DNA of 64,000 nucleotides from Pirellulales bacterium. GTDB lineage: Bacteria; Planctomycetota; Planctomycetia; Pirellulales; UBA1268. Both the position numbers and the translations under genes were made by a program. Every line of letters starts with the position of its first letter. Positions within the stretch are counted from its first letter, which is position 1. The DNA lies in contig JADHSL010000007.1 of assembly GCA_016776925.1 (NCBI GenBank), forward strand, positions 4,821-68,820, given 5' to 3'. Positions 1 through 64,000 of this stretch are shown here, piece by piece. The notes under the pieces are model-generated. The model did not search any database, was not told where the DNA came from, and was given only the letters and a program-made list of their open reading frames with translations.

Positions 1-424
1 ATATCTTCACCTTGAGAGTCGTTGTCTCGGCTGTTAACGCATTTCCTGGACTACGAATTTCCATTTTGAAATGTTCTTCAGCTTCGCCCAAGATATCACT
101 TCGTAGATATTCTGATGCCTCGTCGAGAAACATGCCCTGTTCATCGAAAAATTCTGCCTCGATCGTAACACCCGACCAATCACGTTTGCCAAGATTTTTT
201 ATAAGGCCAGTGACTACGAGCTTGCCTCTTGGAGAATCCTGAAAACTAAGTTTTTTTTCTACTTGCCGTATTACAAGATCCTTTGTTACATCGCCTCGCA
301 ATATGGTTAATTGCGCTAATGGCCAGAACCCTACAAGAAGTAACGGCACAATAAATAGCAACTGCTTCCAACTGTACTGGACGTTTACCGCTGAAACATC
401 AGCACCACAATTCGAACACTTCAT
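1..424 (-). CDS. hypothetical membrane-anchored protein (N-terminal part; the gene runs off the window start), with a CxxC zinc-ribbon-like motif and one TM helix
   Basis: Absent from the ORF track because there is no stop in the window. My translation of the minus strand from the ATG at 424 gives MKCSNCGADVSAVNVQYSWKQLLFIVPLLLVGFWPLAQL...EEHFKMEIRSPGNALTAETTTLKVKI and stays open to position 1. Confidence 0.5.
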   Translation of the reverse strand, partial: MKCSNCGADVSAVNVQYSWKQLLFIVPLLLVGFWPLAQLTILRGDVTKDLVIRQVEKKLSFQDSPRGKLVVTGLIKNLGKRDWSGVTIEAEFFDEQGMFLDEASEYLRSDILGEAEEHFKMEIRSPGNALTAETTTLKVKI

Positions 425-521
425 TGTTACCCCCTTTCCCAACCACCTACTTTACCAATCCGCAAGGAAGACGTGAGCATGGGTTGTCACTATTTTTCAA
501 GTGAACAAAAGATCCCAAAAC

Positions 522-1598
522 CTACTCTTTGCTCAAAACAACCCGTTGAGTCGTTGCATCGGCAGCACAGGCAGACCCAATTTTCCACGATTGCATTCCA
601 TGTTCTTCAAGCTGGTGCATAATGCTCTCAACGAAATGTGGTGACACAATTAACACCATCCCGACACCCATATTGAACACTCGGTCCATCTCTACCTGTT
701 CGATACTTCCAAGTTTTTGAAGCCAATCAAATACTGGCGGGATCTCCCAACTTCCACGCTCGATTTGAATCTGTATTGCTGGTGGCACGATGCGAGCAAG
801 ATTTTCTTCTAGTCCACCGCCTGTGATATGGGCGATACCATGTACTACCTGTTTGACACGATAATGCCGTAATACAGAACGAATTGGCCGTGCATAGAGC
901 TGCGTTGGTTCAAGGAGAAGCTCTCCCACCGTTTTGTCATCACATTCAGAAACTCTATTATCTATCTCGAGTCCAGCTATCTCGAAAACAACCTTCCGAA
1001 CCAAGCTGTACCCATTGGAATGAAAACCCGACGATGCGATACCAATGGCCACGTCACCTGGTTGAATCTGACTTCCATCAATCAGCCGTTTCCGTTCTAC
1101 GACGCCTACACAAAAGCCGGCGAGGTCATAGTCACCTCGGGCATACAGGTCGGGAAGGATCGCTGTCTCCCCACCCACTAGCGCGCAGTCCGATGCGACG
1201 CAGGCGTCAGAAATACCCCTCACGATTGCTTCAAGTCGTTCGGGGTCATCATGCGAGAGTGCGACGTAGTCAAGGAAAAACAACGGCTCGGCACCTGTAC
1301 AGAGCAGGTCGTTGATACTCATCGCAACAAGGTCAATTCCAACCGTGTGATGCACGCCTGTAGTGCATGCCACCTTCAACTTGGTGCCGACGCCATCTGT
1401 GCATGACACCAGAAGTGGATCTTCGTACTGCCGTGCAAAAAGACCCTGCAACTGCAATTGAAAGAGCGCAGCGAATCCACCCTCTTTGCTCATAACGCGA
1501 GGGCATTGCGTCCTCCTCATGTGCGCAGGCAATTTCTCCATTGCCTTTTCATAAAGAGCTAGATCGACGCCAGCACTGGAATACGTTGCACCACTCAC
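522..1598 (-). CDS. purM: phosphoribosylformylglycinamidine cyclo-ligase (AIR synthase)
   Basis: PurM-type motifs are present: DPLLVSCTDGVGTKLKVA, GIDLVAMSINDLLCTGAEPLFFLDY, GGETAILP. I trimmed the start to the in-frame GTG at 1598 (MSGATYSSAGVDL, a typical PurM N-terminus), because the track ORF to 1745 overlaps the end of the upstream gene. Confidence 0.9.
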   Translation of the reverse strand: MSGATYSSAGVDLALYEKAMEKLPAHMRRTQCPRVMSKEGGFAALFQLQLQGLFARQYEDPLLVSCTDGVGTKLKVACTTGVHHTVGIDLVAMSINDLLCTGAEPLFFLDYVALSHDDPERLEAIVRGISDACVASDCALVGGETAILPDLYARGDYDLAGFCVGVVERKRLIDGSQIQPGDVAIGIASSGFHSNGYSLVRKVVFEIAGLEIDNRVSECDDKTVGELLLEPTQLYARPIRSVLRHYRVKQVVHGIAHITGGGLEENLARIVPPAIQIQIERGSWEIPPVFDWLQKLGSIEQVEMDRVFNMGVGMVLIVSPHFVESIMHQLEEHGMQSWKIGSACAADATTQRVVLSKE

Positions 1599-1705
1599 AC
1601 TGATATCTTCCCGTGACACTCTCTTGCTGCAACCCCTACCCAAAACACAGCGAATAGAACCGTTCCCATGTACCGAACCGGCAGCATATGTGGCATCTCT
1701 TTCAC

Positions 1706-2341
1706 TTAACCGTTTGAGCGATTCACCTGAATCGCCTGCATCCACTGGGACTCATCTTCTAACCGAACGACACCAAGTCGATTCGGGGCTTCCGCAGCCA
1801 AGGCTAACGTCACCAGGAGCAGTCCATCAGGCAGTTTGGTTTTTCCAGCGACAAGACACCACGGTGTCTCTGTGAGATCCTGACCACCCACCTGCATGTG
1901 CAGCGCTAGATTATTCGCAAAACCTCCAACACTCACCTGGTTTGGCCATGTGCGAACAATCGGCGTGTCCTCAGCTAAAAATTTTCCTAACCCAGGAACC
2001 AACCCATCGAGAATATTGGGGATTTCTTCATCGTCAGGTAGGTCAATCCGGCCAAGTGGTGCTAACACCACAGCACCAAGCCGCACGGGCATATTATGGA
2101 CCTTCAGATCGGCTCTTTCGTTCTTACCAAGGGGCTCTGCAGCGAGGTCAACAACTCGAAGCGGATCAACCAACGAAACGTCTTCTGGTTTCCTAAAGAG
2201 TTTCACCACCCGTCGCGTCAGGAAGACAAGCACGACCAGCACGAGTAATGCGACACCTACGAGGCGACCAGACGGAGTATTGAGGAGGAGGTCGATGCTC
2301 CGCTGAAGGGCTCCGACCAGTCTTTGAATTACTTGTTGCAT
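1706..2341 (-). CDS. hypothetical single-pass membrane protein
   Basis: 211-aa ORF with an ATG start and one hydrophobic helix (LVGVALLVLVVLVFL). No family recognised. Confidence 0.55.
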   Translation of the reverse strand: MQQVIQRLVGALQRSIDLLLNTPSGRLVGVALLVLVVLVFLTRRVVKLFRKPEDVSLVDPLRVVDLAAEPLGKNERADLKVHNMPVRLGAVVLAPLGRIDLPDDEEIPNILDGLVPGLGKFLAEDTPIVRTWPNQVSVGGFANNLALHMQVGGQDLTETPWCLVAGKTKLPDGLLLVTLALAAEAPNRLGVVRLEDESQWMQAIQVNRSNG

Positions 2342-2420
2342 AGAACGAACCGCCCTTCGCAGAATACTTTATACGAGAACTACTTGATTGGTTTGGGGTT
2401 CCCCAGTGTATCATTCTGCC

Positions 2421-4604
2421 ATGGCAAAAGTTTGTCACACAACTCAGAACCACTCACATGGCCAACGCAGCCTTTCATCGCTGCAATTTGACGCCCCGTT
2501 ACCGTATGGTGCCATCCTTCAAGAAGGTGGATCCAATCGGGCAGACGGCGTTCAATTCGTCGTATTCAGTCGTCATGCAACCGCCATGCGGCTCCTCCTT
2601 TACGACACCCCTGAAGATGGTGAGCCCGTTGAAGTTATCTCATTCGACCCAACGCACGACCGATGGGGTGATGTCTGGAGCATTTTCGTTCCAGGGCTAA
2701 AGCACGGCCAACTGTATCATTTCCAGGCAGATGGCCCGTTCGACCCGTCAGCAGGACATCGATTCGACCCAACCGCGCGACTCGTTGACCCCTACGCAAA
2801 AGCTCTGGCGGGTCATTTTCTCCACCATGACGATAGGATCATCCGTCCGCCCAAAAGCGTCGTAGTAGATGATCGTTTCGATTGGCAGGGCGACAGACAC
2901 CTTCGCCATGAGTTGGCCGACACCATTATCTATGAACTCCATATTCGAGGATTCACGGCAAGCCCATCAAGTGGTGTGGCACATCCGGGAACCTACCTCG
3001 GAGTGATTGAAAAAATTCCATACCTAAAGAGCCTTGGCGTCACAGCAGTCGAACTCATGCCTATTCATGAATTCCCACGTGAATCTTTCGATGGCAATCG
3101 ACGCGACCATGAAAACTATTGGGGGTATGACCCAATAGCATTCTTTGCACCACATCAGGGCTACGCAACTTCAAACCAACCCGGTGGCCAGGTAACTGAA
3201 CTCAAGGAAATGGTGCGTGCTCTTCATGCGGCCGATATTGAAGTTATTCTTGATGTTGTTTTTAACCACACCGCAGAAGGCAGCGGGGATGGACCCACCT
3301 TCTCAATGAAGGGGCTTGAAAACAGCGTGTACTACATGCTGGACAATGAATCTGGTGACTACCATAACTTTTCTGGCTGCGGAAACACCGTGAATGCCAA
3401 CCACCCCGTCGTCAGGGAACTTATATGCCATTGCCTGCGTCACTGGGTACATAGCTATCACATCGATGGGTTTCGTTTTGATCTTGCCAGCATTCTGTCA
3501 CGAGACCGGAATGGGATCATTATTGAGAACCCGCCACTTATTGAGAGCATCACCGAAGACCAGACGCTCGCGGACACAAAATTGATTGCCGAGGCCTGGG
3601 ACGCTGCTGGTGCGTATCAGGTAGGCACATTTGCTACTTCACGCTGGGCCGAGTGGAATGGCCGGTATCGCGATGATGTCAGACGCTACTGGAGAGGGGA
3701 TGAAAACCAGACCGGCAACCTCGCCACTCGGCTAGCTGGGTCGAGTGATCTCTATGCTGGTGAGGACCGACAGCCGTATCACAGTGTGAATTTCATCACA
3801 TCACACGATGGATTTACACTGAATGATCTCGTGTGTTACGACCAGAAACACAATGATGCGAACGCAGAGCACAACCAAGACGGCGACAACAACAATTACT
3901 CATATAACTATGGTATTGAAGGACCCACCGAGGACGCGCACGTCGACTCAATCCGAGTCAAGCAAATACGCAACATGCTTTCAACATTGTTTCTGAGTCA
4001 GGGCGTTCCGATGCTGTTAGCGGGTGACGAATGCCGCAGAACACAACAGGGAAATAATAATGCCTATTGCCAAGATAACGCCATCTCCTGGTTCGACTGG
4101 AACCTACCACGTATTAACGCCGAACTTGTTGAGTTCACGAAAGCCCTCATCCACCAGCGGCTGAATAATCCCACGCTAAGGCGTCGAACGTTTCTACAGG
4201 GAGGATGTAGTGAACAGGGAGTCATACCTGACGTGGAGTGGTTTTCACCAGACGGTAGCCATGTCGACTGGTTTTCAGGTGAACCGAGTCTCATATGTTT
4301 CTTCGGTGCGCCAACAATGGACCAGCCCATCGCGAAAAATGACCGGGTAGCAGATGACCTTGCCGGGACCCCGCAGCACGTCCTTCTTTTTTGCAATGCT
4401 GGTCCGGAAACCCGACGGTTTCTGTTTCCATCATCGCCCGTCATCTTGCAGATGAATTGGAGTATTGCTGTCGACACACGCCAATCACACGATCAAATTC
4501 CGCCGCCTATACCGTTGAAATTCGACTCGACTCGTCCAATCACGCTGCCTGAACGCAGCCTTCTCTGCCTAACGGCCCCTACAACCGGCACTTTTGGCAA
4601 ATGA
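2421..4604 (+). CDS. glgX: glycogen debranching enzyme / isoamylase (GH13, GlgX type)
   Basis: GH13 conserved regions VILDVVFNHTAEG, GFRFDLASIL, EAWDAAG and FITSHDGFTLNDL. The N-terminal CBM48-like region reads GVQFVVFSRHATAMRLLLYD. I prefer the ATG at 2421 to the TTG at 2388. Confidence 0.9.
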   Translation: MAKVCHTTQNHSHGQRSLSSLQFDAPLPYGAILQEGGSNRADGVQFVVFSRHATAMRLLLYDTPEDGEPVEVISFDPTHDRWGDVWSIFVPGLKHGQLYHFQADGPFDPSAGHRFDPTARLVDPYAKALAGHFLHHDDRIIRPPKSVVVDDRFDWQGDRHLRHELADTIIYELHIRGFTASPSSGVAHPGTYLGVIEKIPYLKSLGVTAVELMPIHEFPRESFDGNRRDHENYWGYDPIAFFAPHQGYATSNQPGGQVTELKEMVRALHAADIEVILDVVFNHTAEGSGDGPTFSMKGLENSVYYMLDNESGDYHNFSGCGNTVNANHPVVRELICHCLRHWVHSYHIDGFRFDLASILSRDRNGIIIENPPLIESITEDQTLADTKLIAEAWDAAGAYQVGTFATSRWAEWNGRYRDDVRRYWRGDENQTGNLATRLAGSSDLYAGEDRQPYHSVNFITSHDGFTLNDLVCYDQKHNDANAEHNQDGDNNNYSYNYGIEGPTEDAHVDSIRVKQIRNMLSTLFLSQGVPMLLAGDECRRTQQGNNNAYCQDNAISWFDWNLPRINAELVEFTKALIHQRLNNPTLRRRTFLQGGCSEQGVIPDVEWFSPDGSHVDWFSGEPSLICFFGAPTMDQPIAKNDRVADDLAGTPQHVLLFCNAGPETRRFLFPSSPVILQMNWSIAVDTRQSHDQIPPPIPLKFDSTRPITLPERSLLCLTAPTTGTFGK

Positions 4605-4714
4605 CTGGCTTCTTCTGAACTCTCACTATATTCTTGGGTGTTGTTGCAACTGTTATACAGCTACTGTCTCAGCACTACTACACTTGAATTCTGACACCTT
4701 TGGAGAAGTTCATT

Positions 4715-5464
4715 ATGTCCCGTTGTCAATCTGGTCTTTGTCACATTGCAACCATCATGTTTGCAGGCGCTCCCATCCTCTTGGTTGCCTCGCTGATTCT
4801 AGTTACCGGCTGCGACCAAGTACAAAATCCAGAGGCAGACGCGACCACACAAGTTCAATCGCCCGCTCATGACGACCACGGACACGACGACCACGGACAC
4901 GACGAACACGAACATGACGACCACGAACATGACGACCACGAACATGACGACCACGGGCACGACGACCACGGGCACGACGACCACGGGCACGACGACCACG
5001 GGCACGGACACGAACTGCCTGCAACGGTTGAAGCAGCTATTAAGCAACTCAAAAAAGTAACAAATCAGGTTCGAGCAGCCCTGAAAGACGGTGAAACTGG
5101 CAAGGCTGACAGTCTGGTCCACTCCATTGGACATCTCATTGAGGACCTGAACGAAAAAATTGCCTCGGCCGACGTTGAACAAAAAGTTAAAGATGCAGCC
5201 ACCGCAGCTTCCGAAAAGATATTTGATGCATATGGTGAGCTTGATAGCGTACTTCACGGTGCCAAAGAAGAAATTGAAAACCTTCAATTTAGTGATTTTG
5301 GGCCAGCAATTACCAAAGCCACCAAAACTCTTGAAAGCCTACTTCTTGAAGCAAAAGAAGCGGTAACAGGAGAAACGGCAGAGGACAAGAAACCAAAGGA
5401 AAAGGAAGCGGCTGAACAAAATCCAGCTGACTCCGAAAAACCTAGCGAGAAGTCAGCGGAATAA
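4715..5464 (+). CDS. His/Asp-repeat lipoprotein, putative periplasmic divalent-metal-binding protein with a helical C-terminal domain
   Basis: GGAGAA lies 9 nt upstream of the ATG at 4715. Signal peptide with lipobox LILVTGC. Nine HDDH[G/E] pentapeptide repeats. The C-terminal part is an alpha-helical K/E-rich domain. Confidence 0.75.
   Translation: MSRCQSGLCHIATIMFAGAPILLVASLILVTGCDQVQNPEADATTQVQSPAHDDHGHDDHGHDEHEHDDHEHDDHEHDDHGHDDHGHDDHGHDDHGHGHELPATVEAAIKQLKKVTNQVRAALKDGETGKADSLVHSIGHLIEDLNEKIASADVEQKVKDAATAASEKIFDAYGELDSVLHGAKEEIENLQFSDFGPAITKATKTLESLLLEAKEAVTGETAEDKKPKEKEAAEQNPADSEKPSEKSAE
4868..5014 (+). repeat. in-frame tandem repeat, 9 x 15 nt (cay gac gam cac grr) plus a partial unit, encoding (HDDHG/E)n
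   Basis: Read directly from the sequence: catgacgaccacgga cacgacgaccacgga cacgacgaacacgaa catgacgaccacgaa (x2) catgacgaccacggg cacgacgaccacggg (x3) cacggacacgaa. Confidence 0.95.
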
Positions 5465-5530
5465 ATAGTAACTACTTCGCACTGCGACCGATAACTAGTT
5501 ATAGATTTTCTGAGAACAAGGAGGATTTCA

Positions 5531-6076
5531 ATGAATTTATTTCACACACTATTTAGACCGAAGGCAGCTCTTGCCTTTGCTGTTTTCTTTGGAATGCAAC
5601 TGAGCTTCTATTCCAACGGGAATGCCGCGAGCATTGATATAGACAATGTCCGAACAAGCCTCATGCTCAAAAATGAGCCTGCAGGTGCTATGACACCAAC
5701 CGCTGCAAAGGCCGCCGTCGCAAAGGCACCCAAACAGCTAGTCATCGCAGGACGTATTGCCGGATCGCAAGGAATGGATCCCTTTGTAAAAGGCAAGGCT
5801 TCTTTTGCGATGCTTCAACTTCCCGATGACCATGGCAGTCAACCAGGCCATAATGCCGATGACTGTCCGTTTTGCAAGAAGCGACTTGCCAATGCACCGA
5901 TGGTTGCCGTTCAGTTTGTTGGGGCCGACAACAAGGAGCTACCAATTGACGCACGTGACTTATTCGGGGTCAAGGATGGTGAAGAAGTAGTGATCCGCGG
6001 TGTTGCCAGTTTCAATGCCAAACTTGCTCTTCCTATCATTCAGCTTCAGGCTGATGGCATTTATATTCGCAAGTGA
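5531..6076 (+). CDS. secreted hypothetical protein with an HNADDCPFCKK Cys/His motif
   Basis: GGAGGA Shine-Dalgarno 6 nt before the ATG. N-terminal signal peptide (AALAFAVFFGMQLSFYSNGNAAS). Contains the motif DDHGSQPGHNADDCPFCKK. Confidence 0.7.
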   Translation: MNLFHTLFRPKAALAFAVFFGMQLSFYSNGNAASIDIDNVRTSLMLKNEPAGAMTPTAAKAAVAKAPKQLVIAGRIAGSQGMDPFVKGKASFAMLQLPDDHGSQPGHNADDCPFCKKRLANAPMVAVQFVGADNKELPIDARDLFGVKDGEEVVIRGVASFNAKLALPIIQLQADGIYIRK

Positions 6077-6609
6077 CAAACACTGAGTCTGCACAACAAG
6101 AGACCATTCCCTCCACTGCGTTCAAGGAGTGGGCGGTCATCTGTCGGGCGATCACCACTGGACGACAGGATATCATCCTCCGAAAAGGTGGCATCGTTGA
6201 GCCTGGTGGCAGTTTTCAGCTTCTGGCAGACGACTTCTACCTTCTTCCGACGTTTGTTCATCAATCAAAAGACCACCTAATCCCGTCTGCGCAGGATTTG
6301 ATCATCACTATTGATGAGGATCGACCTCCTGAAGGCACTGTCGAATTTCGGCACAAGATCCACGTTACTGAGTCATTCACAATAAGCCAACCGGATGAAC
6401 TGGCTGCGCTGCGACCTCGTCATGTCTGGTCTGACGCAATTGTGAACGAACGGTTCAATCGCTGGGAGAAAAACTTGCATGTAATTGTTGTTACCGTGAG
6501 CCCCGTCACCCCAGTCATCCAAATTCCATGGGATGACTCATACGGTGGTTGCAAGTCATGGATCACATTCAACCAGACAACGCAGCAGGCTTCATGTCTG
6601 AAGCAGTGA
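6073..6609 (+). CDS. DUF1802-like protein
   Basis: The GTG start overlaps the upstream stop (GTGA). The N-terminus AFKEWAVICRAITTGRQDIILRKGGIVE resembles the DUF1802 family as I remember it. Confidence 0.55.
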   Translation: MTNTESAQQETIPSTAFKEWAVICRAITTGRQDIILRKGGIVEPGGSFQLLADDFYLLPTFVHQSKDHLIPSAQDLIITIDEDRPPEGTVEFRHKIHVTESFTISQPDELAALRPRHVWSDAIVNERFNRWEKNLHVIVVTVSPVTPVIQIPWDDSYGGCKSWITFNQTTQQASCLKQ

Positions 6610-6650
6610 CTTTCTGACTGTGAACGCAACCGGCAACGGATGAACACTCT

Positions 6651-7538
6651 ATGAAGCTATTGAATACCGCGTGGTGTAGAGAGAATCGTGCAAAACCGCT
6701 CGTATTCCTGGGTGCTGTCCTTTTTGCCAGCGGTGTTGCTCACCTTGGTGTCTATTGCATCGACGGAGGGGCGTGGGAAGGTGATATCAGTTGGCGTAAA
6801 CCCATTCTCTTTGGAATTTCTGCCGGACTTACAAGCATTTCAATGGGTTGGGTCTGGGGCAGCCTTTCAACATGGAAGTATGACCGGTTCCTCAGTTGGA
6901 CAGCGGCTCTGGCCCTGCTTCTAGAAGTTGGGCTGATTGATCTCCAGCAATGGCGAGGAGTTGCGAGCCACTTCAACCGCTCCACAGCACTCGATTCTGC
7001 GATCTATAACGTGATGGGTCTTCTTATTTTATGGGTAACCGGTGTCATCATCGCTTTAACGGTGCGTTCATTTACGACGCCTCTCTCACAGCCGACACCA
7101 ATGGTGATTGCAATTCAATATGGTCTTCTCTACCTGACCATCTCGTGCGGGCTCGGTATTCTCATTAATATTAACGGAGACCTCCGTATGCAGCATGGAA
7201 TGCCGCCTGCTCAATATGGCGACGCGGGCGTCCCAAAGTTTCCGCACGGTGTGGTAATTCATGCTCTTCAGTGGCTTCCAATTATTGCATGGGGTGCGGC
7301 ATGGGCTCACTTCTCAACCACAACCCAACGCCGGATCATTCTGTTCGCAAGCCGTGCCTCAGGGCTTTTGCTCGTCTATGCATCGGCTGTCACACTACTA
7401 GGACGTGCTCGCTTCGACGCCCCCCCAGAACTAGCCGTCGTTCTTTATGTCGCTTTGACAACGCTTTTAGGTCTTGGTGCGATTGTCATTTTTGGCATTT
7501 TTAAACATCTACTGGCCACACGCCAGACACCCACATAG
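6651..7538 (+). CDS. polytopic integral membrane protein, family unknown
   Basis: 295-aa ORF with about 8 hydrophobic segments, co-directional with the three preceding genes. Confidence 0.65.
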   Translation: MKLLNTAWCRENRAKPLVFLGAVLFASGVAHLGVYCIDGGAWEGDISWRKPILFGISAGLTSISMGWVWGSLSTWKYDRFLSWTAALALLLEVGLIDLQQWRGVASHFNRSTALDSAIYNVMGLLILWVTGVIIALTVRSFTTPLSQPTPMVIAIQYGLLYLTISCGLGILININGDLRMQHGMPPAQYGDAGVPKFPHGVVIHALQWLPIIAWGAAWAHFSTTTQRRIILFASRASGLLLVYASAVTLLGRARFDAPPELAVVLYVALTTLLGLGAIVIFGIFKHLLATRQTPT

Positions 7539-8295
7539 CGTGAAACAATAATTTCGCGCCCGCGAGAACAAGGACGCACGCGATGCACACCCGCAGTATT
7601 TGCGGCGTAAAGTGAAATGCTCCGAGACGAGAACCAGCCAGCCCACCGACACCAACTGCAACGAGAAGCCCTGGAGCAATACTTGGTAGCGCATTCCCTG
7701 CAGACACCCACCCGACAAGCCCGGCTACTGAGTTGACCACAATAAACATGGCCGATGTTGCAGCAACTTGTTTCACCGGTGCCACCCTCATCGCCAGGAG
7801 AGCTGGCGTAAGAAACACACCGCCACCCACCCCAGTCAGACCCGACAGAAGACCAAGGAGTCCACCTACGATTACCAGCCTTGTTCGTTCTGGCTCTGAC
7901 TGAGTATTCACTACATTCTCATTCAACTCATCGGCATATCCAATACGAACTGCTGAGAGAAGGAGGACACAGCCTACAATTATCTCAAATACTGGCACTG
8001 GTGCCGTGAGCCACCCACCGACTAACGCAGCAGGTATGCTGCCACAGACAAGTGGCAATATGAGGCGTGAACGAAAATAACCCGCCCAGGCAAATTGCGC
8101 CGCCGTGATAACACCGACAACGACATTCAAAATAAGTGCAACCGGTCGAATCGACTCGGCTGAAAGTCCGAAGAGAGTCATGACCGCGATGTAGCCAGTC
8201 GCTCCGGCATGCCCCACTGTCGCATAAACCATCGCTACAAGACCGACGGCAAGTGTCATCACCATCACACGGCACCACGAATCAAGATATCCCAC
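7501..8295 (-). CDS. sulfite exporter TauE/SafE family (DUF81) membrane protein
   Basis: Multi-TM protein with a duplicated G-rich pattern (VGHAGATGYIAV; LTGVGGGVFLTP) typical of TauE/SafE. GTG start at 8295, with an alternative ATG at 8265. Confidence 0.8.
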   Translation of the reverse strand: MGYLDSWCRVMVMTLAVGLVAMVYATVGHAGATGYIAVMTLFGLSAESIRPVALILNVVVGVITAAQFAWAGYFRSRLILPLVCGSIPAALVGGWLTAPVPVFEIIVGCVLLLSAVRIGYADELNENVVNTQSEPERTRLVIVGGLLGLLSGLTGVGGGVFLTPALLAMRVAPVKQVAATSAMFIVVNSVAGLVGWVSAGNALPSIAPGLLVAVGVGGLAGSRLGAFHFTPQILRVCIACVLVLAGAKLLFHAMWVSGVWPVDV

Positions 8296-8391
8296 CCATT
8301 TTAAATCAAGAAAGAAAATACGTACAGCTTCACTGCTTAAACCGACTCACCGTTTTCCATTCGGTCACTTCACGTCTGAACCACGGGGCCT

Positions 8392-8742
8392 TCAAGGTTC
8401 CGGCCTAAACAACTTAAGAAGCCTTTGGGCTTCTTTGCGATCGACCCGCCGCGTTCGGTCTACTGTATCCAAGAACTTTTTCAGTTCCTCCCCTTTTCCG
8501 GCGTCAACAGCAGTAACACCACTGAGTATCTCTTCATACCCTTCTGCCTCGCTTCCTATGGGCTGCCCGACAGCATAGGACTCAAGCAAATTTGCTGCTA
8601 TGTCAACTGGATCCGTTGAATTTTCATGGAGCACTTTATCTTGAACCGACGCAGCGCCACAGCCTTGCACAGTCACAAAGCCAAGCCCTAGGCCGCAGAG
8701 AAGTACACTCCGTTTTAGATGCCTCAGTCGAATTAATGCCAT
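8392..8742 (-). CDS. small lipoprotein, hypothetical
   Basis: Signal peptide with a Cys (LGLGFVTVQGC). Lies directly downstream of the DUF1559 gene. Confidence 0.55.
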   Translation of the reverse strand: MALIRLRHLKRSVLLCGLGLGFVTVQGCGAASVQDKVLHENSTDPVDIAANLLESYAVGQPIGSEAEGYEEILSGVTAVDAGKGEELKKFLDTVDRTRRVDRKEAQRLLKLFRPEP

Positions 8743-8797
8743 AGGTAAAATCTTAACTTTGATAACACTTCTGTTCAGCCACTAGATACTGTTTTAC

Positions 8798-9946
8798 TCA
8801 ATCTGTGATTACTTCTCCGTCCCGCCTGTTCCCAAGACGTTGCCACGTGCGAAGTTGAATCGAATCGTTAAGAAACTGAACGGATGCATCAGCAAAGGCA
8901 ATTGTCACGCCGCCTGGATGTCGACTGCGAGGGGGGAAAAACCCTGTATAACCATCGAAGGGCATACCCGGAGTTCCCTGACCACCTGACGGATATTGCC
9001 AGTTTGGAGGTGCTGCACAGTTAATCAGCGAACTTCCATGTCCCGGCCAACCCCAAAACGAGCCATTGCGGCCATACCAGTCTGTGGCAGCCTCCGCTGA
9101 CTGTCCCCATGTAGTTAATTCCGCCTCAGTAATCCAGTTTCTATCCGCTGCACTTGCCGTCTGACCACGCACATAGTTTCTTGGATATACAGCTTTCGTA
9201 ATGGTCCCTCGCCACGCTGCGGCACCATTACCAGCCAGCATTTCCCCTGCCATTACTGTATTGGATAGACCATCCGTAAATTTTTCTGGTCCATACCCTT
9301 TACCCCACTGCTGCTGAGTGCCACGAGGAACATCTTCATTTCGCCCTGCCTGTGGTTGTGAACAGGTATGGAGTGCACGGCTTCTTGAAGTGAATCCGTT
9401 CGCTCGCGGATATTGCTTTCCTGATGACCAAAAAGTGCAATCGTCAGCCCCGCCGACAAAAATCGTGCTTCCGGTTGAAAGACCATAATTCGAACGCCCT
9501 CCTTCAGGAGCGTCTGGCGAGTCTGTAAAATCACTCGGACACATAAGATTCGTAACGGGCTGTCTCGAGAGGCGATATAATTCGACCTCTGCATTTGCCG
9601 CATCAACTTTAAGCTGAGCACTTATTTGATCGTGCAAACCCATCTGCTCCATCAAAGGCATCAAAAGATAGAAAGCACTCGCGTTCTCCCAATTTCTCCA
9701 GCTGCTTATCGAAGGATCTGGCTGAACCATTCCAGGTGGGAATGCCTGATGAGTGGACAAATGATTATGAGCCGCAAGTGATACCTGCTTCATATTATTA
9801 ACACAGGCGCTGCGCCTCGCCGCTTCCCGTGCCTGCTGCACGGCCGGAAGTAGGAGACCAACAAGAACGCCAATAATCGCAATAACAACCAATAACTCAA
9901 TCAGCGTAAACCCTTTCCTCACCACTGGGTTTCTTACTCTGCTCAT
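8798..9946 (-). CDS. DUF1559 domain protein with a prepilin-type N-terminal cleavage/methylation domain
   Basis: N-terminus [44 protein letters not shown], a planctomycete hallmark. GGAGGAGG lies upstream of the ATG. Confidence 0.9.
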
Positions 9947-10174
9947 GGTATTCCTCCTCCACCTTTATGATTTTAGAAACAAATAGCATAGTGCTCAAAC
10001 CATGTTGAATGCAAAACAAACCTTACGTAGTGCCAGCTCGTTCATTATTTCAACACTGGTTAGTACCAATTCTTGCTTCAATTTTACAAAGAAGAATATC
10101 TTGTGTAATACTTCAATTTGATAAGCATTTTTCAATAAAAAGAGATTACTACCTCATACAGCGAAAAGACTACC

Positions 10175-12472
10175 ATGCGACCTTCTCTCCGGAAGTTACT
10201 AGCGGCTTCCTGCTTCGTAGGAATCGCCACGTGGGCAACCGCAAGTCCAGCGAGCATTCTTGTTGAAGCTGAAAGCTTCGAAGACCTTGGTGGATGGAAG
10301 CTTGATACTCAATTTATAAACGAAATGGGGTCTCCCTATCTTCTCGCTCATGGGCTTGGCACACCTGTCTCTGATGCCTTTACCACAATCCAAGTCGAAT
10401 CGACCGGGCTCTACCATGTATGGGTGCGGACCAAGGACTGGGTCGCCCGCTGGAAAGCACCAGGCACTCCCGGAGTATTCCGGATTGCCTTCAACGACAG
10501 CTATCTTTCACAAACGTTTGGTACCGAGGGAACTCATTGGCACTGGCAGTATGGTGGCTCGGTCGAACTACCGAAAGGCAATAACACAATCAGACTCCAT
10601 GACCTCAGTGGTTTTGATGGACGATGTGACTGCATCGCACTGACTTCAACAAAACAACCACCACCAGATGACCCACACATTCTTCCCGCATGGCGGCGGA
10701 CCCTCCTTGAATTACCGGAGACGCCAATCTCTCACGGTCCCTACGATCTGATTGTCATTGGTGGTGGGTATGCGGGGACCGCCGCAAGCATATCAGCTGC
10801 ACGCATGGGGCTCACTGTTGCACTGATTCAAAACCGGCCGGTCCTTGGCGGCAATGGTTCAAGTGAGGTGCGTGTCTGGGCCAAAGGACTCATTCGCCGG
10901 GGTAAGTATCCTCGCATTGGTGAAGTTGTTGAAGAATTCCGTGACAACGCAAAAAAAAGCCCTGGAACGTATGAAGAATTTGGTGACTCAAAGAAAGAAG
11001 CCATCGTTCGGGCCGAAGATCATATTGACCTTTTTTTGAACATGCATGCATTTGATGTTGATACAGAACAAGGACAGACACACATCAAAGGCGTCACTGC
11101 TTTAGACACACGTACCAATCAGGTTCATCTATTCACGGGCAGGCTGTTCTGTGACGCAACTGGACACGCAACTATTGCTTATAAGGCGGGCGCCGAGACT
11201 GTCATGGAGCCGAACGGCCGAATGGGTATGAGTAACATGTGGGCCTGGGCTGATACCTCAGAACTGCAAGAATTCCCAGAGACTCCTTGGGCGCTGCCAC
11301 TCACAATGGATGACTTTCCCTACCCACGGGATCACCACGGGCAGTGGTTCTGGGAAAGTGGCTTTGACAAGGACCCGCTGCACGATGCTGAAGGAATCCG
11401 CGATTGGAATCTGCGAGCAGTATTTGGGGCATTTCAGGCTATGAAGAATGGTGGTGGCTCAAAAGACCACACAAACGCACACCTTACCTGGGTGGCCTAC
11501 ATAGGCGGGCCACGCGAGAGTCGACGGGTTCTCGGTGATGTTGTGCTCTCACAAGAGGATATCGTCTCAAAGCGTGAATTTTCCGATGGATGCGTGCCCT
11601 CGACATGGTCAATTGATCTCCATTACCCAAAGGAACAATACGCAGCAAAGTTTCCTGACAATCCTTTTATTTCAATTGCAGTTCATGACAGACGTGTGGA
11701 TCGGTCATTCGGATACCCAGTTCCCTATCGTTGTTTTTACTCCCGAAATATTACAAACCTTTTTATGGCAGGCCGTTGTATTTCAGTCACTCATAAAGCT
11801 CTTGGTACAACCCGCGTCATGCAGACCTGTGGCATGATGGGTGAAGTTGTTGGAAAAGCCGCGAGTGTTGCAATCCGCAACCACGAGACTCCACGGGGTG
11901 TCTACGAGAACCACTGGAAAGAACTGGCTGAATTGTTGTGTTTACCTGGCAAGGCGCACCGTGAAACGCCACATGCACCGCTCGAAATACCCGATGACGT
12001 CATGCCGCTCGCAGGGTCAGATGGACCACCTACAGGGATCGATCCAGTGGGTCTAGCAAACCGACTCTCTGGCACTATTCAGGATGATCGTGATGCCACC
12101 TATCAGGGAGCATGGCAGACAGGCCATGGGTTGAAAGGCTACGTTGGGCATGGCTACCGCTACGCACGCGCCGGAAGTCATGCCACGGCAACTTTTACAC
12201 TCAAGGCCCCGGCGAAGGGTAGCTATGACGTACTGGTTTCATGGCAATCACACCCAAACCGGGGCAATACTGTGCCCGTCTCCGTGCAATCAAGGAAAGT
12301 GGATTCGACCATCACGTTGAACATGAAGAAGGAGCCAGCTGTCCACAATGCCTTTGGACGGGCAGGCCAGGTCGACGTTGAAAAGGGAGACAAAATTACC
12401 GTGACGATTGGCACCGATGACGCCGGTGGCCTGGCTCATGCAGATGCTGTCCTTCTGGTCCCCAAAAATTAG
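10175..12472 (+). CDS. secreted FAD-dependent oxidoreductase with CBM-like N- and C-terminal modules
   Basis: Sec signal. Dinucleotide fold DLIVIGGGYAGTAASISAARMG...LGGNGSSE. The N-terminal module ILVEAESFEDLGGWKLD...IRLHDLSGFDGRCDCIALT resembles a carbohydrate-binding beta-sandwich. Confidence 0.8.
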   Translation: MRPSLRKLLAASCFVGIATWATASPASILVEAESFEDLGGWKLDTQFINEMGSPYLLAHGLGTPVSDAFTTIQVESTGLYHVWVRTKDWVARWKAPGTPGVFRIAFNDSYLSQTFGTEGTHWHWQYGGSVELPKGNNTIRLHDLSGFDGRCDCIALTSTKQPPPDDPHILPAWRRTLLELPETPISHGPYDLIVIGGGYAGTAASISAARMGLTVALIQNRPVLGGNGSSEVRVWAKGLIRRGKYPRIGEVVEEFRDNAKKSPGTYEEFGDSKKEAIVRAEDHIDLFLNMHAFDVDTEQGQTHIKGVTALDTRTNQVHLFTGRLFCDATGHATIAYKAGAETVMEPNGRMGMSNMWAWADTSELQEFPETPWALPLTMDDFPYPRDHHGQWFWESGFDKDPLHDAEGIRDWNLRAVFGAFQAMKNGGGSKDHTNAHLTWVAYIGGPRESRRVLGDVVLSQEDIVSKREFSDGCVPSTWSIDLHYPKEQYAAKFPDNPFISIAVHDRRVDRSFGYPVPYRCFYSRNITNLFMAGRCISVTHKALGTTRVMQTCGMMGEVVGKAASVAIRNHETPRGVYENHWKELAELLCLPGKAHRETPHAPLEIPDDVMPLAGSDGPPTGIDPVGLANRLSGTIQDDRDATYQGAWQTGHGLKGYVGHGYRYARAGSHATATFTLKAPAKGSYDVLVSWQSHPNRGNTVPVSVQSRKVDSTITLNMKKEPAVHNAFGRAGQVDVEKGDKITVTIGTDDAGGLAHADAVLLVPKN

Positions 12473-12483
12473 CTGACATTTTC

Positions 12484-14031
12484 TTACGGAACTTCTGGGT
12501 GCATCTCACTGCCATTCGCGTCCACCGGATAGAGTGCAGATTCAGCTTGTAAGGACGCTGTCAGCGAAGCCATCATTCTCTTCAATACCTTCGGCTTACT
12601 CTGTGCCACGTTCTCGTTTTCATATGGATCAGTGACCAGATTGAAAAGTTCATACCGTGTCTTCGCTGGATTATCATTTGGTCGGTAGTGATAAATAATC
12701 TTCCAGTCACCGTCACGGTAGGAGGTGAAATAACTACTCCGGTGCTTATGCGGGAAATGCATAAGGAATTGCTCTTCTCGACCCGAATCCTGCTTGCCTT
12801 CAATTTGTGTCTTCAGATCGGTGCCATCAAGGGTATGGCCTGATGGCGGTTGAACACCGGTTACCGAGAGAACTGTTGGGTAGATATCCATCACTGTGCC
12901 AAACTGCCTTTGGATCGCTCCTGCAGGAATAGGCAATCGTTTCTGGATTTTATTCTGAGCTGATGGTTTTGCCCAAGATGCAATAAAAGGAACCCTCATG
13001 CCGCCTTCATAGTGTGTTCCCTTCTTGGCGCGCAATGGAAACGAACTTGCATGGTCGTGAACAGGACCAAGCGGAGCATCACTCCCATTATCTCCAACGA
13101 AAAGAACGAGAGTATCTTCGGCAATTCCAATAGATTCCAGATGATCAAGTATGTCGCCTAACGACTTGTCCATTCCTTCAATCAATGTGGCATACGCCTG
13201 TGCATTTTTAGGCTTCCCTGAGTCTTCATAATGCGAAGCAAAGCGGGGGTCCGACTGAAATGGACTATGGACTGCATAGTGTGCAAAATCAAGGAAGAAT
13301 GGCTTCTTGTCTTGTACTGCACGAGTGATCTGTTTTTTGGCTTCCAGTGTGAGTGCTTCTGAAAGAAACGTGTCTGAGCCATAATATTTCTCAAGGTGTG
13401 GCACAGCCCGACGTTTATTCCCTTTCAAATTACCGTATCCGTCTTCCCCGTAGTAACTTCCGGGCTGTCCCCACGAGCAGCCAGCAACATTGACATCAAA
13501 ACCAAGATTGGTGGGCCACTCAGATGGTTCACCGAGGGGGCCGAAGTGAGCCTTGCCTACAAAAATTGTGCGATACCCACTCGCTTGGAGCACACCCGGA
13601 AGGGTCGCCCGTGCATTCTGAAATCCAACCCACCGCCATTCTGGCGGGCCGTATTCCCCACGATTATTCTCCTCCGATCGTATCCATTGCGTAACCCGAT
13701 GTCGTGCGGCATTTTGCCCAGTAAGGATTGATGTTCTTGTTGGTGAACAGACACTCATTGCATAGAACGTACTGAAACGAATACCCCGCGAGGCGAGCCG
13801 CTCCATTGCGGGCGTACGATAGTAATCATTGAGTGGATATCGTTTTGGTTTCCCGTCATCATCAGTCATAAAGGGAACCGAAGTATCCATTGGGCCCATG
13901 TCGTCAACAAGAAACAGAATCACATTAGGCTGTTGATCGACTGCTAGTGCTGCAGAAGCTGCATTCCACATCAATGCCGATATGGCACCCACACAACAAA
14001 CCGCGCAAAACCGCAATGGTGTCAAAAGCAT
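12484..14031 (-). CDS. sulfatase (S1 family, formylglycine-dependent)
   Basis: Signal peptide. LFLVDDMGPMD metal site. C-x-P-x-R motif CSPTRTSILTGQ. Confidence 0.9.
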   Translation of the reverse strand: MLLTPLRFCAVCCVGAISALMWNAASAALAVDQQPNVILFLVDDMGPMDTSVPFMTDDDGKPKRYPLNDYYRTPAMERLASRGIRFSTFYAMSVCSPTRTSILTGQNAARHRVTQWIRSEENNRGEYGPPEWRWVGFQNARATLPGVLQASGYRTIFVGKAHFGPLGEPSEWPTNLGFDVNVAGCSWGQPGSYYGEDGYGNLKGNKRRAVPHLEKYYGSDTFLSEALTLEAKKQITRAVQDKKPFFLDFAHYAVHSPFQSDPRFASHYEDSGKPKNAQAYATLIEGMDKSLGDILDHLESIGIAEDTLVLFVGDNGSDAPLGPVHDHASSFPLRAKKGTHYEGGMRVPFIASWAKPSAQNKIQKRLPIPAGAIQRQFGTVMDIYPTVLSVTGVQPPSGHTLDGTDLKTQIEGKQDSGREEQFLMHFPHKHRSSYFTSYRDGDWKIIYHYRPNDNPAKTRYELFNLVTDPYENENVAQSKPKVLKRMMASLTASLQAESALYPVDANGSEMHPEVP

Positions 14032-14124
14032 TTCCCACCCTTTTTTCTTCTGGAACCTTCTCGGTAGGATACCGATTGTTTCAATCGTACCGAATTCTCT
14101 CCGTCTTTGTCATGCTACTCAGAA

Positions 14125-15867
14125 ATGCCTCTCATGCGACTCCTTATACACACCGCACGATTGAGCATGATTGCAGGCATTATCGCGTGCCTCTTCTCTA
14201 CGTTTTCCTCCACACCCAACCAACCGGCCATTTCCCTCACGACAATTCCACTCAATATCATCCAGAATGCATTGCCTACGGCGGTGGCGTTTGGAAGACG
14301 CTCTCAGACGATACGAGATGCTGTTGAATTGCAAAGTGCTCTGGGTGAACCTGTTGGCTTCTGTTTTCAAACTTCTCCAATCAGCGACACCGTCGTCGGC
14401 TTTTCCGGTCCTTCAAATCTCCTGATTATTTGTGACCCCATCAACACGATCTGCGGTATTTCTGTCCTCTCAAGTGCAGATACCCGTGACCACGTGTCGT
14501 TCGTCAAAAAAGATGCTGAATTCTGGGACCAGTTTATTGGTAGGTCATTAGCTGAACTCAAGAATATGCCACACCCGCACTACCACACGACGGCTGGTGC
14601 AACGCTTACAAGTCTGGCAATGATCGAATCGGTTGCCAAGCGATTAGGAAAGAATCAGCGTTCTACTCGTTTTACAGTACAGCCCACCCTGTCAGACATC
14701 CAGAAAATATTCCCACGAGCCATAAGCCTCCGTTTCGATGCTGGTGATTCCTCCGTCATACATATCTACGACAGTACAGAAATCCCGATCGGTTGGGCGC
14801 TTCGCACGACTCCTGCTGCCGACTCCCTCATCGGGTATCAAGGGCCCACGGACACGCTTATTGGTTTCGACACAACCGGCACTGTTGTTGGACTCTGCGT
14901 CCTGCAGAGTTTTGATAATGAACCATATGTTGGCTATGTTCGCGAAGACCCAGGTTTTGAAAATCACTTTCTTGGCCAAACATTTGAAGACCTTGCTGCA
15001 CTCGACCAGAACATGCCATCAACCGAAGGCGTGAGTGGTGCCACAATGACTAGTCAGGCTATTGCAGAAGCGATTGTTGTGGCCGCTCATTCGGCACAGG
15101 AAAACCAAGGCACAAGATCTCTCATTCAGCCCGTTGCCCGTCGCATCAAAAGCATAAACGCACCACAATGGGGAGCCCTGCTTGTGGTACTTGCTGGTCT
15201 CTTCATTGGCTTTACCCGCATGCGTGGTCAGTGGATAGGCCGAATTGCATTTCCGCTTGTTGTCTTTGCCTACCTTGGCTTTGGTGCCGGAGCGTTACTT
15301 TCTCAAGCACAACTCTGGGGCTGGGCCGCCCATGGCATACCTCAAGCCGCCCCAGTACTACTCTTTCTTTCCATCGTTGCCATCCTGACGCCTGCCACAA
15401 CAGGACGAAATGTCTACTGCACCCAACTTTGTGCACACGGCGCCGCGCAGCAACTCCTGAAAATCTCCATTCCACAGCGTCGTGATGGTTTGCTCCGGCG
15501 AGTCCGCAAACGACTCACACCTTTTTTGAGACGACTGCGATGGCTTCCATGGGCCCTCTTTATTCTTTGCCTTCTCATAACGGTCTCAGGTCAAACCATT
15601 CCTCTGGTTGACTTTGAGCCATTTGATGCATACCTACCAACAATCGCAGGAACTGCAGCCATTTTCATTTTCGTACTTGGGCTTGGAGTGAGTATTATTT
15701 CACCGATGGCATATTGCCAGCACGCCTGTCCAACAGGAGCATTTCTCAGCTTCATCAGACTCAATCGTAAATCTTCAGTGATCACCTGGCAGGATGGAAT
15801 CCTTTGCGGGTGCTTCCTTCTAACACTTGGAACCGCATGGGCGGCCGGAGCATTTACACTCTTATGA
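14125..15867 (+). CDS. NosR/NapH-like membrane redox protein with two extracytoplasmic FMN-binding domains and CX3C(P) motifs
   Basis: N-terminal TM helix. Two FMN_bind-type motifs (TAGATLTSLAMIESV and VSGATMTSQAIAEAI). About 6 C-terminal TM helices carrying YCTQLCAHG and YCQHACPTGAF. Confidence 0.75.
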   Translation: MPLMRLLIHTARLSMIAGIIACLFSTFSSTPNQPAISLTTIPLNIIQNALPTAVAFGRRSQTIRDAVELQSALGEPVGFCFQTSPISDTVVGFSGPSNLLIICDPINTICGISVLSSADTRDHVSFVKKDAEFWDQFIGRSLAELKNMPHPHYHTTAGATLTSLAMIESVAKRLGKNQRSTRFTVQPTLSDIQKIFPRAISLRFDAGDSSVIHIYDSTEIPIGWALRTTPAADSLIGYQGPTDTLIGFDTTGTVVGLCVLQSFDNEPYVGYVREDPGFENHFLGQTFEDLAALDQNMPSTEGVSGATMTSQAIAEAIVVAAHSAQENQGTRSLIQPVARRIKSINAPQWGALLVVLAGLFIGFTRMRGQWIGRIAFPLVVFAYLGFGAGALLSQAQLWGWAAHGIPQAAPVLLFLSIVAILTPATTGRNVYCTQLCAHGAAQQLLKISIPQRRDGLLRRVRKRLTPFLRRLRWLPWALFILCLLITVSGQTIPLVDFEPFDAYLPTIAGTAAIFIFVLGLGVSIISPMAYCQHACPTGAFLSFIRLNRKSSVITWQDGILCGCFLLTLGTAWAAGAFTLL

Positions 15868-16781
15868 AGCCCTCCGTTGTTAGTCTGTGTTTTTGTAGCT
15901 TTATTGTTTTCGGCACCTATGGTGATGCCAGGGAACCCCTGCCTACCTTCGCGGGCCCAGCGATGGGCACAACCTATCGCGTCACATTAAAGGCTCCCAT
16001 ACAAAACAAGTCACTTGGCAATATTCATCGCGAAATTGATCAGCTTCTTCAACAGATTGACCTATCACTGAGTACATGGCGTGACGACTCATCCGTGTCT
16101 CGGCTGAATCACGCCCCTGCCCATACACCCGTCCAACTTGATCGCCATCTCACAGCGGTTTTCTACATCGCACAAAACCTTCATCGAAGGACTGAGGGCC
16201 GTTTTGACATCACAGTCGCTCCACTGATCCAGTGGTGGAGGCACATAGACACCACCCATGGCTCGCCTTCGACTGAAGCCCACCTCTCGGCGGCACCTTC
16301 AGAAATAATGAAACTTGTCGGCTTTTCCAATTTGCAGGTAACCACGTCCAGTGACTCCGAATACCCGCATCTGCAGAAGGCATATGCGGCTGTAGCCATT
16401 GATCTCTCCGGCATTGGAGCAGGCTATGCCGTTGACCAAATAGGAAACCACCTTGAGTCGCTTGGTTCCACTGCTCATCTGGTAGAACTCGGAGGTGAGG
16501 TGCGGGCCTGGGGACGGCCAAACCCATCTGAAAACTGGCAGGTTGCACTCCGCTCCAGAAAAACCAAGCCACCCGAAATTATTTCACTTCATCACGGACA
16601 GGCACTTGCGGTATCAACCTCTTTGCGAGGAAAGCGGGTCATCAATCCCTTGACAGGCAGGAGTGCCGTAGTCTCTCCATACGCCACGCCAGTCGTTGTG
16701 TATGCACAAACGTGTGCTGAAGCAGATGGACTGGCGACTGCAAAGGTGCTGAATACTGTCCAAGACGCCACACCGAAATAG
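15864..16781 (+). CDS. apbE: FAD:protein FMN transferase (ApbE family)
   Basis: The ATG at 15864 overlaps the upstream TGA (ATGA). Signal peptide. Contains AMGTTYRVTL and the ApbE-like segments IDLSGIGAGYAVD and ELGGEV. Confidence 0.8.
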   Translation: MKPSVVSLCFCSFIVFGTYGDAREPLPTFAGPAMGTTYRVTLKAPIQNKSLGNIHREIDQLLQQIDLSLSTWRDDSSVSRLNHAPAHTPVQLDRHLTAVFYIAQNLHRRTEGRFDITVAPLIQWWRHIDTTHGSPSTEAHLSAAPSEIMKLVGFSNLQVTTSSDSEYPHLQKAYAAVAIDLSGIGAGYAVDQIGNHLESLGSTAHLVELGGEVRAWGRPNPSENWQVALRSRKTKPPEIISLHHGQALAVSTSLRGKRVINPLTGRSAVVSPYATPVVVYAQTCAEADGLATAKVLNTVQDATPK

Positions 16782-16867
16782 GCGTGCTAACGAAGCGTCA
16801 CACGAATCCTTCTATTAGCCGATGCGCCTGTCACGACCACACACCCCCTCAGTCCCATCAATACTGT

Positions 16868-17635
16868 TTATTGTGGTACTGCAACCATCACATCATCCAC
16901 CCATGCCTCAGTAGTAACTGCCAGGCGGATCCGCCGCTTGGTCTCGTGCCCTATACCAGGTGATACCAAACGTCCAATCTCACGTCCGTCTATTTTTACG
17001 GACATCAGGTTTCCATTCACAACAATTTTCAAGTCATGCCAGACATCTGTTTTCAGTTTCATTGGAACAATACTTGATTTGGTGGCGATTTGTTTTTTCT
17101 CTGCCTTCGTTAACTTCTTGGCTTTGTTCTTTTCATGTATCTCTTTGCGCATTCGCCCCGTCTTGAGATCAACAATTTCAAGCGACGCCGGTTTGATTCG
17201 TGCCATACATATATGGCCAGCATGCACGGTTTTTTCGCTCATGTCCGCAATATTGACACCTAGGTCTCCCTGTTTTGGAAGCATAAATTTTGCGGTAATA
17301 CAGACATCCTGAAACGCCACGTCATGAGTGACTGATACTCCGTGGTCGGCTACTGCTGCGCGTTTGATGAACATAGCACCATCGCGAAGGAACACCTGCT
17401 TCTCACCTTTTGCACGTGCCTTACTGTTGGTGCCCCATCCATTTCCAGGATTTTCCTTACTTGCATTGCCCTCGGTTCGGTCAAAGCGATCTTGGAAAAT
17501 AATCTTCGCCTCGCGGTCTCCAGCTTGGACAAAAACACCTCCTACCGTGCACAACGACCCAATCCCAACAACCAAAGTCACAAGAATCTGATGTAATACA
17601 TTTTTTTTGGTGATATATATCTTCACTGTTCTCAT
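16868..17635 (-). CDS. secreted concanavalin/LamG-like (DUF1080-like) domain protein
   Basis: N-terminal hydrophobic anchor. Beta-rich domain ending DVWHDLKIVVNGNLMSVKIDGREIG. The family call is weak. Confidence 0.5.
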   Translation of the reverse strand: MRTVKIYITKKNVLHQILVTLVVGIGSLCTVGGVFVQAGDREAKIIFQDRFDRTEGNASKENPGNGWGTNSKARAKGEKQVFLRDGAMFIKRAAVADHGVSVTHDVAFQDVCITAKFMLPKQGDLGVNIADMSEKTVHAGHICMARIKPASLEIVDLKTGRMRKEIHEKNKAKKLTKAEKKQIATKSSIVPMKLKTDVWHDLKIVVNGNLMSVKIDGREIGRLVSPGIGHETKRRIRLAVTTEAWVDDVMVAVPQ

Positions 17636-17662
17636 CCCTCCCTCGTTGTCTGAAATCCTTCC

Positions 17663-19981
17663 ATGCGAACTGCAAATATACTCTGTGCGATATCGCTTGC
17701 CATCACATTTTCATTTGTACGTCCTCTCGACGCTGAGCCATCCAAAGAAACCTTTGGGTCCAACGTGATTGGTGAGGTGTACAAACACGCCTCAGGTGAT
17801 GACCTTTGGATCTACCGTTTTCAGCCTGATCATCATGACCCTTCAACCGATTGCTGCCCAGCTGTGGTCTTTTTCTTTGGTGGTGGCTGGAATGGTGGAT
17901 CAGTCCACCAATTTGAAAAACACGCGGCATATCTGGCCCAGCGAGGCATCGTCGCCTTTCTTGCAGATTACCGTGTCAAAAACAGACAAGGTACAAGTCC
18001 GGATGCCTGTGTCCGGGATGGCAAATCTGCAATTCGCTGGATTCGTGCCAATGCTGCTCGACTTGGTGTTGATCCAGAAAGAATTGGTGCTGGTGGCGGC
18101 TCAGCTGGCGGCCACGTCGCGGCGGCAACTGGAATCTGCAACGGGTTTGAAGATCCGGCCGACAGGAATAGAGAAACCAGTTCGAAACCCAATGCACTGC
18201 TTCTTTTTAACCCCGTATATGACAATGGGCCGGACGGGTATGGGCACTCCCGCATCAAAGAACACTTCCCGGCTATTTCTCCTGCACACAACATCACACC
18301 CGACGATCCACCAACGCTTGTCTTTCTTGGATCCAACGACAAGCTCATCCCGGTATCAGCTGCTGAGAAATTTGATGCTGATTTAAAAAAAGCCGGTATC
18401 ACCTCTTCTCTACACATCTACAAAGGTGAACCGCACGGATTCTTCAATGAAGGTAAATCTCAGCGATGTTGCGTTGATACGATTCTGAAAATGGACCAGT
18501 TTCTAGGAGGCCTTGGCTGGCTCGAAGGAGAACCTCACCGGGCGGCACTTAGAGGACTGCTCTCGGACAAACCAACCACACCAAACATCGTATTCATCAT
18601 GTGTGATGATCTTGGGTATGGCGATGTCCATTGCCTCAACACACAATATGGCAAAATTCAAACGCCCCATATAGACACCCTCGCTGCAGAAGGCATGACG
18701 TTTACTGATGCCCATTCGGGCTCCGCCGTCTGTACGCCAACGAGATATGGCCTGCTCACGGGACGCCATTGCTGGCGCACAAAACTGCAGCACGGTGTTG
18801 TTCAGGGGTTTGCCCCGTGCCTTATTGCAGATGGCCGTCCGACGGTGGCGAGCTTTTTACACGCGAAGGGGTATAAAACGGCACTCATTGGGAAGTGGCA
18901 CCTCAATTATCAATACAAAGACCAGAGCACAGGAGTGTTCCTCAAACGGAACAAAAATAAGTTGCCGCCTGTTGGTGCAACAATTCCGGACGGCCCATTA
19001 GCTCACGGCTTTGATTTTTTTTACGGGTTTCATCACAGCCGGGACATGGATGCAGTAGTTGAAAATACTAAGGTGATCGGACACGACGATGCGGTTACTA
19101 TGCTTCCTCGTTTGGCTGAACAATCCGTTCGCTATATCGAACATGCAGCTGCGGATGCTCGGCCATTCTTTCTTTACGTGCCCCTCAGTTCTCCACATAC
19201 ACCAATTGTGCCAAGCGACGCTTGGAAAGGAAAAAGTGGTATCAGTGACTATGCGGATTTTGTCATGCAAACAGATGACGTGGTTGGGCAGATAATCAAT
19301 GCTATCGACACCAACAATCTGGCAGAAGAGACGATCGTCATTTTCACAAGTGACAATGGATGTTCAAAAGCTGCTGATATTGATGAACTTGCAAAAAAGG
19401 GCCACCGCGTCAGTGGTCCGTACAGAGGGTCAAAGGCTGACCTCTGGGAGGGAGGTCACCGTGTCCCATTTTTTGCACGTTGGTCTGGCGAAATACCGCC
19501 TCGTTCCCATACCAGCCAGACAATCTGTATCACCGACTTCTTTGCCACTCTCGCTGATCTTCTCATTGATGACATTCCGGAGAAGGCTGCCGAAGACAGC
19601 GTCAGTTTTCTCTCTGCTTTTTATGGCCAACCTATTGTCACAGATCGCACGGGTCTTATTCATTCATCGATTAGCGGTCACTTCGGATACCGTATGGATC
19701 ACTGGAAACTTCTCCTCGCCCGAGGATCCGGTGGCTGGACTGCGCCAAAAGAGAGTGCGGCCAAACAACAGGAACTTCCCGCTTACCAGCTTTACAACAT
19801 GGCAACCGACCCTACTGAAAGCCAGAATCTCGGAAGTGAGCAACGCGATATCGCCCACAAAATGTATACCCTCCTCCGCAGCGACATTGAACAAGGTCGA
19901 AGCACAACTGGCCCTGAAACAACAAATGATGCGGAACCAATAAAACTCTGGAAAAGTGGGTCGCCGACGCCTGACCTCTAA
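17663..19981 (+). CDS. bifunctional fusion: alpha/beta-hydrolase esterase domain + S1 sulfatase domain
   Basis: N-terminal domain: oxyanion-hole region VVFFFGGGWNGGS and nucleophile elbow GGGSAGGHV. C-terminal domain: FIMCDDLGYGD, CTPTRYGLLTGR (C-x-P-x-R) and GKWHL. Confidence 0.85.
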   Translation: MRTANILCAISLAITFSFVRPLDAEPSKETFGSNVIGEVYKHASGDDLWIYRFQPDHHDPSTDCCPAVVFFFGGGWNGGSVHQFEKHAAYLAQRGIVAFLADYRVKNRQGTSPDACVRDGKSAIRWIRANAARLGVDPERIGAGGGSAGGHVAAATGICNGFEDPADRNRETSSKPNALLLFNPVYDNGPDGYGHSRIKEHFPAISPAHNITPDDPPTLVFLGSNDKLIPVSAAEKFDADLKKAGITSSLHIYKGEPHGFFNEGKSQRCCVDTILKMDQFLGGLGWLEGEPHRAALRGLLSDKPTTPNIVFIMCDDLGYGDVHCLNTQYGKIQTPHIDTLAAEGMTFTDAHSGSAVCTPTRYGLLTGRHCWRTKLQHGVVQGFAPCLIADGRPTVASFLHAKGYKTALIGKWHLNYQYKDQSTGVFLKRNKNKLPPVGATIPDGPLAHGFDFFYGFHHSRDMDAVVENTKVIGHDDAVTMLPRLAEQSVRYIEHAAADARPFFLYVPLSSPHTPIVPSDAWKGKSGISDYADFVMQTDDVVGQIINAIDTNNLAEETIVIFTSDNGCSKAADIDELAKKGHRVSGPYRGSKADLWEGGHRVPFFARWSGEIPPRSHTSQTICITDFFATLADLLIDDIPEKAAEDSVSFLSAFYGQPIVTDRTGLIHSSISGHFGYRMDHWKLLLARGSGGWTAPKESAAKQQELPAYQLYNMATDPTESQNLGSEQRDIAHKMYTLLRSDIEQGRSTTGPETTNDAEPIKLWKSGSPTPDL

Positions 19982-20159
19982 ACACAGTCGGGGTTTTTCG
20001 AAAACCATATGCAACCCTCTACACTTCGTACTATATTGTCAGGACGCGAAGCTACCGGGGCATGAACGCATTTTCACAAGCAGTTTTAAATACGCAGGAA
20101 TATTTCAGCACAGAATACACTCCAACGTGAACCATATTTAGCACCAAGAAAGGCAACCC

Positions 20160-21689
20160 ATGACGACACCTCACAACGGAACACAAACGAAGTCCACAAC
20201 GACGGCATCACCTCCAGTCAACCGCAGGAACTTCATCACGACATCAGCCGCTGGAGTCACTGTTGCCACAACCCTGGCTGCAGCCCGTACCAGTGGGGCT
20301 GCACAAGCCAGCGATAGAATCCGCATTGGTTTTATTGGTCCTGGCGGAAGGGGCTTTGGTGCCCATGTAAAAACACTTGTGAAGCTTCGTAGTGAGGGCG
20401 CGAATATTGATCTTGTGGCTGTTAGTGAGGTGTATAAAGCACAAGAAGATAAGGTCTGTGACTACATTAAGGCTGAAACAGGTATCGATCCAAAGCGATA
20501 CGTTGACTATCAGGACATGCTGGCTGATGACTCGATTGATGCCGTATGCATCGGAACCCCAGATCACTGGCACCGCATACAGATTGTCGATGCCCTCAAG
20601 GCTGGGAAGCATGTGTATGCAGAAAAACCAATGACAAAAACCGTCGAAGAGGCCCTTGACGTCGTCAAGGTCTGGAAAGATACCGGTCGAGTCATGCAGG
20701 TTGGTGTTCAATCCACCAGCCTTCCAGTCTGGGACCAAGCTAGGGAACTGATCGATGGAGGTAAGCTCGGCAAGGTACTCGGATACCAAACAGAGTACTT
20801 CCGCAATTCAAACGTCGGACAATGGCGTTACTATGAATTAACTAAAAACATGACACCGAAAACAATCGACTGGAGAAGATGGCTTGGTGTTGATGCAGGC
20901 CTGGCCGAAGATATTCCATTTGATCGAGCAGTGTACGCTCAATGGCGATGCTACTGGCCATTTGGGTCTGGCATGTTTACCGATCTCTTCGTTCACCGCA
21001 CAACCGCCATGCTTAAGGCAACAGGGCTCCGCTTTCCGGCCCGTGTTGTAGGAGCTGGCGGCATTTACCTTGAACTTGATACTCGAGATGTACCTGACGT
21101 TGCAACGGTGGTTGCTGACTACAACGAGGGCTGCCAAGGGCTCATCACCGCAACGATGTGCAATGAAAAGTCCCGTATCAAACAAACCATACGTGGTCAT
21201 AACGGTGCGTTTGAATTCGGCAACGGAGAAAATTTCAAGGAATTTGAGTTCCTTGCTGAACGTCCTCAGGTAACACTCGACAGCTCAATCAAAGATGAAA
21301 CGATCAAAAGCGATATGAAAGAGGGGAGCCTCGCGAAAGGTGGCACCACAAAGCTCCACTTCCAGAACTGGCTTGCCGCCATGGAGGCAAATGATCCCAA
21401 TGCCTGCAACAACCCTCCTGATCTCGGTGCCGCTGCCGTCACGACAGTGATCCTCGGAGCAATGAGTTATCGGAATGGAAAGGTCTATCATTTCGATGCT
21501 GAACGTGGGCGATACACCGAAGGCACGCCCGCCTGGGCCGACCGATGGGAATCCCTTTCCAAACATCGCGGTCAACCACGACACGTGCCAGGTTGGCAAG
21601 CAGGTGAAACAGGAAGTGAACTCAAACCTAAGCCCTACCAGTCATTGGCGGGACCATGGGTTGACGGAACAGATCCTGCGAGTGCCTAA
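20160..21689 (+). CDS. Tat-exported Gfo/Idh/MocA family oxidoreductase
   Basis: Twin-arginine motif NRRNFITTSAAG. Rossmann motif IRIGFIGPGGRG. EKP motif YAEKPMT. Confidence 0.85.
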   Translation: MTTPHNGTQTKSTTTASPPVNRRNFITTSAAGVTVATTLAAARTSGAAQASDRIRIGFIGPGGRGFGAHVKTLVKLRSEGANIDLVAVSEVYKAQEDKVCDYIKAETGIDPKRYVDYQDMLADDSIDAVCIGTPDHWHRIQIVDALKAGKHVYAEKPMTKTVEEALDVVKVWKDTGRVMQVGVQSTSLPVWDQARELIDGGKLGKVLGYQTEYFRNSNVGQWRYYELTKNMTPKTIDWRRWLGVDAGLAEDIPFDRAVYAQWRCYWPFGSGMFTDLFVHRTTAMLKATGLRFPARVVGAGGIYLELDTRDVPDVATVVADYNEGCQGLITATMCNEKSRIKQTIRGHNGAFEFGNGENFKEFEFLAERPQVTLDSSIKDETIKSDMKEGSLAKGGTTKLHFQNWLAAMEANDPNACNNPPDLGAAAVTTVILGAMSYRNGKVYHFDAERGRYTEGTPAWADRWESLSKHRGQPRHVPGWQAGETGSELKPKPYQSLAGPWVDGTDPASA

Positions 21690-21718
21690 CGCCAGCGTAC
21701 GTTCTTTCTCAGACAACG

Positions 21719-21750
21719 AGCGTGGCCTGTTCTACAGGCCACGCTTTTTT
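21719..21750 (+). terminator. intrinsic terminator hairpin between convergent genes
   Basis: AGCGTGGCCTG-TTCTA-CAGGCCACGCT followed by TTTTT. The flanking AGACAAC/GTTGTCT could extend the stem. Confidence 0.6.
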
Positions 21751-21756
21751 GTTGTC

Positions 21757-22644
21757 TTATTCTTCGTCTGTCGAAATCTGCTTCTGCTGCCGGACGATGG
21801 AAACTGCTCGGATATCACCAAAGGCTTTCTGTTTGATTTGCGTCGGTTGAATAGTCACTGTGTAATCACCAACTACATCGATGAGCACATGGCCACTATG
21901 GACCCACTCAAAATTTTGAAAATGACCTGTCTCTTTGACAACACAAGCAACTGCTTCTATTTCCTCACCCTCTTTAACAAAGACAATACGGCCCTCACTC
22001 CCCCCCTGCCCTTTTCCACAGCCTTGGAGCAGACCGACTGAATACCAACCCGATTCCTGAAAATGGCACTTCCATGCTGCCGAATCACCCTGCTCGGTCC
22101 AGAATCCAACAGTATTTTTGTACGGCTGTGGCTCGTAACGTAGTTTTTCACCTCGGGTATCGGCTTCACAGGCCCGGAGAAGCATCGACCCGTCAGAAGC
22201 CGCCTCATTTCGTTGCTGTTCAGATAGAAGCAGTGGTGTCGAATCAAACGTCACAAGAAGTTCTCCATTTTTGGGAAAACCCACATCCCACTGGAACCGC
22301 CACTGTGTTGGTTCCGGATGAACTTTCACCTTAATATCCGGCCTGCCGATGCACTCCACACTCGCAAGTGCAGCGCAGAATCGAGGCGTTCTGAGTTGCT
22401 GCTGCGTTCTTCCTATTTCTGAGGGAACAAGCTGTATCTGCTGCCCCTTTCGCACCGCCGATGCAACCCCAGTGAACTCTGGCTGTGTTGTATCCAACGA
22501 TGCGACGAAGGTACCCGGTATTCCATGCTTTTCATGAGCATATCCATGACTGCAGTATGCACACCCAGCAAGAAGGCCTGCCAGAATCATTGTTTTCAAG
22601 ACCATACGTGCTCGCCCCCTTCTCAAATTTTGTTGATTGGGCAT
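21757..22644 (-). CDS. secreted hypothetical protein with a C-terminal CBM-like beta-sandwich
   Basis: Signal peptide or lipobox-like LLAGC. The C-terminal half (NTVGFWTEQGDSAAWKCHF...GDYTVTIQP) has the same pattern as the CBM-like module of the 10175 gene. Confidence 0.55.
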   Translation of the reverse strand: MPNQQNLRRGRARMVLKTMILAGLLAGCAYCSHGYAHEKHGIPGTFVASLDTTQPEFTGVASAVRKGQQIQLVPSEIGRTQQQLRTPRFCAALASVECIGRPDIKVKVHPEPTQWRFQWDVGFPKNGELLVTFDSTPLLLSEQQRNEAASDGSMLLRACEADTRGEKLRYEPQPYKNTVGFWTEQGDSAAWKCHFQESGWYSVGLLQGCGKGQGGSEGRIVFVKEGEEIEAVACVVKETGHFQNFEWVHSGHVLIDVVGDYTVTIQPTQIKQKAFGDIRAVSIVRQQKQISTDEE

Positions 22645-22658
22645 CTCTCGGGTTTAGC

Positions 22659-23756
22659 TCAGCGAACGACTCGTGCACCGGCCCCAGACATCACCTTCTC
22701 GACTTCTAGTCTTGTCGCCATCGATGTATCACCAGGTGTTGTCGATGCTAACGCTCCATGTGCCGCTCCATAGCTCACAGCTTGTTGTGGGTCATTGAAC
22801 TCAAGAAACCCAAAGGCCAAACCACTTGCAAAACTATCACCACCACCCACACGGTCGAGGATTTCCAACTCTGGAAACTTCTGACTATCATAGATTTTCC
22901 CGTCGTGCCAAAGGATAGCCGACCAATCGTTGCGAGTTGCAGTGATTACCCGTCTCAATGTGGTGGCTGCAACCTGAAAGTTAGGAAACTCTGCAACGGC
23001 CGATTGTATCATTCGCTTGAAGGCATCTGTTTCTATCTCACTAATGGACTCATCAACACCCTCCACGTCGAATCCAAGCGATGCAGTGAAGTCCTCTTCA
23101 TTACCAATCATCACATCCACATGTTTCGCAATCTCTCGGTTGACTTCACGTGCTTTCTCAAGACCACCAATGCTCTTCCAAAGGCTTGGCCGATAGTTCA
23201 GATCGTAGGACACAATTGTCCCATGTTTTTTCGCCGCGGTAACCGCTTCGATGGTGAGCTCGGCAGTCGTCTCCGATAAGGCCGCGAAGATACCACCCGT
23301 ATGAAACCAACGCGCGCCGATTTCACCAAAGATTTTTTCCCAATCAACGTCACCAGGCTTCAGTTGACTCGCAGCGGTATTCCCTCTATCCGGGCAGCCA
23401 ACGGCACCACGGATACCATGGCCACGCTCCGTGAAATTGAGTCCATTGCGTACTGTTCGTCCCATGCCATCATCATCACGCCACACAAGAAAGTCTGTAC
23501 AGACTCCACCCTGCATGATGCAATCTTCAATGAGGTGCCCAACCTCGTTGTCGACAAACGCAGAGACAACCGCTGTACGAAGACCAAAACATTTCCTGAG
23601 ACCTCGCGTGACGTTGTATTCACCACCACCCTCCCAAGCATGAAACTGTCTCGCGGTGCGAATGCGACCCTCACCCGGGTCAAGCCGAAGCATTACCTCA
23701 CCTAAAGATACTGCATCAAACCCACACTGCTCACGCGTTTTCAACGGCAACGCCAT
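22659..23756 (-). CDS. PfkB-family sugar kinase (2-keto-3-deoxygluconate kinase-like)
   Basis: PfkB signatures: LGEVMLRLDPG near the N-terminus and DRVGGGDSFASGLAFG near the C-terminus. Confidence 0.85.
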   Translation of the reverse strand: MALPLKTREQCGFDAVSLGEVMLRLDPGEGRIRTARQFHAWEGGGEYNVTRGLRKCFGLRTAVVSAFVDNEVGHLIEDCIMQGGVCTDFLVWRDDDGMGRTVRNGLNFTERGHGIRGAVGCPDRGNTAASQLKPGDVDWEKIFGEIGARWFHTGGIFAALSETTAELTIEAVTAAKKHGTIVSYDLNYRPSLWKSIGGLEKAREVNREIAKHVDVMIGNEEDFTASLGFDVEGVDESISEIETDAFKRMIQSAVAEFPNFQVAATTLRRVITATRNDWSAILWHDGKIYDSQKFPELEILDRVGGGDSFASGLAFGFLEFNDPQQAVSYGAAHGALASTTPGDTSMATRLEVEKVMSGAGARVVR

Positions 23757-23774
23757 TCCCTCACCCCTTTATGT

Positions 23775-24872
23775 TCATTCTACAGAAACAGTAACCGACT
23801 CGTGTTTATCGATAGGATCAGCACCGGCCTCTTGTGCAATCTCATTGAGTGCATCCACTTCAGCTACCGAAAAAAGTAATCCACCAGCAGACTCACTGCG
23901 TAGAGCAAAGTTTGCTTCGAGTTGCCCAGGGAGCAAACACGAATCATTCCCATGACCCAGAATATCATCAATAACGACCTTTATATTTTCCGACTGGGTT
24001 CGATTTTGTGCGAACATCCCTGCCGACAGGGCCTCGGGATGGATAACCTGAAAGAAGAAATTGCATGTCTGCTTCTCACCCTCCACCGGCTGTCGGCTCC
24101 GGATAGTCGGCACCGAGCCACCAATAAAGGCGGCAATGATTTCATTCATTAATGCCAGCCCATAGCCCTTGTGCGCACCGAATGGTACAAGCGAAACAGC
24201 GGCATGAGGATCCGTTGTGGGGTTTCCATTCTTGTCAACAGCTGCATGAGGAGGTAGCTGCTTTCCTTCTCTCTGAAATTGCTGGACTCGTCCCATAGCG
24301 ATAACCGATGTCGCCCAGTCAATTACGATAGGAAACCCAACTGCCTCGGTCGTGGGGAATCCCCAGGAATGCGGATTTGTTCCAAGCGTAGGGTAACTAC
24401 CACCAAATGGAACAACCTCGGCAAGTGATGCTGTACAGTTTGTTACTGCGATATACCCTCTCTTGGCTGCTTCCATCACATACCCGCCACCCCACAAATA
24501 ATGGAATGCATTGTCAACTGATACTGTTCCGGAACCATGCGTCTCTGCAAGTTCGATACAGCGATCAATCGCTTCCCATGCCACTGCCTGCCCAAGTTTT
24601 TTCTTCGCATCCCAGACTTCGGTGGCATCAAATCTAGTTTCCAGCCGCTCAATCTCAGCACCGGGAACGCAGCCACCAACGGCGGACCCAAACAGATCAT
24701 CAAGGTGTATCGCTTTGATCGCATTATGTGTCCGGATACCATGCCTTGTAGCAGCCGTGGCAAGCTTCGCAGCCTGTTCTGCCTCACTCGCAGTAAAACC
24801 CCGCTTGGAGTATGCAGCGCACACAATGCGCTCATGCTCTTCAACCGAAACGACAAGAAAGTTTTCTGACAT
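23775..24872 (-). CDS. Ldh2-family (malate/L-lactate/sulfolactate-type) NAD(P)H-dependent dehydrogenase
   Basis: Length and motifs (FGAHKGYGLALMNEII, HGIRTHNAI) fit the Ldh_2 family. Confidence 0.75.
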   Translation of the reverse strand: MSENFLVVSVEEHERIVCAAYSKRGFTASEAEQAAKLATAATRHGIRTHNAIKAIHLDDLFGSAVGGCVPGAEIERLETRFDATEVWDAKKKLGQAVAWEAIDRCIELAETHGSGTVSVDNAFHYLWGGGYVMEAAKRGYIAVTNCTASLAEVVPFGGSYPTLGTNPHSWGFPTTEAVGFPIVIDWATSVIAMGRVQQFQREGKQLPPHAAVDKNGNPTTDPHAAVSLVPFGAHKGYGLALMNEIIAAFIGGSVPTIRSRQPVEGEKQTCNFFFQVIHPEALSAGMFAQNRTQSENIKVVIDDILGHGNDSCLLPGQLEANFALRSESAGGLLFSVAEVDALNEIAQEAGADPIDKHESVTVSVE

Positions 24873-24914
24873 TGGCTTCTCCCAGGCTCAAAAACCTGGC
24901 CTTTCAAAACACGG

Positions 24915-25901
24915 TCACTCGACAACTCGTTGCACGGCAACTTCTGGATTCACCTGTGCTAGTGGTGGCTCACCCCGCATAGCATTTATAAGATTCGTAA
25001 CTGCTGCGACTGCTTGACGCTGAACACTTTCACGTGTTCTTGAACCAATATGCGGTGTTACCAGGCAGTTTGGGAGGTGAGTGAGCGGATGGTTTTCCGA
25101 AGGCGGTTCTTCATCAAGTACATCCGTACCATAACCGCGCAACGCACCCGACCTGAGTGCTTCAGCAACATCAGCCGTATGAATGATTTCTCCTCGTGCA
25201 CAATTCAAAAGAATCGCATCAGGTTTGAGAAGCTTAATTGTTTCGGCACAAATAAGTTCACGGGTTTCTGATGTGAGATTCGTGTGGAGTGACAAATAAT
25301 CAACACGGGGAAAGAGATCTCGCATGTCCTGACATCGTTCCACACCATGCTTCGTAGCAAAGTCTTGGTCCCAGTACACATCGTAACCAATCGGCTGCAT
25401 GCCAAAGGCACGGGCACGAACTGCAACTTCTTTCCCGATACGGCCCATACCGACGATCCCGATTGTTTTTCCGAGAATCTCCCGTCCAGTTCGCCGATCC
25501 CAGCCCCCCTGTCGTGTTGAATCCGTATGAAATAAAAGATGCTTCTCGAGGGCAAGAAGTAATAAAAAAGTGTGCTCTGCTACCGTTGTATGGTTTACGC
25601 CTGGAGTGAAGAGTAACGGTATGCCCATTTCTGTAGCCGCTGCGACATCAATCTTATCAACACCAATTCCGTACTTGCTGAGAACCTTCAGCCGCGGGCT
25701 CGCCTGCTGCAGGACTGATCTCGTAATCGCGTCATCACCACAAATGTACCCATCAATATCAACAACAAACGAGCGTGTATCTGCCTCCGACAGCGGACCC
25801 CGTGCCTTCACGACCTCCCACCCAGTTTCTGCCAACATTTCATGGTGTGGACCGGGAGTGTCCTGGAATGAGGTTGTACTTACAAGGATGCGGGGTTTCA
25901 T
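24915..25901 (-). CDS. D-isomer-specific 2-hydroxyacid dehydrogenase
   Basis: NAD-binding motif GKTIGIVGMGRIGKEVA and catalytic-region LVTPHIGSRT. ATG at 25901; the track uses the TTG at 25916. Confidence 0.85.
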   Translation of the reverse strand: MKPRILVSTTSFQDTPGPHHEMLAETGWEVVKARGPLSEADTRSFVVDIDGYICGDDAITRSVLQQASPRLKVLSKYGIGVDKIDVAAATEMGIPLLFTPGVNHTTVAEHTFLLLLALEKHLLFHTDSTRQGGWDRRTGREILGKTIGIVGMGRIGKEVAVRARAFGMQPIGYDVYWDQDFATKHGVERCQDMRDLFPRVDYLSLHTNLTSETRELICAETIKLLKPDAILLNCARGEIIHTADVAEALRSGALRGYGTDVLDEEPPSENHPLTHLPNCLVTPHIGSRTRESVQRQAVAAVTNLINAMRGEPPLAQVNPEVAVQRVVE

Positions 25902-25978
25902 ATAGTGATGCCACAATGTGTCAAGTTATGAGAAGCCATCGAGTGTAGTGAAAGAAAATATATTGTGAATACGCGCCC

Positions 25979-26623
25979 CTACACGGAGGGAACACCTTCA
26001 TGAAAATGGTCGGCCAGTAAGCTCGTGGACGTACCATCCCACCCGAACACTTGACAGTCAGCATAGTCGTGATCACCAAGGCCGTTGAGCCCATGTCGTA
26101 AAAGCCAGTATTGGTTCTCTTCTGGTATTGGGTAATCACGAAACTCATGCATTCTTGTCGAAGGTACCGATGTTTTTATCCACGCCCAAAAGTTGATATG
26201 GAATTGAAAATTGATATCAGCCTCCTCTTTGCACCAATACCTATATTCGTATTCCGTCAGATGGCAGCAGTAGTCGAAAACAGCCCCGAGTTCTGATTCT
26301 CCTGCAAGCTTCTCACACGCTCGGATTCCCACTGGTGTGGTCGTAATAACAACGGCAGGTCTGAGTGCATTCCACCGCGATACATTGACCAGTCGCTGCT
26401 CCAGCCCGGCAAGCCAGCAACGAATCTTTGCCTCCAGTAGTTCTTCCTCAGCGGCTTGTGAATATGATGACGGAGTGTTCCGCGGTGGCGACTTCTTACC
26501 CTGCGGCCGTATCTTTTTTCGCTCACACACCAGAAAGTTACGGAGTCGTGCAAGCCAGCCGTCGACATCTCCTTGAGTTATGGGGTCCGGTATGTCTTGT
26601 TGCCCGTGGGTTGCTTTAGCCAT
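25979..26623 (-). CDS. hypothetical protein, family unknown
   Basis: I trimmed the ORF to the ATG at 26623 (MAKATHGQQD...), 4 nt after the hrpB stop. The longer track ORF overlaps hrpB. Confidence 0.5.
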   Translation of the reverse strand: MAKATHGQQDIPDPITQGDVDGWLARLRNFLVCERKKIRPQGKKSPPRNTPSSYSQAAEEELLEAKIRCWLAGLEQRLVNVSRWNALRPAVVITTTPVGIRACEKLAGESELGAVFDYCCHLTEYEYRYWCKEEADINFQFHINFWAWIKTSVPSTRMHEFRDYPIPEENQYWLLRHGLNGLGDHDYADCQVFGWDGTSTSLLADHFHEGVPSV

Positions 26624-29246
26624 GTTTTCCCCATCGCTTTTTTGTGGGCGTCGGTGCAGTTGGATCATCGGGCCATGCATGCTTGGGATACCGACGCTTC
26701 AGTTCCTTTTTGACAACAGGATATGTAGTGCACCAGAAACCCTGTAAATCGGTAGTTCGCTGCTGCGGCTGATTATTTGGCCCCAAGAGCTGCACAATTA
26801 GAACCACTTCTCCATTGACTATTCGAGGCACATGCGAAATACCAAACAGGTTTTGTATCCGTATGCTGACTTCAGGCTGCTTTCCCACTGCATACTCAAT
26901 GCGATACTTCTTTCCGTCCTGAAGCATACAGTGAACCGGTGCTAATCGATTGATCTCCGCAACCGTTTTGTCACCGAGACAACTACTTAGAACCAACTGC
27001 CAGTTCATCTCTCGAATATCCTCAAATGATCGAAACCCTTCAGCTCGATCTTTTGCTATCCGAATGAGCGTCTCGTCATCAAGAACCGTAGTCGCCAGCC
27101 CCTCGACATGAGAACCCTCTGTCTCCTTCAACATCTGCTGGAGCCACCTCGCCCGTACCAAAAATCTTCCCGCCCCTGTGTTTAACGCCGGAAGCACCTC
27201 AACTGGTTTTCGCAGGGCCTCCCGAAACAGCAGTTCTGTTACTTCAGCCGTATTGCCAACTGCACATGGTGATTCTTCAAGGACAAGCCCATGCCAAGCA
27301 ACCTGGCGTCGTTCTACAACACGCTTTTTTGGCGTATTAAAGGACACGTCATGCACAACTGAGACATGCTCCTTCCAATCACTCTCCAACGTTAGCCATT
27401 GGGGATCAACTGCCGACGCAGCCCGCACTGTCACTTCGCTCCCAGAATCGTCAATGTCAATCGCCAGAAAGAATTCTTCATGACGAACAGAGCTTTTCTT
27501 ATCTAGCCGCACGCCCCGCCCGCCAACCATTGTCCCGCGTTCTGCTGACCCTTTCCGAATCCGACACAATCGATCGGGATACGCTGTGAGAAAAACCTCA
27601 CGAAAAACATATGCAGGATCTGTTGCCCTCACACCACACCTCTTGGCAACCAGGTGAAAGTACTGATCTGCTGCCCTCAGCACGGTACGAGCAGCGCCAT
27701 GATGGAGAGGTGGCAAACCAGAGGCTTCGACATCGGCTCCCGTCGCATGGAAGTGCTGGAGCAATAGCACCTTCTCAAAAAGATCTGAACGAACACGACT
27801 CTCGATAATATCTCGTGGCCGGCTTCCACTCTGTCCACCAGCACGAAATGGATCTCGTTCGGTGAGCAATGCTGCAGCAACAGCGACCTCCCGAAGAACA
27901 CCTCGCTTCGCACCTTCTAGTAATAAAATCGCCAGCCTCGGATGGACAGGCAAACCAGCACCCTCTCGTCCCAGTTCTGTCACCTGATACGACTCACCTC
28001 TTTCGGTGGCACTCTTTTTAAGGCATCCCAGTTCTTCAAGCGTTCGCAGCCCTCTGGTCCGTGCATCATCAGATGGTTTGTCGAGCCACTGAAATGAACC
28101 CGACTGGTGAAGAATACTGAGCGTTAACAACGCTTGCGTCAGATCAGCCCGCACAACCTCTGGCGTTTCAAAACGAGGACGTCTGGCATGCGCGGCCTCC
28201 TCCCAGAGACGCCAACATCTACCAGGTGCGGTTCTCCCAGCTCTCCCGGCGCGCTGTTCCGCTGAAGCCTGAGATATCGGCACCGTCTGCAACTGTGGCA
28301 GCCCCGTTGATGCAGAAACATGGAGTTGCCGAGCGAGCCCACTGTCGAGTACCGCCGTGACTCCAGAAATTGTCACTGACGTCTCCGCAATGTTTGTAGA
28401 AAGAATGACCTTCCGACGACCATCATCCTGAAGAGCTTCATCCTGCTGCTCTGCTGGCAAGTCTCCAAAAAGTTTGACTAGCCGACATCCTCCTCCGGTT
28501 GTAATCGCTTCGATTTTTTTCGCAGCAGCAAATATTTCCCCAACGCCAGGAAGAAAGACAAGAACATGCCCTTGGGTCTCACGGAGTGCCGCGGGCAGAA
28601 CAGTCTGGATGAGATCAGGAAGGTTTCGCGTAGACACCTGTGAGCCCGCATGTCGTGAATACGTGATTTCAACGGGGAACGAACGATCTGTCGCTCGAAT
28701 TACAGTTGCACCTCCTAAGTAGGCAGCGACTGCATCCGCATCAAGTGTCGCACTCATAACCAGAACTTTGAGGTCAGGCCGAATCGTTTCCCGAAGATTC
28801 TTTAACAACCCAATAAGAAGATCCATCTCGAGGGAACGCTCATGAAATTCGTCCAAAACAACACACGAAATGCCCGACAGCGACGGATCGGCAACGCATT
28901 GTCTAAGGAGCACTCCGGTGGTTTGCACGCAGAGCGTCGTTGATTGCGAGACCTTCGAATCGAATCGAACGCGGTAGCCGACCTCATCACCCAGCGGACA
29001 CCCGCGTATTGTGGCAATCTGCCGTGCAATAGCCCGTGCGGCGAACCGCCGAGGCTGAACCAAAATCAGATTTTCTTCGGACCTGAGGGAGTCGTGAAGT
29101 GCCGCTGGCACGAGCAGCGTTTTGCCTGACCCGGGGGGTGCTCCTACCACTACAGGGCCTTTTTCTGCCGCTTTGAGAATATCACCAAGTACCGAAGCGA
29201 CGGGCAAAGTATTGAGAAAGGCGACAACATCTGTGCATTTGTTCAT
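26616..29246 (-). CDS. hrpB: ATP-dependent DEAH-box RNA helicase HrpB
   Basis: Walker A GAPPGSGKT, DEFH box VVLDEFHERS, SAT motif MSATL, QRAGRAGR. The 876-aa length and C-terminal HrpB-type region fit. Confidence 0.9.
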   Translation of the reverse strand: MNKCTDVVAFLNTLPVASVLGDILKAAEKGPVVVGAPPGSGKTLLVPAALHDSLRSEENLILVQPRRFAARAIARQIATIRGCPLGDEVGYRVRFDSKVSQSTTLCVQTTGVLLRQCVADPSLSGISCVVLDEFHERSLEMDLLIGLLKNLRETIRPDLKVLVMSATLDADAVAAYLGGATVIRATDRSFPVEITYSRHAGSQVSTRNLPDLIQTVLPAALRETQGHVLVFLPGVGEIFAAAKKIEAITTGGGCRLVKLFGDLPAEQQDEALQDDGRRKVILSTNIAETSVTISGVTAVLDSGLARQLHVSASTGLPQLQTVPISQASAEQRAGRAGRTAPGRCWRLWEEAAHARRPRFETPEVVRADLTQALLTLSILHQSGSFQWLDKPSDDARTRGLRTLEELGCLKKSATERGESYQVTELGREGAGLPVHPRLAILLLEGAKRGVLREVAVAAALLTERDPFRAGGQSGSRPRDIIESRVRSDLFEKVLLLQHFHATGADVEASGLPPLHHGAARTVLRAADQYFHLVAKRCGVRATDPAYVFREVFLTAYPDRLCRIRKGSAERGTMVGGRGVRLDKKSSVRHEEFFLAIDIDDSGSEVTVRAASAVDPQWLTLESDWKEHVSVVHDVSFNTPKKRVVERRQVAWHGLVLEESPCAVGNTAEVTELLFREALRKPVEVLPALNTGAGRFLVRARWLQQMLKETEGSHVEGLATTVLDDETLIRIAKDRAEGFRSFEDIREMNWQLVLSSCLGDKTVAEINRLAPVHCMLQDGKKYRIEYAVGKQPEVSIRIQNLFGISHVPRIVNGEVVLIVQLLGPNNQPQQRTTDLQGFWCTTYPVVKKELKRRYPKHAWPDDPTAPTPTKKRWGKHG

Positions 29247-29310
29247 GATGTCGCCAAATGTTTGAATTCGTAAGGGCGGACGACGGCGTTGAGTTTGCTA
29301 TAACTAAAGC

Positions 29311-30495
29311 ATGAGTACTGCAACAATAAAACCGACCCCAATTGCACGCCGTGCAATTGAAGATTTTCCTGACTTTGATCTGGCAAAACTGCTTGGGACA
29401 GTATTTGACCCAATACAAGGCTGCCGCGTCGCGATCCTAATTGATCTTGCGGACACGAGCCAGATGCAGGATTTTGCGTTTCTTTCAAACCCCGATCTGA
29501 CCATCCAACACAAGGCCTATACAGTCTTTTATGAAGGCCTTCAGGGTGGTATCGCCGAACAACTCGGTGTCTCTGGTGGCGAGATGTTTGCTTACCACGA
29601 AACAGGCGGTAGTAACCTTGACCTTCCAGATGAAGCAGTTGACAGCAATGGTCACATAATCTCTTTAAAAGATTCGGTTTATACGAAATATGACCTGATT
29701 TTGTGTATTTCGACATTCTCTGCCACCGCTCCACTTACAGCCTTTGCAAAAGAATTTGGCTTTCGTGGCGCAACCCTACATGGCTTGAATGACATCATTC
29801 TCGCGACAGGACTTGCGGTGGACTATCGAGAAGTCAGTGCAGAGGCTGAAAAACTTCGGCTCGCACTCACTAGGGCTGATTCATTTGAAATTGATTTCGA
29901 AATGGACAACTCACAGTACCAAATCACCATTCAGTGTGATGGGCAGGAAGCTCAGAAAAGCCATGGTCTCTGCCTTGGAAAGGCTCCGGACATCGCAAAC
30001 CTCCCTGCTGGTGAAGTTTACTTTGTGCCCACCGGTGCGTCGGGGACGTTCCCGATGAAGTTTGATGATGGCACCCGTGCAGTCATGCACGTCGAAAATG
30101 GAAGAATTCACACGGCAACGTTCGTTGCGGGTGACCAATCACTTGTTGAGGCTTTCAATAACAAACTCAAAGCAGATCCCGTCACAGGAGAGATCGGTGA
30201 ACTTGGTTTTGGCACACAGGATCTCCCTGTTTCAGGTCGTGATATCCAGGACGAAAAGGTGCTGGGAACACTGCACGTCGCGACTGGCCGCAGTGATCAT
30301 CTTGGAGGTCATCTCACCCCAGATTTATTCGCCGAAAAACTCCATGCAACCCACGATGACATCCTCTTCTCGCCCTCAAAAACACCTGAAATTCGGGTTC
30401 TTCAGGCTCGCATGATCCGTGGTGATTCAGTCGAAGTGGTCATTCAGGATTTTGAGCCGTCAAGCTATCTGCGGGAAGCCCTTGCACAGGAGTAA
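29311..30495 (+). CDS. M29 (aminopeptidase T/AmpS-like) family metalloenzyme
   Basis: NLPAGEVYFVP, GEIGELGFGTQ and DEKVLGTLHVATG align with the M29 pattern NxPxGEVF...GEFxIGTN...DEKxxGTxHxAxG. Confidence 0.6.
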   Translation: MSTATIKPTPIARRAIEDFPDFDLAKLLGTVFDPIQGCRVAILIDLADTSQMQDFAFLSNPDLTIQHKAYTVFYEGLQGGIAEQLGVSGGEMFAYHETGGSNLDLPDEAVDSNGHIISLKDSVYTKYDLILCISTFSATAPLTAFAKEFGFRGATLHGLNDIILATGLAVDYREVSAEAEKLRLALTRADSFEIDFEMDNSQYQITIQCDGQEAQKSHGLCLGKAPDIANLPAGEVYFVPTGASGTFPMKFDDGTRAVMHVENGRIHTATFVAGDQSLVEAFNNKLKADPVTGEIGELGFGTQDLPVSGRDIQDEKVLGTLHVATGRSDHLGGHLTPDLFAEKLHATHDDILFSPSKTPEIRVLQARMIRGDSVEVVIQDFEPSSYLREALAQE

Positions 30496-30507
30496 TCGAC
30501 CGTGCTG

Positions 30508-31443
30508 CTAGCCTGCAGAATGTGTTGCAATTTTATGGCCGCGGCGGAACTCTGCGGGAGCAATTCCGAAGACCCGCTTAAATGCACGCGAGAACTGATA
30601 CTGGTCTGGGTATCCAAGACGATGGGCAGCTTCTCGAACCAGTACCTGCTCATGGGCAAGCCATTCTGCAGCAAGACTCATCCGCTGCCGTGTTAATAGC
30701 CGATACGGGCTATCCTCACCGAATCGTGCAAAAAGGCGGCAAGCGTACTCGGGCGAAATTCCTGCGACGGCACAGGCCGATTCCACTGACTGCCATTGGA
30801 CACAACGATCCACCAGTATTCGCCGAAATTGTTCATAGCTTTTGAATGCACGGTCATCAATGACTTCTTCCGACAAAATCCGCTGATTGATCTTCGCCAG
30901 AAGAACTCCCAACAACTGAGTACAAAGGGTCTCGCTATGGACAGATGGCGGCGACCCACATCGCAACATCAAGTCGAAGATTTCACGGACTTCATCTGGA
31001 TGACTCACCCTCGTCACAGACCCCGCTGTAAGACCCATCCTCCGCAGTCTCGAGCCGGCCTGCCTGCCTACGAAATCAACGTAGTGCTTTCGGAGTAGAT
31101 GCTTTGAGTCAGTTTCTATCCGATGGGGCATACCCGGACCGTACGTAAAGAGCATCCCGGCGTGAATTGGCAATGCTTCCTGAGGCTGCCCGTCCGCAGC
31201 ACGTTCCCCAAACCAGACCTTCCCCTTGCCGGCACAGACAAATTCAATGCAAAAATAGGGAAAGTCATTTCGACTGACTACATAGTCTTTCCGTACATGT
31301 TCATACCCTCCGCAGGCCACTGCAAGCGATTGGGAACGATCTGGGAGCAAGTCCACAAAATAACGCTGTGAAGTTGCCACCTGCCGAGAAACGAAGGAGG
31401 GGAGTCTTTTTCCGGCAGATCGCAGAGAATGTTTTTTCACCAT
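30508..31443 (-). CDS. AraC-family transcriptional regulator (cupin sensor + HTH)
   Basis: C-terminal AraC HTH: REAAHRLGYPDQYQFSRAFKRVFGIAPAEFRR. The N-terminal region is cupin-like. Confidence 0.85.
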   Translation of the reverse strand: MVKKHSLRSAGKRLPSFVSRQVATSQRYFVDLLPDRSQSLAVACGGYEHVRKDYVVSRNDFPYFCIEFVCAGKGKVWFGERAADGQPQEALPIHAGMLFTYGPGMPHRIETDSKHLLRKHYVDFVGRQAGSRLRRMGLTAGSVTRVSHPDEVREIFDLMLRCGSPPSVHSETLCTQLLGVLLAKINQRILSEEVIDDRAFKSYEQFRRILVDRCVQWQSVESACAVAGISPEYACRLFARFGEDSPYRLLTRQRMSLAAEWLAHEQVLVREAAHRLGYPDQYQFSRAFKRVFGIAPAEFRRGHKIATHSAG

Positions 31444-31447
31444 GAGA

Positions 31448-31489
31448 TCAAGAATAGCTATCCTTTAGTCAAGAATCACTATCCTCCAG
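31448..31489. promoter_or_regulatory. tandem 21-bp direct repeat, candidate AraC-type operator in the divergent promoter region
   Basis: TCAAGAATAGCTATCCTTTAG (31448-31468) is immediately followed by TCAAGAATCACTATCCTCCAG (31469-31489), 17/21 identical. The pair lies 5 nt from the araC-like ATG and 68 nt from the ATG at 31557. Confidence 0.45.
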
Positions 31490-31556
31490 TACTGTTCGAG
31501 GCTTTAACCTGTTTTGGCGTGTCGGACCCGTCAAATCCTTAACCCAACAGACTATT

Positions 31557-32804
31557 ATGCGAACACTTCCCCGGTTCTCTTTTGGTGTCGGCGACCGTTT
31601 TGGTCATGAAGCCACCGCACAACTTGCCGCTTTTCAACACCTTGCACGGGAAGGGATTCACGTCGCACCAGTCTGGAATAAATCCCACCGAGAACACGGG
31701 TTCATTGGCAGCCAGCCCAAAGATGTGCGGGTGGCCGCAGCCTCAGCCATCGCTGAGTCTGGCTGGGATGGTCCATGGTATGTCGATGCTGATCATATTC
31801 GGCTCGATACAGTCGATGGGTATCTCGACTCCAGTGATTTTTTCACAATTGATGTAGCTGATTCAATTGGAGAGCCCGCTGATGAGTCAGATATCCGAAC
31901 ATTTATTTCTGCTCACCCAGAACTGTGCAAGCCAGTTTCTATCCCTGGTATCACGAAGGTGATACGTCTCTCCGAAGACAGTACCGCGACTATTGTCCGC
32001 AAGTATTACAAAGCCTGCAGAGACGCGGCGACGATCTATAACCATATCGCCGAATCACGTGGTGATGACGTTGTTGTCGAAGTCAGTATGGACGAAACAG
32101 ACGAGCCACAAACGCCTCCAGAACTACTTGTTATCTTGGCCCTGTTAGCTGATGAGAAGATTCCGGTGCAGACTATCGCCCCCAAGTTTACTGGTCGGTT
32201 TAACAAAGGTGTCGACTATGTTGGTGACCTCGCGCAATTCGAACAAGAGTTTTCTGATGATGTAGCTGTCTGTGGTTTTGCAGTCCAGCAATATGGGCTA
32301 CCCGACACGTTAAAACTTTCAGTGCATTCTGGCAGCGATAAGTTTTCACTCTATCCCATCATTCGACGGGTACTCAATGCAACTGGGGCTGGCGTTCATC
32401 TCAAAACTGCTGGTACCACGTGGCTCGAGGAGTTAATCGGTCTCGCGGAAGCGGGAGGTGACGGACTTCAATTAGTACGTGACGTCTATCAATATGCGAT
32501 CGAGCATCGCGACGAACTCTGCGGCCCGTACGCAACCGTCATTGACATCGACCCATCACAACTTCTCTCAGTGGAAGACTTTGGGCTTCTTTCAGGCCCC
32601 GACACCGCTGCAACTATTCGACACATTCAGGATGATAAACGGTTTAACCCTCATGTCCGCCAGTTACTCCATATCGCCTTTAAGGTTGCAGCAGGAGAAG
32701 GCGAACGATATACCGATTTGCTCAAAGAACATCGTGTCGTAGTGGCCGACCAAGTTACAACAAATTTGTATGATCGACATCTTCGGCCACTCTTCGCACA
32801 GTAG
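31557..32804 (+). CDS. UxaE-like (tagaturonate/fructuronate epimerase family) TIM-barrel protein
   Basis: SFGVGDRFGHEA and WYVDADHIRL resemble the UxaE-family motifs as I remember them. The CDS itself is well supported; the function is tentative. Confidence 0.45.
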   Translation: MRTLPRFSFGVGDRFGHEATAQLAAFQHLAREGIHVAPVWNKSHREHGFIGSQPKDVRVAAASAIAESGWDGPWYVDADHIRLDTVDGYLDSSDFFTIDVADSIGEPADESDIRTFISAHPELCKPVSIPGITKVIRLSEDSTATIVRKYYKACRDAATIYNHIAESRGDDVVVEVSMDETDEPQTPPELLVILALLADEKIPVQTIAPKFTGRFNKGVDYVGDLAQFEQEFSDDVAVCGFAVQQYGLPDTLKLSVHSGSDKFSLYPIIRRVLNATGAGVHLKTAGTTWLEELIGLAEAGGDGLQLVRDVYQYAIEHRDELCGPYATVIDIDPSQLLSVEDFGLLSGPDTAATIRHIQDDKRFNPHVRQLLHIAFKVAAGEGERYTDLLKEHRVVVADQVTTNLYDRHLRPLFAQ

Positions 32805-32844
32805 CCCGTGCTGTCATGATCATGCCCTAACCAGAAAGCCCCGC

Positions 32845-33678
32845 ATGAAATCGGCTATCACAATTTGCCTGGTACCAGAAGCAGCACGTGGACCATTTGT
32901 TTTCCATGAAGGACTTTCTGCTAGTTGTCAAAATGCAGCGGATGCCGGCTTTGACGCAGTTGAAATATTTCCACCAAGTGCGCATGAATTTCCGACGAAG
33001 GAACTCAAAACCCTGCTTGAACAGACGTCTCTCAATCTAGCTGCCGTTGGAACCGGCGCCGGCTGGCTGAAACGACGCCTCTCCCTCACGGACACCGATT
33101 CGGACAAGCGTCGTGAGGCCGTACAGTTCATTTCAGAAATTATTGACGTCGCAGCCGAGTTCGGCGCGCCTGCCATCATTGGTTCGATGCAAGGCCAAGC
33201 AGGTGACGTAACCCAGCGGTCAGATTCACTGGCTTTCCTCGCTGACACCCTACACACGCTCGGTAACCAAGCAGAGCGTCACGGGCAGGTGCTACTCTAC
33301 GAACCGCTGAATCGTTATGAAACGAATCTACTGAACACCCAGGAAGAAGCTGCGAAGTATCTTATCGAGCATTCTCTTGTGGACAGTGGCGTACGGCTCC
33401 TCTGTGATCTCTTTCATATGAATATCGAAGAGCAGAATGTGCCAGAGACAATAATTCGTCTCGGTGCTCTTCACACAGACCTTATTAGTCACGTGCACTG
33501 GGCCGACTCAAACAGGAGGGCAATGGGCTTTGGACATACTGATTACCGTGCAGTCTACAACGCTCTCAACGCAGTCGGATATGACCGTTATCTAGCTGCG
33601 GAAGTTTTTCCACTGCCTTCAGCAATTGAAGCAGCCAGCCAAACCATTTCTTCGATTGAGGCCTCTACCTCGTCATAG
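32845..33678 (+). CDS. sugar phosphate isomerase/epimerase (xylose isomerase-like TIM barrel)
   Basis: Pattern GFDAVEIF...YEPLNRYETN...DLFHMNIEE...HVHWADSNR, typical of AP_endonuc_2/IolE-like proteins. I chose the ATG at 32845 (MKSAITICL). Confidence 0.8.
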   Translation: MKSAITICLVPEAARGPFVFHEGLSASCQNAADAGFDAVEIFPPSAHEFPTKELKTLLEQTSLNLAAVGTGAGWLKRRLSLTDTDSDKRREAVQFISEIIDVAAEFGAPAIIGSMQGQAGDVTQRSDSLAFLADTLHTLGNQAERHGQVLLYEPLNRYETNLLNTQEEAAKYLIEHSLVDSGVRLLCDLFHMNIEEQNVPETIIRLGALHTDLISHVHWADSNRRAMGFGHTDYRAVYNALNAVGYDRYLAAEVFPLPSAIEAASQTISSIEASTSS

Positions 33679-33710
33679 CCACCATCTCTAGACACGAACT
33701 AACTGATACC

Positions 33711-34175
33711 ATGTTGAGCACACCACTACTCCACCCTGAAATTCTTAAAAATATCGCACTCGGTGGACATCACTCACTCATACTCATAGCCGATGGCAAC
33801 TATCCAGCTGCCACCAAACGTGGCCCAAACGCCGACGTAGTGCCGCTTCAACTCATGCCCGATGTGCCAACGGTTGCCCAGGTTTTCCAGGCAATTCTGG
33901 GAACCATCCAAATCGATGCGGTTCAGACAATGGGGGTCGACAGAGACGACTCATATGCGGCTGCCACTCCGGGCGATCCACCGGTTTGGGAACAGTACCG
34001 AAGTCTTCTCAAAGCTGCTGGAAGCACCTGTGTTCTGGATCCTATTGTGAAATGGGACTTCTACACCGCGGTCGATTCCGCTGATCACATACTCACCGTG
34101 CAAACAGCTGATACCCAACCGTGGGCGAACCTTCTCCTCACTATTGGATGCCGTACATTCAATTCCGCAAACTAA
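33711..34175 (+). CDS. fucU: RbsD/FucU family mutarotase (L-fucose mutarotase-like)
   Basis: LLHPEILKNIALGGHHSLILIADGNYP is the characteristic RbsD/FucU N-terminus. About 150 aa. Confidence 0.8.
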   Translation: MLSTPLLHPEILKNIALGGHHSLILIADGNYPAATKRGPNADVVPLQLMPDVPTVAQVFQAILGTIQIDAVQTMGVDRDDSYAAATPGDPPVWEQYRSLLKAAGSTCVLDPIVKWDFYTAVDSADHILTVQTADTQPWANLLLTIGCRTFNSAN

Positions 34176-34199
34176 GGTTTCATACTAAAGAGAGTATCC

Positions 34200-35132
34200 A
34201 TGCAGACCAGACCTCTTGGCACCACTGGACTTGAAGTCCCAATCCTTTCCTTTGGCGCCTCATCGCTCGGACAAGAATTCCGAAAAATTACACTTGATGA
34301 AGCCATGTCCAGCGTTCGGGTGGCGATTGACAACGGCATGCGTCTCATCGACACAAGCCCTTTCTATGGCCGTGGGATGAGTGAAATTATGCTGGGTCTT
34401 GCGCTCCAAGATATACCCCGCGACGACTACCTGCTCTGCACAAAACTTGGCCGGTATGATGTAGGACACTTTGACTTCTCGGCAGATCGCGTGGCTGAAA
34501 GTGTCGACATATCATTACATCGACTCGGCACCGACCACCTCGACATCATGCTCTGTCATGACATTGAATTTGTCCCTATGCAACAGATTGTGGACGAAAC
34601 TCTCCCCGCACTCCGACAAGCACAGCAGGCTGGGAAAATTCGTTTTATCGGGTTCAGTGGCTACCCACAGAAAATCTTTCGTTTTATCTGCGACCAGGCA
34701 GATGTCGATTGTGTTCTAAACTACAACCAATACACGCTTCAAAACACACTCTTTACTGACGAAACGGTGCCCTATCTTCAGGAAAAGGGTATTGGTGTCA
34801 TGCATGCTGGTCCATTCAGCGCACGTCTTTTGACAGACGCCCCACTTCCACCTTGGCTCAAAGAACCTGAGAACGTTCGCCAAGCAGCACGTGAGGCTGT
34901 TAAATGTTGTCATGAGCATGGGTCGTCATTAGCCAAGCTTGCCCTTCAGTTCTCGGTTGCCAATCCTGCAATAGCAACAACTGTTGCAGGAAGTGCGAAC
35001 CCCAAAAATATTCGCCAATGGGCAGAATGGCTTCAAGAGCCTCTGGATGAGCAATTACTTCAAACTGTACTGAAGATATTCGAACCCGTGAAGAACATCG
35101 GGCACAGCGAGGGCCTTCCAGAAAATAATTAG
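34200..35132 (+). CDS. aldo/keto reductase (aldose 1-dehydrogenase-like)
   Basis: MQTRPLGTTGLEVPILSFGASSLG, IDTSPFYGRG and LHRLGTDHLDIMLCHD. Confidence 0.85.
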   Translation: MQTRPLGTTGLEVPILSFGASSLGQEFRKITLDEAMSSVRVAIDNGMRLIDTSPFYGRGMSEIMLGLALQDIPRDDYLLCTKLGRYDVGHFDFSADRVAESVDISLHRLGTDHLDIMLCHDIEFVPMQQIVDETLPALRQAQQAGKIRFIGFSGYPQKIFRFICDQADVDCVLNYNQYTLQNTLFTDETVPYLQEKGIGVMHAGPFSARLLTDAPLPPWLKEPENVRQAAREAVKCCHEHGSSLAKLALQFSVANPAIATTVAGSANPKNIRQWAEWLQEPLDEQLLQTVLKIFEPVKNIGHSEGLPENN

Positions 35133-35183
35133 ACCGCTCTCCTCATTACTCGTAGCCACCGATTCCGCTCATACTGTCAACCC

Positions 35184-36020
35184 ATGAACATTGACTCTCA
35201 CCACCATTTCTGGAAGTACACCGCCGACGAGTACCCTTGGATATCTACCGGGATGAGACGTCTGGCACGCGACTACTTGCCGGCTGACCTTATTAAAGCG
35301 ACACAGCCTCATGACATCACGGGTTCAGTAGCAGTACAAGCCCGGCAAACAATACAGGAAACACAATGGCTCCTTGAGCTGGCTGCTAACTACTCTTTCA
35401 TACGTGGCGTTGTCGGCTGGGTAGATCTCAGAAGCCCTTCGGTCAGTGAAGACCTCGAAAGATTTTCCGAGAATGACAAGTTTGTTGGTGTTCGGCACGT
35501 CGTGCAGGACGAACCAGATCCGCGATTTCTATTAGGCAATGACTTCGTGCGTGGGCTCCGTTACTTGCCGGCATATAACCTGACATACGATATTCTGGTC
35601 TTCCCTCATCAGTTACCTGCTGCTTACGAACTCGTGAAATTGTTGCCTGACCAACCTTTTGTCTTGGATCATATGGCCAAACCCGATATCGAGCACCACG
35701 CGATTTCTGAATGGAAGCGGCACTTCAACGCACTGGCAGAGCATGAAAATGTAGTCTGCAAACTCTCTGGACTGGTAACCGAGGCGAATTGGAACGTGTG
35801 GCAGCAACGTGACTTCACGCCATATCTTGATGTCGCGCTGGAAGCGTTTGGTCCAGAACGACTACTCTACGGTAGCGATTGGCCCGTCTGCCTGCTCTCC
35901 GCTGAATATGCGGAGGTACTCTGCATTGCAAACAGCCTTATTGACCGAGTCTCTCTTCATGAAGCCAAAGCCATACGTGGCACAAATGCAACACAGTTCT
36001 ATGGCCTTCAGGACGAGTAA
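35184..36020 (+). CDS. amidohydrolase-2 family protein (L-fucono-1,5-lactonase-like)
   Basis: N-terminal IDSHHHFW metal motif, VLDHMAKPD and YGSDWPV. Confidence 0.8.
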   Translation: MNIDSHHHFWKYTADEYPWISTGMRRLARDYLPADLIKATQPHDITGSVAVQARQTIQETQWLLELAANYSFIRGVVGWVDLRSPSVSEDLERFSENDKFVGVRHVVQDEPDPRFLLGNDFVRGLRYLPAYNLTYDILVFPHQLPAAYELVKLLPDQPFVLDHMAKPDIEHHAISEWKRHFNALAEHENVVCKLSGLVTEANWNVWQQRDFTPYLDVALEAFGPERLLYGSDWPVCLLSAEYAEVLCIANSLIDRVSLHEAKAIRGTNATQFYGLQDE

Positions 36021-36039
36021 CCACACCCTTCCCCCTTGA

Positions 36040-37089
36040 ATGAAATTGATTTCCATGCAAGCACTTCAACTCGTTGAACCCAAGCGATGGGCAATGATAG
36101 AGATACCAGAACCAGCTCAGCTTCAGCCTGGTGAGGCACTTGTTCGGGTCGAAGCAGTCGGCATCTGCGGGACTGACTACAGTGGTTTCCTAGGGAAAAT
36201 GCCGTTCTTTAGTTACCCGAGGATTCCAGGCCATGAGCTTGGCGTTGAGGTGATTGGCATTGGAGAAGACGTCACAAACATTACAGTCGGTGATCGTTGT
36301 TGCGTGGAGCCGTACATCAATTGCCAGAAATGTCACTCATGTCGTCTTGGCAAAACCAACTGCTGCGAGCATCATCAGACCCTCGGCGTACACTGCGACG
36401 GCGGGCTCCGGCCTCAATTTATCGTCCCGGCGAGAAAACTCCACCCGTCTCCTAATCTCTCCGCCGAGCAGAATGCACTTGTCGAAACCCTTGCCATTGG
36501 GTGCCACGCAGTTGACAGGGCCAATATTGACTCAAAAGATACCGTTCTTGTCATCGGTGCCGGGCCGATCGGCCTATCTGCTATGGAATTTGTCCGTCTC
36601 GCGGGAGCCCGGCTCCTCGTCATGGATATGGTTCAAAGTCGCCTCGACTTTGTAACTCAAACCTACGGCCTGACTGACACTATCTGTGCTGATGGCACCG
36701 AGGCGGATCTCAACGCAGTCGCCGAACTCACCGACAATGAATTCTGTGACGTTGTCATTGATGCCACCGGCAGTGACCGCAGCATGAACCGCTCACTTGA
36801 ATTTGCTGCATTCGGTGGCCGAGTCGTCTACGTTGGGATAACTCAAGGAACTCTTTCGTTTCCCCACGCGCCACTCCTCCATCGTCGGGAACTAACAATT
36901 CTTGCAAGCAGGAACGCTTTATCACGGGATTTTGATCGCATTATCAAAGAGATTGAGGCTGAACGAATTAATACCGCACCGTGGATAACCCATCGAATGA
37001 GTTGGACTGAACTCCCCGATCAATTCCCGCACCTTGTTGACCCATCCAGCGGCGTACTCAAGGCAGTTGCTACAGTCGAATCAACCTAG
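36040..37089 (+). CDS. zinc-dependent medium-chain alcohol/polyol dehydrogenase
   Basis: GICGTDYSGFLG, GHELGVEV, structural-Zn cysteines CQKCHSCRLGKTNCC and VIGAGPIGL. Confidence 0.85.
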   Translation: MKLISMQALQLVEPKRWAMIEIPEPAQLQPGEALVRVEAVGICGTDYSGFLGKMPFFSYPRIPGHELGVEVIGIGEDVTNITVGDRCCVEPYINCQKCHSCRLGKTNCCEHHQTLGVHCDGGLRPQFIVPARKLHPSPNLSAEQNALVETLAIGCHAVDRANIDSKDTVLVIGAGPIGLSAMEFVRLAGARLLVMDMVQSRLDFVTQTYGLTDTICADGTEADLNAVAELTDNEFCDVVIDATGSDRSMNRSLEFAAFGGRVVYVGITQGTLSFPHAPLLHRRELTILASRNALSRDFDRIIKEIEAERINTAPWITHRMSWTELPDQFPHLVDPSSGVLKAVATVEST

Positions 37090-37140
37090 CCTTCGCCTGA
37101 AAATCACCTGTTTCAGGAAGCCTTCAGGGCCTTATGATTG

Positions 37141-38718
37141 CTACTCATTCAGAAGACTGTCTGCAGCCACTCTTGGCGTGACTCCATCCTCGTCTACCCG
37201 CCGATTTGCAGTCCGCATCGCTGCCACAGATATCTGGTTAAGCAGTGGCTCAAGAACATGGACGAGATCTCTGTTCTTCGCTGCTCGTGGTGACAAAAGA
37301 AGAACCGCATCATAAGGGGGAAATGCCTCCTTCGGATCATTGAGTACAGCGAGATCAAAGGCTTCAATCCTGCCATCGGTAGAGAAGCCCGCTGCAACAT
37401 CGACCTGCCCATCTGCTACCGCTTGGTACATGAAAGTGGAATCCATTCCGACCTCAGTAATATCTGATAATGCATATAGGTTTCGCACCCGCTGCCATTC
37501 CGGCCGACCAAAAAATTCCGGGTCGCCGCCAATTCTGAGATCCTTCGCCACAGGAGTCAGGTTACCAATCTGCCTAAGCCCATACCTCTGCACGGTCTGA
37601 CGCCTGGCGACCAATGCATACGTGTTCTCGAACCCCAATGCTCCGGCGAGGACAATACCATACTCATCATAGAGCCTGCCGGCGACGGCAGCCCGCATCG
37701 CAATCCGGCTTATCGGGTCCGTCTCCTTCAAGACCGTGCTCCAAATTGTCCCTGTGTAGCCGACATAGACGTCGACTGTATTCTTGGCAAGCGCATTGAA
37801 AACGATTGTTGACCCCATATTACTGAGCACTTCCGGCGTACCACCAGCGTCCTCAATCTTTTCCCGAAGAATCTCCGCCAGAATAAATTGCTCCGTGAAT
37901 CCCTTGGCACCAATACGAACAACCTGCCCTTCGAGTGTGGTACGCAATGGACCGCTGCTATCTGATTTCTCGGACTCGTTCTCCTTTTCCTGCAGCTTTG
38001 AAAAGCCTGCCGCTTCTGGACCAAGAACACCCGGAACGATGCCCATCGCAACGAGGCCAACAATGGCACACATTGCGAGAGCCAAGGAGGTTTTCCGTCG
38101 TGATTGAATACTTGTTTCGATGACAGCTATGAGTTGGTCCAAAACCAGCGAGAGTGTCATCGTAGCAACGCAACCAAAAATCACTCGTTGCCAATCTCGA
38201 AGTTGCAGACCACTAAATATATAATTTCCAAGACTCGGTGCACCAACAGGCGTTGACAGCGTCGCAATACCGACAACCCATACCGTCGCCGTTCGAATGC
38301 CTGCAAGAATCACAGGGAAGGCAAGTGGCAATTCGACCCGAAACAGTTGCTGGAGCGGCCGCATCCCGACAGCTTTGGCTGCTTCGCGCATCGCTGGATC
38401 GACAGACTCCAGACCGACAATTGTATTTCGTATAATTGGCAAAATACTGTAGATGAGCAATGCTATAAAGGCTGGCCAATAGCCGATGGTACCCCCCAAC
38501 AAAGCAACCATAATGGCTAGCAAAGCAATACTGGGGACTGTTTGCACAAGAGACACCAGTGACATGACCGGGCCCCGTATGGTCGCAGACTTCACACAGA
38601 GAACACCGAGTGGCAGGCTGATTAGCACGCCGATAAATATTGCTGGCACAGCCAGTGTGAGGTGACCCCCTAGAAGATCTGGCAACTGTTCAAACAGGAG
38701 AGTGAGTCTGGGGCTCAT
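37141..38718 (-). CDS. betaine/choline-type ABC transporter, fused permease + OpuBC/OpuCC-like substrate-binding domain
   Basis: N-terminal 6-TM BPD_transp_1-like domain, one extra TM helix, then a C-terminal SBP domain (VVRIGAKGFTEQFILAEIL...GFENTYALV...DPKEAFPPYDAVLLL). The start overlaps the ATPase stop (ATGA). Confidence 0.85.
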   Translation of the reverse strand: MSPRLTLLFEQLPDLLGGHLTLAVPAIFIGVLISLPLGVLCVKSATIRGPVMSLVSLVQTVPSIALLAIMVALLGGTIGYWPAFIALLIYSILPIIRNTIVGLESVDPAMREAAKAVGMRPLQQLFRVELPLAFPVILAGIRTATVWVVGIATLSTPVGAPSLGNYIFSGLQLRDWQRVIFGCVATMTLSLVLDQLIAVIETSIQSRRKTSLALAMCAIVGLVAMGIVPGVLGPEAAGFSKLQEKENESEKSDSSGPLRTTLEGQVVRIGAKGFTEQFILAEILREKIEDAGGTPEVLSNMGSTIVFNALAKNTVDVYVGYTGTIWSTVLKETDPISRIAMRAAVAGRLYDEYGIVLAGALGFENTYALVARRQTVQRYGLRQIGNLTPVAKDLRIGGDPEFFGRPEWQRVRNLYALSDITEVGMDSTFMYQAVADGQVDVAAGFSTDGRIEAFDLAVLNDPKEAFPPYDAVLLLSPRAAKNRDLVHVLEPLLNQISVAAMRTANRRVDEDGVTPRVAADSLLNE

Positions 38719-39512
38719 CGCGCACCTCCAGACGCCTTGCCATGCAGAAGCGATTCAATGAAGTCGCTATGGCGACGAGGGGTATCGATAAGCTGAGCGA
38801 CGTATGCATTTACGGGAGAGGTTAACAGGACCTGGGGGCTCGCAACTTGTGCAATTTCACCTTTGTGCATGACTGCAATACGATCAGCAAGAAGAACCGC
38901 TTCTGACATATCGTGTGTCACAAGAACCACGCTCAACTCCAATTTCTTCTGGAGTGATCGAAACTCCTGCTGTAAGGCGTCACGAGTAATTGGATCGAGT
39001 GCACCGAAGGGTTCATCCATCAGAATCGCTTGCGGCTTCGATGCAAGCGCTCTGGCAAACCCAACCCGTTGTTGCTGCCCGCCAGACAGCTCTGATGGAA
39101 GCCGATCTCGATATTCATCAGCAGGCAAGTCAACCATTGTGAGCAATTCGTTCACTCGCTCAATAATTGAATTTTTGGTCCATCCCAGCAACTGCAGTGT
39201 GACACCAACATTCTGACCGACGCTCATATGGGGGAAGAGCCCAACGCCCTGGAAGGCATATCCAATTGAACGCCTGAGACCGACAGGATCAACATTTGTA
39301 ACATCCTCGCCCATGACCTTCACTGAGCCCGAAGTCGGCTCGATAAGCCTGTTAATCATTTTCAGTGTAGTTGTTTTCCCACTACCTGATCCCCCAACGA
39401 TAGCCAGAACTTCTCCCTGTGCCACGGAAAGGTCGACAGATTTTACTGCAGGCTCAACAGAATTTCCGAAACACTTCGTGAGGGAGACGAGTTCTATAGC
39501 GGGAACGTGCAT
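38715..39512 (-). CDS. ABC transporter ATP-binding protein (OpuCA/ProV-like core, no CBS tail)
   Basis: Walker A GGSGSGKTT, signature LSGGQQQRV, Walker B ILMDEPFGALD. ATG at 39512; the track uses the GTG at 39536. Confidence 0.9.
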   Translation of the reverse strand: MHVPAIELVSLTKCFGNSVEPAVKSVDLSVAQGEVLAIVGGSGSGKTTTLKMINRLIEPTSGSVKVMGEDVTNVDPVGLRRSIGYAFQGVGLFPHMSVGQNVGVTLQLLGWTKNSIIERVNELLTMVDLPADEYRDRLPSELSGGQQQRVGFARALASKPQAILMDEPFGALDPITRDALQQEFRSLQKKLELSVVLVTHDMSEAVLLADRIAVMHKGEIAQVASPQVLLTSPVNAYVAQLIDTPRRHSDFIESLLHGKASGGAR

Positions 39513-39564
39513 GTTCACCGGATGACTCCTAACCACACGGACAGTATTCTACCTACGAAACGAA

Positions 39565-40643
39565 TCAAACTGAGAGCGGTCGCAAACATGCCACCGCAAA
39601 GTCAGCCGCTTCGTCTGTCCAGATTTTCTCCAGGCCAAGGCCGCTTTCACGTGCAAGAGTCTCGAACTCATCTGGCGTGTACTTATGAGACTCCTCCATA
39701 CGAATTGCCTCACCAGCTTCGAATGTCACTACATCACCTGCCATCTCAACAGTGTGACTTTCGTCCACCCATAACCGACTGACAATCGCACCTTCATTCT
39801 CAACCCAATCGGCACGGAAGGAAAACTTGTCACGGTCGAGTCCCACGCCCAACTCGCTAGCAAGTCGATCGATGACATTATAATTAAATTCTGCAGTAAC
39901 CCCTTCGGCGTCGTTATAAGCAGCTTCCATTCGACCCTGATCTTTTTTGCAGTCAAAACCAACAACGACTGCGCCAGCTACACCGGCTTGCTCATCGTCA
40001 GCCTGCTCCCGAATCATGCTACCAAATGTTTCCAGAAGTGATGCTGCATCAGATCGACTAAAATTACCGACTGTTGAACCAGGAAAATATACTGCTCGAG
40101 AACGCACTGCTGATTCACATGTGGGGATTGGGTGTCCTTTTGTAAAGTCTGCCCAGACGGGTAACACTTCAATGTCATGCCTGTCCGCAATTGCAGTTGC
40201 TGACTCGAGGAGAAAATCGCGGCTGATATCCACTGGCACATAGGCAGCCGGGTCTGGCATAGCAGCTAGCAGAAGATCCGTTTTCAGACTTGCGCCGCTA
40301 CCGGGTTCAATGAGCATGCATCCATCACCAAAGGCTTTCCCAATGGCACCAGAAATCTTTCGCATCAGGGCGAGTTCAGTCCGTGTGATTTGTACTCATC
40401 CACTTCGCAGATTTGTTCGAATAGCATGCTTCCGCGTTGATCGTAATGCAACTTCGCAGGAAGTGACTTCTCTTTTGCGGTGAGGCCCTCATGTACTTCC
40501 TCAAGCAAAGGTCGCTGCTGAGGGGCAAATTCGAGAAGCTGAAGTCCGTCTTGTATCGCTACTTGTTCATTTTCCAACTGACACTCAAAAATATTCTCGA
40601 CGGACACGTATACCCCATTTCTTAGGCTCTGCCTGAGCAGCAA
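39565..40643 (-). pseudogene. egtD: EgtD-family (Methyltransf_33) amino-acid betaine N-methyltransferase, split by a 1-nt frameshift
   Basis: Track ORFs 40365..40643 (…LPAKLHYDQRGSMLFEQICEVDEYK) and 39565..40365 (…LIEPGSGASLKT…YFPGSTVGNF…AAYNDAEGVTAEFN…) together span a full EgtD-like protein. In the second frame the homology continues upstream of its ATG (ITRTELAL, compare EgtD EYYPTRTE). Confidence 0.8.
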
Positions 40644-40842
40644 AAACTGCTACTCAGGTCGTAAAAAACATACAGTTGCGTCTCCAATTGGATCAGCTTC
40701 CTCACCGAACCCTACAGCCCAGTTCGCAAATGATCAACAATTTTGCAAATATTACCGTCTATTTCAGGGTAAAACTGGCTTATTCAACACAACACCTAGA
40801 ATCCCCGCTTTGAAAAGCCCTATTTTCACGAGGTTTAGTCAG

Positions 40843-43800
40843 ATGGATATCTCGCGATCGCGAAGGCACTACCAAATCTACCGACAATCTCTTCTGTACC
40901 GGTTCTGTGGCACGTTGCATGGAGTGGTGCTCATCTGCCTGCTGTTCATGGCAGCAGGTACTCAAGCAGCCCAACCAACTCCCGGTGACGTGGACCCGGC
41001 ACCTCCCACAGCCCAAAAACAACAGACACCATCTCCCGAAAACCAGGCCCTAAACACATTCAACAAAGACCCGTCTTCCACGAGCAGTGATGCCACCAAG
41101 ATGCGTGAAGCCATTGATGCTGTCCGTACTGACAACTCACTACCCGAAGAGCTACGCACTCGTTGCCAAGAAGTCCTCACCACCACACTGAAAGACATCG
41201 AGTGCCGGGACGAAGACAAACAGCTAATCACTCAGCTTGTCAAAGCCGCCGAGTCTTCAGAGCAACGAAAGAAGGACGTTGAAAAACTCGATGAAAAACC
41301 TATCGACATATCACTTGGGGGAGTTACCCCAAAAAGTGATGCAGCAAAAATAGAAGAGCTTTTAAGGACTCTGGATAAAGATCTCCTTACAACTACAACT
41401 CAAGCAAACAAAATACAGCAGCAACTCAACGCACGTCGCACCGAAACCAAATCACTCCCTGTCCAGATAGCTCAGGCCGAAGAGGAATTGAGTTCCTTAG
41501 TGCCCCCGGAGGAAACTGCTGAGTCTAATCCGGTACTGACCGCAGCACTGAAGCAGGCCACGGTCGCAAAACGAGAAAAGCTTGAGACTTCACTCGAACT
41601 CTTTCGCCAGAAAATAGTGACCTACGATGCTGAGGCAAGTGTCCTTCCCCTTGAAAAGGCAGCTCTCGACAAACGGGGCGTCTTGCTTTCAAAAACCATA
41701 ACGGATGTCACCGCATGGGTTACACGGCGGCATACAGATGAAATCAAAACTCAAATTACAAACTATCGTTCGACCATAAACGAAACTAACTTTAACGACC
41801 AAAACGAGTACGAACATTTCATCGAGTTACTTGATTTGTGGCCAGTCACCGTCGCCAGTGCAGAGTCATGGAGCACCCAGCTGCTCTCACTCAAAGAGAA
41901 AACGAATAGTCTGCGAGATGACCTCCAAGAGACCACATCGCTTGTGGAATCAGACAGAGCGACCGGATCCGGACTCAGTCGCACCGCTGGTTATCTGCTG
42001 CGCAGAAAACATGTCATGCTGAATCGGGAACGGGCGATGCTGAACCAATCGTATTCCCAGGGCAATGCGGTTGACAACGCACAAGATATTCTCGGTGACA
42101 TAGACACCGAACTTGACAAGGTAGAACAACTACTCAATTCCGCTAATGATCCAGAACAAACAAAGGCACTCGCAGCACGGAAAAAAATCCTTCGTGCGAT
42201 GAGTCTTGATATCGATCGTTGCCTCGTTGATATTCTGATTCCATCTGGCGTCACCCTCGATCAATTATCTCACATAATCGATGAATACCAGCATCTTATT
42301 GACACCAATCTGCTCTGGGTTCGCAGTGATAAACCGGTTCGACTCTCTGATGTAACCCGGCTCCTGACGGTTGCACGGCAATTTGAAGCGCAGCCGATCG
42401 CCATGGTTGCCACCTCATTCTGGACCAACGTCAAGGCCAGACCGTATCTTGCAACTGCCTTCGTGCTGCTTACCCTGGCGCTCGCGTTGTCATACAGGCT
42501 TTTTATTCGCAGGATCACGGCATTGAGCGGGTCACTCAGTGGCTCAAATGCCATGCGTCTATGGCCAACGATTCAGGGTGTCTGCTACACCATTTGTGCC
42601 GCACTCCCCGTGTGGCTTGCACTGACTGCCATATCTTGGTTTCTTGGCCACTATGCCGAACCAGAGTCAACAGAGTCATCCTTTGCCAATGCAGTCGGTG
42701 TGACAGCACTGGTGTTTCTTCCGCTTGAAATACTGCGGCAACTGATACGACCCCATGGCATAGCAACTGCTCACTTTGGCTGGCCCCAACTGGTCATTAA
42801 GCCACTTGGACAGGCCGTCCGCCGCTTCGGCTGGATTGGGCTGACTCTTGTTTTCCTCGCCACGTTTCTTCTCTTGGAGCGGTATGTTCACCGTGAGATT
42901 TCTGCGCTAGCGCGGATTGTGTTTGCGACATTAATGATCTTCATTGCAAGCACGCTTTGGAAGCTATTGGGGCTCAAGTCTGGCGTTGTTGCAGGCCTTG
43001 AAGCAACTCAGCCGGACAGCCTGCTGGCTAAGCTCACATGGATCTGGCGGCCACTACTTATCGCCACTCCTATTTTTCTCGCCGGACTTAGCCTTTCGGG
43101 CTACGCGTATGCGGCTGGCCAATTAACCATTTCGCTGTATCAGACGATTTGGCTCGCCGTTGCTGCGTCAGTCCTCCAGGGCATCGCTGAACGATGGCTT
43201 CTTGTCTCAAAAAGGCGAATCGCGCTACGACAATTGAAAGAACAGGTTGCGATAAAAGAACAAGCCGAGGCATCAGGTGCGAAGGCTGAAAATCTTGATG
43301 TGAATCAGATGAAGCTGTCGGCCATAGATCAACAGACTCATCGATTAATCAATGCATCCGTAATCATCGTGCTCTTCTTCGGCCTTATCTGGATCTGGGG
43401 CCCGGTACTTCCAGCTTTGTCATTCCTTGATTCCATTGTTCTTTGGCAGGAAACAGCGCCAGACGGAACTATTGTCAGCACCGTCGCATTAAGCAATGTT
43501 CTTATTGCATTACCAACATTGTTAATAACCTTTGTTCTTGTCCGAAACACTCCCGGGCTCCTGGAAGCGCTCATACTTCAGCGGCTTCCCCTCGATAATG
43601 CCGCACGGTATGCGATGAACACACTGATCAGCTACATTTTTGCTTTCTGTGGGGTGATCGTTGTTGCAGGAACATTGGGTCTCCGCTGGAGTAGTGTTCA
43701 ATGGCTTGCTGCTGGGCTCAGTGTTGGACTCGGCTTTGGCCTCCAAGAGGTAGTTGCCAATTTTGTCTGTGGATTAATCGTCCTCTTCGAACAACCAATT

Positions 43801-44280
43801 CGTGTCGGAGACGTTGTCACAATTGATACTGTTACGGGTATTGTTTCTCGGATTCGCATGAGGGCCACAACAGTCACAACATATGACAGGCAAGAATTTG
43901 TAATTCCTAATAAAGACTTGATCACTGGTCGTGTAATCAATTGGACACTGTCAGACTCCGTCAACCGTTCTTTGGTTCGGGTTGGTGTTGCCTACGGCAC
44001 GGACACTCGACGGGTAGGCGCTCTCTTAAAAGAAATTTGTCACCAAACACCTCATATCTTGAAGGAACCCGCTCCAATTATTACGTTCGATGAGTTTGGT
44101 GACTCTACCTTGAACTTTGCCGTGCGGTTCTATCTCGCAAGCTTAGATAATCGTTTTGCAACAGTTAACGAACTCCACAATGCTATTGCCGAACGCTTTG
44201 CAGAGGAGAATATCGAAATTGCTTTCCCACAGATGGATGTCCATATGAAATCGGACACGTCGGAGATCCCCCCAAACTAA
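40843..44280 (+). CDS. MscK/KefA-like large mechanosensitive channel
   Basis: Signal peptide plus a long coiled-coil periplasmic domain, about 11 TM helices, and an MscS core GLGFGLQEVVANFVCGLIVLFEQPIRVGDVVTI...IPNKDLITGRVINWT. Confidence 0.85.
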   Translation: MDISRSRRHYQIYRQSLLYRFCGTLHGVVLICLLFMAAGTQAAQPTPGDVDPAPPTAQKQQTPSPENQALNTFNKDPSSTSSDATKMREAIDAVRTDNSLPEELRTRCQEVLTTTLKDIECRDEDKQLITQLVKAAESSEQRKKDVEKLDEKPIDISLGGVTPKSDAAKIEELLRTLDKDLLTTTTQANKIQQQLNARRTETKSLPVQIAQAEEELSSLVPPEETAESNPVLTAALKQATVAKREKLETSLELFRQKIVTYDAEASVLPLEKAALDKRGVLLSKTITDVTAWVTRRHTDEIKTQITNYRSTINETNFNDQNEYEHFIELLDLWPVTVASAESWSTQLLSLKEKTNSLRDDLQETTSLVESDRATGSGLSRTAGYLLRRKHVMLNRERAMLNQSYSQGNAVDNAQDILGDIDTELDKVEQLLNSANDPEQTKALAARKKILRAMSLDIDRCLVDILIPSGVTLDQLSHIIDEYQHLIDTNLLWVRSDKPVRLSDVTRLLTVARQFEAQPIAMVATSFWTNVKARPYLATAFVLLTLALALSYRLFIRRITALSGSLSGSNAMRLWPTIQGVCYTICAALPVWLALTAISWFLGHYAEPESTESSFANAVGVTALVFLPLEILRQLIRPHGIATAHFGWPQLVIKPLGQAVRRFGWIGLTLVFLATFLLLERYVHREISALARIVFATLMIFIASTLWKLLGLKSGVVAGLEATQPDSLLAKLTWIWRPLLIATPIFLAGLSLSGYAYAAGQLTISLYQTIWLAVAASVLQGIAERWLLVSKRRIALRQLKEQVAIKEQAEASGAKAENLDVNQMKLSAIDQQTHRLINASVIIVLFFGLIWIWGPVLPALSFLDSIVLWQETAPDGTIVSTVALSNVLIALPTLLITFVLVRNTPGLLEALILQRLPLDNAARYAMNTLISYIFAFCGVIVVAGTLGLRWSSVQWLAAGLSVGLGFGLQEVVANFVCGLIVLFEQPIRVGDVVTIDTVTGIVSRIRMRATTVTTYDRQEFVIPNKDLITGRVINWTLSDSVNRSLVRVGVAYGTDTRRVGALLKEICHQTPHILKEPAPIITFDEFGDSTLNFAVRFYLASLDNRFATVNELHNAIAERFAEENIEIAFPQMDVHMKSDTSEIPPN

Positions 44281-44617
44281 GAACTCTTGAGACACAGGGA
44301 TCTAGAGCGTAGTACCTCGCATGCGGCTCAACGTAATTTCAAACCATGGTTGCTATGTGTTCGCATCAATGACCCGTCGGTCGAAGGAAAAGGCTCTTCA
44401 CGAATAGGTCAAAAAGGCTGTTCAGACAAAAAAACATGGTTTTATGCAGGGTTTCGCATGAGAGCCCTGCCCTCAATGCTTTTCAACCTCTACACGTCTT
44501 CATCACTACCGATGACGGATACCCTTCCTGCATGGTACGCTCTGCCCTCATGTACCCGTCAGGTAGGCGGACTTGGCGGGATCCTTCTGGAAACTTGACA
44601 ACTAATTGGAATAACAC

Positions 44618-45949
44618 ATGTACATATCAATGAGTAGAACCTCCCCCTGGCGGACGGGGGTGGTTGCGGGCATTTTTTGCCTTCTGCAAGCGACTCCGCT
44701 TGTTGCCTCTGACAATACTGTTCCAACGGTAAACGGAGCTGACACTGCGTGGATGATTGTGGCCACGGCCCTTGTCCTTTTTATGACTCTTCCCGGACTC
44801 GCGCTGTTCTATGGCGGACTCGTTCGATCCAAAAATGTTCTTTCGGTACTCGTGCAATGCTTTGCATTAGCTGGCGTGATGACACTTCTCTGGGTTGCCT
44901 ACGGATACAGTCTTGCCTTTTCAAATGGTGGGAACCTCCAAAAGTTTATTGGTGGCTTTGACCAGATTTTTCTCAAGGGAATTACTGTTGATAGTGTGAG
45001 CGGTTCTATACCAGAATCTCTTTTTGCTGCATTTCAGATGACCTTTGCGATCATTACACCAGCTCTTATCGTTGGTGCGTTTGCCGAACGAATGAAGTTC
45101 TCCGGAATGATGCTTTTCAGCATTCTTTGGTTTACATTCTCCTACCTGCCAATCTGCCATATGGCATGGGCAGGCGATGGTGCCTTATTCGCAGATTGGG
45201 GTGTCTTGGACTTTGCAGGTGGCACGGTTGTTCACGTCAACGCCGGGATCGCCGGCCTGGTTACGTGTCTTCTCCTTGGGCCACGTAAAGGCTTTCCAAA
45301 GGAGCCAATGCGTCCGCATAATCTTCCATTTACCGTAATGGGTGCCGGTATGCTGTGGGTTGGCTGGTTCGGATTTAACGCCGGCAGTGAACTCGCTGCT
45401 GATGGAACTGCCGCAATGGCACTCCTGGTGACTCATATCGCCGCAGCCACTGCCGCAACCGTCTGGATGCTCATTGAACTATGGGCGCATGGTAAAGCCT
45501 CGGCCCTTGGTATAGCGACTGGAGCAGTTGCTGGTTTGGTAGCTATTACACCAGCCAGCGGCACGGCTGGACCACTTGGTGCAGTAGCACTTGGGGCGAT
45601 TTCATCCTTGTTGTGTTACTACTTTGCCACGACCGTCAAACATAAATTCGGGTATGACGACAGCCTTGACGTCTTTGGTGTTCATGGCATCGGCGGCATT
45701 GTCGGAGCTATTCTCACAGGAGTTTTTGCAGCCAAACAGTTTGGTGGCGTTGGCCTCGACATGACAATGCAGACACAGGTCTGGTACCAGACCCTTAGTG
45801 TGCTGGTCACAATCGTCTGGAGTGGTGTTGTTTCCATTGCTGCCTTTATCATTGTCAACAAACTGGTTGGCATGCGGGTATCTCTGGACACAGAGCAGAT
45901 GGGTCTTGACCTGACCGAACATCAGGAACAGGCATACGACCTCGTCTAA
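44618..45949 (+). CDS. amt: ammonium transporter
   Basis: ADTAWMIVATALVLFMTLPGLALFYGG, DFAGGTVVHVNAG and VHGIGGIVGAILTG. Alternative ATG at 44630. Confidence 0.9.
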   Translation: MYISMSRTSPWRTGVVAGIFCLLQATPLVASDNTVPTVNGADTAWMIVATALVLFMTLPGLALFYGGLVRSKNVLSVLVQCFALAGVMTLLWVAYGYSLAFSNGGNLQKFIGGFDQIFLKGITVDSVSGSIPESLFAAFQMTFAIITPALIVGAFAERMKFSGMMLFSILWFTFSYLPICHMAWAGDGALFADWGVLDFAGGTVVHVNAGIAGLVTCLLLGPRKGFPKEPMRPHNLPFTVMGAGMLWVGWFGFNAGSELAADGTAAMALLVTHIAAATAATVWMLIELWAHGKASALGIATGAVAGLVAITPASGTAGPLGAVALGAISSLLCYYFATTVKHKFGYDDSLDVFGVHGIGGIVGAILTGVFAAKQFGGVGLDMTMQTQVWYQTLSVLVTIVWSGVVSIAAFIIVNKLVGMRVSLDTEQMGLDLTEHQEQAYDLV

Positions 45950-45971
45950 AGTATTTCCTTTTCTAAAGCAA

Positions 45972-46009
45972 AGCAGCCCGCCGATTCCCTATGGGATCGA
46001 CGGGCTGCT
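45972..46009. terminator. imperfect hairpin between convergent genes (possible terminator)
   Basis: AGCAGCCCGCCGATTCCC-TAT-GGGATCGACGGGCTGCT, with one mismatch and one bulge. The T-tract is weak. Confidence 0.4.
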
Positions 46010-46055
46010 AATTTACCGTGATCGGTTTCGGCTCTTTGTTGTAAGGATGAATTAA

Positions 46056-46823
46056 TTATTCGGCCTTGAGACGAATATCTTTGAATTCGGTCCACATGGA
46101 CTTTCCTGCGTGGAGCTGCAACCCGATGACACCTTTTTCACGAACAGTTGCCTGATCATTATTGACGAAGTCGATCACCTGTCGCCCATTTAAGTAGTGG
46201 CGTATGTGATTGCCTTCAGCAACGATGACGACATCATTCCAGCCATCGAGGTTAAACAGCTTTTGAAATTGGGGTTCGTCAACAAGCATTCCGGCAACTT
46301 CTTTCTCACCTTTTGCGTTGCGAATGCACTTCTCACCGATGTAACAGAGCCGTTTGCCTTTTCCCTTTTCGTCATAGATGAATGACGAGACACTAGGGAA
46401 ATCAATTTCGTTTCGCACTTCATGCTGATATCCAGCAAGAACCCAATCATTTTTTCGTTCAGTCAACCATTCGGACCGATACTGGATACCTGAATTATTT
46501 GTTGCATTACACCGAAAGGATAGCCGAAGCTCAAAGTCCCCGAACTCTTCTGGCATATCACCCGAACCGTTATAAATAAGGAATGTATTGCCACTTGTCG
46601 GATTTTTTTCTGTTGTTTCGCCATGAACAACTCCATCTCGTACGCTCCAAAGCCGTGAGTCACCGACCCAGCCGGTCAGATCTTTTCCATTGAAGAGTGG
46701 CTTCATGCCAGATGGTTCAGGTGTTACAGCTACCACTTCAACCGTCATCTCATCCGCTCGAACCTCATGGATTCCACAGAGAAACAAGACAACGAGAAAC
46801 ATACTGCCATATATTCGCACCAT
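46056..46823 (-). CDS. DUF1080 / 3-keto-disaccharide hydrolase family secreted protein
   Basis: LFNGKDLTGWVGDSRLWSVRDGVVHGE, FGDFELRLSFR, NSGIQYRS and GLQLHAG...EFKDIRLK. Confidence 0.85.
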   Translation of the reverse strand: MVRIYGSMFLVVLFLCGIHEVRADEMTVEVVAVTPEPSGMKPLFNGKDLTGWVGDSRLWSVRDGVVHGETTEKNPTSGNTFLIYNGSGDMPEEFGDFELRLSFRCNATNNSGIQYRSEWLTERKNDWVLAGYQHEVRNEIDFPSVSSFIYDEKGKGKRLCYIGEKCIRNAKGEKEVAGMLVDEPQFQKLFNLDGWNDVVIVAEGNHIRHYLNGRQVIDFVNNDQATVREKGVIGLQLHAGKSMWTEFKDIRLKAE

Positions 46824-46953
46824 TAAAACCTCCTCAGAACTGTCGTCTATTTTTAATTTCCCGAGGTATGCTACATCTCAAAGGAACGTGCAGCACCCAG
46901 CAGCAGCGGAGTATACATACGCCTCTCATGTTTGTTACGAGAAAAGCCCTATT

Positions 46954-47553
46954 GTGAAAAATACATCCTTGGATCTCACCCAATACAATGCCGTATCCTT
47001 CTGGGACTTCTGTAGTTCGCAATTCGATGAGGCTATGGCGTCCGCGAAACATCCATTCCATGTGGCAACTGTCAGTACCGTTACAGCCAATGGAACACCG
47101 CGGTCACGTTCTGTCGTGCTTCGCCATTTTTGCGCCAAAGCCCATGAAATTACCTTCCATACAGATCTGCGCTCCCCAAAACTGAAAGATCTTCGGAATT
47201 GCCGCACGCTCTGCCTGCATTGGTACGATCCGTCGTCACGTGTTCAAATACGACTGATTGCATCGGCCACGGTCCACCATCAAGATAGTCGGGCTGAGCA
47301 AGCGTGGAACGCTTCCCGAACAACAAGCCGCGCTTGTTATGGAACATCAAGCCCACCTGGAACAACCATGAACCACTTCCCGCCTGCTCCTGCCATCCCC
47401 GACTCAGACGATCACAGTGGGTATGCTCACTTCGTCGTTGTAGCCTGCCATTTTGAAGAGCTTGAGGTTCTTGCACTACACGCATCCGGCCATCAGCGTG
47501 TTCTTCTCTCTCTCAAGCACGACCCGGTATCCTGGTCGATTATTGCGCCCTAA
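46954..47553 (+). CDS. pyridoxamine 5'-phosphate oxidase-like FMN-binding protein
   Basis: HPFHVATVSTVTANGTPRSRSVVLR and a C-terminal ...LEVLALHASGHQRVLLSL...W..IAP pattern. The start is uncertain (GTG at 46954 or ATG at 47035). The track ORF from 46690 overlaps the DUF1080 gene. Confidence 0.65.
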   Translation: MKNTSLDLTQYNAVSFWDFCSSQFDEAMASAKHPFHVATVSTVTANGTPRSRSVVLRHFCAKAHEITFHTDLRSPKLKDLRNCRTLCLHWYDPSSRVQIRLIASATVHHQDSRAEQAWNASRTTSRACYGTSSPPGTTMNHFPPAPAIPDSDDHSGYAHFVVVACHFEELEVLALHASGHQRVLLSLKHDPVSWSIIAP

Positions 47554-47573
47554 AGAAACGACCGCTTATTCCC

Positions 47574-49055
47574 ATGACCAAACTCGCTCTGCATTGGCAA
47601 ATCGCAATCGGCATGGCAATTGGTGCCAGCCTTGGCATCAGCCTGAACATCTTCGGAGGTACACGCACAACTGTTGTGCAGGCTGAACAACTCCCCTCAA
47701 CACTCACCGCTCTTACGATTCAAGATTCACCAAACCATATTACGATCGACTGGACAACAGTTTCTGGAGAAGAGCGTTCCGCGGTTGTTGATGGAACACG
47801 GAAGACTCCGGGCGCAGCAGCCACGGTCGACGAACTTCAGCACACCCAACCAGACGCTGCTTCCTGGTTTCATCGATTCGGTCGCAGTACCTCCCGAACA
47901 GTTGGCGAGGCCGCCCAACACGTAGGTAATCTGTTTCTCAGACTTCTCCAGATGGTTGCCGTTCCCCTCATCATCACCTCACTTATTTGTGGGATAACAG
48001 GCCTTGGTGATGCTGCAAGCCTCGGGGGCATGTTCCTGCGTACTATTCTGTATTACGTCTGCACAAGTGCGGCCGCGATCACTATTGGCCTAGTAGCGGT
48101 AAATATTTTTCAACCCGGGATTACAGACAATGCTGCATCACCTGTTGGGGGACCAGAACCGGGCGGCCAATCGCTTGGCACACTGCTCTTCGAGCAGGTT
48201 GAACGAATGATTCCCACAAATCCAGTCGCAGCCATTGCGGATTCGCATTTTCTCTCAATCATCTCGTTCACACTCGCGTTCTCAATTTTTGCCGTCATTG
48301 TGGGTGGCAAAACGCTCAGTGCCGTCCGTGCAGCCGCGGAAGCTGGATTTGAAGTCATGATGGCAATGACGATGGCCATCATTGCCTTAGCGCCCCTCGG
48401 CGTCTTATGCCTCATGCTTTTCGTTACCGCGACACAAGGGCCTGCTGTATTTGCATCGCTCTTCTGGTATTTACTGACTGTCATTGCGGCATTAATGACA
48501 CATGCACTGATCGTACTGCCGCTCATTCTGAAATTTGTTGCTCGCCGTGATCCAATCGCATACGCAAAAGCGCTCTCTCCAGCTCTTCTGACAGCATTTA
48601 GTTCCGCATCATCAAATGGAACCCTGCCACTCACCATGGCCTGTGTCGAGAACAGAGCGGGGGTAGATAATCGTGTTTCCTCATTTGTTCTCCCGCTTGG
48701 TGCAACAATCAATATGGACGGCACCGCGCTTTACGAAGCCGTTGCAGTTCTCTTCATTGGCCAGCTCTACCACGGGGCAGTCTTGCCTCTCGAACAACAA
48801 TTGATCGTTGCAATAACTGCATTACTGGCAAGCATTGGCGCCGCCGGCATCCCTCATGCTGGGCTTGTCATGATGATTGTGATATTGCAGGCAGTAGGTC
48901 TACCTATCGAAATGCAGGGCATCATTCTTGCAGTTGATCGTGTGCTGGACATGTTCCGCACGAGTGTCAATGTCTGGAGTGATTCCTGTGGCTGTGCCGT
49001 TGTGGAAGCACTTGAACAACGCTCCAAGGCCATGAAGCCAGCTACAACTACTTGA
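47574..49055 (+). CDS. dicarboxylate/amino acid:cation symporter (DAACS/GltP family)
   Basis: LLQMVAVPLIITSLICGI, SSASSNGTLPLT and GATINMDGTALYE are signature motifs of the family. Confidence 0.85.
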   Translation: MTKLALHWQIAIGMAIGASLGISLNIFGGTRTTVVQAEQLPSTLTALTIQDSPNHITIDWTTVSGEERSAVVDGTRKTPGAAATVDELQHTQPDAASWFHRFGRSTSRTVGEAAQHVGNLFLRLLQMVAVPLIITSLICGITGLGDAASLGGMFLRTILYYVCTSAAAITIGLVAVNIFQPGITDNAASPVGGPEPGGQSLGTLLFEQVERMIPTNPVAAIADSHFLSIISFTLAFSIFAVIVGGKTLSAVRAAAEAGFEVMMAMTMAIIALAPLGVLCLMLFVTATQGPAVFASLFWYLLTVIAALMTHALIVLPLILKFVARRDPIAYAKALSPALLTAFSSASSNGTLPLTMACVENRAGVDNRVSSFVLPLGATINMDGTALYEAVAVLFIGQLYHGAVLPLEQQLIVAITALLASIGAAGIPHAGLVMMIVILQAVGLPIEMQGIILAVDRVLDMFRTSVNVWSDSCGCAVVEALEQRSKAMKPATTT

Positions 49056-49083
49056 ACAAAAGACACAACCAAGACAATAAAGG

Positions 49084-49773
49084 ATGACAGAGATGACACA
49101 AATGACGTTCGCCCTACTCCGACGGCTGACCGGTTTTTTTATCGCTGGAGTTCTAGCGATTCTGCCAATCGTTGTCACGGTGGCGGTCGTGGTTTGGGTC
49201 GTTGAGTATCTCGAGTACCTCTGTGGACCAGAAACCTTCATTGGCCGGCAACTGACTGCCATCGGTATGCAGGTCGGCAAAGACGCATCGACTCCATATT
49301 TCCTGGGATGGTCCGTCGTCATCGTCGTTGTTTTCGCCGTTGGACTCCTCGTAGAATTGGGAGCAAAAAAATGGCTCGGCAAAACAGTCGAGAGTGCATT
49401 TAAGCGGATTCCGATCGTCGGCAGCATTTACAGTACAAGCCGCCAGATGATCGACATGATTGGCCCGAATGAAAACGATGCCATGAAGGGCATGACACCT
49501 GTTTTCTGTTCCTTTGGAAAAGAGGCTCCTTCACGGGTACTCGCACTACTGGTTTCTCCCGAACGATACACAGTGCTGGACCGTGATCATCTTATCGTTA
49601 TTATCCCGACCGCGCCAGTTCCATTTGGTGGCGCTATGATGTTCATACCTGTTGAAAACGTCGTTCCAGCGGGCATGCCAATTGACGGACTGATGAGTAT
49701 GTATCTGTCTATGGGCGCAACCGCTGGTCAATTTATGAAAACGCCAGCATCTGCAGATGACACAACACATTAA
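49084..49773 (+). CDS. DUF502 family membrane protein
   Basis: LLRRLTGFFIAGVLAILPIVVTVAVVVWV and IPIVGSIYSTSRQM. Confidence 0.7.
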   Translation: MTEMTQMTFALLRRLTGFFIAGVLAILPIVVTVAVVVWVVEYLEYLCGPETFIGRQLTAIGMQVGKDASTPYFLGWSVVIVVVFAVGLLVELGAKKWLGKTVESAFKRIPIVGSIYSTSRQMIDMIGPNENDAMKGMTPVFCSFGKEAPSRVLALLVSPERYTVLDRDHLIVIIPTAPVPFGGAMMFIPVENVVPAGMPIDGLMSMYLSMGATAGQFMKTPASADDTTH

Positions 49774-50314
49774 CAAGGCAACCTGGCTCTTGATCCTGTT
49801 GGCATGTGCAACAGGATGTCACACCACTACAGCAAAAGAGGGACTCTCTATGCCAGGAACCGTTGGTACCAAAGCGCCAGACGTTCAGTTTCATCTCCAT
49901 GATGGCAGTACAGTAAAACTTTCTGATTTCGAGAAACACCAATCAGTCGTACTTTTCTTTTACCCGAAGGACAATACACCTGTATGCACAAGCGAAGCCT
50001 GTTCCTTCAGGGATGCTTATCCAGACTTTGAAAGTCTCAATGCTGTGGTCATTGGTATTAGTAGCGACACGCAAGAAAGCCATAAAGGATTTGCTGAGAA
50101 ATATACTTTGCCATACCTGCTGGCGAGCGACCCTGATGGAGACTTACGAAAAGCCTTCGGTGTTCCCCGGACTCTCGGAATACTACCGGGTCGAACAACC
50201 TATGTAATCGACCAAAACGGGACTATTCGCCTCGCCTTTTCCAGCCAATTTTCTGCAGCCAAGCATGTAGAGAAAGCGAAAGAGACTCTTAATAAACTCC
50301 ACCTATCGAATTAG
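49757..50314 (+). CDS. bcp: exported peroxiredoxin (Bcp/AhpC-TSA family)
   Basis: FFYPKDNTPVCTSEACSFRD. The N-terminal signal may carry a lipobox (LLACATGC). Confidence 0.85.
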   Translation: MTQHINKATWLLILLACATGCHTTTAKEGLSMPGTVGTKAPDVQFHLHDGSTVKLSDFEKHQSVVLFFYPKDNTPVCTSEACSFRDAYPDFESLNAVVIGISSDTQESHKGFAEKYTLPYLLASDPDGDLRKAFGVPRTLGILPGRTTYVIDQNGTIRLAFSSQFSAAKHVEKAKETLNKLHLSN

Positions 50315-50321
50315 ATGTGTT

Positions 50322-50795
50322 ATGCCAGTATTTGATTTTTCATTTGAAGTGAATGCAGCGTTACCTGTGGTTCAGGCGTTTCATCACAACACCTCTGCTC
50401 TGAAACAGTTAACCCCACCACCGACCATCGTCCAGATACAATCTGTTGAACCACTTGCAGAGGGATCTGTATCGCGATTTACGCTGTGGGTGGGTCCACT
50501 TCCTTTACGATGGACTGCGATACATAAAAACGTCTCAGGCAATGGCTTTACTGATATTCAACAAAGTGGTCCCGCGGCAAAGTGGGAACACACTCACACG
50601 TTTACCGAAATCGACGCAACCCATACACGAGTCAATGAACACATTGAGTACGAGCATAAAAGTGGCTTCTGGGGCCTGGTGACGAGACTTCTTTTTTCGT
50701 ACCCCAACTTATACTTCATGTTTTGCTATCGTCGTTGGATCACCAGAAAAGCGTGTCACAACATGGCACAGAAATCCTCAGCAAAACATGCGTAG
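50322..50795 (+). CDS. SRPBCC (START/cyclase-dehydrase-like) family protein
   Basis: The size and the pattern FSFEVNAALPVVQAFHH...KWEHTHTF fit an SRPBCC ligand-binding fold. Confidence 0.55.
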   Translation: MPVFDFSFEVNAALPVVQAFHHNTSALKQLTPPPTIVQIQSVEPLAEGSVSRFTLWVGPLPLRWTAIHKNVSGNGFTDIQQSGPAAKWEHTHTFTEIDATHTRVNEHIEYEHKSGFWGLVTRLLFSYPNLYFMFCYRRWITRKACHNMAQKSSAKHA

Positions 50796-50831
50796 TCACA
50801 CGAGCACAAGACTCTGAATAGAACGGACACT

Positions 50832-51458
50832 ATGCAACCCGATTGGGACCAGCGGTATCGTCAGGGAGATACACCGTGGGACAAAGGGCGGGCATCACCG
50901 GCATTGATCGCCTGGCTCCAAGAGAATCATGGGCGCATGACAGGGTCCGTTCTCATCCCTGGGTGCGGTACGGGACATGATGTACGCGCCATTGCCACTG
51001 CCGAACCAACGTCTTTTCCAGTTGGAATTGATATCTCGAGAACAGCTATTGAAGCGTGCCGTCAAAATAAGGTCCGTGGGAACGAACGGTACGAGGAAGA
51101 AAATCTTTTCTCACTGCCAAAGACTTTATTTGGGACATGTGATTGGCTGTGGGAACATACATGTTTCTGCGCAATTGACCCAAAGGAACGGCTGGCGTAC
51201 GTGTCTGCTGTCGCAACAAGTCTTAAACCCGAAGGTTTACTTCTGGGCATTTTCTATCTGAACCCACGGACGAGTGACAACGAAGCAAACAATGGCCCAC
51301 CCCACGGCACGACCCTTCAAGAACTAAAATCACTTTTTCTCACTGACGACCTCTTTTCGCTCATAGAAATAATGGTTCCCCGTGGCTGCTACCCGGAGAG
51401 AGAAGGTCGTGAACAGCTTCTGCTACTCCGAAGAACAAAAAACCCGGTCATATCGTAA
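50832..51458 (+). CDS. TPMT-family SAM-dependent methyltransferase (thiol/halide methyltransferase-like)
   Basis: WDQRYRQGDTPWDKGRASPAL and SAM motif I VLIPGCGTGHD. Confidence 0.75.
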   Translation: MQPDWDQRYRQGDTPWDKGRASPALIAWLQENHGRMTGSVLIPGCGTGHDVRAIATAEPTSFPVGIDISRTAIEACRQNKVRGNERYEEENLFSLPKTLFGTCDWLWEHTCFCAIDPKERLAYVSAVATSLKPEGLLLGIFYLNPRTSDNEANNGPPHGTTLQELKSLFLTDDLFSLIEIMVPRGCYPEREGREQLLLLRRTKNPVIS

Positions 51459-51672
51459 AAAATTAATAGTCTTGTTCGTGCTCGTCAGCCCCGACGATTC
51501 GCTCGAACCAAATCGCCATATCCACAGGATCAGGCAGACTGCTAAAATAGACTTGGTAGGGCAGCAATGCCCGACGAACGAGGTTTCTGACTCTGGTCAG
51601 AATGGTTCGCTCGGCGGCAGTCAGTGCAGTGGTTGCGACTGCTGAGAGTCTCGTAGTAAAGGAGGTGATCCA

Positions 51673-51723
51673 GTGACGTATGGTGACTGTACAGGTGAAT
51701 GTTTAGGTGGGTTTTCCTACTGA
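51673..51723 (+). CDS. candidate 16-codon leader mini-ORF (MTYGDCTGECLGGFSY)
   Basis: The GTG at 51673 lies 7 nt after GGAGG, within a 16-nt stretch AAAGGAGGTGATCCAG complementary to a canonical 16S 3' tail. The TGA is at 51721-51723. There is no independent coding evidence. Confidence 0.3.
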   Translation: MTYGDCTGECLGGFSY

Positions 51724-51793
51724 ACAATCCGCCTGGTTGACGGGCTCATGCCTCCGGGCGTGTGATACCTCTCAACGGCATTCATTTTGACAA

Positions 51794-51825
51794 CTGCCGC
51801 CCCATTTTGGGGCGGCAGTTTTTTT
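51794..51825 (+). terminator. rho-independent terminator / attenuator immediately upstream of the MFS gene
   Basis: CTGCCGCCCC-ATTTT-GGGGCGGCAG followed by TTTTTTT. The stem is 10-11 bp and GC-rich. Confidence 0.7.
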
Positions 51826-51843
51826 CTGTGTATAGTCTTGGTT

Positions 51844-53238
51844 ATGACACCACAGGTATTCGCCACTAGCACAGCAAAACGGAACGTCCGCCTCTTCATG
51901 GCGTTCCGGATTCTCTTCAACATCCGGTTTTACTACCCGGTCTTTATGGTGATGTTTCTCCGCTATGGGATCACCTTGGAACAGTTCGGCTTGCTGAATG
52001 CTGTCTGGGCAGTTGTTATCGTTTTGCTCGAGGTCCCTTCTGGAGCACTCGCTGATCTTCTTGGCAGGAAAGCCCTTCTCGTTGCGGCTGCTATCATGAT
52101 GACTCTCGAAATGTTGCTGCTCGCAATTGTCCCCATTGGTTCATCATGGGTATTCCCAGCCCTTCTTCTCAACCGAATTCTCAGTGGCGCAGCTGAGGCA
52201 TTCGCCTCAGGCGCTGACGAAGCACTTGCCTTTGACTCTCTTAAAGCAGCCGGGAAGGATGGTGACTGGCCACGAGTCCTGGAACGGCTGATGCAAGTCG
52301 GTGGACTCGCTACCATCTTTGCTATGGTCACCGGTTCACTTGTTTACAGCCCTGACCTTATCCAAGTGGTGATGAACTGGGCTGGCTTTGCATCGCAGAT
52401 AACTCTCGATGACACATTTCGTCTTCCTGTCTGGCTCACATTCTTTTCGGGATGTGGGGCAATCCTTGTCACGCTGTCAATGCGTGAATTACCGCGGGAC
52501 CACTCTGAAAACAATATTACGCTGCTTGATCCTTTCAAACAAACGCTCCGGACAGGCTATTGGATCCTTACCAATCCGTTGGTGCTTGTCGTCATTGCTG
52601 CTGGTGTTCTTTTCGACCAACCAATTCGTCAACTGCTTGTCGTCTCAAGTCAACTCTATGCCCGGATTGAAATACCTGTGCTCTACTTCGGCATCATCAG
52701 TGCTGGAACGGCTGTCATTGGGCTCCTCGCTGCAACACCCATGCGCCGGCTTGCAACAAGTCAATCACCAAGAACCAATTTTCTGTTGCTTTTCGGTACA
52801 GTCACACTGGGACTTTTCGGAACTGCACTGCTTATTCCATGGTGGGGTGTTGGCTTTTTTATGCTTCTCTCATTATCAATGCGGCTCCTGATGTTTTTGC
52901 AGAGCCACTACCTGAACCAATTGGTTGACTCCAAACATCGTGCAACCGTGCTGAGCTTTCGCGGCCTGGCCGTCAATATCAGCTACGGTTTCATGAGTAT
53001 CGCTTTCGCAGTTGCCGTCACTGCGGTAGAGAAAGCGGACCCGACAACCACTCAGGCGGCTGCCTTCGATTGGGTCATTCGATTGCTTCCGTGGTATTTC
53101 CTTCTCGCGGTCCTCGTCTTTGTAGTCTGGGCCCAACGGCGAATCCGTTATGACACCAGAATAAACAGACCTGACGGATTCACCCCAACTACTGATTCGT
53201 CCAGCGACACTCGTACACCATCCCCTCCTTCGGTGTAA
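51844..53238 (+). CDS. MFS transporter
   Basis: 12-TM profile with the MFS loop motif EVPSGALADLLGRK. ATG at 51844. The track start at 51787 would translate the terminator hairpin. Confidence 0.8.
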   Translation: MTPQVFATSTAKRNVRLFMAFRILFNIRFYYPVFMVMFLRYGITLEQFGLLNAVWAVVIVLLEVPSGALADLLGRKALLVAAAIMMTLEMLLLAIVPIGSSWVFPALLLNRILSGAAEAFASGADEALAFDSLKAAGKDGDWPRVLERLMQVGGLATIFAMVTGSLVYSPDLIQVVMNWAGFASQITLDDTFRLPVWLTFFSGCGAILVTLSMRELPRDHSENNITLLDPFKQTLRTGYWILTNPLVLVVIAAGVLFDQPIRQLLVVSSQLYARIEIPVLYFGIISAGTAVIGLLAATPMRRLATSQSPRTNFLLLFGTVTLGLFGTALLIPWWGVGFFMLLSLSMRLLMFLQSHYLNQLVDSKHRATVLSFRGLAVNISYGFMSIAFAVAVTAVEKADPTTTQAAAFDWVIRLLPWYFLLAVLVFVVWAQRRIRYDTRINRPDGFTPTTDSSSDTRTPSPPSV

Positions 53239-55273
53239 TAACTGACCACCCAATCAAAGAACCAAAAGGGTGATCAATTGCAAAACGCGGGTCCATGGGA
53301 ATTGGTGGCGATGACTTGTCAACCGGATATCGAACCAGTCTATATGTTGAATAGGGCATGTCTTCCGGAAAAAGAAGCCACGACGTAAGGAGTTCTGTCC
53401 GTTTATTTACAAAAAACGGCAGGTGTCCAGTCATCGAAGGCGGGACCGTAGCCATTGTCATTGCCTGAAGCGTGACCCGCTCCCCTATCGGCACACCTGA
53501 TAGATCGAATACGACTTCATGCAACGCGTGCCTAAGATCATTGATTTTCTCAGGCCCATCTATGGGATGTAACACTCGCTTAAAAATACCCTGCGGCTGG
53601 TTTTCCGGTTGCCTAATCTCAATGACATTCATTGGGAAAACCCCAGTGAAAACTACCTGTCGATCACCTTCATATTCTTCATTAAATCGGACAACGATCC
53701 GATCCCAGGCCGTGACATACCCTCTCGAATCCTCATCTCGTGCGTTTGGACTGAATTCGCGGAGGTCAAAAATCCTGCTCTGTGAGAGAATTTCCACGCC
53801 TTCAAGCTGGGCTTTCGCAGGCCCAACTAATTCTCCTAATGGAGAAACCTTCCAATCTGTAGCTGCGGTTCCTTCAACAAGATCCAGTATCTGTCGAATA
53901 TCTGGATCGCCCATGGCAATCGAATCAATCACGGTGGTAAGAAGTTGTGCGTGTTTTCGCAATTGATAAACATAGACTGGACCGCAGACAAACAACACAA
54001 ACGCGATTGCAACAAATACGTAGCTTGGCCAATCTCTGAAGTCAAGAAGTGTTGACCATACTCTTCGACAACTTGAATTACGAAGTTGACGAGAATTCTC
54101 AGTAGCGGTTGAAGGTCCTTGGCTCGACATGAGATTCTTGCTGTCCGGGTTCCCTTGAGGACGCTGGGTTTCAGGACATGGATCCCATGGGGCTAGGTCA
54201 CAGTATTTATCCTTCACAAGCCCAATCTCACCGCAGATTTTCTTCGTGACTTCAAACCCATGACGTACTAATGCATTCACTTCGTAATCTGAAAACCTAT
54301 CAAGATCTGTTCGAATGGATTGCACCTCCGCCTGAATGACTGGATGCTGCGCAGTTGAGTCTTCTTCTGGTGAAATTATTTCCGTGATCGGCAGAAAAGA
54401 AAAACCGGGCTGCTGACCAAAGTTTTCACTTTCCAACTGCCACACACGATCCCAAAGAATGTCTGATGCTCGGATCGATTGCCCAATAAAACCCAGTGAT
54501 TGATCTCCAAGAATTTGAAACGGCTTGCCTGCATCACTCACAAGAACCCGATCAAACGCTCCAACCTCATCAGCCAGCCATGCAAACGCTCGTGTACCCA
54601 AATTGTCATAAACGCCACCGTCTGTGAATGACTCTGTTGGAAACTGGCCTTCGCGAACACCGAGATCTTTTGCAGTTATTTCAACCGGCGGAAAGAATCC
54701 TGGGAACGCCGATGAAGCACCAACTACTTGAGGTAGTGTCGCCATTTGACCCGGAATACATTCAAAATCAAATTTCCCAGCTTTCTTTCGTTGCTGAATG
54801 TAGAGACCCTTTTTGTTAAACACCGACAACACACCATCACTTACATTTGTCGCCAGTATGTGAAGCCTTGGCATGTCCGGGAGTTCATACAAGCACGTGT
54901 CGCCATAAAGCATGTCGCGATAATAGCGTTCTAGAACTGCGTTTGGTGTAACGAATCCAATTTCACGACGAGCCAGCTTTCCGAAGAGACGAAGGCTATA
55001 AATAAATGGCAAACGTCTAGCGATATGGTTGCGAACATCAAACTGCACAAAGTCAATAATCTCAGATGCCGCTGCCGCAAACTCTTCTTCATCACCGGTG
55101 TACTTGTCCCAATTCAACACAAGATGGGCGGCGAGGATCGATCCACCAGAGACCGAAGCAATATCACTGACATCCTGCAATATCCCCGCGTCCCTGAGGT
55201 AGCGAACGACGCCAAGATGGTAGAGGGTTGCACGAAAACCGCCACCCGAAAGAGCCAGTCCTAATTTTGGCAT
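53189..55273 (-). CDS. patatin-like phospholipase domain protein with one TM helix and an uncharacterised C-terminal domain
   Basis: GLALSGGGFRATLY (oxyanion GGGxR), serine lipase motif SVSGGS and catalytic Asp region DGGVYDNLG. One TM helix (YVFVAIAFVLFVCGPVYVY). The ATG at 55273 has GAAGGAGA upstream. Confidence 0.85.
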   Translation of the reverse strand: MPKLGLALSGGGFRATLYHLGVVRYLRDAGILQDVSDIASVSGGSILAAHLVLNWDKYTGDEEEFAAAASEIIDFVQFDVRNHIARRLPFIYSLRLFGKLARREIGFVTPNAVLERYYRDMLYGDTCLYELPDMPRLHILATNVSDGVLSVFNKKGLYIQQRKKAGKFDFECIPGQMATLPQVVGASSAFPGFFPPVEITAKDLGVREGQFPTESFTDGGVYDNLGTRAFAWLADEVGAFDRVLVSDAGKPFQILGDQSLGFIGQSIRASDILWDRVWQLESENFGQQPGFSFLPITEIISPEEDSTAQHPVIQAEVQSIRTDLDRFSDYEVNALVRHGFEVTKKICGEIGLVKDKYCDLAPWDPCPETQRPQGNPDSKNLMSSQGPSTATENSRQLRNSSCRRVWSTLLDFRDWPSYVFVAIAFVLFVCGPVYVYQLRKHAQLLTTVIDSIAMGDPDIRQILDLVEGTAATDWKVSPLGELVGPAKAQLEGVEILSQSRIFDLREFSPNARDEDSRGYVTAWDRIVVRFNEEYEGDRQVVFTGVFPMNVIEIRQPENQPQGIFKRVLHPIDGPEKINDLRHALHEVVFDLSGVPIGERVTLQAMTMATVPPSMTGHLPFFVNKRTELLTSWLLFPEDMPYSTYRLVRYPVDKSSPPIPMDPRFAIDHPFGSLIGWSVITPKEGMVYECRWTNQ

Positions 55274-55560
55274 GGTGGTAATGTCTCCTTCTCGTTGTGT
55301 TTCAATATCTTGTTTTTGCAGAGCGTCGAACACTGTATCTTAGGATGCGACTTTGACGGATGGGCAGTCTTTTCGGCCTGCGGTCTCGCTATCTCCTGAT
55401 CGTACGTCCAACTGTAGGGATCGTGCTGGTTCTCGGCCCCAAGTTATGCCTCCTGACAGGATGCACAACCACTGCCATACTCCTCTCGTACCTTCATTGA
55501 TCTGGTTATTTTTCGGAACCGTAAGCATTCAAGTAGTCCAAAACACGGAGACACGTGCAC

Positions 55561-56394
55561 ATGAAAAAATTCAATATTCGACCTAGTACCATGCCAAGCC
55601 TCGCCGGATTCTATCTGGCAGCGTGCACCATCTGCATCACAATTTGTCCAGTACCTACTGCAACCGCCGCAGAGTATCTTACCGGAATTGAATGGGAGGA
55701 ACCCAAGCAGGTGATACCTGGAAAAAACAATCAGGCCCCCCCAAGTGATGCCGTTGTTCTTTTCGATGGTGTGGATACAAACGCATGGAATAACGCGGAA
55801 ACATGGTCAGTAACAGATGGTTTCTTGATTGTTGGGAAAGGCATGATCAGCACAAAAGAGGCTTTTGGTGATTGCCAACTTCACGTGGAATGGTCAAGTC
55901 CACTCCCGGCTGAGGGAACCGGACAGGGGCGTGGTAACAGTGGCGTCTTTTTCGGGCCGTATGAAATTCAGGTTCTCGATTCATTCGAGAACGCAACCTA
56001 TTTCGATGGACAGGCCGCTGCGATCTACAAACAAACACCACCGTTGGTTAACGTCATGAGAAAGCCAGGAGAGTGGAACAGCTACGATATTATCTGGAAT
56101 ACCCCACGGTTTGATACAGAAGGAAACCTTACAGAACCTGCCACTGTGACTGTGCTTCACAACGGCGTGCTGGTACAAAACAACTTCGAGCTGCTTGGAG
56201 ACACTCCATTTAATCGGCCTCCCCGGTACCGGCCTCATCCGCCAGAACTTCCAATCCGACTGCAGGACCACAGAAATCCCGTACGTTTTCGAAACATCTG
56301 GGTTCGAGAAATTGCCCCAATACAGGGAAAACGAACACAACCACCGGCACTTCGGGATGGAAAAACGACTATGAAGTTACCCAAAACGGGATAA
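55561..56394 (+). CDS. DUF1080 / 3-keto-disaccharide hydrolase family secreted protein
   Basis: LFDGVDTNAWN, GNSGVFFGPYEIQVLDS, AAIYKQTPP and PIRLQDHRNPVRFRNIWVREI. Confidence 0.85.
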   Translation: MKKFNIRPSTMPSLAGFYLAACTICITICPVPTATAAEYLTGIEWEEPKQVIPGKNNQAPPSDAVVLFDGVDTNAWNNAETWSVTDGFLIVGKGMISTKEAFGDCQLHVEWSSPLPAEGTGQGRGNSGVFFGPYEIQVLDSFENATYFDGQAAAIYKQTPPLVNVMRKPGEWNSYDIIWNTPRFDTEGNLTEPATVTVLHNGVLVQNNFELLGDTPFNRPPRYRPHPPELPIRLQDHRNPVRFRNIWVREIAPIQGKRTQPPALRDGKTTMKLPKTG

Positions 56395-56471
56395 AAAGAA
56401 AAGAAAAGTCGCGCACGGCTGGGAACTATAGGTAAAGATTGCGGGCAGCCGCATTATGCCCGGAGGTCATT

Positions 56472-57797
56472 ATGCCCCCTTCTATTCAGTCCCAAGAGCC
56501 GCCTACCCGTTCCCGCAAACGGTGGCGTGTTCTCGTGTGTTGTGGTCTCGCTTTTTGTTTGGTCATGTGGTTTGGAGCCGGCCTGTTTTTTCTCGCCCCC
56601 CAACCAATACTCGTTGGTGTTCTTCATTCACAAACGGGTCCCATTGCTGTCAGTGAACAAGCAATGATTGACGCTGAACGACTGGCATTCGAAGAAATCA
56701 ATGCTGCTGGTGGGCTCCTCGGCCGACCAATCAAATGGATCATTGCTGATGGCGCATCAGACTGGCCAACATTTGCTCGGGAAGCTGACAGGCTGATATA
56801 CGAGGAGAACGTAACCGTTCTTTTCGGTTGCTGGACAAGTGCAAGCCGAAAAAGCGTTCTACCTGTACTCGAAAAATCAGATCATCTTCTCATCTATCCG
56901 ATGGCATACGAAGGACTCGAGGCTTGCCCAAATGTAATTTATACCGGCGCGGCACCAAATCAGCAGATCACTCCAGCTGTTCAGTGGTGCCAGAGTGCAC
57001 TGGATGCCCGCCGTTTTTTTCTGCTCGGCTCAGACTACATCTGGCCTCACTGTGTCAACGCGATTATTTCAGATCAACTTATGGGACTCGGTGTTGAAAA
57101 AGTTGCTGAAAAATATGTTCCCTTCGGCAGCACTGACCTTAAGTCTTATGTGCAAGAAATTGTAGATACACAACCTGATGTGATCCTCTGTTCCGTAGTT
57201 GGGGATTCTGCGATAGCATTTTTTCGTGAACTTCGTGATGCCGGAATTTCACCAGACGACATCCCCGTAGTCGCGTTTGCGATTGCTGAAGATGAACTTC
57301 GCTCAACGAACCATGCCGATATGGTCGGACACTATGCAGCATGGAACTACTTTCAATCAATTGACACTGAAGAAAACAGACGGTTCGTCTCTGCATTCAA
57401 AACACGCTATGGAGCAGATCGAGTCACAAGTGACGTCATAGCCGCGGCGTACAACAGTGTCTATCTCTGGGCAAATGCTGTGCGGGAGAGTGGCAATACC
57501 GACGTCCAACAGGTCCGCAATGCCCTGCGTCAACAGAGCCTCAATGCGCCAGAGGGTATCATTGCAGTCGACCCGAGTACTCAGCATACATGGCGGCCAG
57601 TTTATATCGGTAGGATCAAAGAAGACGCACAGTTCGACATCGTCTGGAGCAGTAACGTCTCTGTCCGCCCTGTACCATATCCGATCACACGCTCAAAAAC
57701 CGCTTGGAATGCCTTCGTTGACGAACTTCAGCGTGGCTGGGGGGGGTGGGCCAACACCGGGATAACTCAAACTGAGGAGACTCCCGAGAATGACTGA
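56472..57797 (+). CDS. membrane-anchored UrtA/AmiC-like (urea/short-amide type) periplasmic binding protein
   Basis: N-terminal TM anchor. VGVLHSQTGPIAVSE, EINAAGGLLGRPI, LFGCWTSASRKSVLPVLE and YTGAAPNQQITPAV closely follow the UrtA pattern. Confidence 0.8.
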   Translation: MPPSIQSQEPPTRSRKRWRVLVCCGLAFCLVMWFGAGLFFLAPQPILVGVLHSQTGPIAVSEQAMIDAERLAFEEINAAGGLLGRPIKWIIADGASDWPTFAREADRLIYEENVTVLFGCWTSASRKSVLPVLEKSDHLLIYPMAYEGLEACPNVIYTGAAPNQQITPAVQWCQSALDARRFFLLGSDYIWPHCVNAIISDQLMGLGVEKVAEKYVPFGSTDLKSYVQEIVDTQPDVILCSVVGDSAIAFFRELRDAGISPDDIPVVAFAIAEDELRSTNHADMVGHYAAWNYFQSIDTEENRRFVSAFKTRYGADRVTSDVIAAAYNSVYLWANAVRESGNTDVQQVRNALRQQSLNAPEGIIAVDPSTQHTWRPVYIGRIKEDAQFDIVWSSNVSVRPVPYPITRSKTAWNAFVDELQRGWGGWANTGITQTEETPEND

Positions 57798-59817
57798 ACC
57801 CAACTCAACACCACATACCGAGAAAAAACATCAGCGCCTCGCTCGAAGGCTGTTGTTCTGGTTCCTCCTGATCGCGCTGCTGCCGTGTGGCATCATGACA
57901 GCAATCACTGCCCGCCTTGCGAATCGCGCACTTGAAACATCTGTACAAGAAAGACTTGTACAAATTGCCTCAGCACGGTCCACTCAACTGGAGTCATACG
58001 CTGCTGAGCGAGTTCGTGACGGCACAACACTATCCATAGCGCCAACGGTCGTAACTGCCATGTCCCAGCTTTCCTCTGTCGGCCTTTCTGCATCGAACCC
58101 AACAATACTTGAGGAGGAGGCGACGGCTTATGCTCCCTATCTTCGAGATGTTGCGACATCTCGTGGGTACGAAAGTTTGCTCCTCATTCACGTCGATGGC
58201 ACAGTTCTCTACTCATCTACAGATCAACTCAAGCCGGGTGCAAAGCTAACCTCTGAGTCACTAGGTACTACAGAATTAGCAAAAAGCTTTGATCGATCAC
58301 GGACTCTCTTACAGTCTGAAATGTGCCAGTTCGCACCTTTTGGGAAATCTGGAAAGCCAACGGCATTTGTCACATCTCCAATCTTTCAGAAAGAAAAGGT
58401 AGTTGGAGTACTTGCTCTCCAACTACCAATTGATCGCGTCTGGCAAATACTGACAGACACAACTGGTCTCGGGGCAACTGGTGAGATTCTTACAGCAGAA
58501 CGAATAGACAATACTGCGAGAATCACAACTCCCCTTCGTCACCGCTCTGATGCCGCCTATGAACTTACAATACCGCTTACAGTTGAAAAAGCCGTTGCCG
58601 CGCGACATGCGTCGAGCGGCAATCGAGGATATGCGGTTTTCCCCGATTACAGGCAGGAGGAAGTTGCTGCAGCTTGGTGCTATCTTCCAAGCTATCGCTG
58701 GGGCCTGGTTGCCAAGCAGGACACGAGTGAAGCATTTGCACTCGTGCGTTTTCAACAACTACTAATCGCCGGGTTACTTTGCGGCACTGTTCTTTTGGTT
58801 GTTGTGGTTGCACTCTTTGTAGCGCGAAGTATTAGTACACCCATCCAACGGGCAATCATCCTGTCACGAAATGTGGCCGCAGGTGACCTGCGAGACGATG
58901 TCTCTATCTTGTCACGAGACGAAACAGCAATACTCCTTGAGTCACTCCAGACAATGACACAAGATCTCCGCCTGTTGATAGGCCGGGTTCAAACCTCAAG
59001 CGATGCGTTGACAAACACATCATCGACACTGCAAGCAACCGGATCTAATCAGCAGCACGTTATCAAACGACTTGGAGATTCTACGACACAGACGGTAGCT
59101 GCAGTTGAAGAAATCAGTGTGACAGGGAAAGAACTCACACACACCATGGTCGCTGTAAACGAGATGGCAGGGAAGACCGGTGCCATGGCGATCGAGGGGA
59201 GAGAGAATCTATCGAGCATGGACGCCACAATGCGAAAACTTGCGGACAGTACAGAATCATTTGGATCACGACTCGCCGTAATCAATGAACGCGCCACAAC
59301 GATTAACCTTGCTGTGACAACAATTGCGAAAGTCGCCGACCAGACCAACCTTCTTTCGATCAATGCAGCAATTGAAGCTGAGAAGGCGGGTGAGTATGGT
59401 CTTGGATTTCTTGTAATCGCCCGGGAGATTCGGCGACTCGCAGACCAAACCGCAGTTGCTTCTCTTGAAATTGAACAGGTCGTCAAAGAAATGCAACTTA
59501 GTGTTTCATCCGGTGTAATGGAAATGGATGCTTTTACAAAAAGTGTTGAGACAGGGGCGCAGGAGATTGGTGGTGTCTCTCGGCAACTTGCAGAAATCAT
59601 CGCATCCGTAAAAGGGATATCTGAACGGTTTGAGCAAGTGGCCGAAGGCATGCAGGCCCAAAGCCAAGGCGCCGAGCAAATCCGGATCGCCATGGCGCAT
59701 CTGGCAGAGAGCGTCTCTGAAAGTGAATCGGCCCTGGACTCCTTCCAAAACGCCACAACCGACGTCCAACAAGCGGCAAACGATCTTCATGGAGAGATCA
59801 CGCACTTCAAGCTCTGA
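57790..59817 (+). CDS. methyl-accepting chemotaxis protein (dCache-like sensor, HAMP, MA domain)
   Basis: Two TM helices flank a ~300-aa periplasmic domain. The highly conserved MCP hairpin is LLSINAAIEAEKAGEYGLGFLVIAREIRRLADQT. Overlaps the upstream gene by 8 nt. Confidence 0.9.
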   Translation: MTEPNSTPHTEKKHQRLARRLLFWFLLIALLPCGIMTAITARLANRALETSVQERLVQIASARSTQLESYAAERVRDGTTLSIAPTVVTAMSQLSSVGLSASNPTILEEEATAYAPYLRDVATSRGYESLLLIHVDGTVLYSSTDQLKPGAKLTSESLGTTELAKSFDRSRTLLQSEMCQFAPFGKSGKPTAFVTSPIFQKEKVVGVLALQLPIDRVWQILTDTTGLGATGEILTAERIDNTARITTPLRHRSDAAYELTIPLTVEKAVAARHASSGNRGYAVFPDYRQEEVAAAWCYLPSYRWGLVAKQDTSEAFALVRFQQLLIAGLLCGTVLLVVVVALFVARSISTPIQRAIILSRNVAAGDLRDDVSILSRDETAILLESLQTMTQDLRLLIGRVQTSSDALTNTSSTLQATGSNQQHVIKRLGDSTTQTVAAVEEISVTGKELTHTMVAVNEMAGKTGAMAIEGRENLSSMDATMRKLADSTESFGSRLAVINERATTINLAVTTIAKVADQTNLLSINAAIEAEKAGEYGLGFLVIAREIRRLADQTAVASLEIEQVVKEMQLSVSSGVMEMDAFTKSVETGAQEIGGVSRQLAEIIASVKGISERFEQVAEGMQAQSQGAEQIRIAMAHLAESVSESESALDSFQNATTDVQQAANDLHGEITHFKL

Positions 59818-59902
59818 ACAACGGGGTTTTTACCCACAGCGTCTCTTGGTGTATCGTGGTACTTCCTGAGTATCTCAATCTAACCCTGGAGACACGTTCC
59901 CC

Positions 59903-60355
59903 ATGTCACGTACGTTGCTTGCCCTCATTGCGTCCGCCCTTCTCTGCTCCACCGTTTTTGCACACTGTCAGGTCCCGTGTGGAATCTATGGTGACCAATT
60001 ACGATTCGAACAATTACTGGAAGACACGAAAACCATTGCCAAGGCACAGGGGCAGATCAATGAACTCGCCCCGTCCGCGAAAACTGGCCAGGACACCAAC
60101 CAGCTTGTTCGCTGGGTCGTTACAAAAGAAACGCATGCAGGGTCAATTCAAAATTGTATCGCTGACTATTTCCTTGCTCAGCGGATTAAATCTGATTCAC
60201 CGCGTTACACTGATCAACTCAAGGCCGCACATACCGTGACTGTGGCCGCGATGAAATGCAAACAGTCGACCGATGCAGCGACTGCTTCTGCGCTTGAAAA
60301 AGCTATCCATGACCTGTATCGCGCCTATGAAGGCAAAGAGCCTGACTTCCACTAA
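59903..60355 (+). CDS. sodN: nickel superoxide dismutase with a Sec-type N-terminal leader
   Basis: The Ni-hook HCQVPCGIY (compare HCDLPCGVY) directly follows a 20-aa hydrophobic leader, MSRTLLALIASALLCSTVFA. Confidence 0.85.
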   Translation: MSRTLLALIASALLCSTVFAHCQVPCGIYGDQLRFEQLLEDTKTIAKAQGQINELAPSAKTGQDTNQLVRWVVTKETHAGSIQNCIADYFLAQRIKSDSPRYTDQLKAAHTVTVAAMKCKQSTDAATASALEKAIHDLYRAYEGKEPDFH

Positions 60356-60434
60356 AACAGGCAAGTATTTTCTTTTCGATCTACGGATGCCCGCACCCCT
60401 CACATAGCTGGGAGGGTGCGGGTTGTTCGAAATC

Positions 60435-60614
60435 TCAGTAAGAGGACGCGGTGATGATCATTGCGCTGCCAGTAGAATTTGGCATTGCGGATACCACAAA
60501 CAATGCGGCTGCTGCCGCCGCAACGAGTTCATCTTCATCGAGTGATAATATCGGAGAAGGATTCTCTGGTGGTGATGGCTGGCGATAGAAACTGAAACGA
60601 CATGCATCATTCAT
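60435..60614 (-). CDS. possible 59-aa small protein
   Basis: Below the track cutoff. ATG at 60614 preceded by AAGGTGG. Translation: MNDACRFSFYRQPSPPPENPSPILSLDEDELVAAAAAALFVVSAMPNSTGSAMIITASSY. No family recognised. Confidence 0.25.
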   Translation of the reverse strand: MNDACRFSFYRQPSPPENPSPILSLDEDELVAAAAAALFVVSAMPNSTGSAMIITASSY

Positions 60615-60804
60615 CGCCCCACCTTATCTACTCGGAGCCTAATGGTGCCGAGTTACCACCGGACGTAAAATCCCAGATGATTCTGTCCTATCTTTTACAG
60701 GCCATCTACGGCCAAAGAAACTATTCACTTGTGTTTTTTCCTCATTCTGAATACTTTTAAATTAGGTTTTTTTGGGTACTTTCAATCTCTACCATCGAAC
60801 CCAT

Positions 60805-61254
60805 ATGCGACGCCTCCTTGCAATAACGCTGCTCACAGCTTTTATTCCAGTTTCTTTACTGGGGTATGCGGGATTTGCGGTTCTCGGCATTCATTCTCAT
60901 TGTGATTGCCACTTTCCCAGTGGAAACAATACTAGGGGACAAAACCGTCAGCCAGCCTGTGCTCATCACCGTCACGGGGACCATCATCAAAGCCGCGATG
61001 CACTTAAAAAAACGGCAGAAAATCGCAACCCACAGAGTTCACCAGAACAATCCAATTCTCTATCTCAAGAGTCCGAAGAATGCGTTCTCTGCCAGTTTCT
61101 CCGTTATGCGAAAATTCAAGTCGTTCACGCACTACCACCAACACAGGTAACTCCTCTCGTTCTCCAGAGACTCTTCTTCTCCAAGGATTTCCTTGTCGTC
61201 TTTGACTACACACTACGACCAATTCCCCGTGGGCCGCCAGCAATTATCTCTTAG
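60805..61254 (+). CDS. Cys/His-rich membrane-anchored hypothetical protein
   Basis: ATG at 60805 (MRRLLAITLL...). One TM helix, then HSHCDCH, CAHHRHGDHH and ECVLCQF motifs. Confidence 0.5.
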   Translation: MRRLLAITLLTAFIPVSLLGYAGFAVLGIHSHCDCHFPSGNNTRGQNRQPACAHHRHGDHHQSRDALKKTAENRNPQSSPEQSNSLSQESEECVLCQFLRYAKIQVVHALPPTQVTPLVLQRLFFSKDFLVVFDYTLRPIPRGPPAIIS

Positions 61255-61470
61255 TGATTGCACCTTGGTACGTTCTAGGTTCACAACTATGGGTTCGCAC
61301 AACGTGCTGGATTCCATACGTCGGTGAGGCGCTATGCGTACCAAATTGAGACGCGTAACCGCATCAGTGCACCCAGTTTGATACAACACACCAGTGTAAA
61401 ATCCACTACACACTCAGCCCACTAATACATGTCGCCCAAATCAATCAGTTGACTAGTTTGCAACAACTAC

Positions 61471-62775
61471 ATGGTAAATACGAGTAAAATATCACCGGTT
61501 CCAGCCTCACGACAGTCCCAGTTTTACTACTGGATCACGTCTCATAACTGGTGTGGCTTTGCAGATCCTTTGGTCGCCGCAATCAAGACACCTTTAGGTG
61601 CCCTTGTTGCTGCTTTCGTTGTTGTATTGATACTAGGCATAGCCGTAGGCACAAGCATGCTTTGGGCGGCTGGCACGATCTTCTTTATTGGCGCAGTCGG
61701 AACGCTCTGGCCAGCTCTTACAATCCGTGGACTCCGTGGTCAGTTGGAATTTGAACGCCGCAGGGTTACCGAACAAGAACCTGTGCAAACAAAGTTATCC
61801 CTTGAAAACCGCTGGCCATGGCCCACCTGGGGAATCATGTGCCGACGTGACCTTTCTGAGCCAAAGCCTGCTGCTTGTGGAGGACTCCCAGCGGCCAGCA
61901 AGACCACTTTCACTTCTTTATTCACTCCGCTGCTTCGAGGCGTGTACCCCAAGCAGGAGTGTCTTATCTCTACTGGGTTTCCATTTGGCATATACAACAG
62001 ATCTCGACCCACCAAAATTAAGAATACGCTTATTGTGTGGCCGCGCACGGTGCCATTAAAAAGTCTTCTCGACAGCGCTGAGACGAGACCATCCGAAGAT
62101 CGTTTTACGGATGCACGATGTGGTGAATCTGGTGATGTTTTAGGAACACGACCCTTTCGGAATGGTGACTCGCTTCGCCGTATTCATTGGCCACAAACAG
62201 CGAGAACCGGTTCTCTTGTAGTCTGCGAGCGTCAAGCGCCTGCAACGTCTGCTATTCGAATTGTAGTTGATACAGACCCAACGATCCACGAAACCATTAA
62301 TGGTGAAAACAGTATCGAATGGGCAATTCGGATTGTGGCAAGCATCGCCATGGCCTATCAGAGCAAACAAGCAGCTGTTGAGGTTTGCTTCCGTGGTCAG
62401 TGCGTCAGAGTTGGCCAGGGTACAAGCGGGGCTGTTCGCTTCCTCGATCATTTGGCTCATTTTGAATCTATTCACAATGGCAAGCAATCAGAAAGTCTTG
62501 ATGCCAAAGAGAATCAGACGACGCCTCCTAAAAAAACACGCACTGATTGCGGCGTCTTTCAAGTAAGAGTAACCACACGCCAAGGACTGCACCGCGGTTC
62601 GGAACATCAATCCGTGCAGGGAGATCAACTGTGCATTGTACTTACTAATGAAGACAATGATGAAGCGGCGTTTATAAGACATACCAAATTTGGAAGAACA
62701 ATATGGATTCGCCAATCTGAAGACCCTTTGCTGGCATTTCAATATTCATGGGAAAAACTCTGCCATGTCGGTTAA
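61471..62775 (+). CDS. DUF58 domain protein
   Basis: Two N-terminal TM helices. DUF58 motif VLGTRPFRNGDSLRRIHWPQTARTGSLVVCERQ. Confidence 0.8.
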   Translation: MVNTSKISPVPASRQSQFYYWITSHNWCGFADPLVAAIKTPLGALVAAFVVVLILGIAVGTSMLWAAGTIFFIGAVGTLWPALTIRGLRGQLEFERRRVTEQEPVQTKLSLENRWPWPTWGIMCRRDLSEPKPAACGGLPAASKTTFTSLFTPLLRGVYPKQECLISTGFPFGIYNRSRPTKIKNTLIVWPRTVPLKSLLDSAETRPSEDRFTDARCGESGDVLGTRPFRNGDSLRRIHWPQTARTGSLVVCERQAPATSAIRIVVDTDPTIHETINGENSIEWAIRIVASIAMAYQSKQAAVEVCFRGQCVRVGQGTSGAVRFLDHLAHFESIHNGKQSESLDAKENQTTPPKKTRTDCGVFQVRVTTRQGLHRGSEHQSVQGDQLCIVLTNEDNDEAAFIRHTKFGRTIWIRQSEDPLLAFQYSWEKLCHVG

Positions 62776-64000
62776 ACCAAATTCACAAACAAAAAAAGTT
62801 GAGAAGATAAAACAGGGCCCTCCCAAGAGAGGCTTCTCTGGCTGGCTTTGTGTCGCGATGGCGATTATTGCTTCTTCTGCTGTGGATGCGGCTGGTTTCG
62901 GATTTGTAGTTCCACCAGAACCCAAAGCATTCTGGACGGCATCACTGACGTTTGCTTTTATAACGATCCTTTTATCTGAATGCGTAAGGCGATTCGCTCC
63001 GAGTATTGGTAGCACGAACAACTCCCGGCGCTCGTGGGCCATTGGGGTCATGGTGATCGGCTTCTGCATAGAAATGCTCTTACGCTTCTTCCTTGAAGCT
63101 CCTTATCTCATGGACTCCTTGCTGCTTACACTGCTCCGAAATGTGATGATCGGACTCGCAACAGTTGCACATCACCCACTTAATCAGGGACCATCAGTCG
63201 CACTCAGCACCTTTGTATTTGTTTTTGCTTCAGCGTGCTTTGATTCTTCCATCACAACCTTGCCGTGGTGCACCGCTTTGTCTATCGCTTTCGCCGTTAC
63301 TTCAATAGTTTGGCTTGGCGCACGTTATTGGGAGCGGCTTAATATCACTCTCACTTCCAAGGTGGTTCAGAGAAAACGTCCTTGGTGGACACCAGCCTTA
63401 GCAATCCCATTGGTATTACCACTCCTCATTCCAGCTGCACGTGGTCGGCTTATCGCGACGGAAGGCTGGCTGCCAACATCGGGCGGAGGTGATGACGCCT
63501 CTCCAATGGCTCGAGACGGAATTGGAAACGGTGACCTCCTCGTGGCAGGGCTCGATAACATTCGTAGCTTTGCCCCGATCGAGAACGCTCCTTTTGCTGC
63601 CTCCCATGATCCCACGCTCTATGACGTTTTTGATGATAGTTACAACGAAAACTTTTTCAACAAAAACAAGAGGCAAAAGGTCATCAGCCTTGCACCTGAA
63701 ATTCATGCCCTTGCTGAAAACCATCGAATGGCGAAGAGTAAAAAGGGGTCGAGAGAATTTTCAACCGTACGCCGACCAGGAAAAGCGAAATCACAAACCC
63801 TCTCAAGTATCGACAGCGACGCATTGATTTATGTTCGCGGCCGCCTGCCACTTCACCTCAAACTCGAATCATTTGATATCTACGATGGGGTTGAATGGTC
63901 GGCAGAACCCTTGCCTGAGAAATTACCTGAACTAAGTCTTGAAACTGTGGCCGACCGGCCGTGGCTCCGACTTGGGGTCCAAACAAAACCGGGTGATCCA
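62765..64000 (+). CDS. polytopic membrane protein, probably the N-terminal part of a transglutaminase-like (TgpA-type) protein; runs off the window end
   Basis: Absent from the track because there is no stop in the window. The frame from the ATG at 62765 (MSVKPNSQTKKVEKIKQGPPKRGFSGWL...) stays open to 64000. Overlaps the DUF58 gene by 11 nt. The function is inferred only from the usual DUF58-transglutaminase gene order. Confidence 0.55.
   Translation, partial: MSVKPNSQTKKVEKIKQGPPKRGFSGWLCVAMAIIASSAVDAAGFGFVVPPEPKAFWTASLTFAFITILLSECVRRFAPSIGSTNNSRRSWAIGVMVIGFCIEMLLRFFLEAPYLMDSLLLTLLRNVMIGLATVAHHPLNQGPSVALSTFVFVFASACFDSSITTLPWCTALSIAFAVTSIVWLGARYWERLNITLTSKVVQRKRPWWTPALAIPLVLPLLIPAARGRLIATEGWLPTSGGGDDASPMARDGIGNGDLLVAGLDNIRSFAPIENAPFAASHDPTLYDVFDDSYNENFFNKNKRQKVISLAPEIHALAENHRMAKSKKGSREFSTVRRPGKAKSQTLSSIDSDALIYVRGRLPLHLKLESFDIYDGVEWSAEPLPEKLPELSLETVADRPWLRLGVQTKPGDP

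Follow-up and report, generated by a model that had tools for sequence, protein, structure and literature searches.

The bacterial ergothioneine importers EgtU/EgtUV (S. pneumoniae SPD_1642-1643, PDB 7TXK; H. pylori, PDB 8DP6) are two-gene systems in which an ATPase devoid of CBS domains is paired with an N-terminal permease fused to a substrate-binding domain (SBD; PF04069), and they have been described in organisms that do not make ergothioneine. The same fusion and a short ATPase characterize the OpuF (Bacillus) fused SBD-permease importers of compatible solutes (TC 3.A.1.12; SSN cluster 2 of Zhang et al. 2022), none of which has been reported beside egtB or egtD. SSN cluster 2 also holds an uncharacterized 'upper' subcluster of unknown specificity (Acidobacteria, Cyanobacteria), and a different quaternary-amine specificity was predicted for the non-EgtU subclusters (Zhang et al. 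2022). Archaeoglobus fulgidus ProX (AfProX; PDB 1SW1/1SW2), a stand-alone, unfused archaeal binding protein of ProVWX that is not linked to egt genes, binds glycine betaine and proline betaine within a cage of four tyrosine residues. On the biosynthetic side, egtB adjoins egtD in the two-gene egtB-egtD clusters of Proteobacteria and Cyanobacteria.

Here we describe a locus in a 64-kb stretch of DNA (the window) from a marine Pirellulales planctomycete in which a fused importer follows egtD; in contrast to EgtU, the transporter of the window and its relatives lies inside or beside biosynthetic genes. An earlier, sequence-only reading of this DNA had proposed that the genes together synthesize and/or salvage hercynine, ergothioneine or another amino-acid betaine. 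Our analysis confirms its observations in part and supports its interpretation in part. It knew of no such pairing in planctomycete-like genomes, and no paper describing an egtD-importer partnership was found in the literature searched.

Organization of the locus

The genes for the methyltransferase, the ABC ATPase and the permease-SBD protein follow one another in this order and in the same direction on the minus strand (Table 1). The direction and order are thus as previously noted, but the methyltransferase gene is divided between two ORFs in different frames. From the methyltransferase stop at 39565 to the ATPase start the gap is 28 bp (GTG at 39536) or 52 bp (ATG at 39512, the start chosen by gene callers on sister contigs), and the ATPase stop and the permease start share an ATGA overlap (GCGCGATGAGCC), in agreement with the spacing reported before. 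Such an overlap of two transporter genes is a typical operon feature.

In the ATPase, ABC_tran is the sole domain, and the match covers positions 7-232 of the 363-position proV model; the protein therefore has no CBS tail, as had been noticed. The 525-aa protein combines BPD_transp_1 (residues 35-204) with OpuAC PF04069 (residues 267-523; 5.7e-46). At the DNA level, the permease domain (~38107-38616) is followed by an extra transmembrane helix, an acidic/Ser linker and the OpuAC-family SBD (~37150-37920). The two genes encode a type I ABC importer of the OpuF/EgtU architecture, located 28-52 bp downstream of egtD, and the likeness to EgtUV in domain organization that had been pointed out holds.

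Scanning of 36-42 kb for riboswitches (Rfam), sigma-70 promoters and terminators returned nothing at the egtD/ATPase junction, and neither a sigma-70-like site nor a riboswitch was detected in the divergent intergenic region upstream of egtD. The adjacency of the MscK-like gene is conserved solely inside the Pirellulales clade of the window.

Table 1. Features of the egtD-transporter locus, in window coordinates.
Feature	Position	Strand	Remarks
egtD 5' fragment	40365..40643	-	92-codon ORF; aligns to residues 1-85 of intact 359-aa P0001/P0002
Frameshift lesion	40390..40391	-	AA versus TAT in all relatives (alignment to L046, L012, L011, L001 and others)
egtD 3' fragment	39565..40365	-	266-codon ORF in another frame; SAM-binding fold
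ABC ATPase of the ProV/OpuFA/EgtV kind, without CBS domains	38715..39536	-	273 aa (GTG) or 265 aa (ATG 39512)
Permease-SBD fusion protein, 525 aa	37141..38718	-	BPD_transp_1 and OpuAC PF04069 domains
Intergenic region separating the divergent egtD and MscK-like channel genes	40644..40809	.	Presumably holds promoter(s); scanned for sigma-70 sites and riboswitches
MscK/MscM-like large mechanosensitive channel, 1156 aa, divergent	40810..44280	+	Context only

An EgtD interrupted by a recent frameshift

When repaired by one added base, the methyltransferase matched PF10017 at 1.6e-86 (290.6 bits against a cut-off of 23) and the egtD model TIGR03438 at 292.5 bits, a thin margin over the equivalog cut-off of 290.9, which upholds its earlier assignment as EgtD/Methyltransf_33-like. 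It shares the fold and all histidine- and SAM-site residues of Mycolicibacterium smegmatis EgtD (Ms-EgtD; PDB 4PIM). In the alignment, the histidine-binding residues Y39, F47, Y56, N166, Y206, T213, E282 and S284 of Ms-EgtD are all conserved; the first three are encoded, together with an N-terminal extension, by the 5' fragment and the others by the 3' fragment. The window protein differs from Ms-EgtD in this extension (~45 residues) and in carrying Ser in place of M252, a substitution common to the window clade and also present in L006 and L007, where egtB adjoins egtD. Judged by these residues, the window egtD encodes a predicted EgtD-type L-histidine N-alpha-trimethyltransferase with hercynine as product. 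Because every histidine-specificity residue is conserved, the other aromatic amino-acid betaine that had been considered as a product is unlikely.

The sequence-only reading had missed that the gene is frameshifted. At the Tyr57 codon of the EYYxTRTE motif, GAGTAC TAT ATC in relatives corresponds to GAGTAC AA ATC in the window, which is thereby one base short. Beyond the lesion the 5' ORF terminates out of frame (...DEYKSHGLNSP-stop), and the 3' ORF begins internally, with a Met codon (ATG) that overlaps the out-of-frame TGA. The same allele occurs in four other assemblies (L090-L093; 99.86-99.97% identical to the window), whereas egtD is intact in L094 (99.5% identical to the window) and P0001 (99% amino-acid identity); the frameshift is therefore both real and recent. 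Sequencing error was rejected as its cause since five assemblies have the allele in common. For a programmed frameshift no evidence was found, and in relatives the protein is read from a single frame. With egtD in this state, the window strain probably cannot make hercynine. In all 17 related clade genomes egtD is intact, and the clade-wide dN/dS of 0.067 (0.055 and 0.072 for the transporter genes) shows that clade egtD is under purifying selection (dN/dS 0.07).

A tblastn search of the 64-kb window with a planctomycete EgtB detected no EgtB. Among the 52 non-overlapping ORFs of at least 110 aa, Pfam scanning of 50 (the other two are short, 116 and 128 aa) gave no EgtB/C/E, OvoA or EanB-like protein, as the sequence-only reading had stated for EgtB/C/E and OvoA. 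Homologues of the planctomycete EgtB are 55-61% identical across phyla. Likewise, no sulfur-inserting enzyme (EgtB, EanB, MES, OvoA-like) was found in the window or in the flanks of the 17 clade genomes. Unlike in the proteobacterial and cyanobacterial clusters, egtD thus stands without egtB within 64 kb.

Ligand pocket of the SBD

Alignment placed K272, F274, Y321, T324, F363, N365, Y367, E401, R405, F445 and Y469 in the ligand pocket. Y321, Y367, F445 and Y469 form an aromatic cage, together with N365; K272, T324 and R405 form a clamp; and E401 is the equivalent of Glu375 of EgtU. The cage, clamp and E401 residues are invariant across six orthologues. EgtU has the same architecture, cage, Lys/Thr/Arg carboxylate clamp and glutamate (PMC9732360). 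Given an aromatic cage combined with such a clamp, the predicted ligand is a carboxylate betaine and not choline.

The best PDB match of the SBD was AfProX (1e-44), compared with 1e-29 for EgtUC and 1e-26 for OpuBC/OpuCC; the permease-SBD fusion recognized earlier thus stands, but its assignment to the OpuBC/OpuCC type does not. The window SBD is 35% identical to AfProX and 29.5% identical to SpEgtUC. Since the former value is close to that between AfProX and SpEgtUC themselves (36%), similarity cannot give the specificity, nor can the fold alone tell ProX from EgtU. At the level of single contacts, K13, F15, Y63, T66, F107, Y111, E145, R149 and Y214 of AfProX are identical in the window SBD, and Y190 is replaced by Phe445. 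The four-Tyr cage of AfProX (Y63, Y111, Y190, Y214) thereby becomes one of three Tyr and one Phe, as in the Planctomycetota members of this subfamily; Phe445 is still aromatic but lacks the hydroxyl that bridges a water molecule in EgtU (Y419). Further, the EgtU determinants are absent, with Phe274 in place of the invariant Gly244, Tyr321 in place of Phe293 and Phe363 in place of Tyr337, which is the AfProX pattern, and Ile243 and Thr274 of SpEgtU correspond to Gly273 and Ser303. The sequence-only reading had conceded that a classical glycine-betaine/choline pocket failing to bind hercynine or ergothioneine would speak against it. The residues go halfway to that objection, being of the glycine-betaine ProX type and not of the S. 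pneumoniae EgtU type.

In SpEgtU, the G244F substitution causes a 100-fold loss of ergothioneine affinity (Zhang et al. 2022), and hercynine is bound ~10^4-fold more poorly than ergothioneine, so that a hercynine importer would be without characterized precedent. H. pylori EgtU binds ergothioneine with a Ka of 5e5 M-1 and has Pro and Gly at the two sulfur-contacting positions (PMC12922746); AfProX also has Pro and Gly there, the comparison with the H. pylori protein being one of these two residues. No pocket residue was found that separates egt-linked from unlinked homologues of the window transporter, their pockets being the same.

Recurrent linkage of egt genes and OpuAC-type transporters

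In 17 of 17 clade genomes in the genome scan, egtD lies directly upstream of the transporter (permease-SBD 65-90% identical) in flanks without egtB. The whole neighbourhood is syntenic within the clade, and adjacency there is therefore weak evidence on its own. In the nearest outgroup planctomycetes (L006 and L007; EgtD 56% and 50% identical), the genes for the ATPase, permease-SBD, EgtB and EgtD are clustered on one strand with small gaps, egtB sitting beside the orthologous transporter. Among 80 unrelated egtD loci, a quasi-random metagenomic sample, an OpuAC-type ABC system adjoins egtD in nine, in three fusion architectures; such systems account for 9 of the 13 ABC ATPases in the flanks of these loci. 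For comparison, 56 of these 80 loci had egtB directly next to egtD and, with two exceptions, on its upstream side. The four-gene outgroup clusters and the frequency of OpuAC systems near egtD lend support to the functional pairing suggested earlier.

The linkage also occurs in other arrangements (L076, L038, L041), and two further lineages (L117, L109) have egtD and the transporter with egtB absent. Conversely, of 63 transporter homologues from other clades, ~58 lack any egt gene within 10 kb. Clustering the neighbours of 80 transporter homologues yielded the ATPase, egtD, egtB and clade-specific synteny only, with no ergothioneine catabolic partner.

Discussion

We hypothesize that the locus is a clade-specific derivative of a cluster for both synthesis and uptake of ergothioneine, with an importer serving to take up or recapture hercynine or ergothioneine, a proposal we consider evenly balanced between being right and wrong. 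The ancestor would have had the ATPase, permease-SBD, egtB and egtD genes together, as sister lineages still do, and the window clade would have kept egtD beside the transporter and lost or relocated egtB. The importer may then take up or recapture histidine-derived betaines (hercynine and/or ergothioneine) released by the cell or its neighbours; synthesis and uptake would accordingly be co-expressed, and the frameshifted strain would depend on uptake alone. Pairs of synthesis and recapture, with producers encoding uptake systems for what they leak, are familiar from compatible solutes such as ectoine with TeaABC/Ehu. By analogy the same logic may apply here, although those pairs differ from the locus in solute, transporter family and gene organization. 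Against this explanation, the SBD is AfProX-like at every position by which Zhang et al. 2022 split EgtU from glycine betaine binders, egtD is broken in the window strain, and the great majority of non-clade homologues lack egt genes within 10 kb.

The main alternative is an ordinary osmoprotectant importer of the AfProX/OpuF kind for glycine betaine, proline betaine or DMSP whose place beside egtD reflects inherited synteny, perhaps with shared stress regulation beside the MscK gene, and no shared substrate. We regard it as a serious contender, if one we lean against. The identity of the pocket with AfProX at nine contacts with only Y190 changed, the ranking of the PDB matches and the fact that most homologues (Alphaproteobacteria, Acidobacteriota, Verrucomicrobiota) form stand-alone operons of two genes and share this pocket are all consistent with it, as are the marine host, the divergently adjacent mechanosensitive channel gene and the specificity predicted by Zhang et al. 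for non-EgtU subclusters. However, the transporter is found in operonic linkage with egtB/egtD repeatedly, in about eight arrangements with three fusion architectures, and OpuAC-type systems dominate the ABC transporters found beside egtD, for which chance or synteny alone is not an easy explanation; the MscK adjacency is limited to one clade, and an identity to AfProX of 35% does not reveal the specificity.

Simple decay of the locus, with egtD a dead remnant whose association with the transporter no longer serves a function in this organism, is unlikely. The allele is spread over five assemblies, one of which (L091) carries a further indel, in the gene for the permease-SBD protein, but it is one single change amid otherwise conserved sequence: a strain 99.5% identical to the window is intact, the other clade members are all intact with dN/dS ~0.07, and the transporter genes of the window are themselves intact. 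Still less credible, and to our minds highly improbable, is a methyltransferase that is not histidine-specific and makes a Trp, Tyr or Phe betaine handled by the transporter. PF10017 does include such enzymes, the EasF model scores 146 bits here, M252 is replaced by Ser and no sulfur-inserting enzyme was found nearby; yet the EasF score is far under its 205-bit cut-off while TIGR03438 exceeds its equivalog cut-off, the imidazole-holding E282 and N166 are conserved, likewise Y56, Y206, T213 and S284, and the same Ser occurs beside egtB in L006/L007.

Beyond our preferred explanation of recapture at this locus, we offer a wider idea with reserve, and think it rather doubtful: environmental bacteria from several phyla may possess an unrecognized class of histidine-betaine ABC importers, encoded in or near egt genes and serving uptake or recapture of ergothioneine and/or hercynine, with a glycine-betaine-like pocket without the Firmicute EgtU determinants. 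The egtD-only modules of marine Pirellulales and at least one other lineage would then have hercynine as an end product or shared good, and strains like this one would have kept uptake and lost synthesis.

Cumulatively, the recurrent egtD-importer partnership in unrelated bacteria points to a candidate class of uptake systems tied to the ergothioneine pathway. The known bacterial ergothioneine transporters come from host-associated non-makers, and their specificity has been tied to few residues. If the importers described here also transport ergothioneine or hercynine, producers would be recapturing what they make, recognition would follow broader residue rules than thought, and many 'glycine betaine' transporter annotations in marine and soil genomes would be wrong. 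The egtD-only modules would also make hercynine's own role, a long-open question, directly testable. If the importer carries glycine betaine instead, the linkage would point to ergothioneine synthesis being co-regulated with osmotic stress, a connection so far suggested by indirect evidence only (PMC12689799).

Organization of the locus

The three co-directional minus-strand genes proposed in the sequence-only reading were confirmed, all of them within 37141-40643, and each belongs to an already known gene family. The ATPase stop and the permease start share the predicted ATGA, and the ATPase was rightly described as lacking a CBS tail, as it covers the proV model (363 positions) only at 7-232 and has a single ABC_tran domain. 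The gap between the methyltransferase and ATPase genes, proposed as 29-52 bp, was upheld at its upper value (52 bp to the ATG at 39512), with the lower one corrected to 28 bp, to a GTG. In the fusion of permease and substrate-binding domain (SBD), an extra hydrophobic helix and then an acidic/Ser-rich linker lie between the two domains.

The gene content of the window (DUF1559 proteins, sulfatases) and its nearest relatives assign it to marine Pirellulales/Planctomycetaceae. Downstream of the permease-SBD gene, on the opposite strand, is a putative sugar-acid catabolic cluster. Behind an AraC-family regulator gene, plus-strand genes that are syntenic across the clade (the close Pirellulales relatives of the window) encode a UxaE-like epimerase, a xylose-isomerase-like TIM barrel (IolO-like), an RbsD/FucU mutarotase, an aldo-keto reductase, an L-fucono-1,5-lactonase-like amidohydrolase and a Zn-dehydrogenase, and probably form a deoxy-sugar or sugar-acid catabolic operon. 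Three paralogous 3-keto-disaccharide hydrolase genes lie inside 40 kb. Some 10 kb away from egtD, genes for an AhpC/TSA peroxiredoxin and a TPMT-like protein (thiopurine S-methyltransferase) occur together with a small ORF; the closeness of a thiol/thione S-methyltransferase to the thiol-related egtD locus may be coincidence.

Features of the window and of homologous loci (L-numbers) from other genomes or metagenomes
Feature	Coordinates	Strand	Remarks
egtD 5' ORF	40643..40365	-	92 codons
egtD 3' ORF	40365..39565	-	266 codons
egtD lesion	40390-40391	-	net loss of 1 base vs relatives
ABC ATPase	39536..38715	-	ABC_tran the sole Pfam domain
Permease-SBD fusion	38718..37141	-	525 aa; BPD_transp_1 residues 35-204; PF04069 residues 267-523 (E 5.7e-46)
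MscK-like mechanosensitive channel		divergent	1156 aa; upstream of methyltransferase
AraC-family regulator and gene cluster	30508-37089	+ (cluster)
Peroxiredoxin-TPMT region	49757-51458
Small ORF in that region	50322-50795		no Pfam match
3-keto-disaccharide hydrolases (PF06439)	16868-17635, 46056-46823, 55555-56394
Nickel superoxide dismutase (Sod_Ni)	59903-60355		downstream of chemoreceptor and amino-acid-type periplasmic binding protein genes
Contig with second indel	L091:4648-6226		Logan ERR13325278
M. alexandrii homologue	L056:10001-11554		NZ_SWKP01000006.1
EamA gene	L006:5025-6026, L007:5299-6318
ORF of ~290 aa	L038:6948-7808, L041:8265-9158	opposite	no Pfam match
Circularly permuted SBD fusion	L109:16177-17745, L117:12287-13849

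A recent frameshift in egtD

The methyltransferase gene was correctly assigned to its family (PF10017, TIGR03438) but is not the single open gene supposed, being split into two ORFs in different frames. The profile scores come from a protein repaired with one added base (359 aa), which matches PF10017 from end to end (1.6e-86) and reaches 292.5 bits with TIGR03438 egtD (cut-off 290.9). In the alignment, the window reads GAG TAC AA ATC ACA where relatives read GAG TAC TAT ATC ACA, that is E-Y-Y-I-T in the conserved EYYxTRTE motif. A read error was ruled out, since the same allele recurs in four other assemblies (SRR12042685, SRR12042686, ERR13325278, ERZ24794679), on contigs 99.86-99.97% identical to the window across 3.66 kb. 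L091, the one of these contigs from ERR13325278, has an extra indel besides the frameshift, possibly a further lesion, possibly an artefact of assembly; there the permease-SBD gene is annotated with a later start, giving 474 aa in place of 525.

To judge from the alignments the lesion is recent, because TAT is intact in an 8.5-kb contig of 99.5% identity to the window, the lesion being the sole gap between both sequences, and because an intact 359-aa EgtD with 99% identity to the window protein exists. Median dN/dS values in the clade (12 members) are 0.067 for egtD, 0.055 for the ATPase and 0.072 for the permease-SBD. Taken together, the intact near-identical alleles and the low dN/dS indicate that egtD is functional and under selection in the clade at large, and that in the window strain it has newly become a pseudogene or a split gene.

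Substrate of the methyltransferase

In an alignment with M. smegmatis EgtD (4PIM; E 7e-41), the substrate/SAM-site residues Y39, F47, Y56, G161, N166, Y206, T213, E282 and S284 are kept, and the sole difference among the site residues is M252, which is Ser in the window enzyme. The same Ser is found in sister egtD genes adjoining egtB. EgtD motifs reliably predict histidine specificity (Beliaeva and Seebeck, PMC9516567). The residue pattern marks the enzyme as an EgtD rather than another betaine synthase, and the suggestion that it may make a different amino-acid betaine becomes unlikely, as the histidine-site residues are all kept and Ser252 is shared with egtB-linked sisters.

That no egtB, egtC, egtE or ovoA lies nearby was borne out: tblastn of a planctomycete EgtB against the 64-kb window gave no match, and Pfam profiles, run over 50 of the 52 non-overlapping window ORFs of at least 110 aa (all but those of 116 and 128 aa), showed no DinB_2/FGE-sulfatase, rhodanese-type EanB, MES or OvoA-like gene.

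The pocket of the binding domain

Among solved structures, the SBD is closest to Archaeoglobus fulgidus ProX (AfProX; 1e-44), followed by S. pneumoniae EgtUC (1e-29) and OpuBC/OpuCC (1e-26), so that the proposed PF04069 fusion stands but its OpuBC/OpuCC type does not. Overall identities are low and similar (window-AfProX 35%, window-SpEgtUC 29.5%, AfProX-SpEgtUC 36%), and therefore the pocket residues alone are informative. EgtU is distinguished from glycine-betaine binders by invariant Gly244 (AfProX Phe15), Phe293 (Tyr63) and Tyr337 (Phe107) (Zhang et al., PMC9732360). The window SBD has Phe274, Tyr321 and Phe363, in agreement with AfProX each time; on its residues, this is the glycine-betaine type that the sequence-only reading had named, together with a failure to bind hercynine or ergothioneine, as speaking against its proposal. 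In common with both SpEgtU and AfProX are the clamp K272/T324/R405, E401, the cage Y367, Y469 and N365; Phe445 replaces Tyr as the fourth cage residue. Pocket residues are invariant across six orthologues and nearly invariant across 80 homologues. The carboxylate clamp points to a carboxylate betaine rather than choline as the ligand class.

In just one of the 80 transporter homologues, that of the cultured strain Maricaulis alexandrii LZ-16-1 (L056), the residue matching Tyr321 is Phe and the one matching Phe363 is Tyr. This Tyr-to-Phe switch is like that of S. pneumoniae EgtU, but the Gly244 position holds Tyr.

Linkage of egtD and the transporter

Within the clade (17 genomes and several metagenomic contigs), every relative with a permease-SBD 65-90% identical has the order egtD, ATPase, permease-SBD with MscK divergent, and egtB is absent from the flanks of these relatives. 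As the entire neighbourhood is syntenic, adjacency in the clade alone says little. In the nearest outgroups, L007 and L006 (EgtD 56% and 50% identical), genes for ATPase, permease-SBD, EgtB and EgtD follow on one strand with small gaps, and the transporter, 43-54% identical to that of the window, has the same pocket. From this four-gene cluster we infer that the window arrangement is derived; a rearrangement would have lost or relocated egtB in the window clade, with egtD remaining beside the transporter. Divergently adjoining the cluster in both outgroups is an EamA gene (DMT-family, often exporter), a candidate export partner.

Among about 63 distant transporter homologues, egt genes occur within a few kb at five loci (L076, L038, L041, L006, L007) of three lineages, in other arrangements; a neighbour comparison around the unlinked homologues revealed no conserved partners other than egt genes. 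In the Sulfomarinibacter-like L038 and L041, a conserved ORF separates egtB from the ATPase gene of the transporter.

We also surveyed 80 quasi-random metagenomic egtD loci, where egtB was adjacent in 56 and an OpuAC-type ABC system in nine; as an internal control, any ABC ATPase was present in 13 flanks, the same nine included. Five of the nine have the row egtB, egtD, ATPase, SBD-permease, one has the ABC system divergent from egtB-egtD and one upstream of egtD. In the other two (L117, L109), egtD and an ATPase gene are accompanied by a fusion of permease and circularly permuted SBD, with no egtB within 10 kb. The EgtDs of these loci all keep the histidine motif, and the SBDs all carry AfProX-like, not SpEgtU-like, discriminators. 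In the permuted SBDs the halves are swapped in order and Gln occupies the EgtU Gly244 position.

The sequence-only reading knew of no such pairing in planctomycete-like genomes, and our literature search likewise found no paper on it in planctomycetes or on a linkage of egt genes with OpuAC-type ABC importers. Zhang et al. (PMC9732360) do not mention egt-OpuAC linkage, and flag an uncharacterised subcluster of Acidobacteria and Cyanobacteria, its specificity unassigned there.

The ligand of the importer

The pocket residues favour a small betaine, and an importer of such compounds is a reading to which we give appreciable, if lesser, weight. Caution in reading the ligand from pocket residues is advised by the binding data: SpEgtU G244F retains ergothioneine binding (Ka 2e5 M-1; PMC9732360), and H. 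pylori EgtU, with Pro and Gly at its two sulfur-contacting positions, binds ergothioneine with a Ka of 5e5 M-1 (PMC12922746). In our alignment AfProX also has Pro and Gly there. By operon logic, a linkage that recurs in some eight arrangements, with three fusion architectures, favours a histidine-derived betaine, and we put at roughly even chances that the importer takes up or recaptures such a compound, the locus stemming from an ergothioneine cluster. In Corynebacterium, mechanosensitive channels have been suggested to release ergothioneine and betaine carriers to re-import it (PMC12689799). The MscK neighbour, whose adjacency is restricted to the clade of the window, fits both ligands. If the ligand is a histidine-derived betaine, the window strain would no longer make it and, with its importer still intact, would have to rely on supply from outside.
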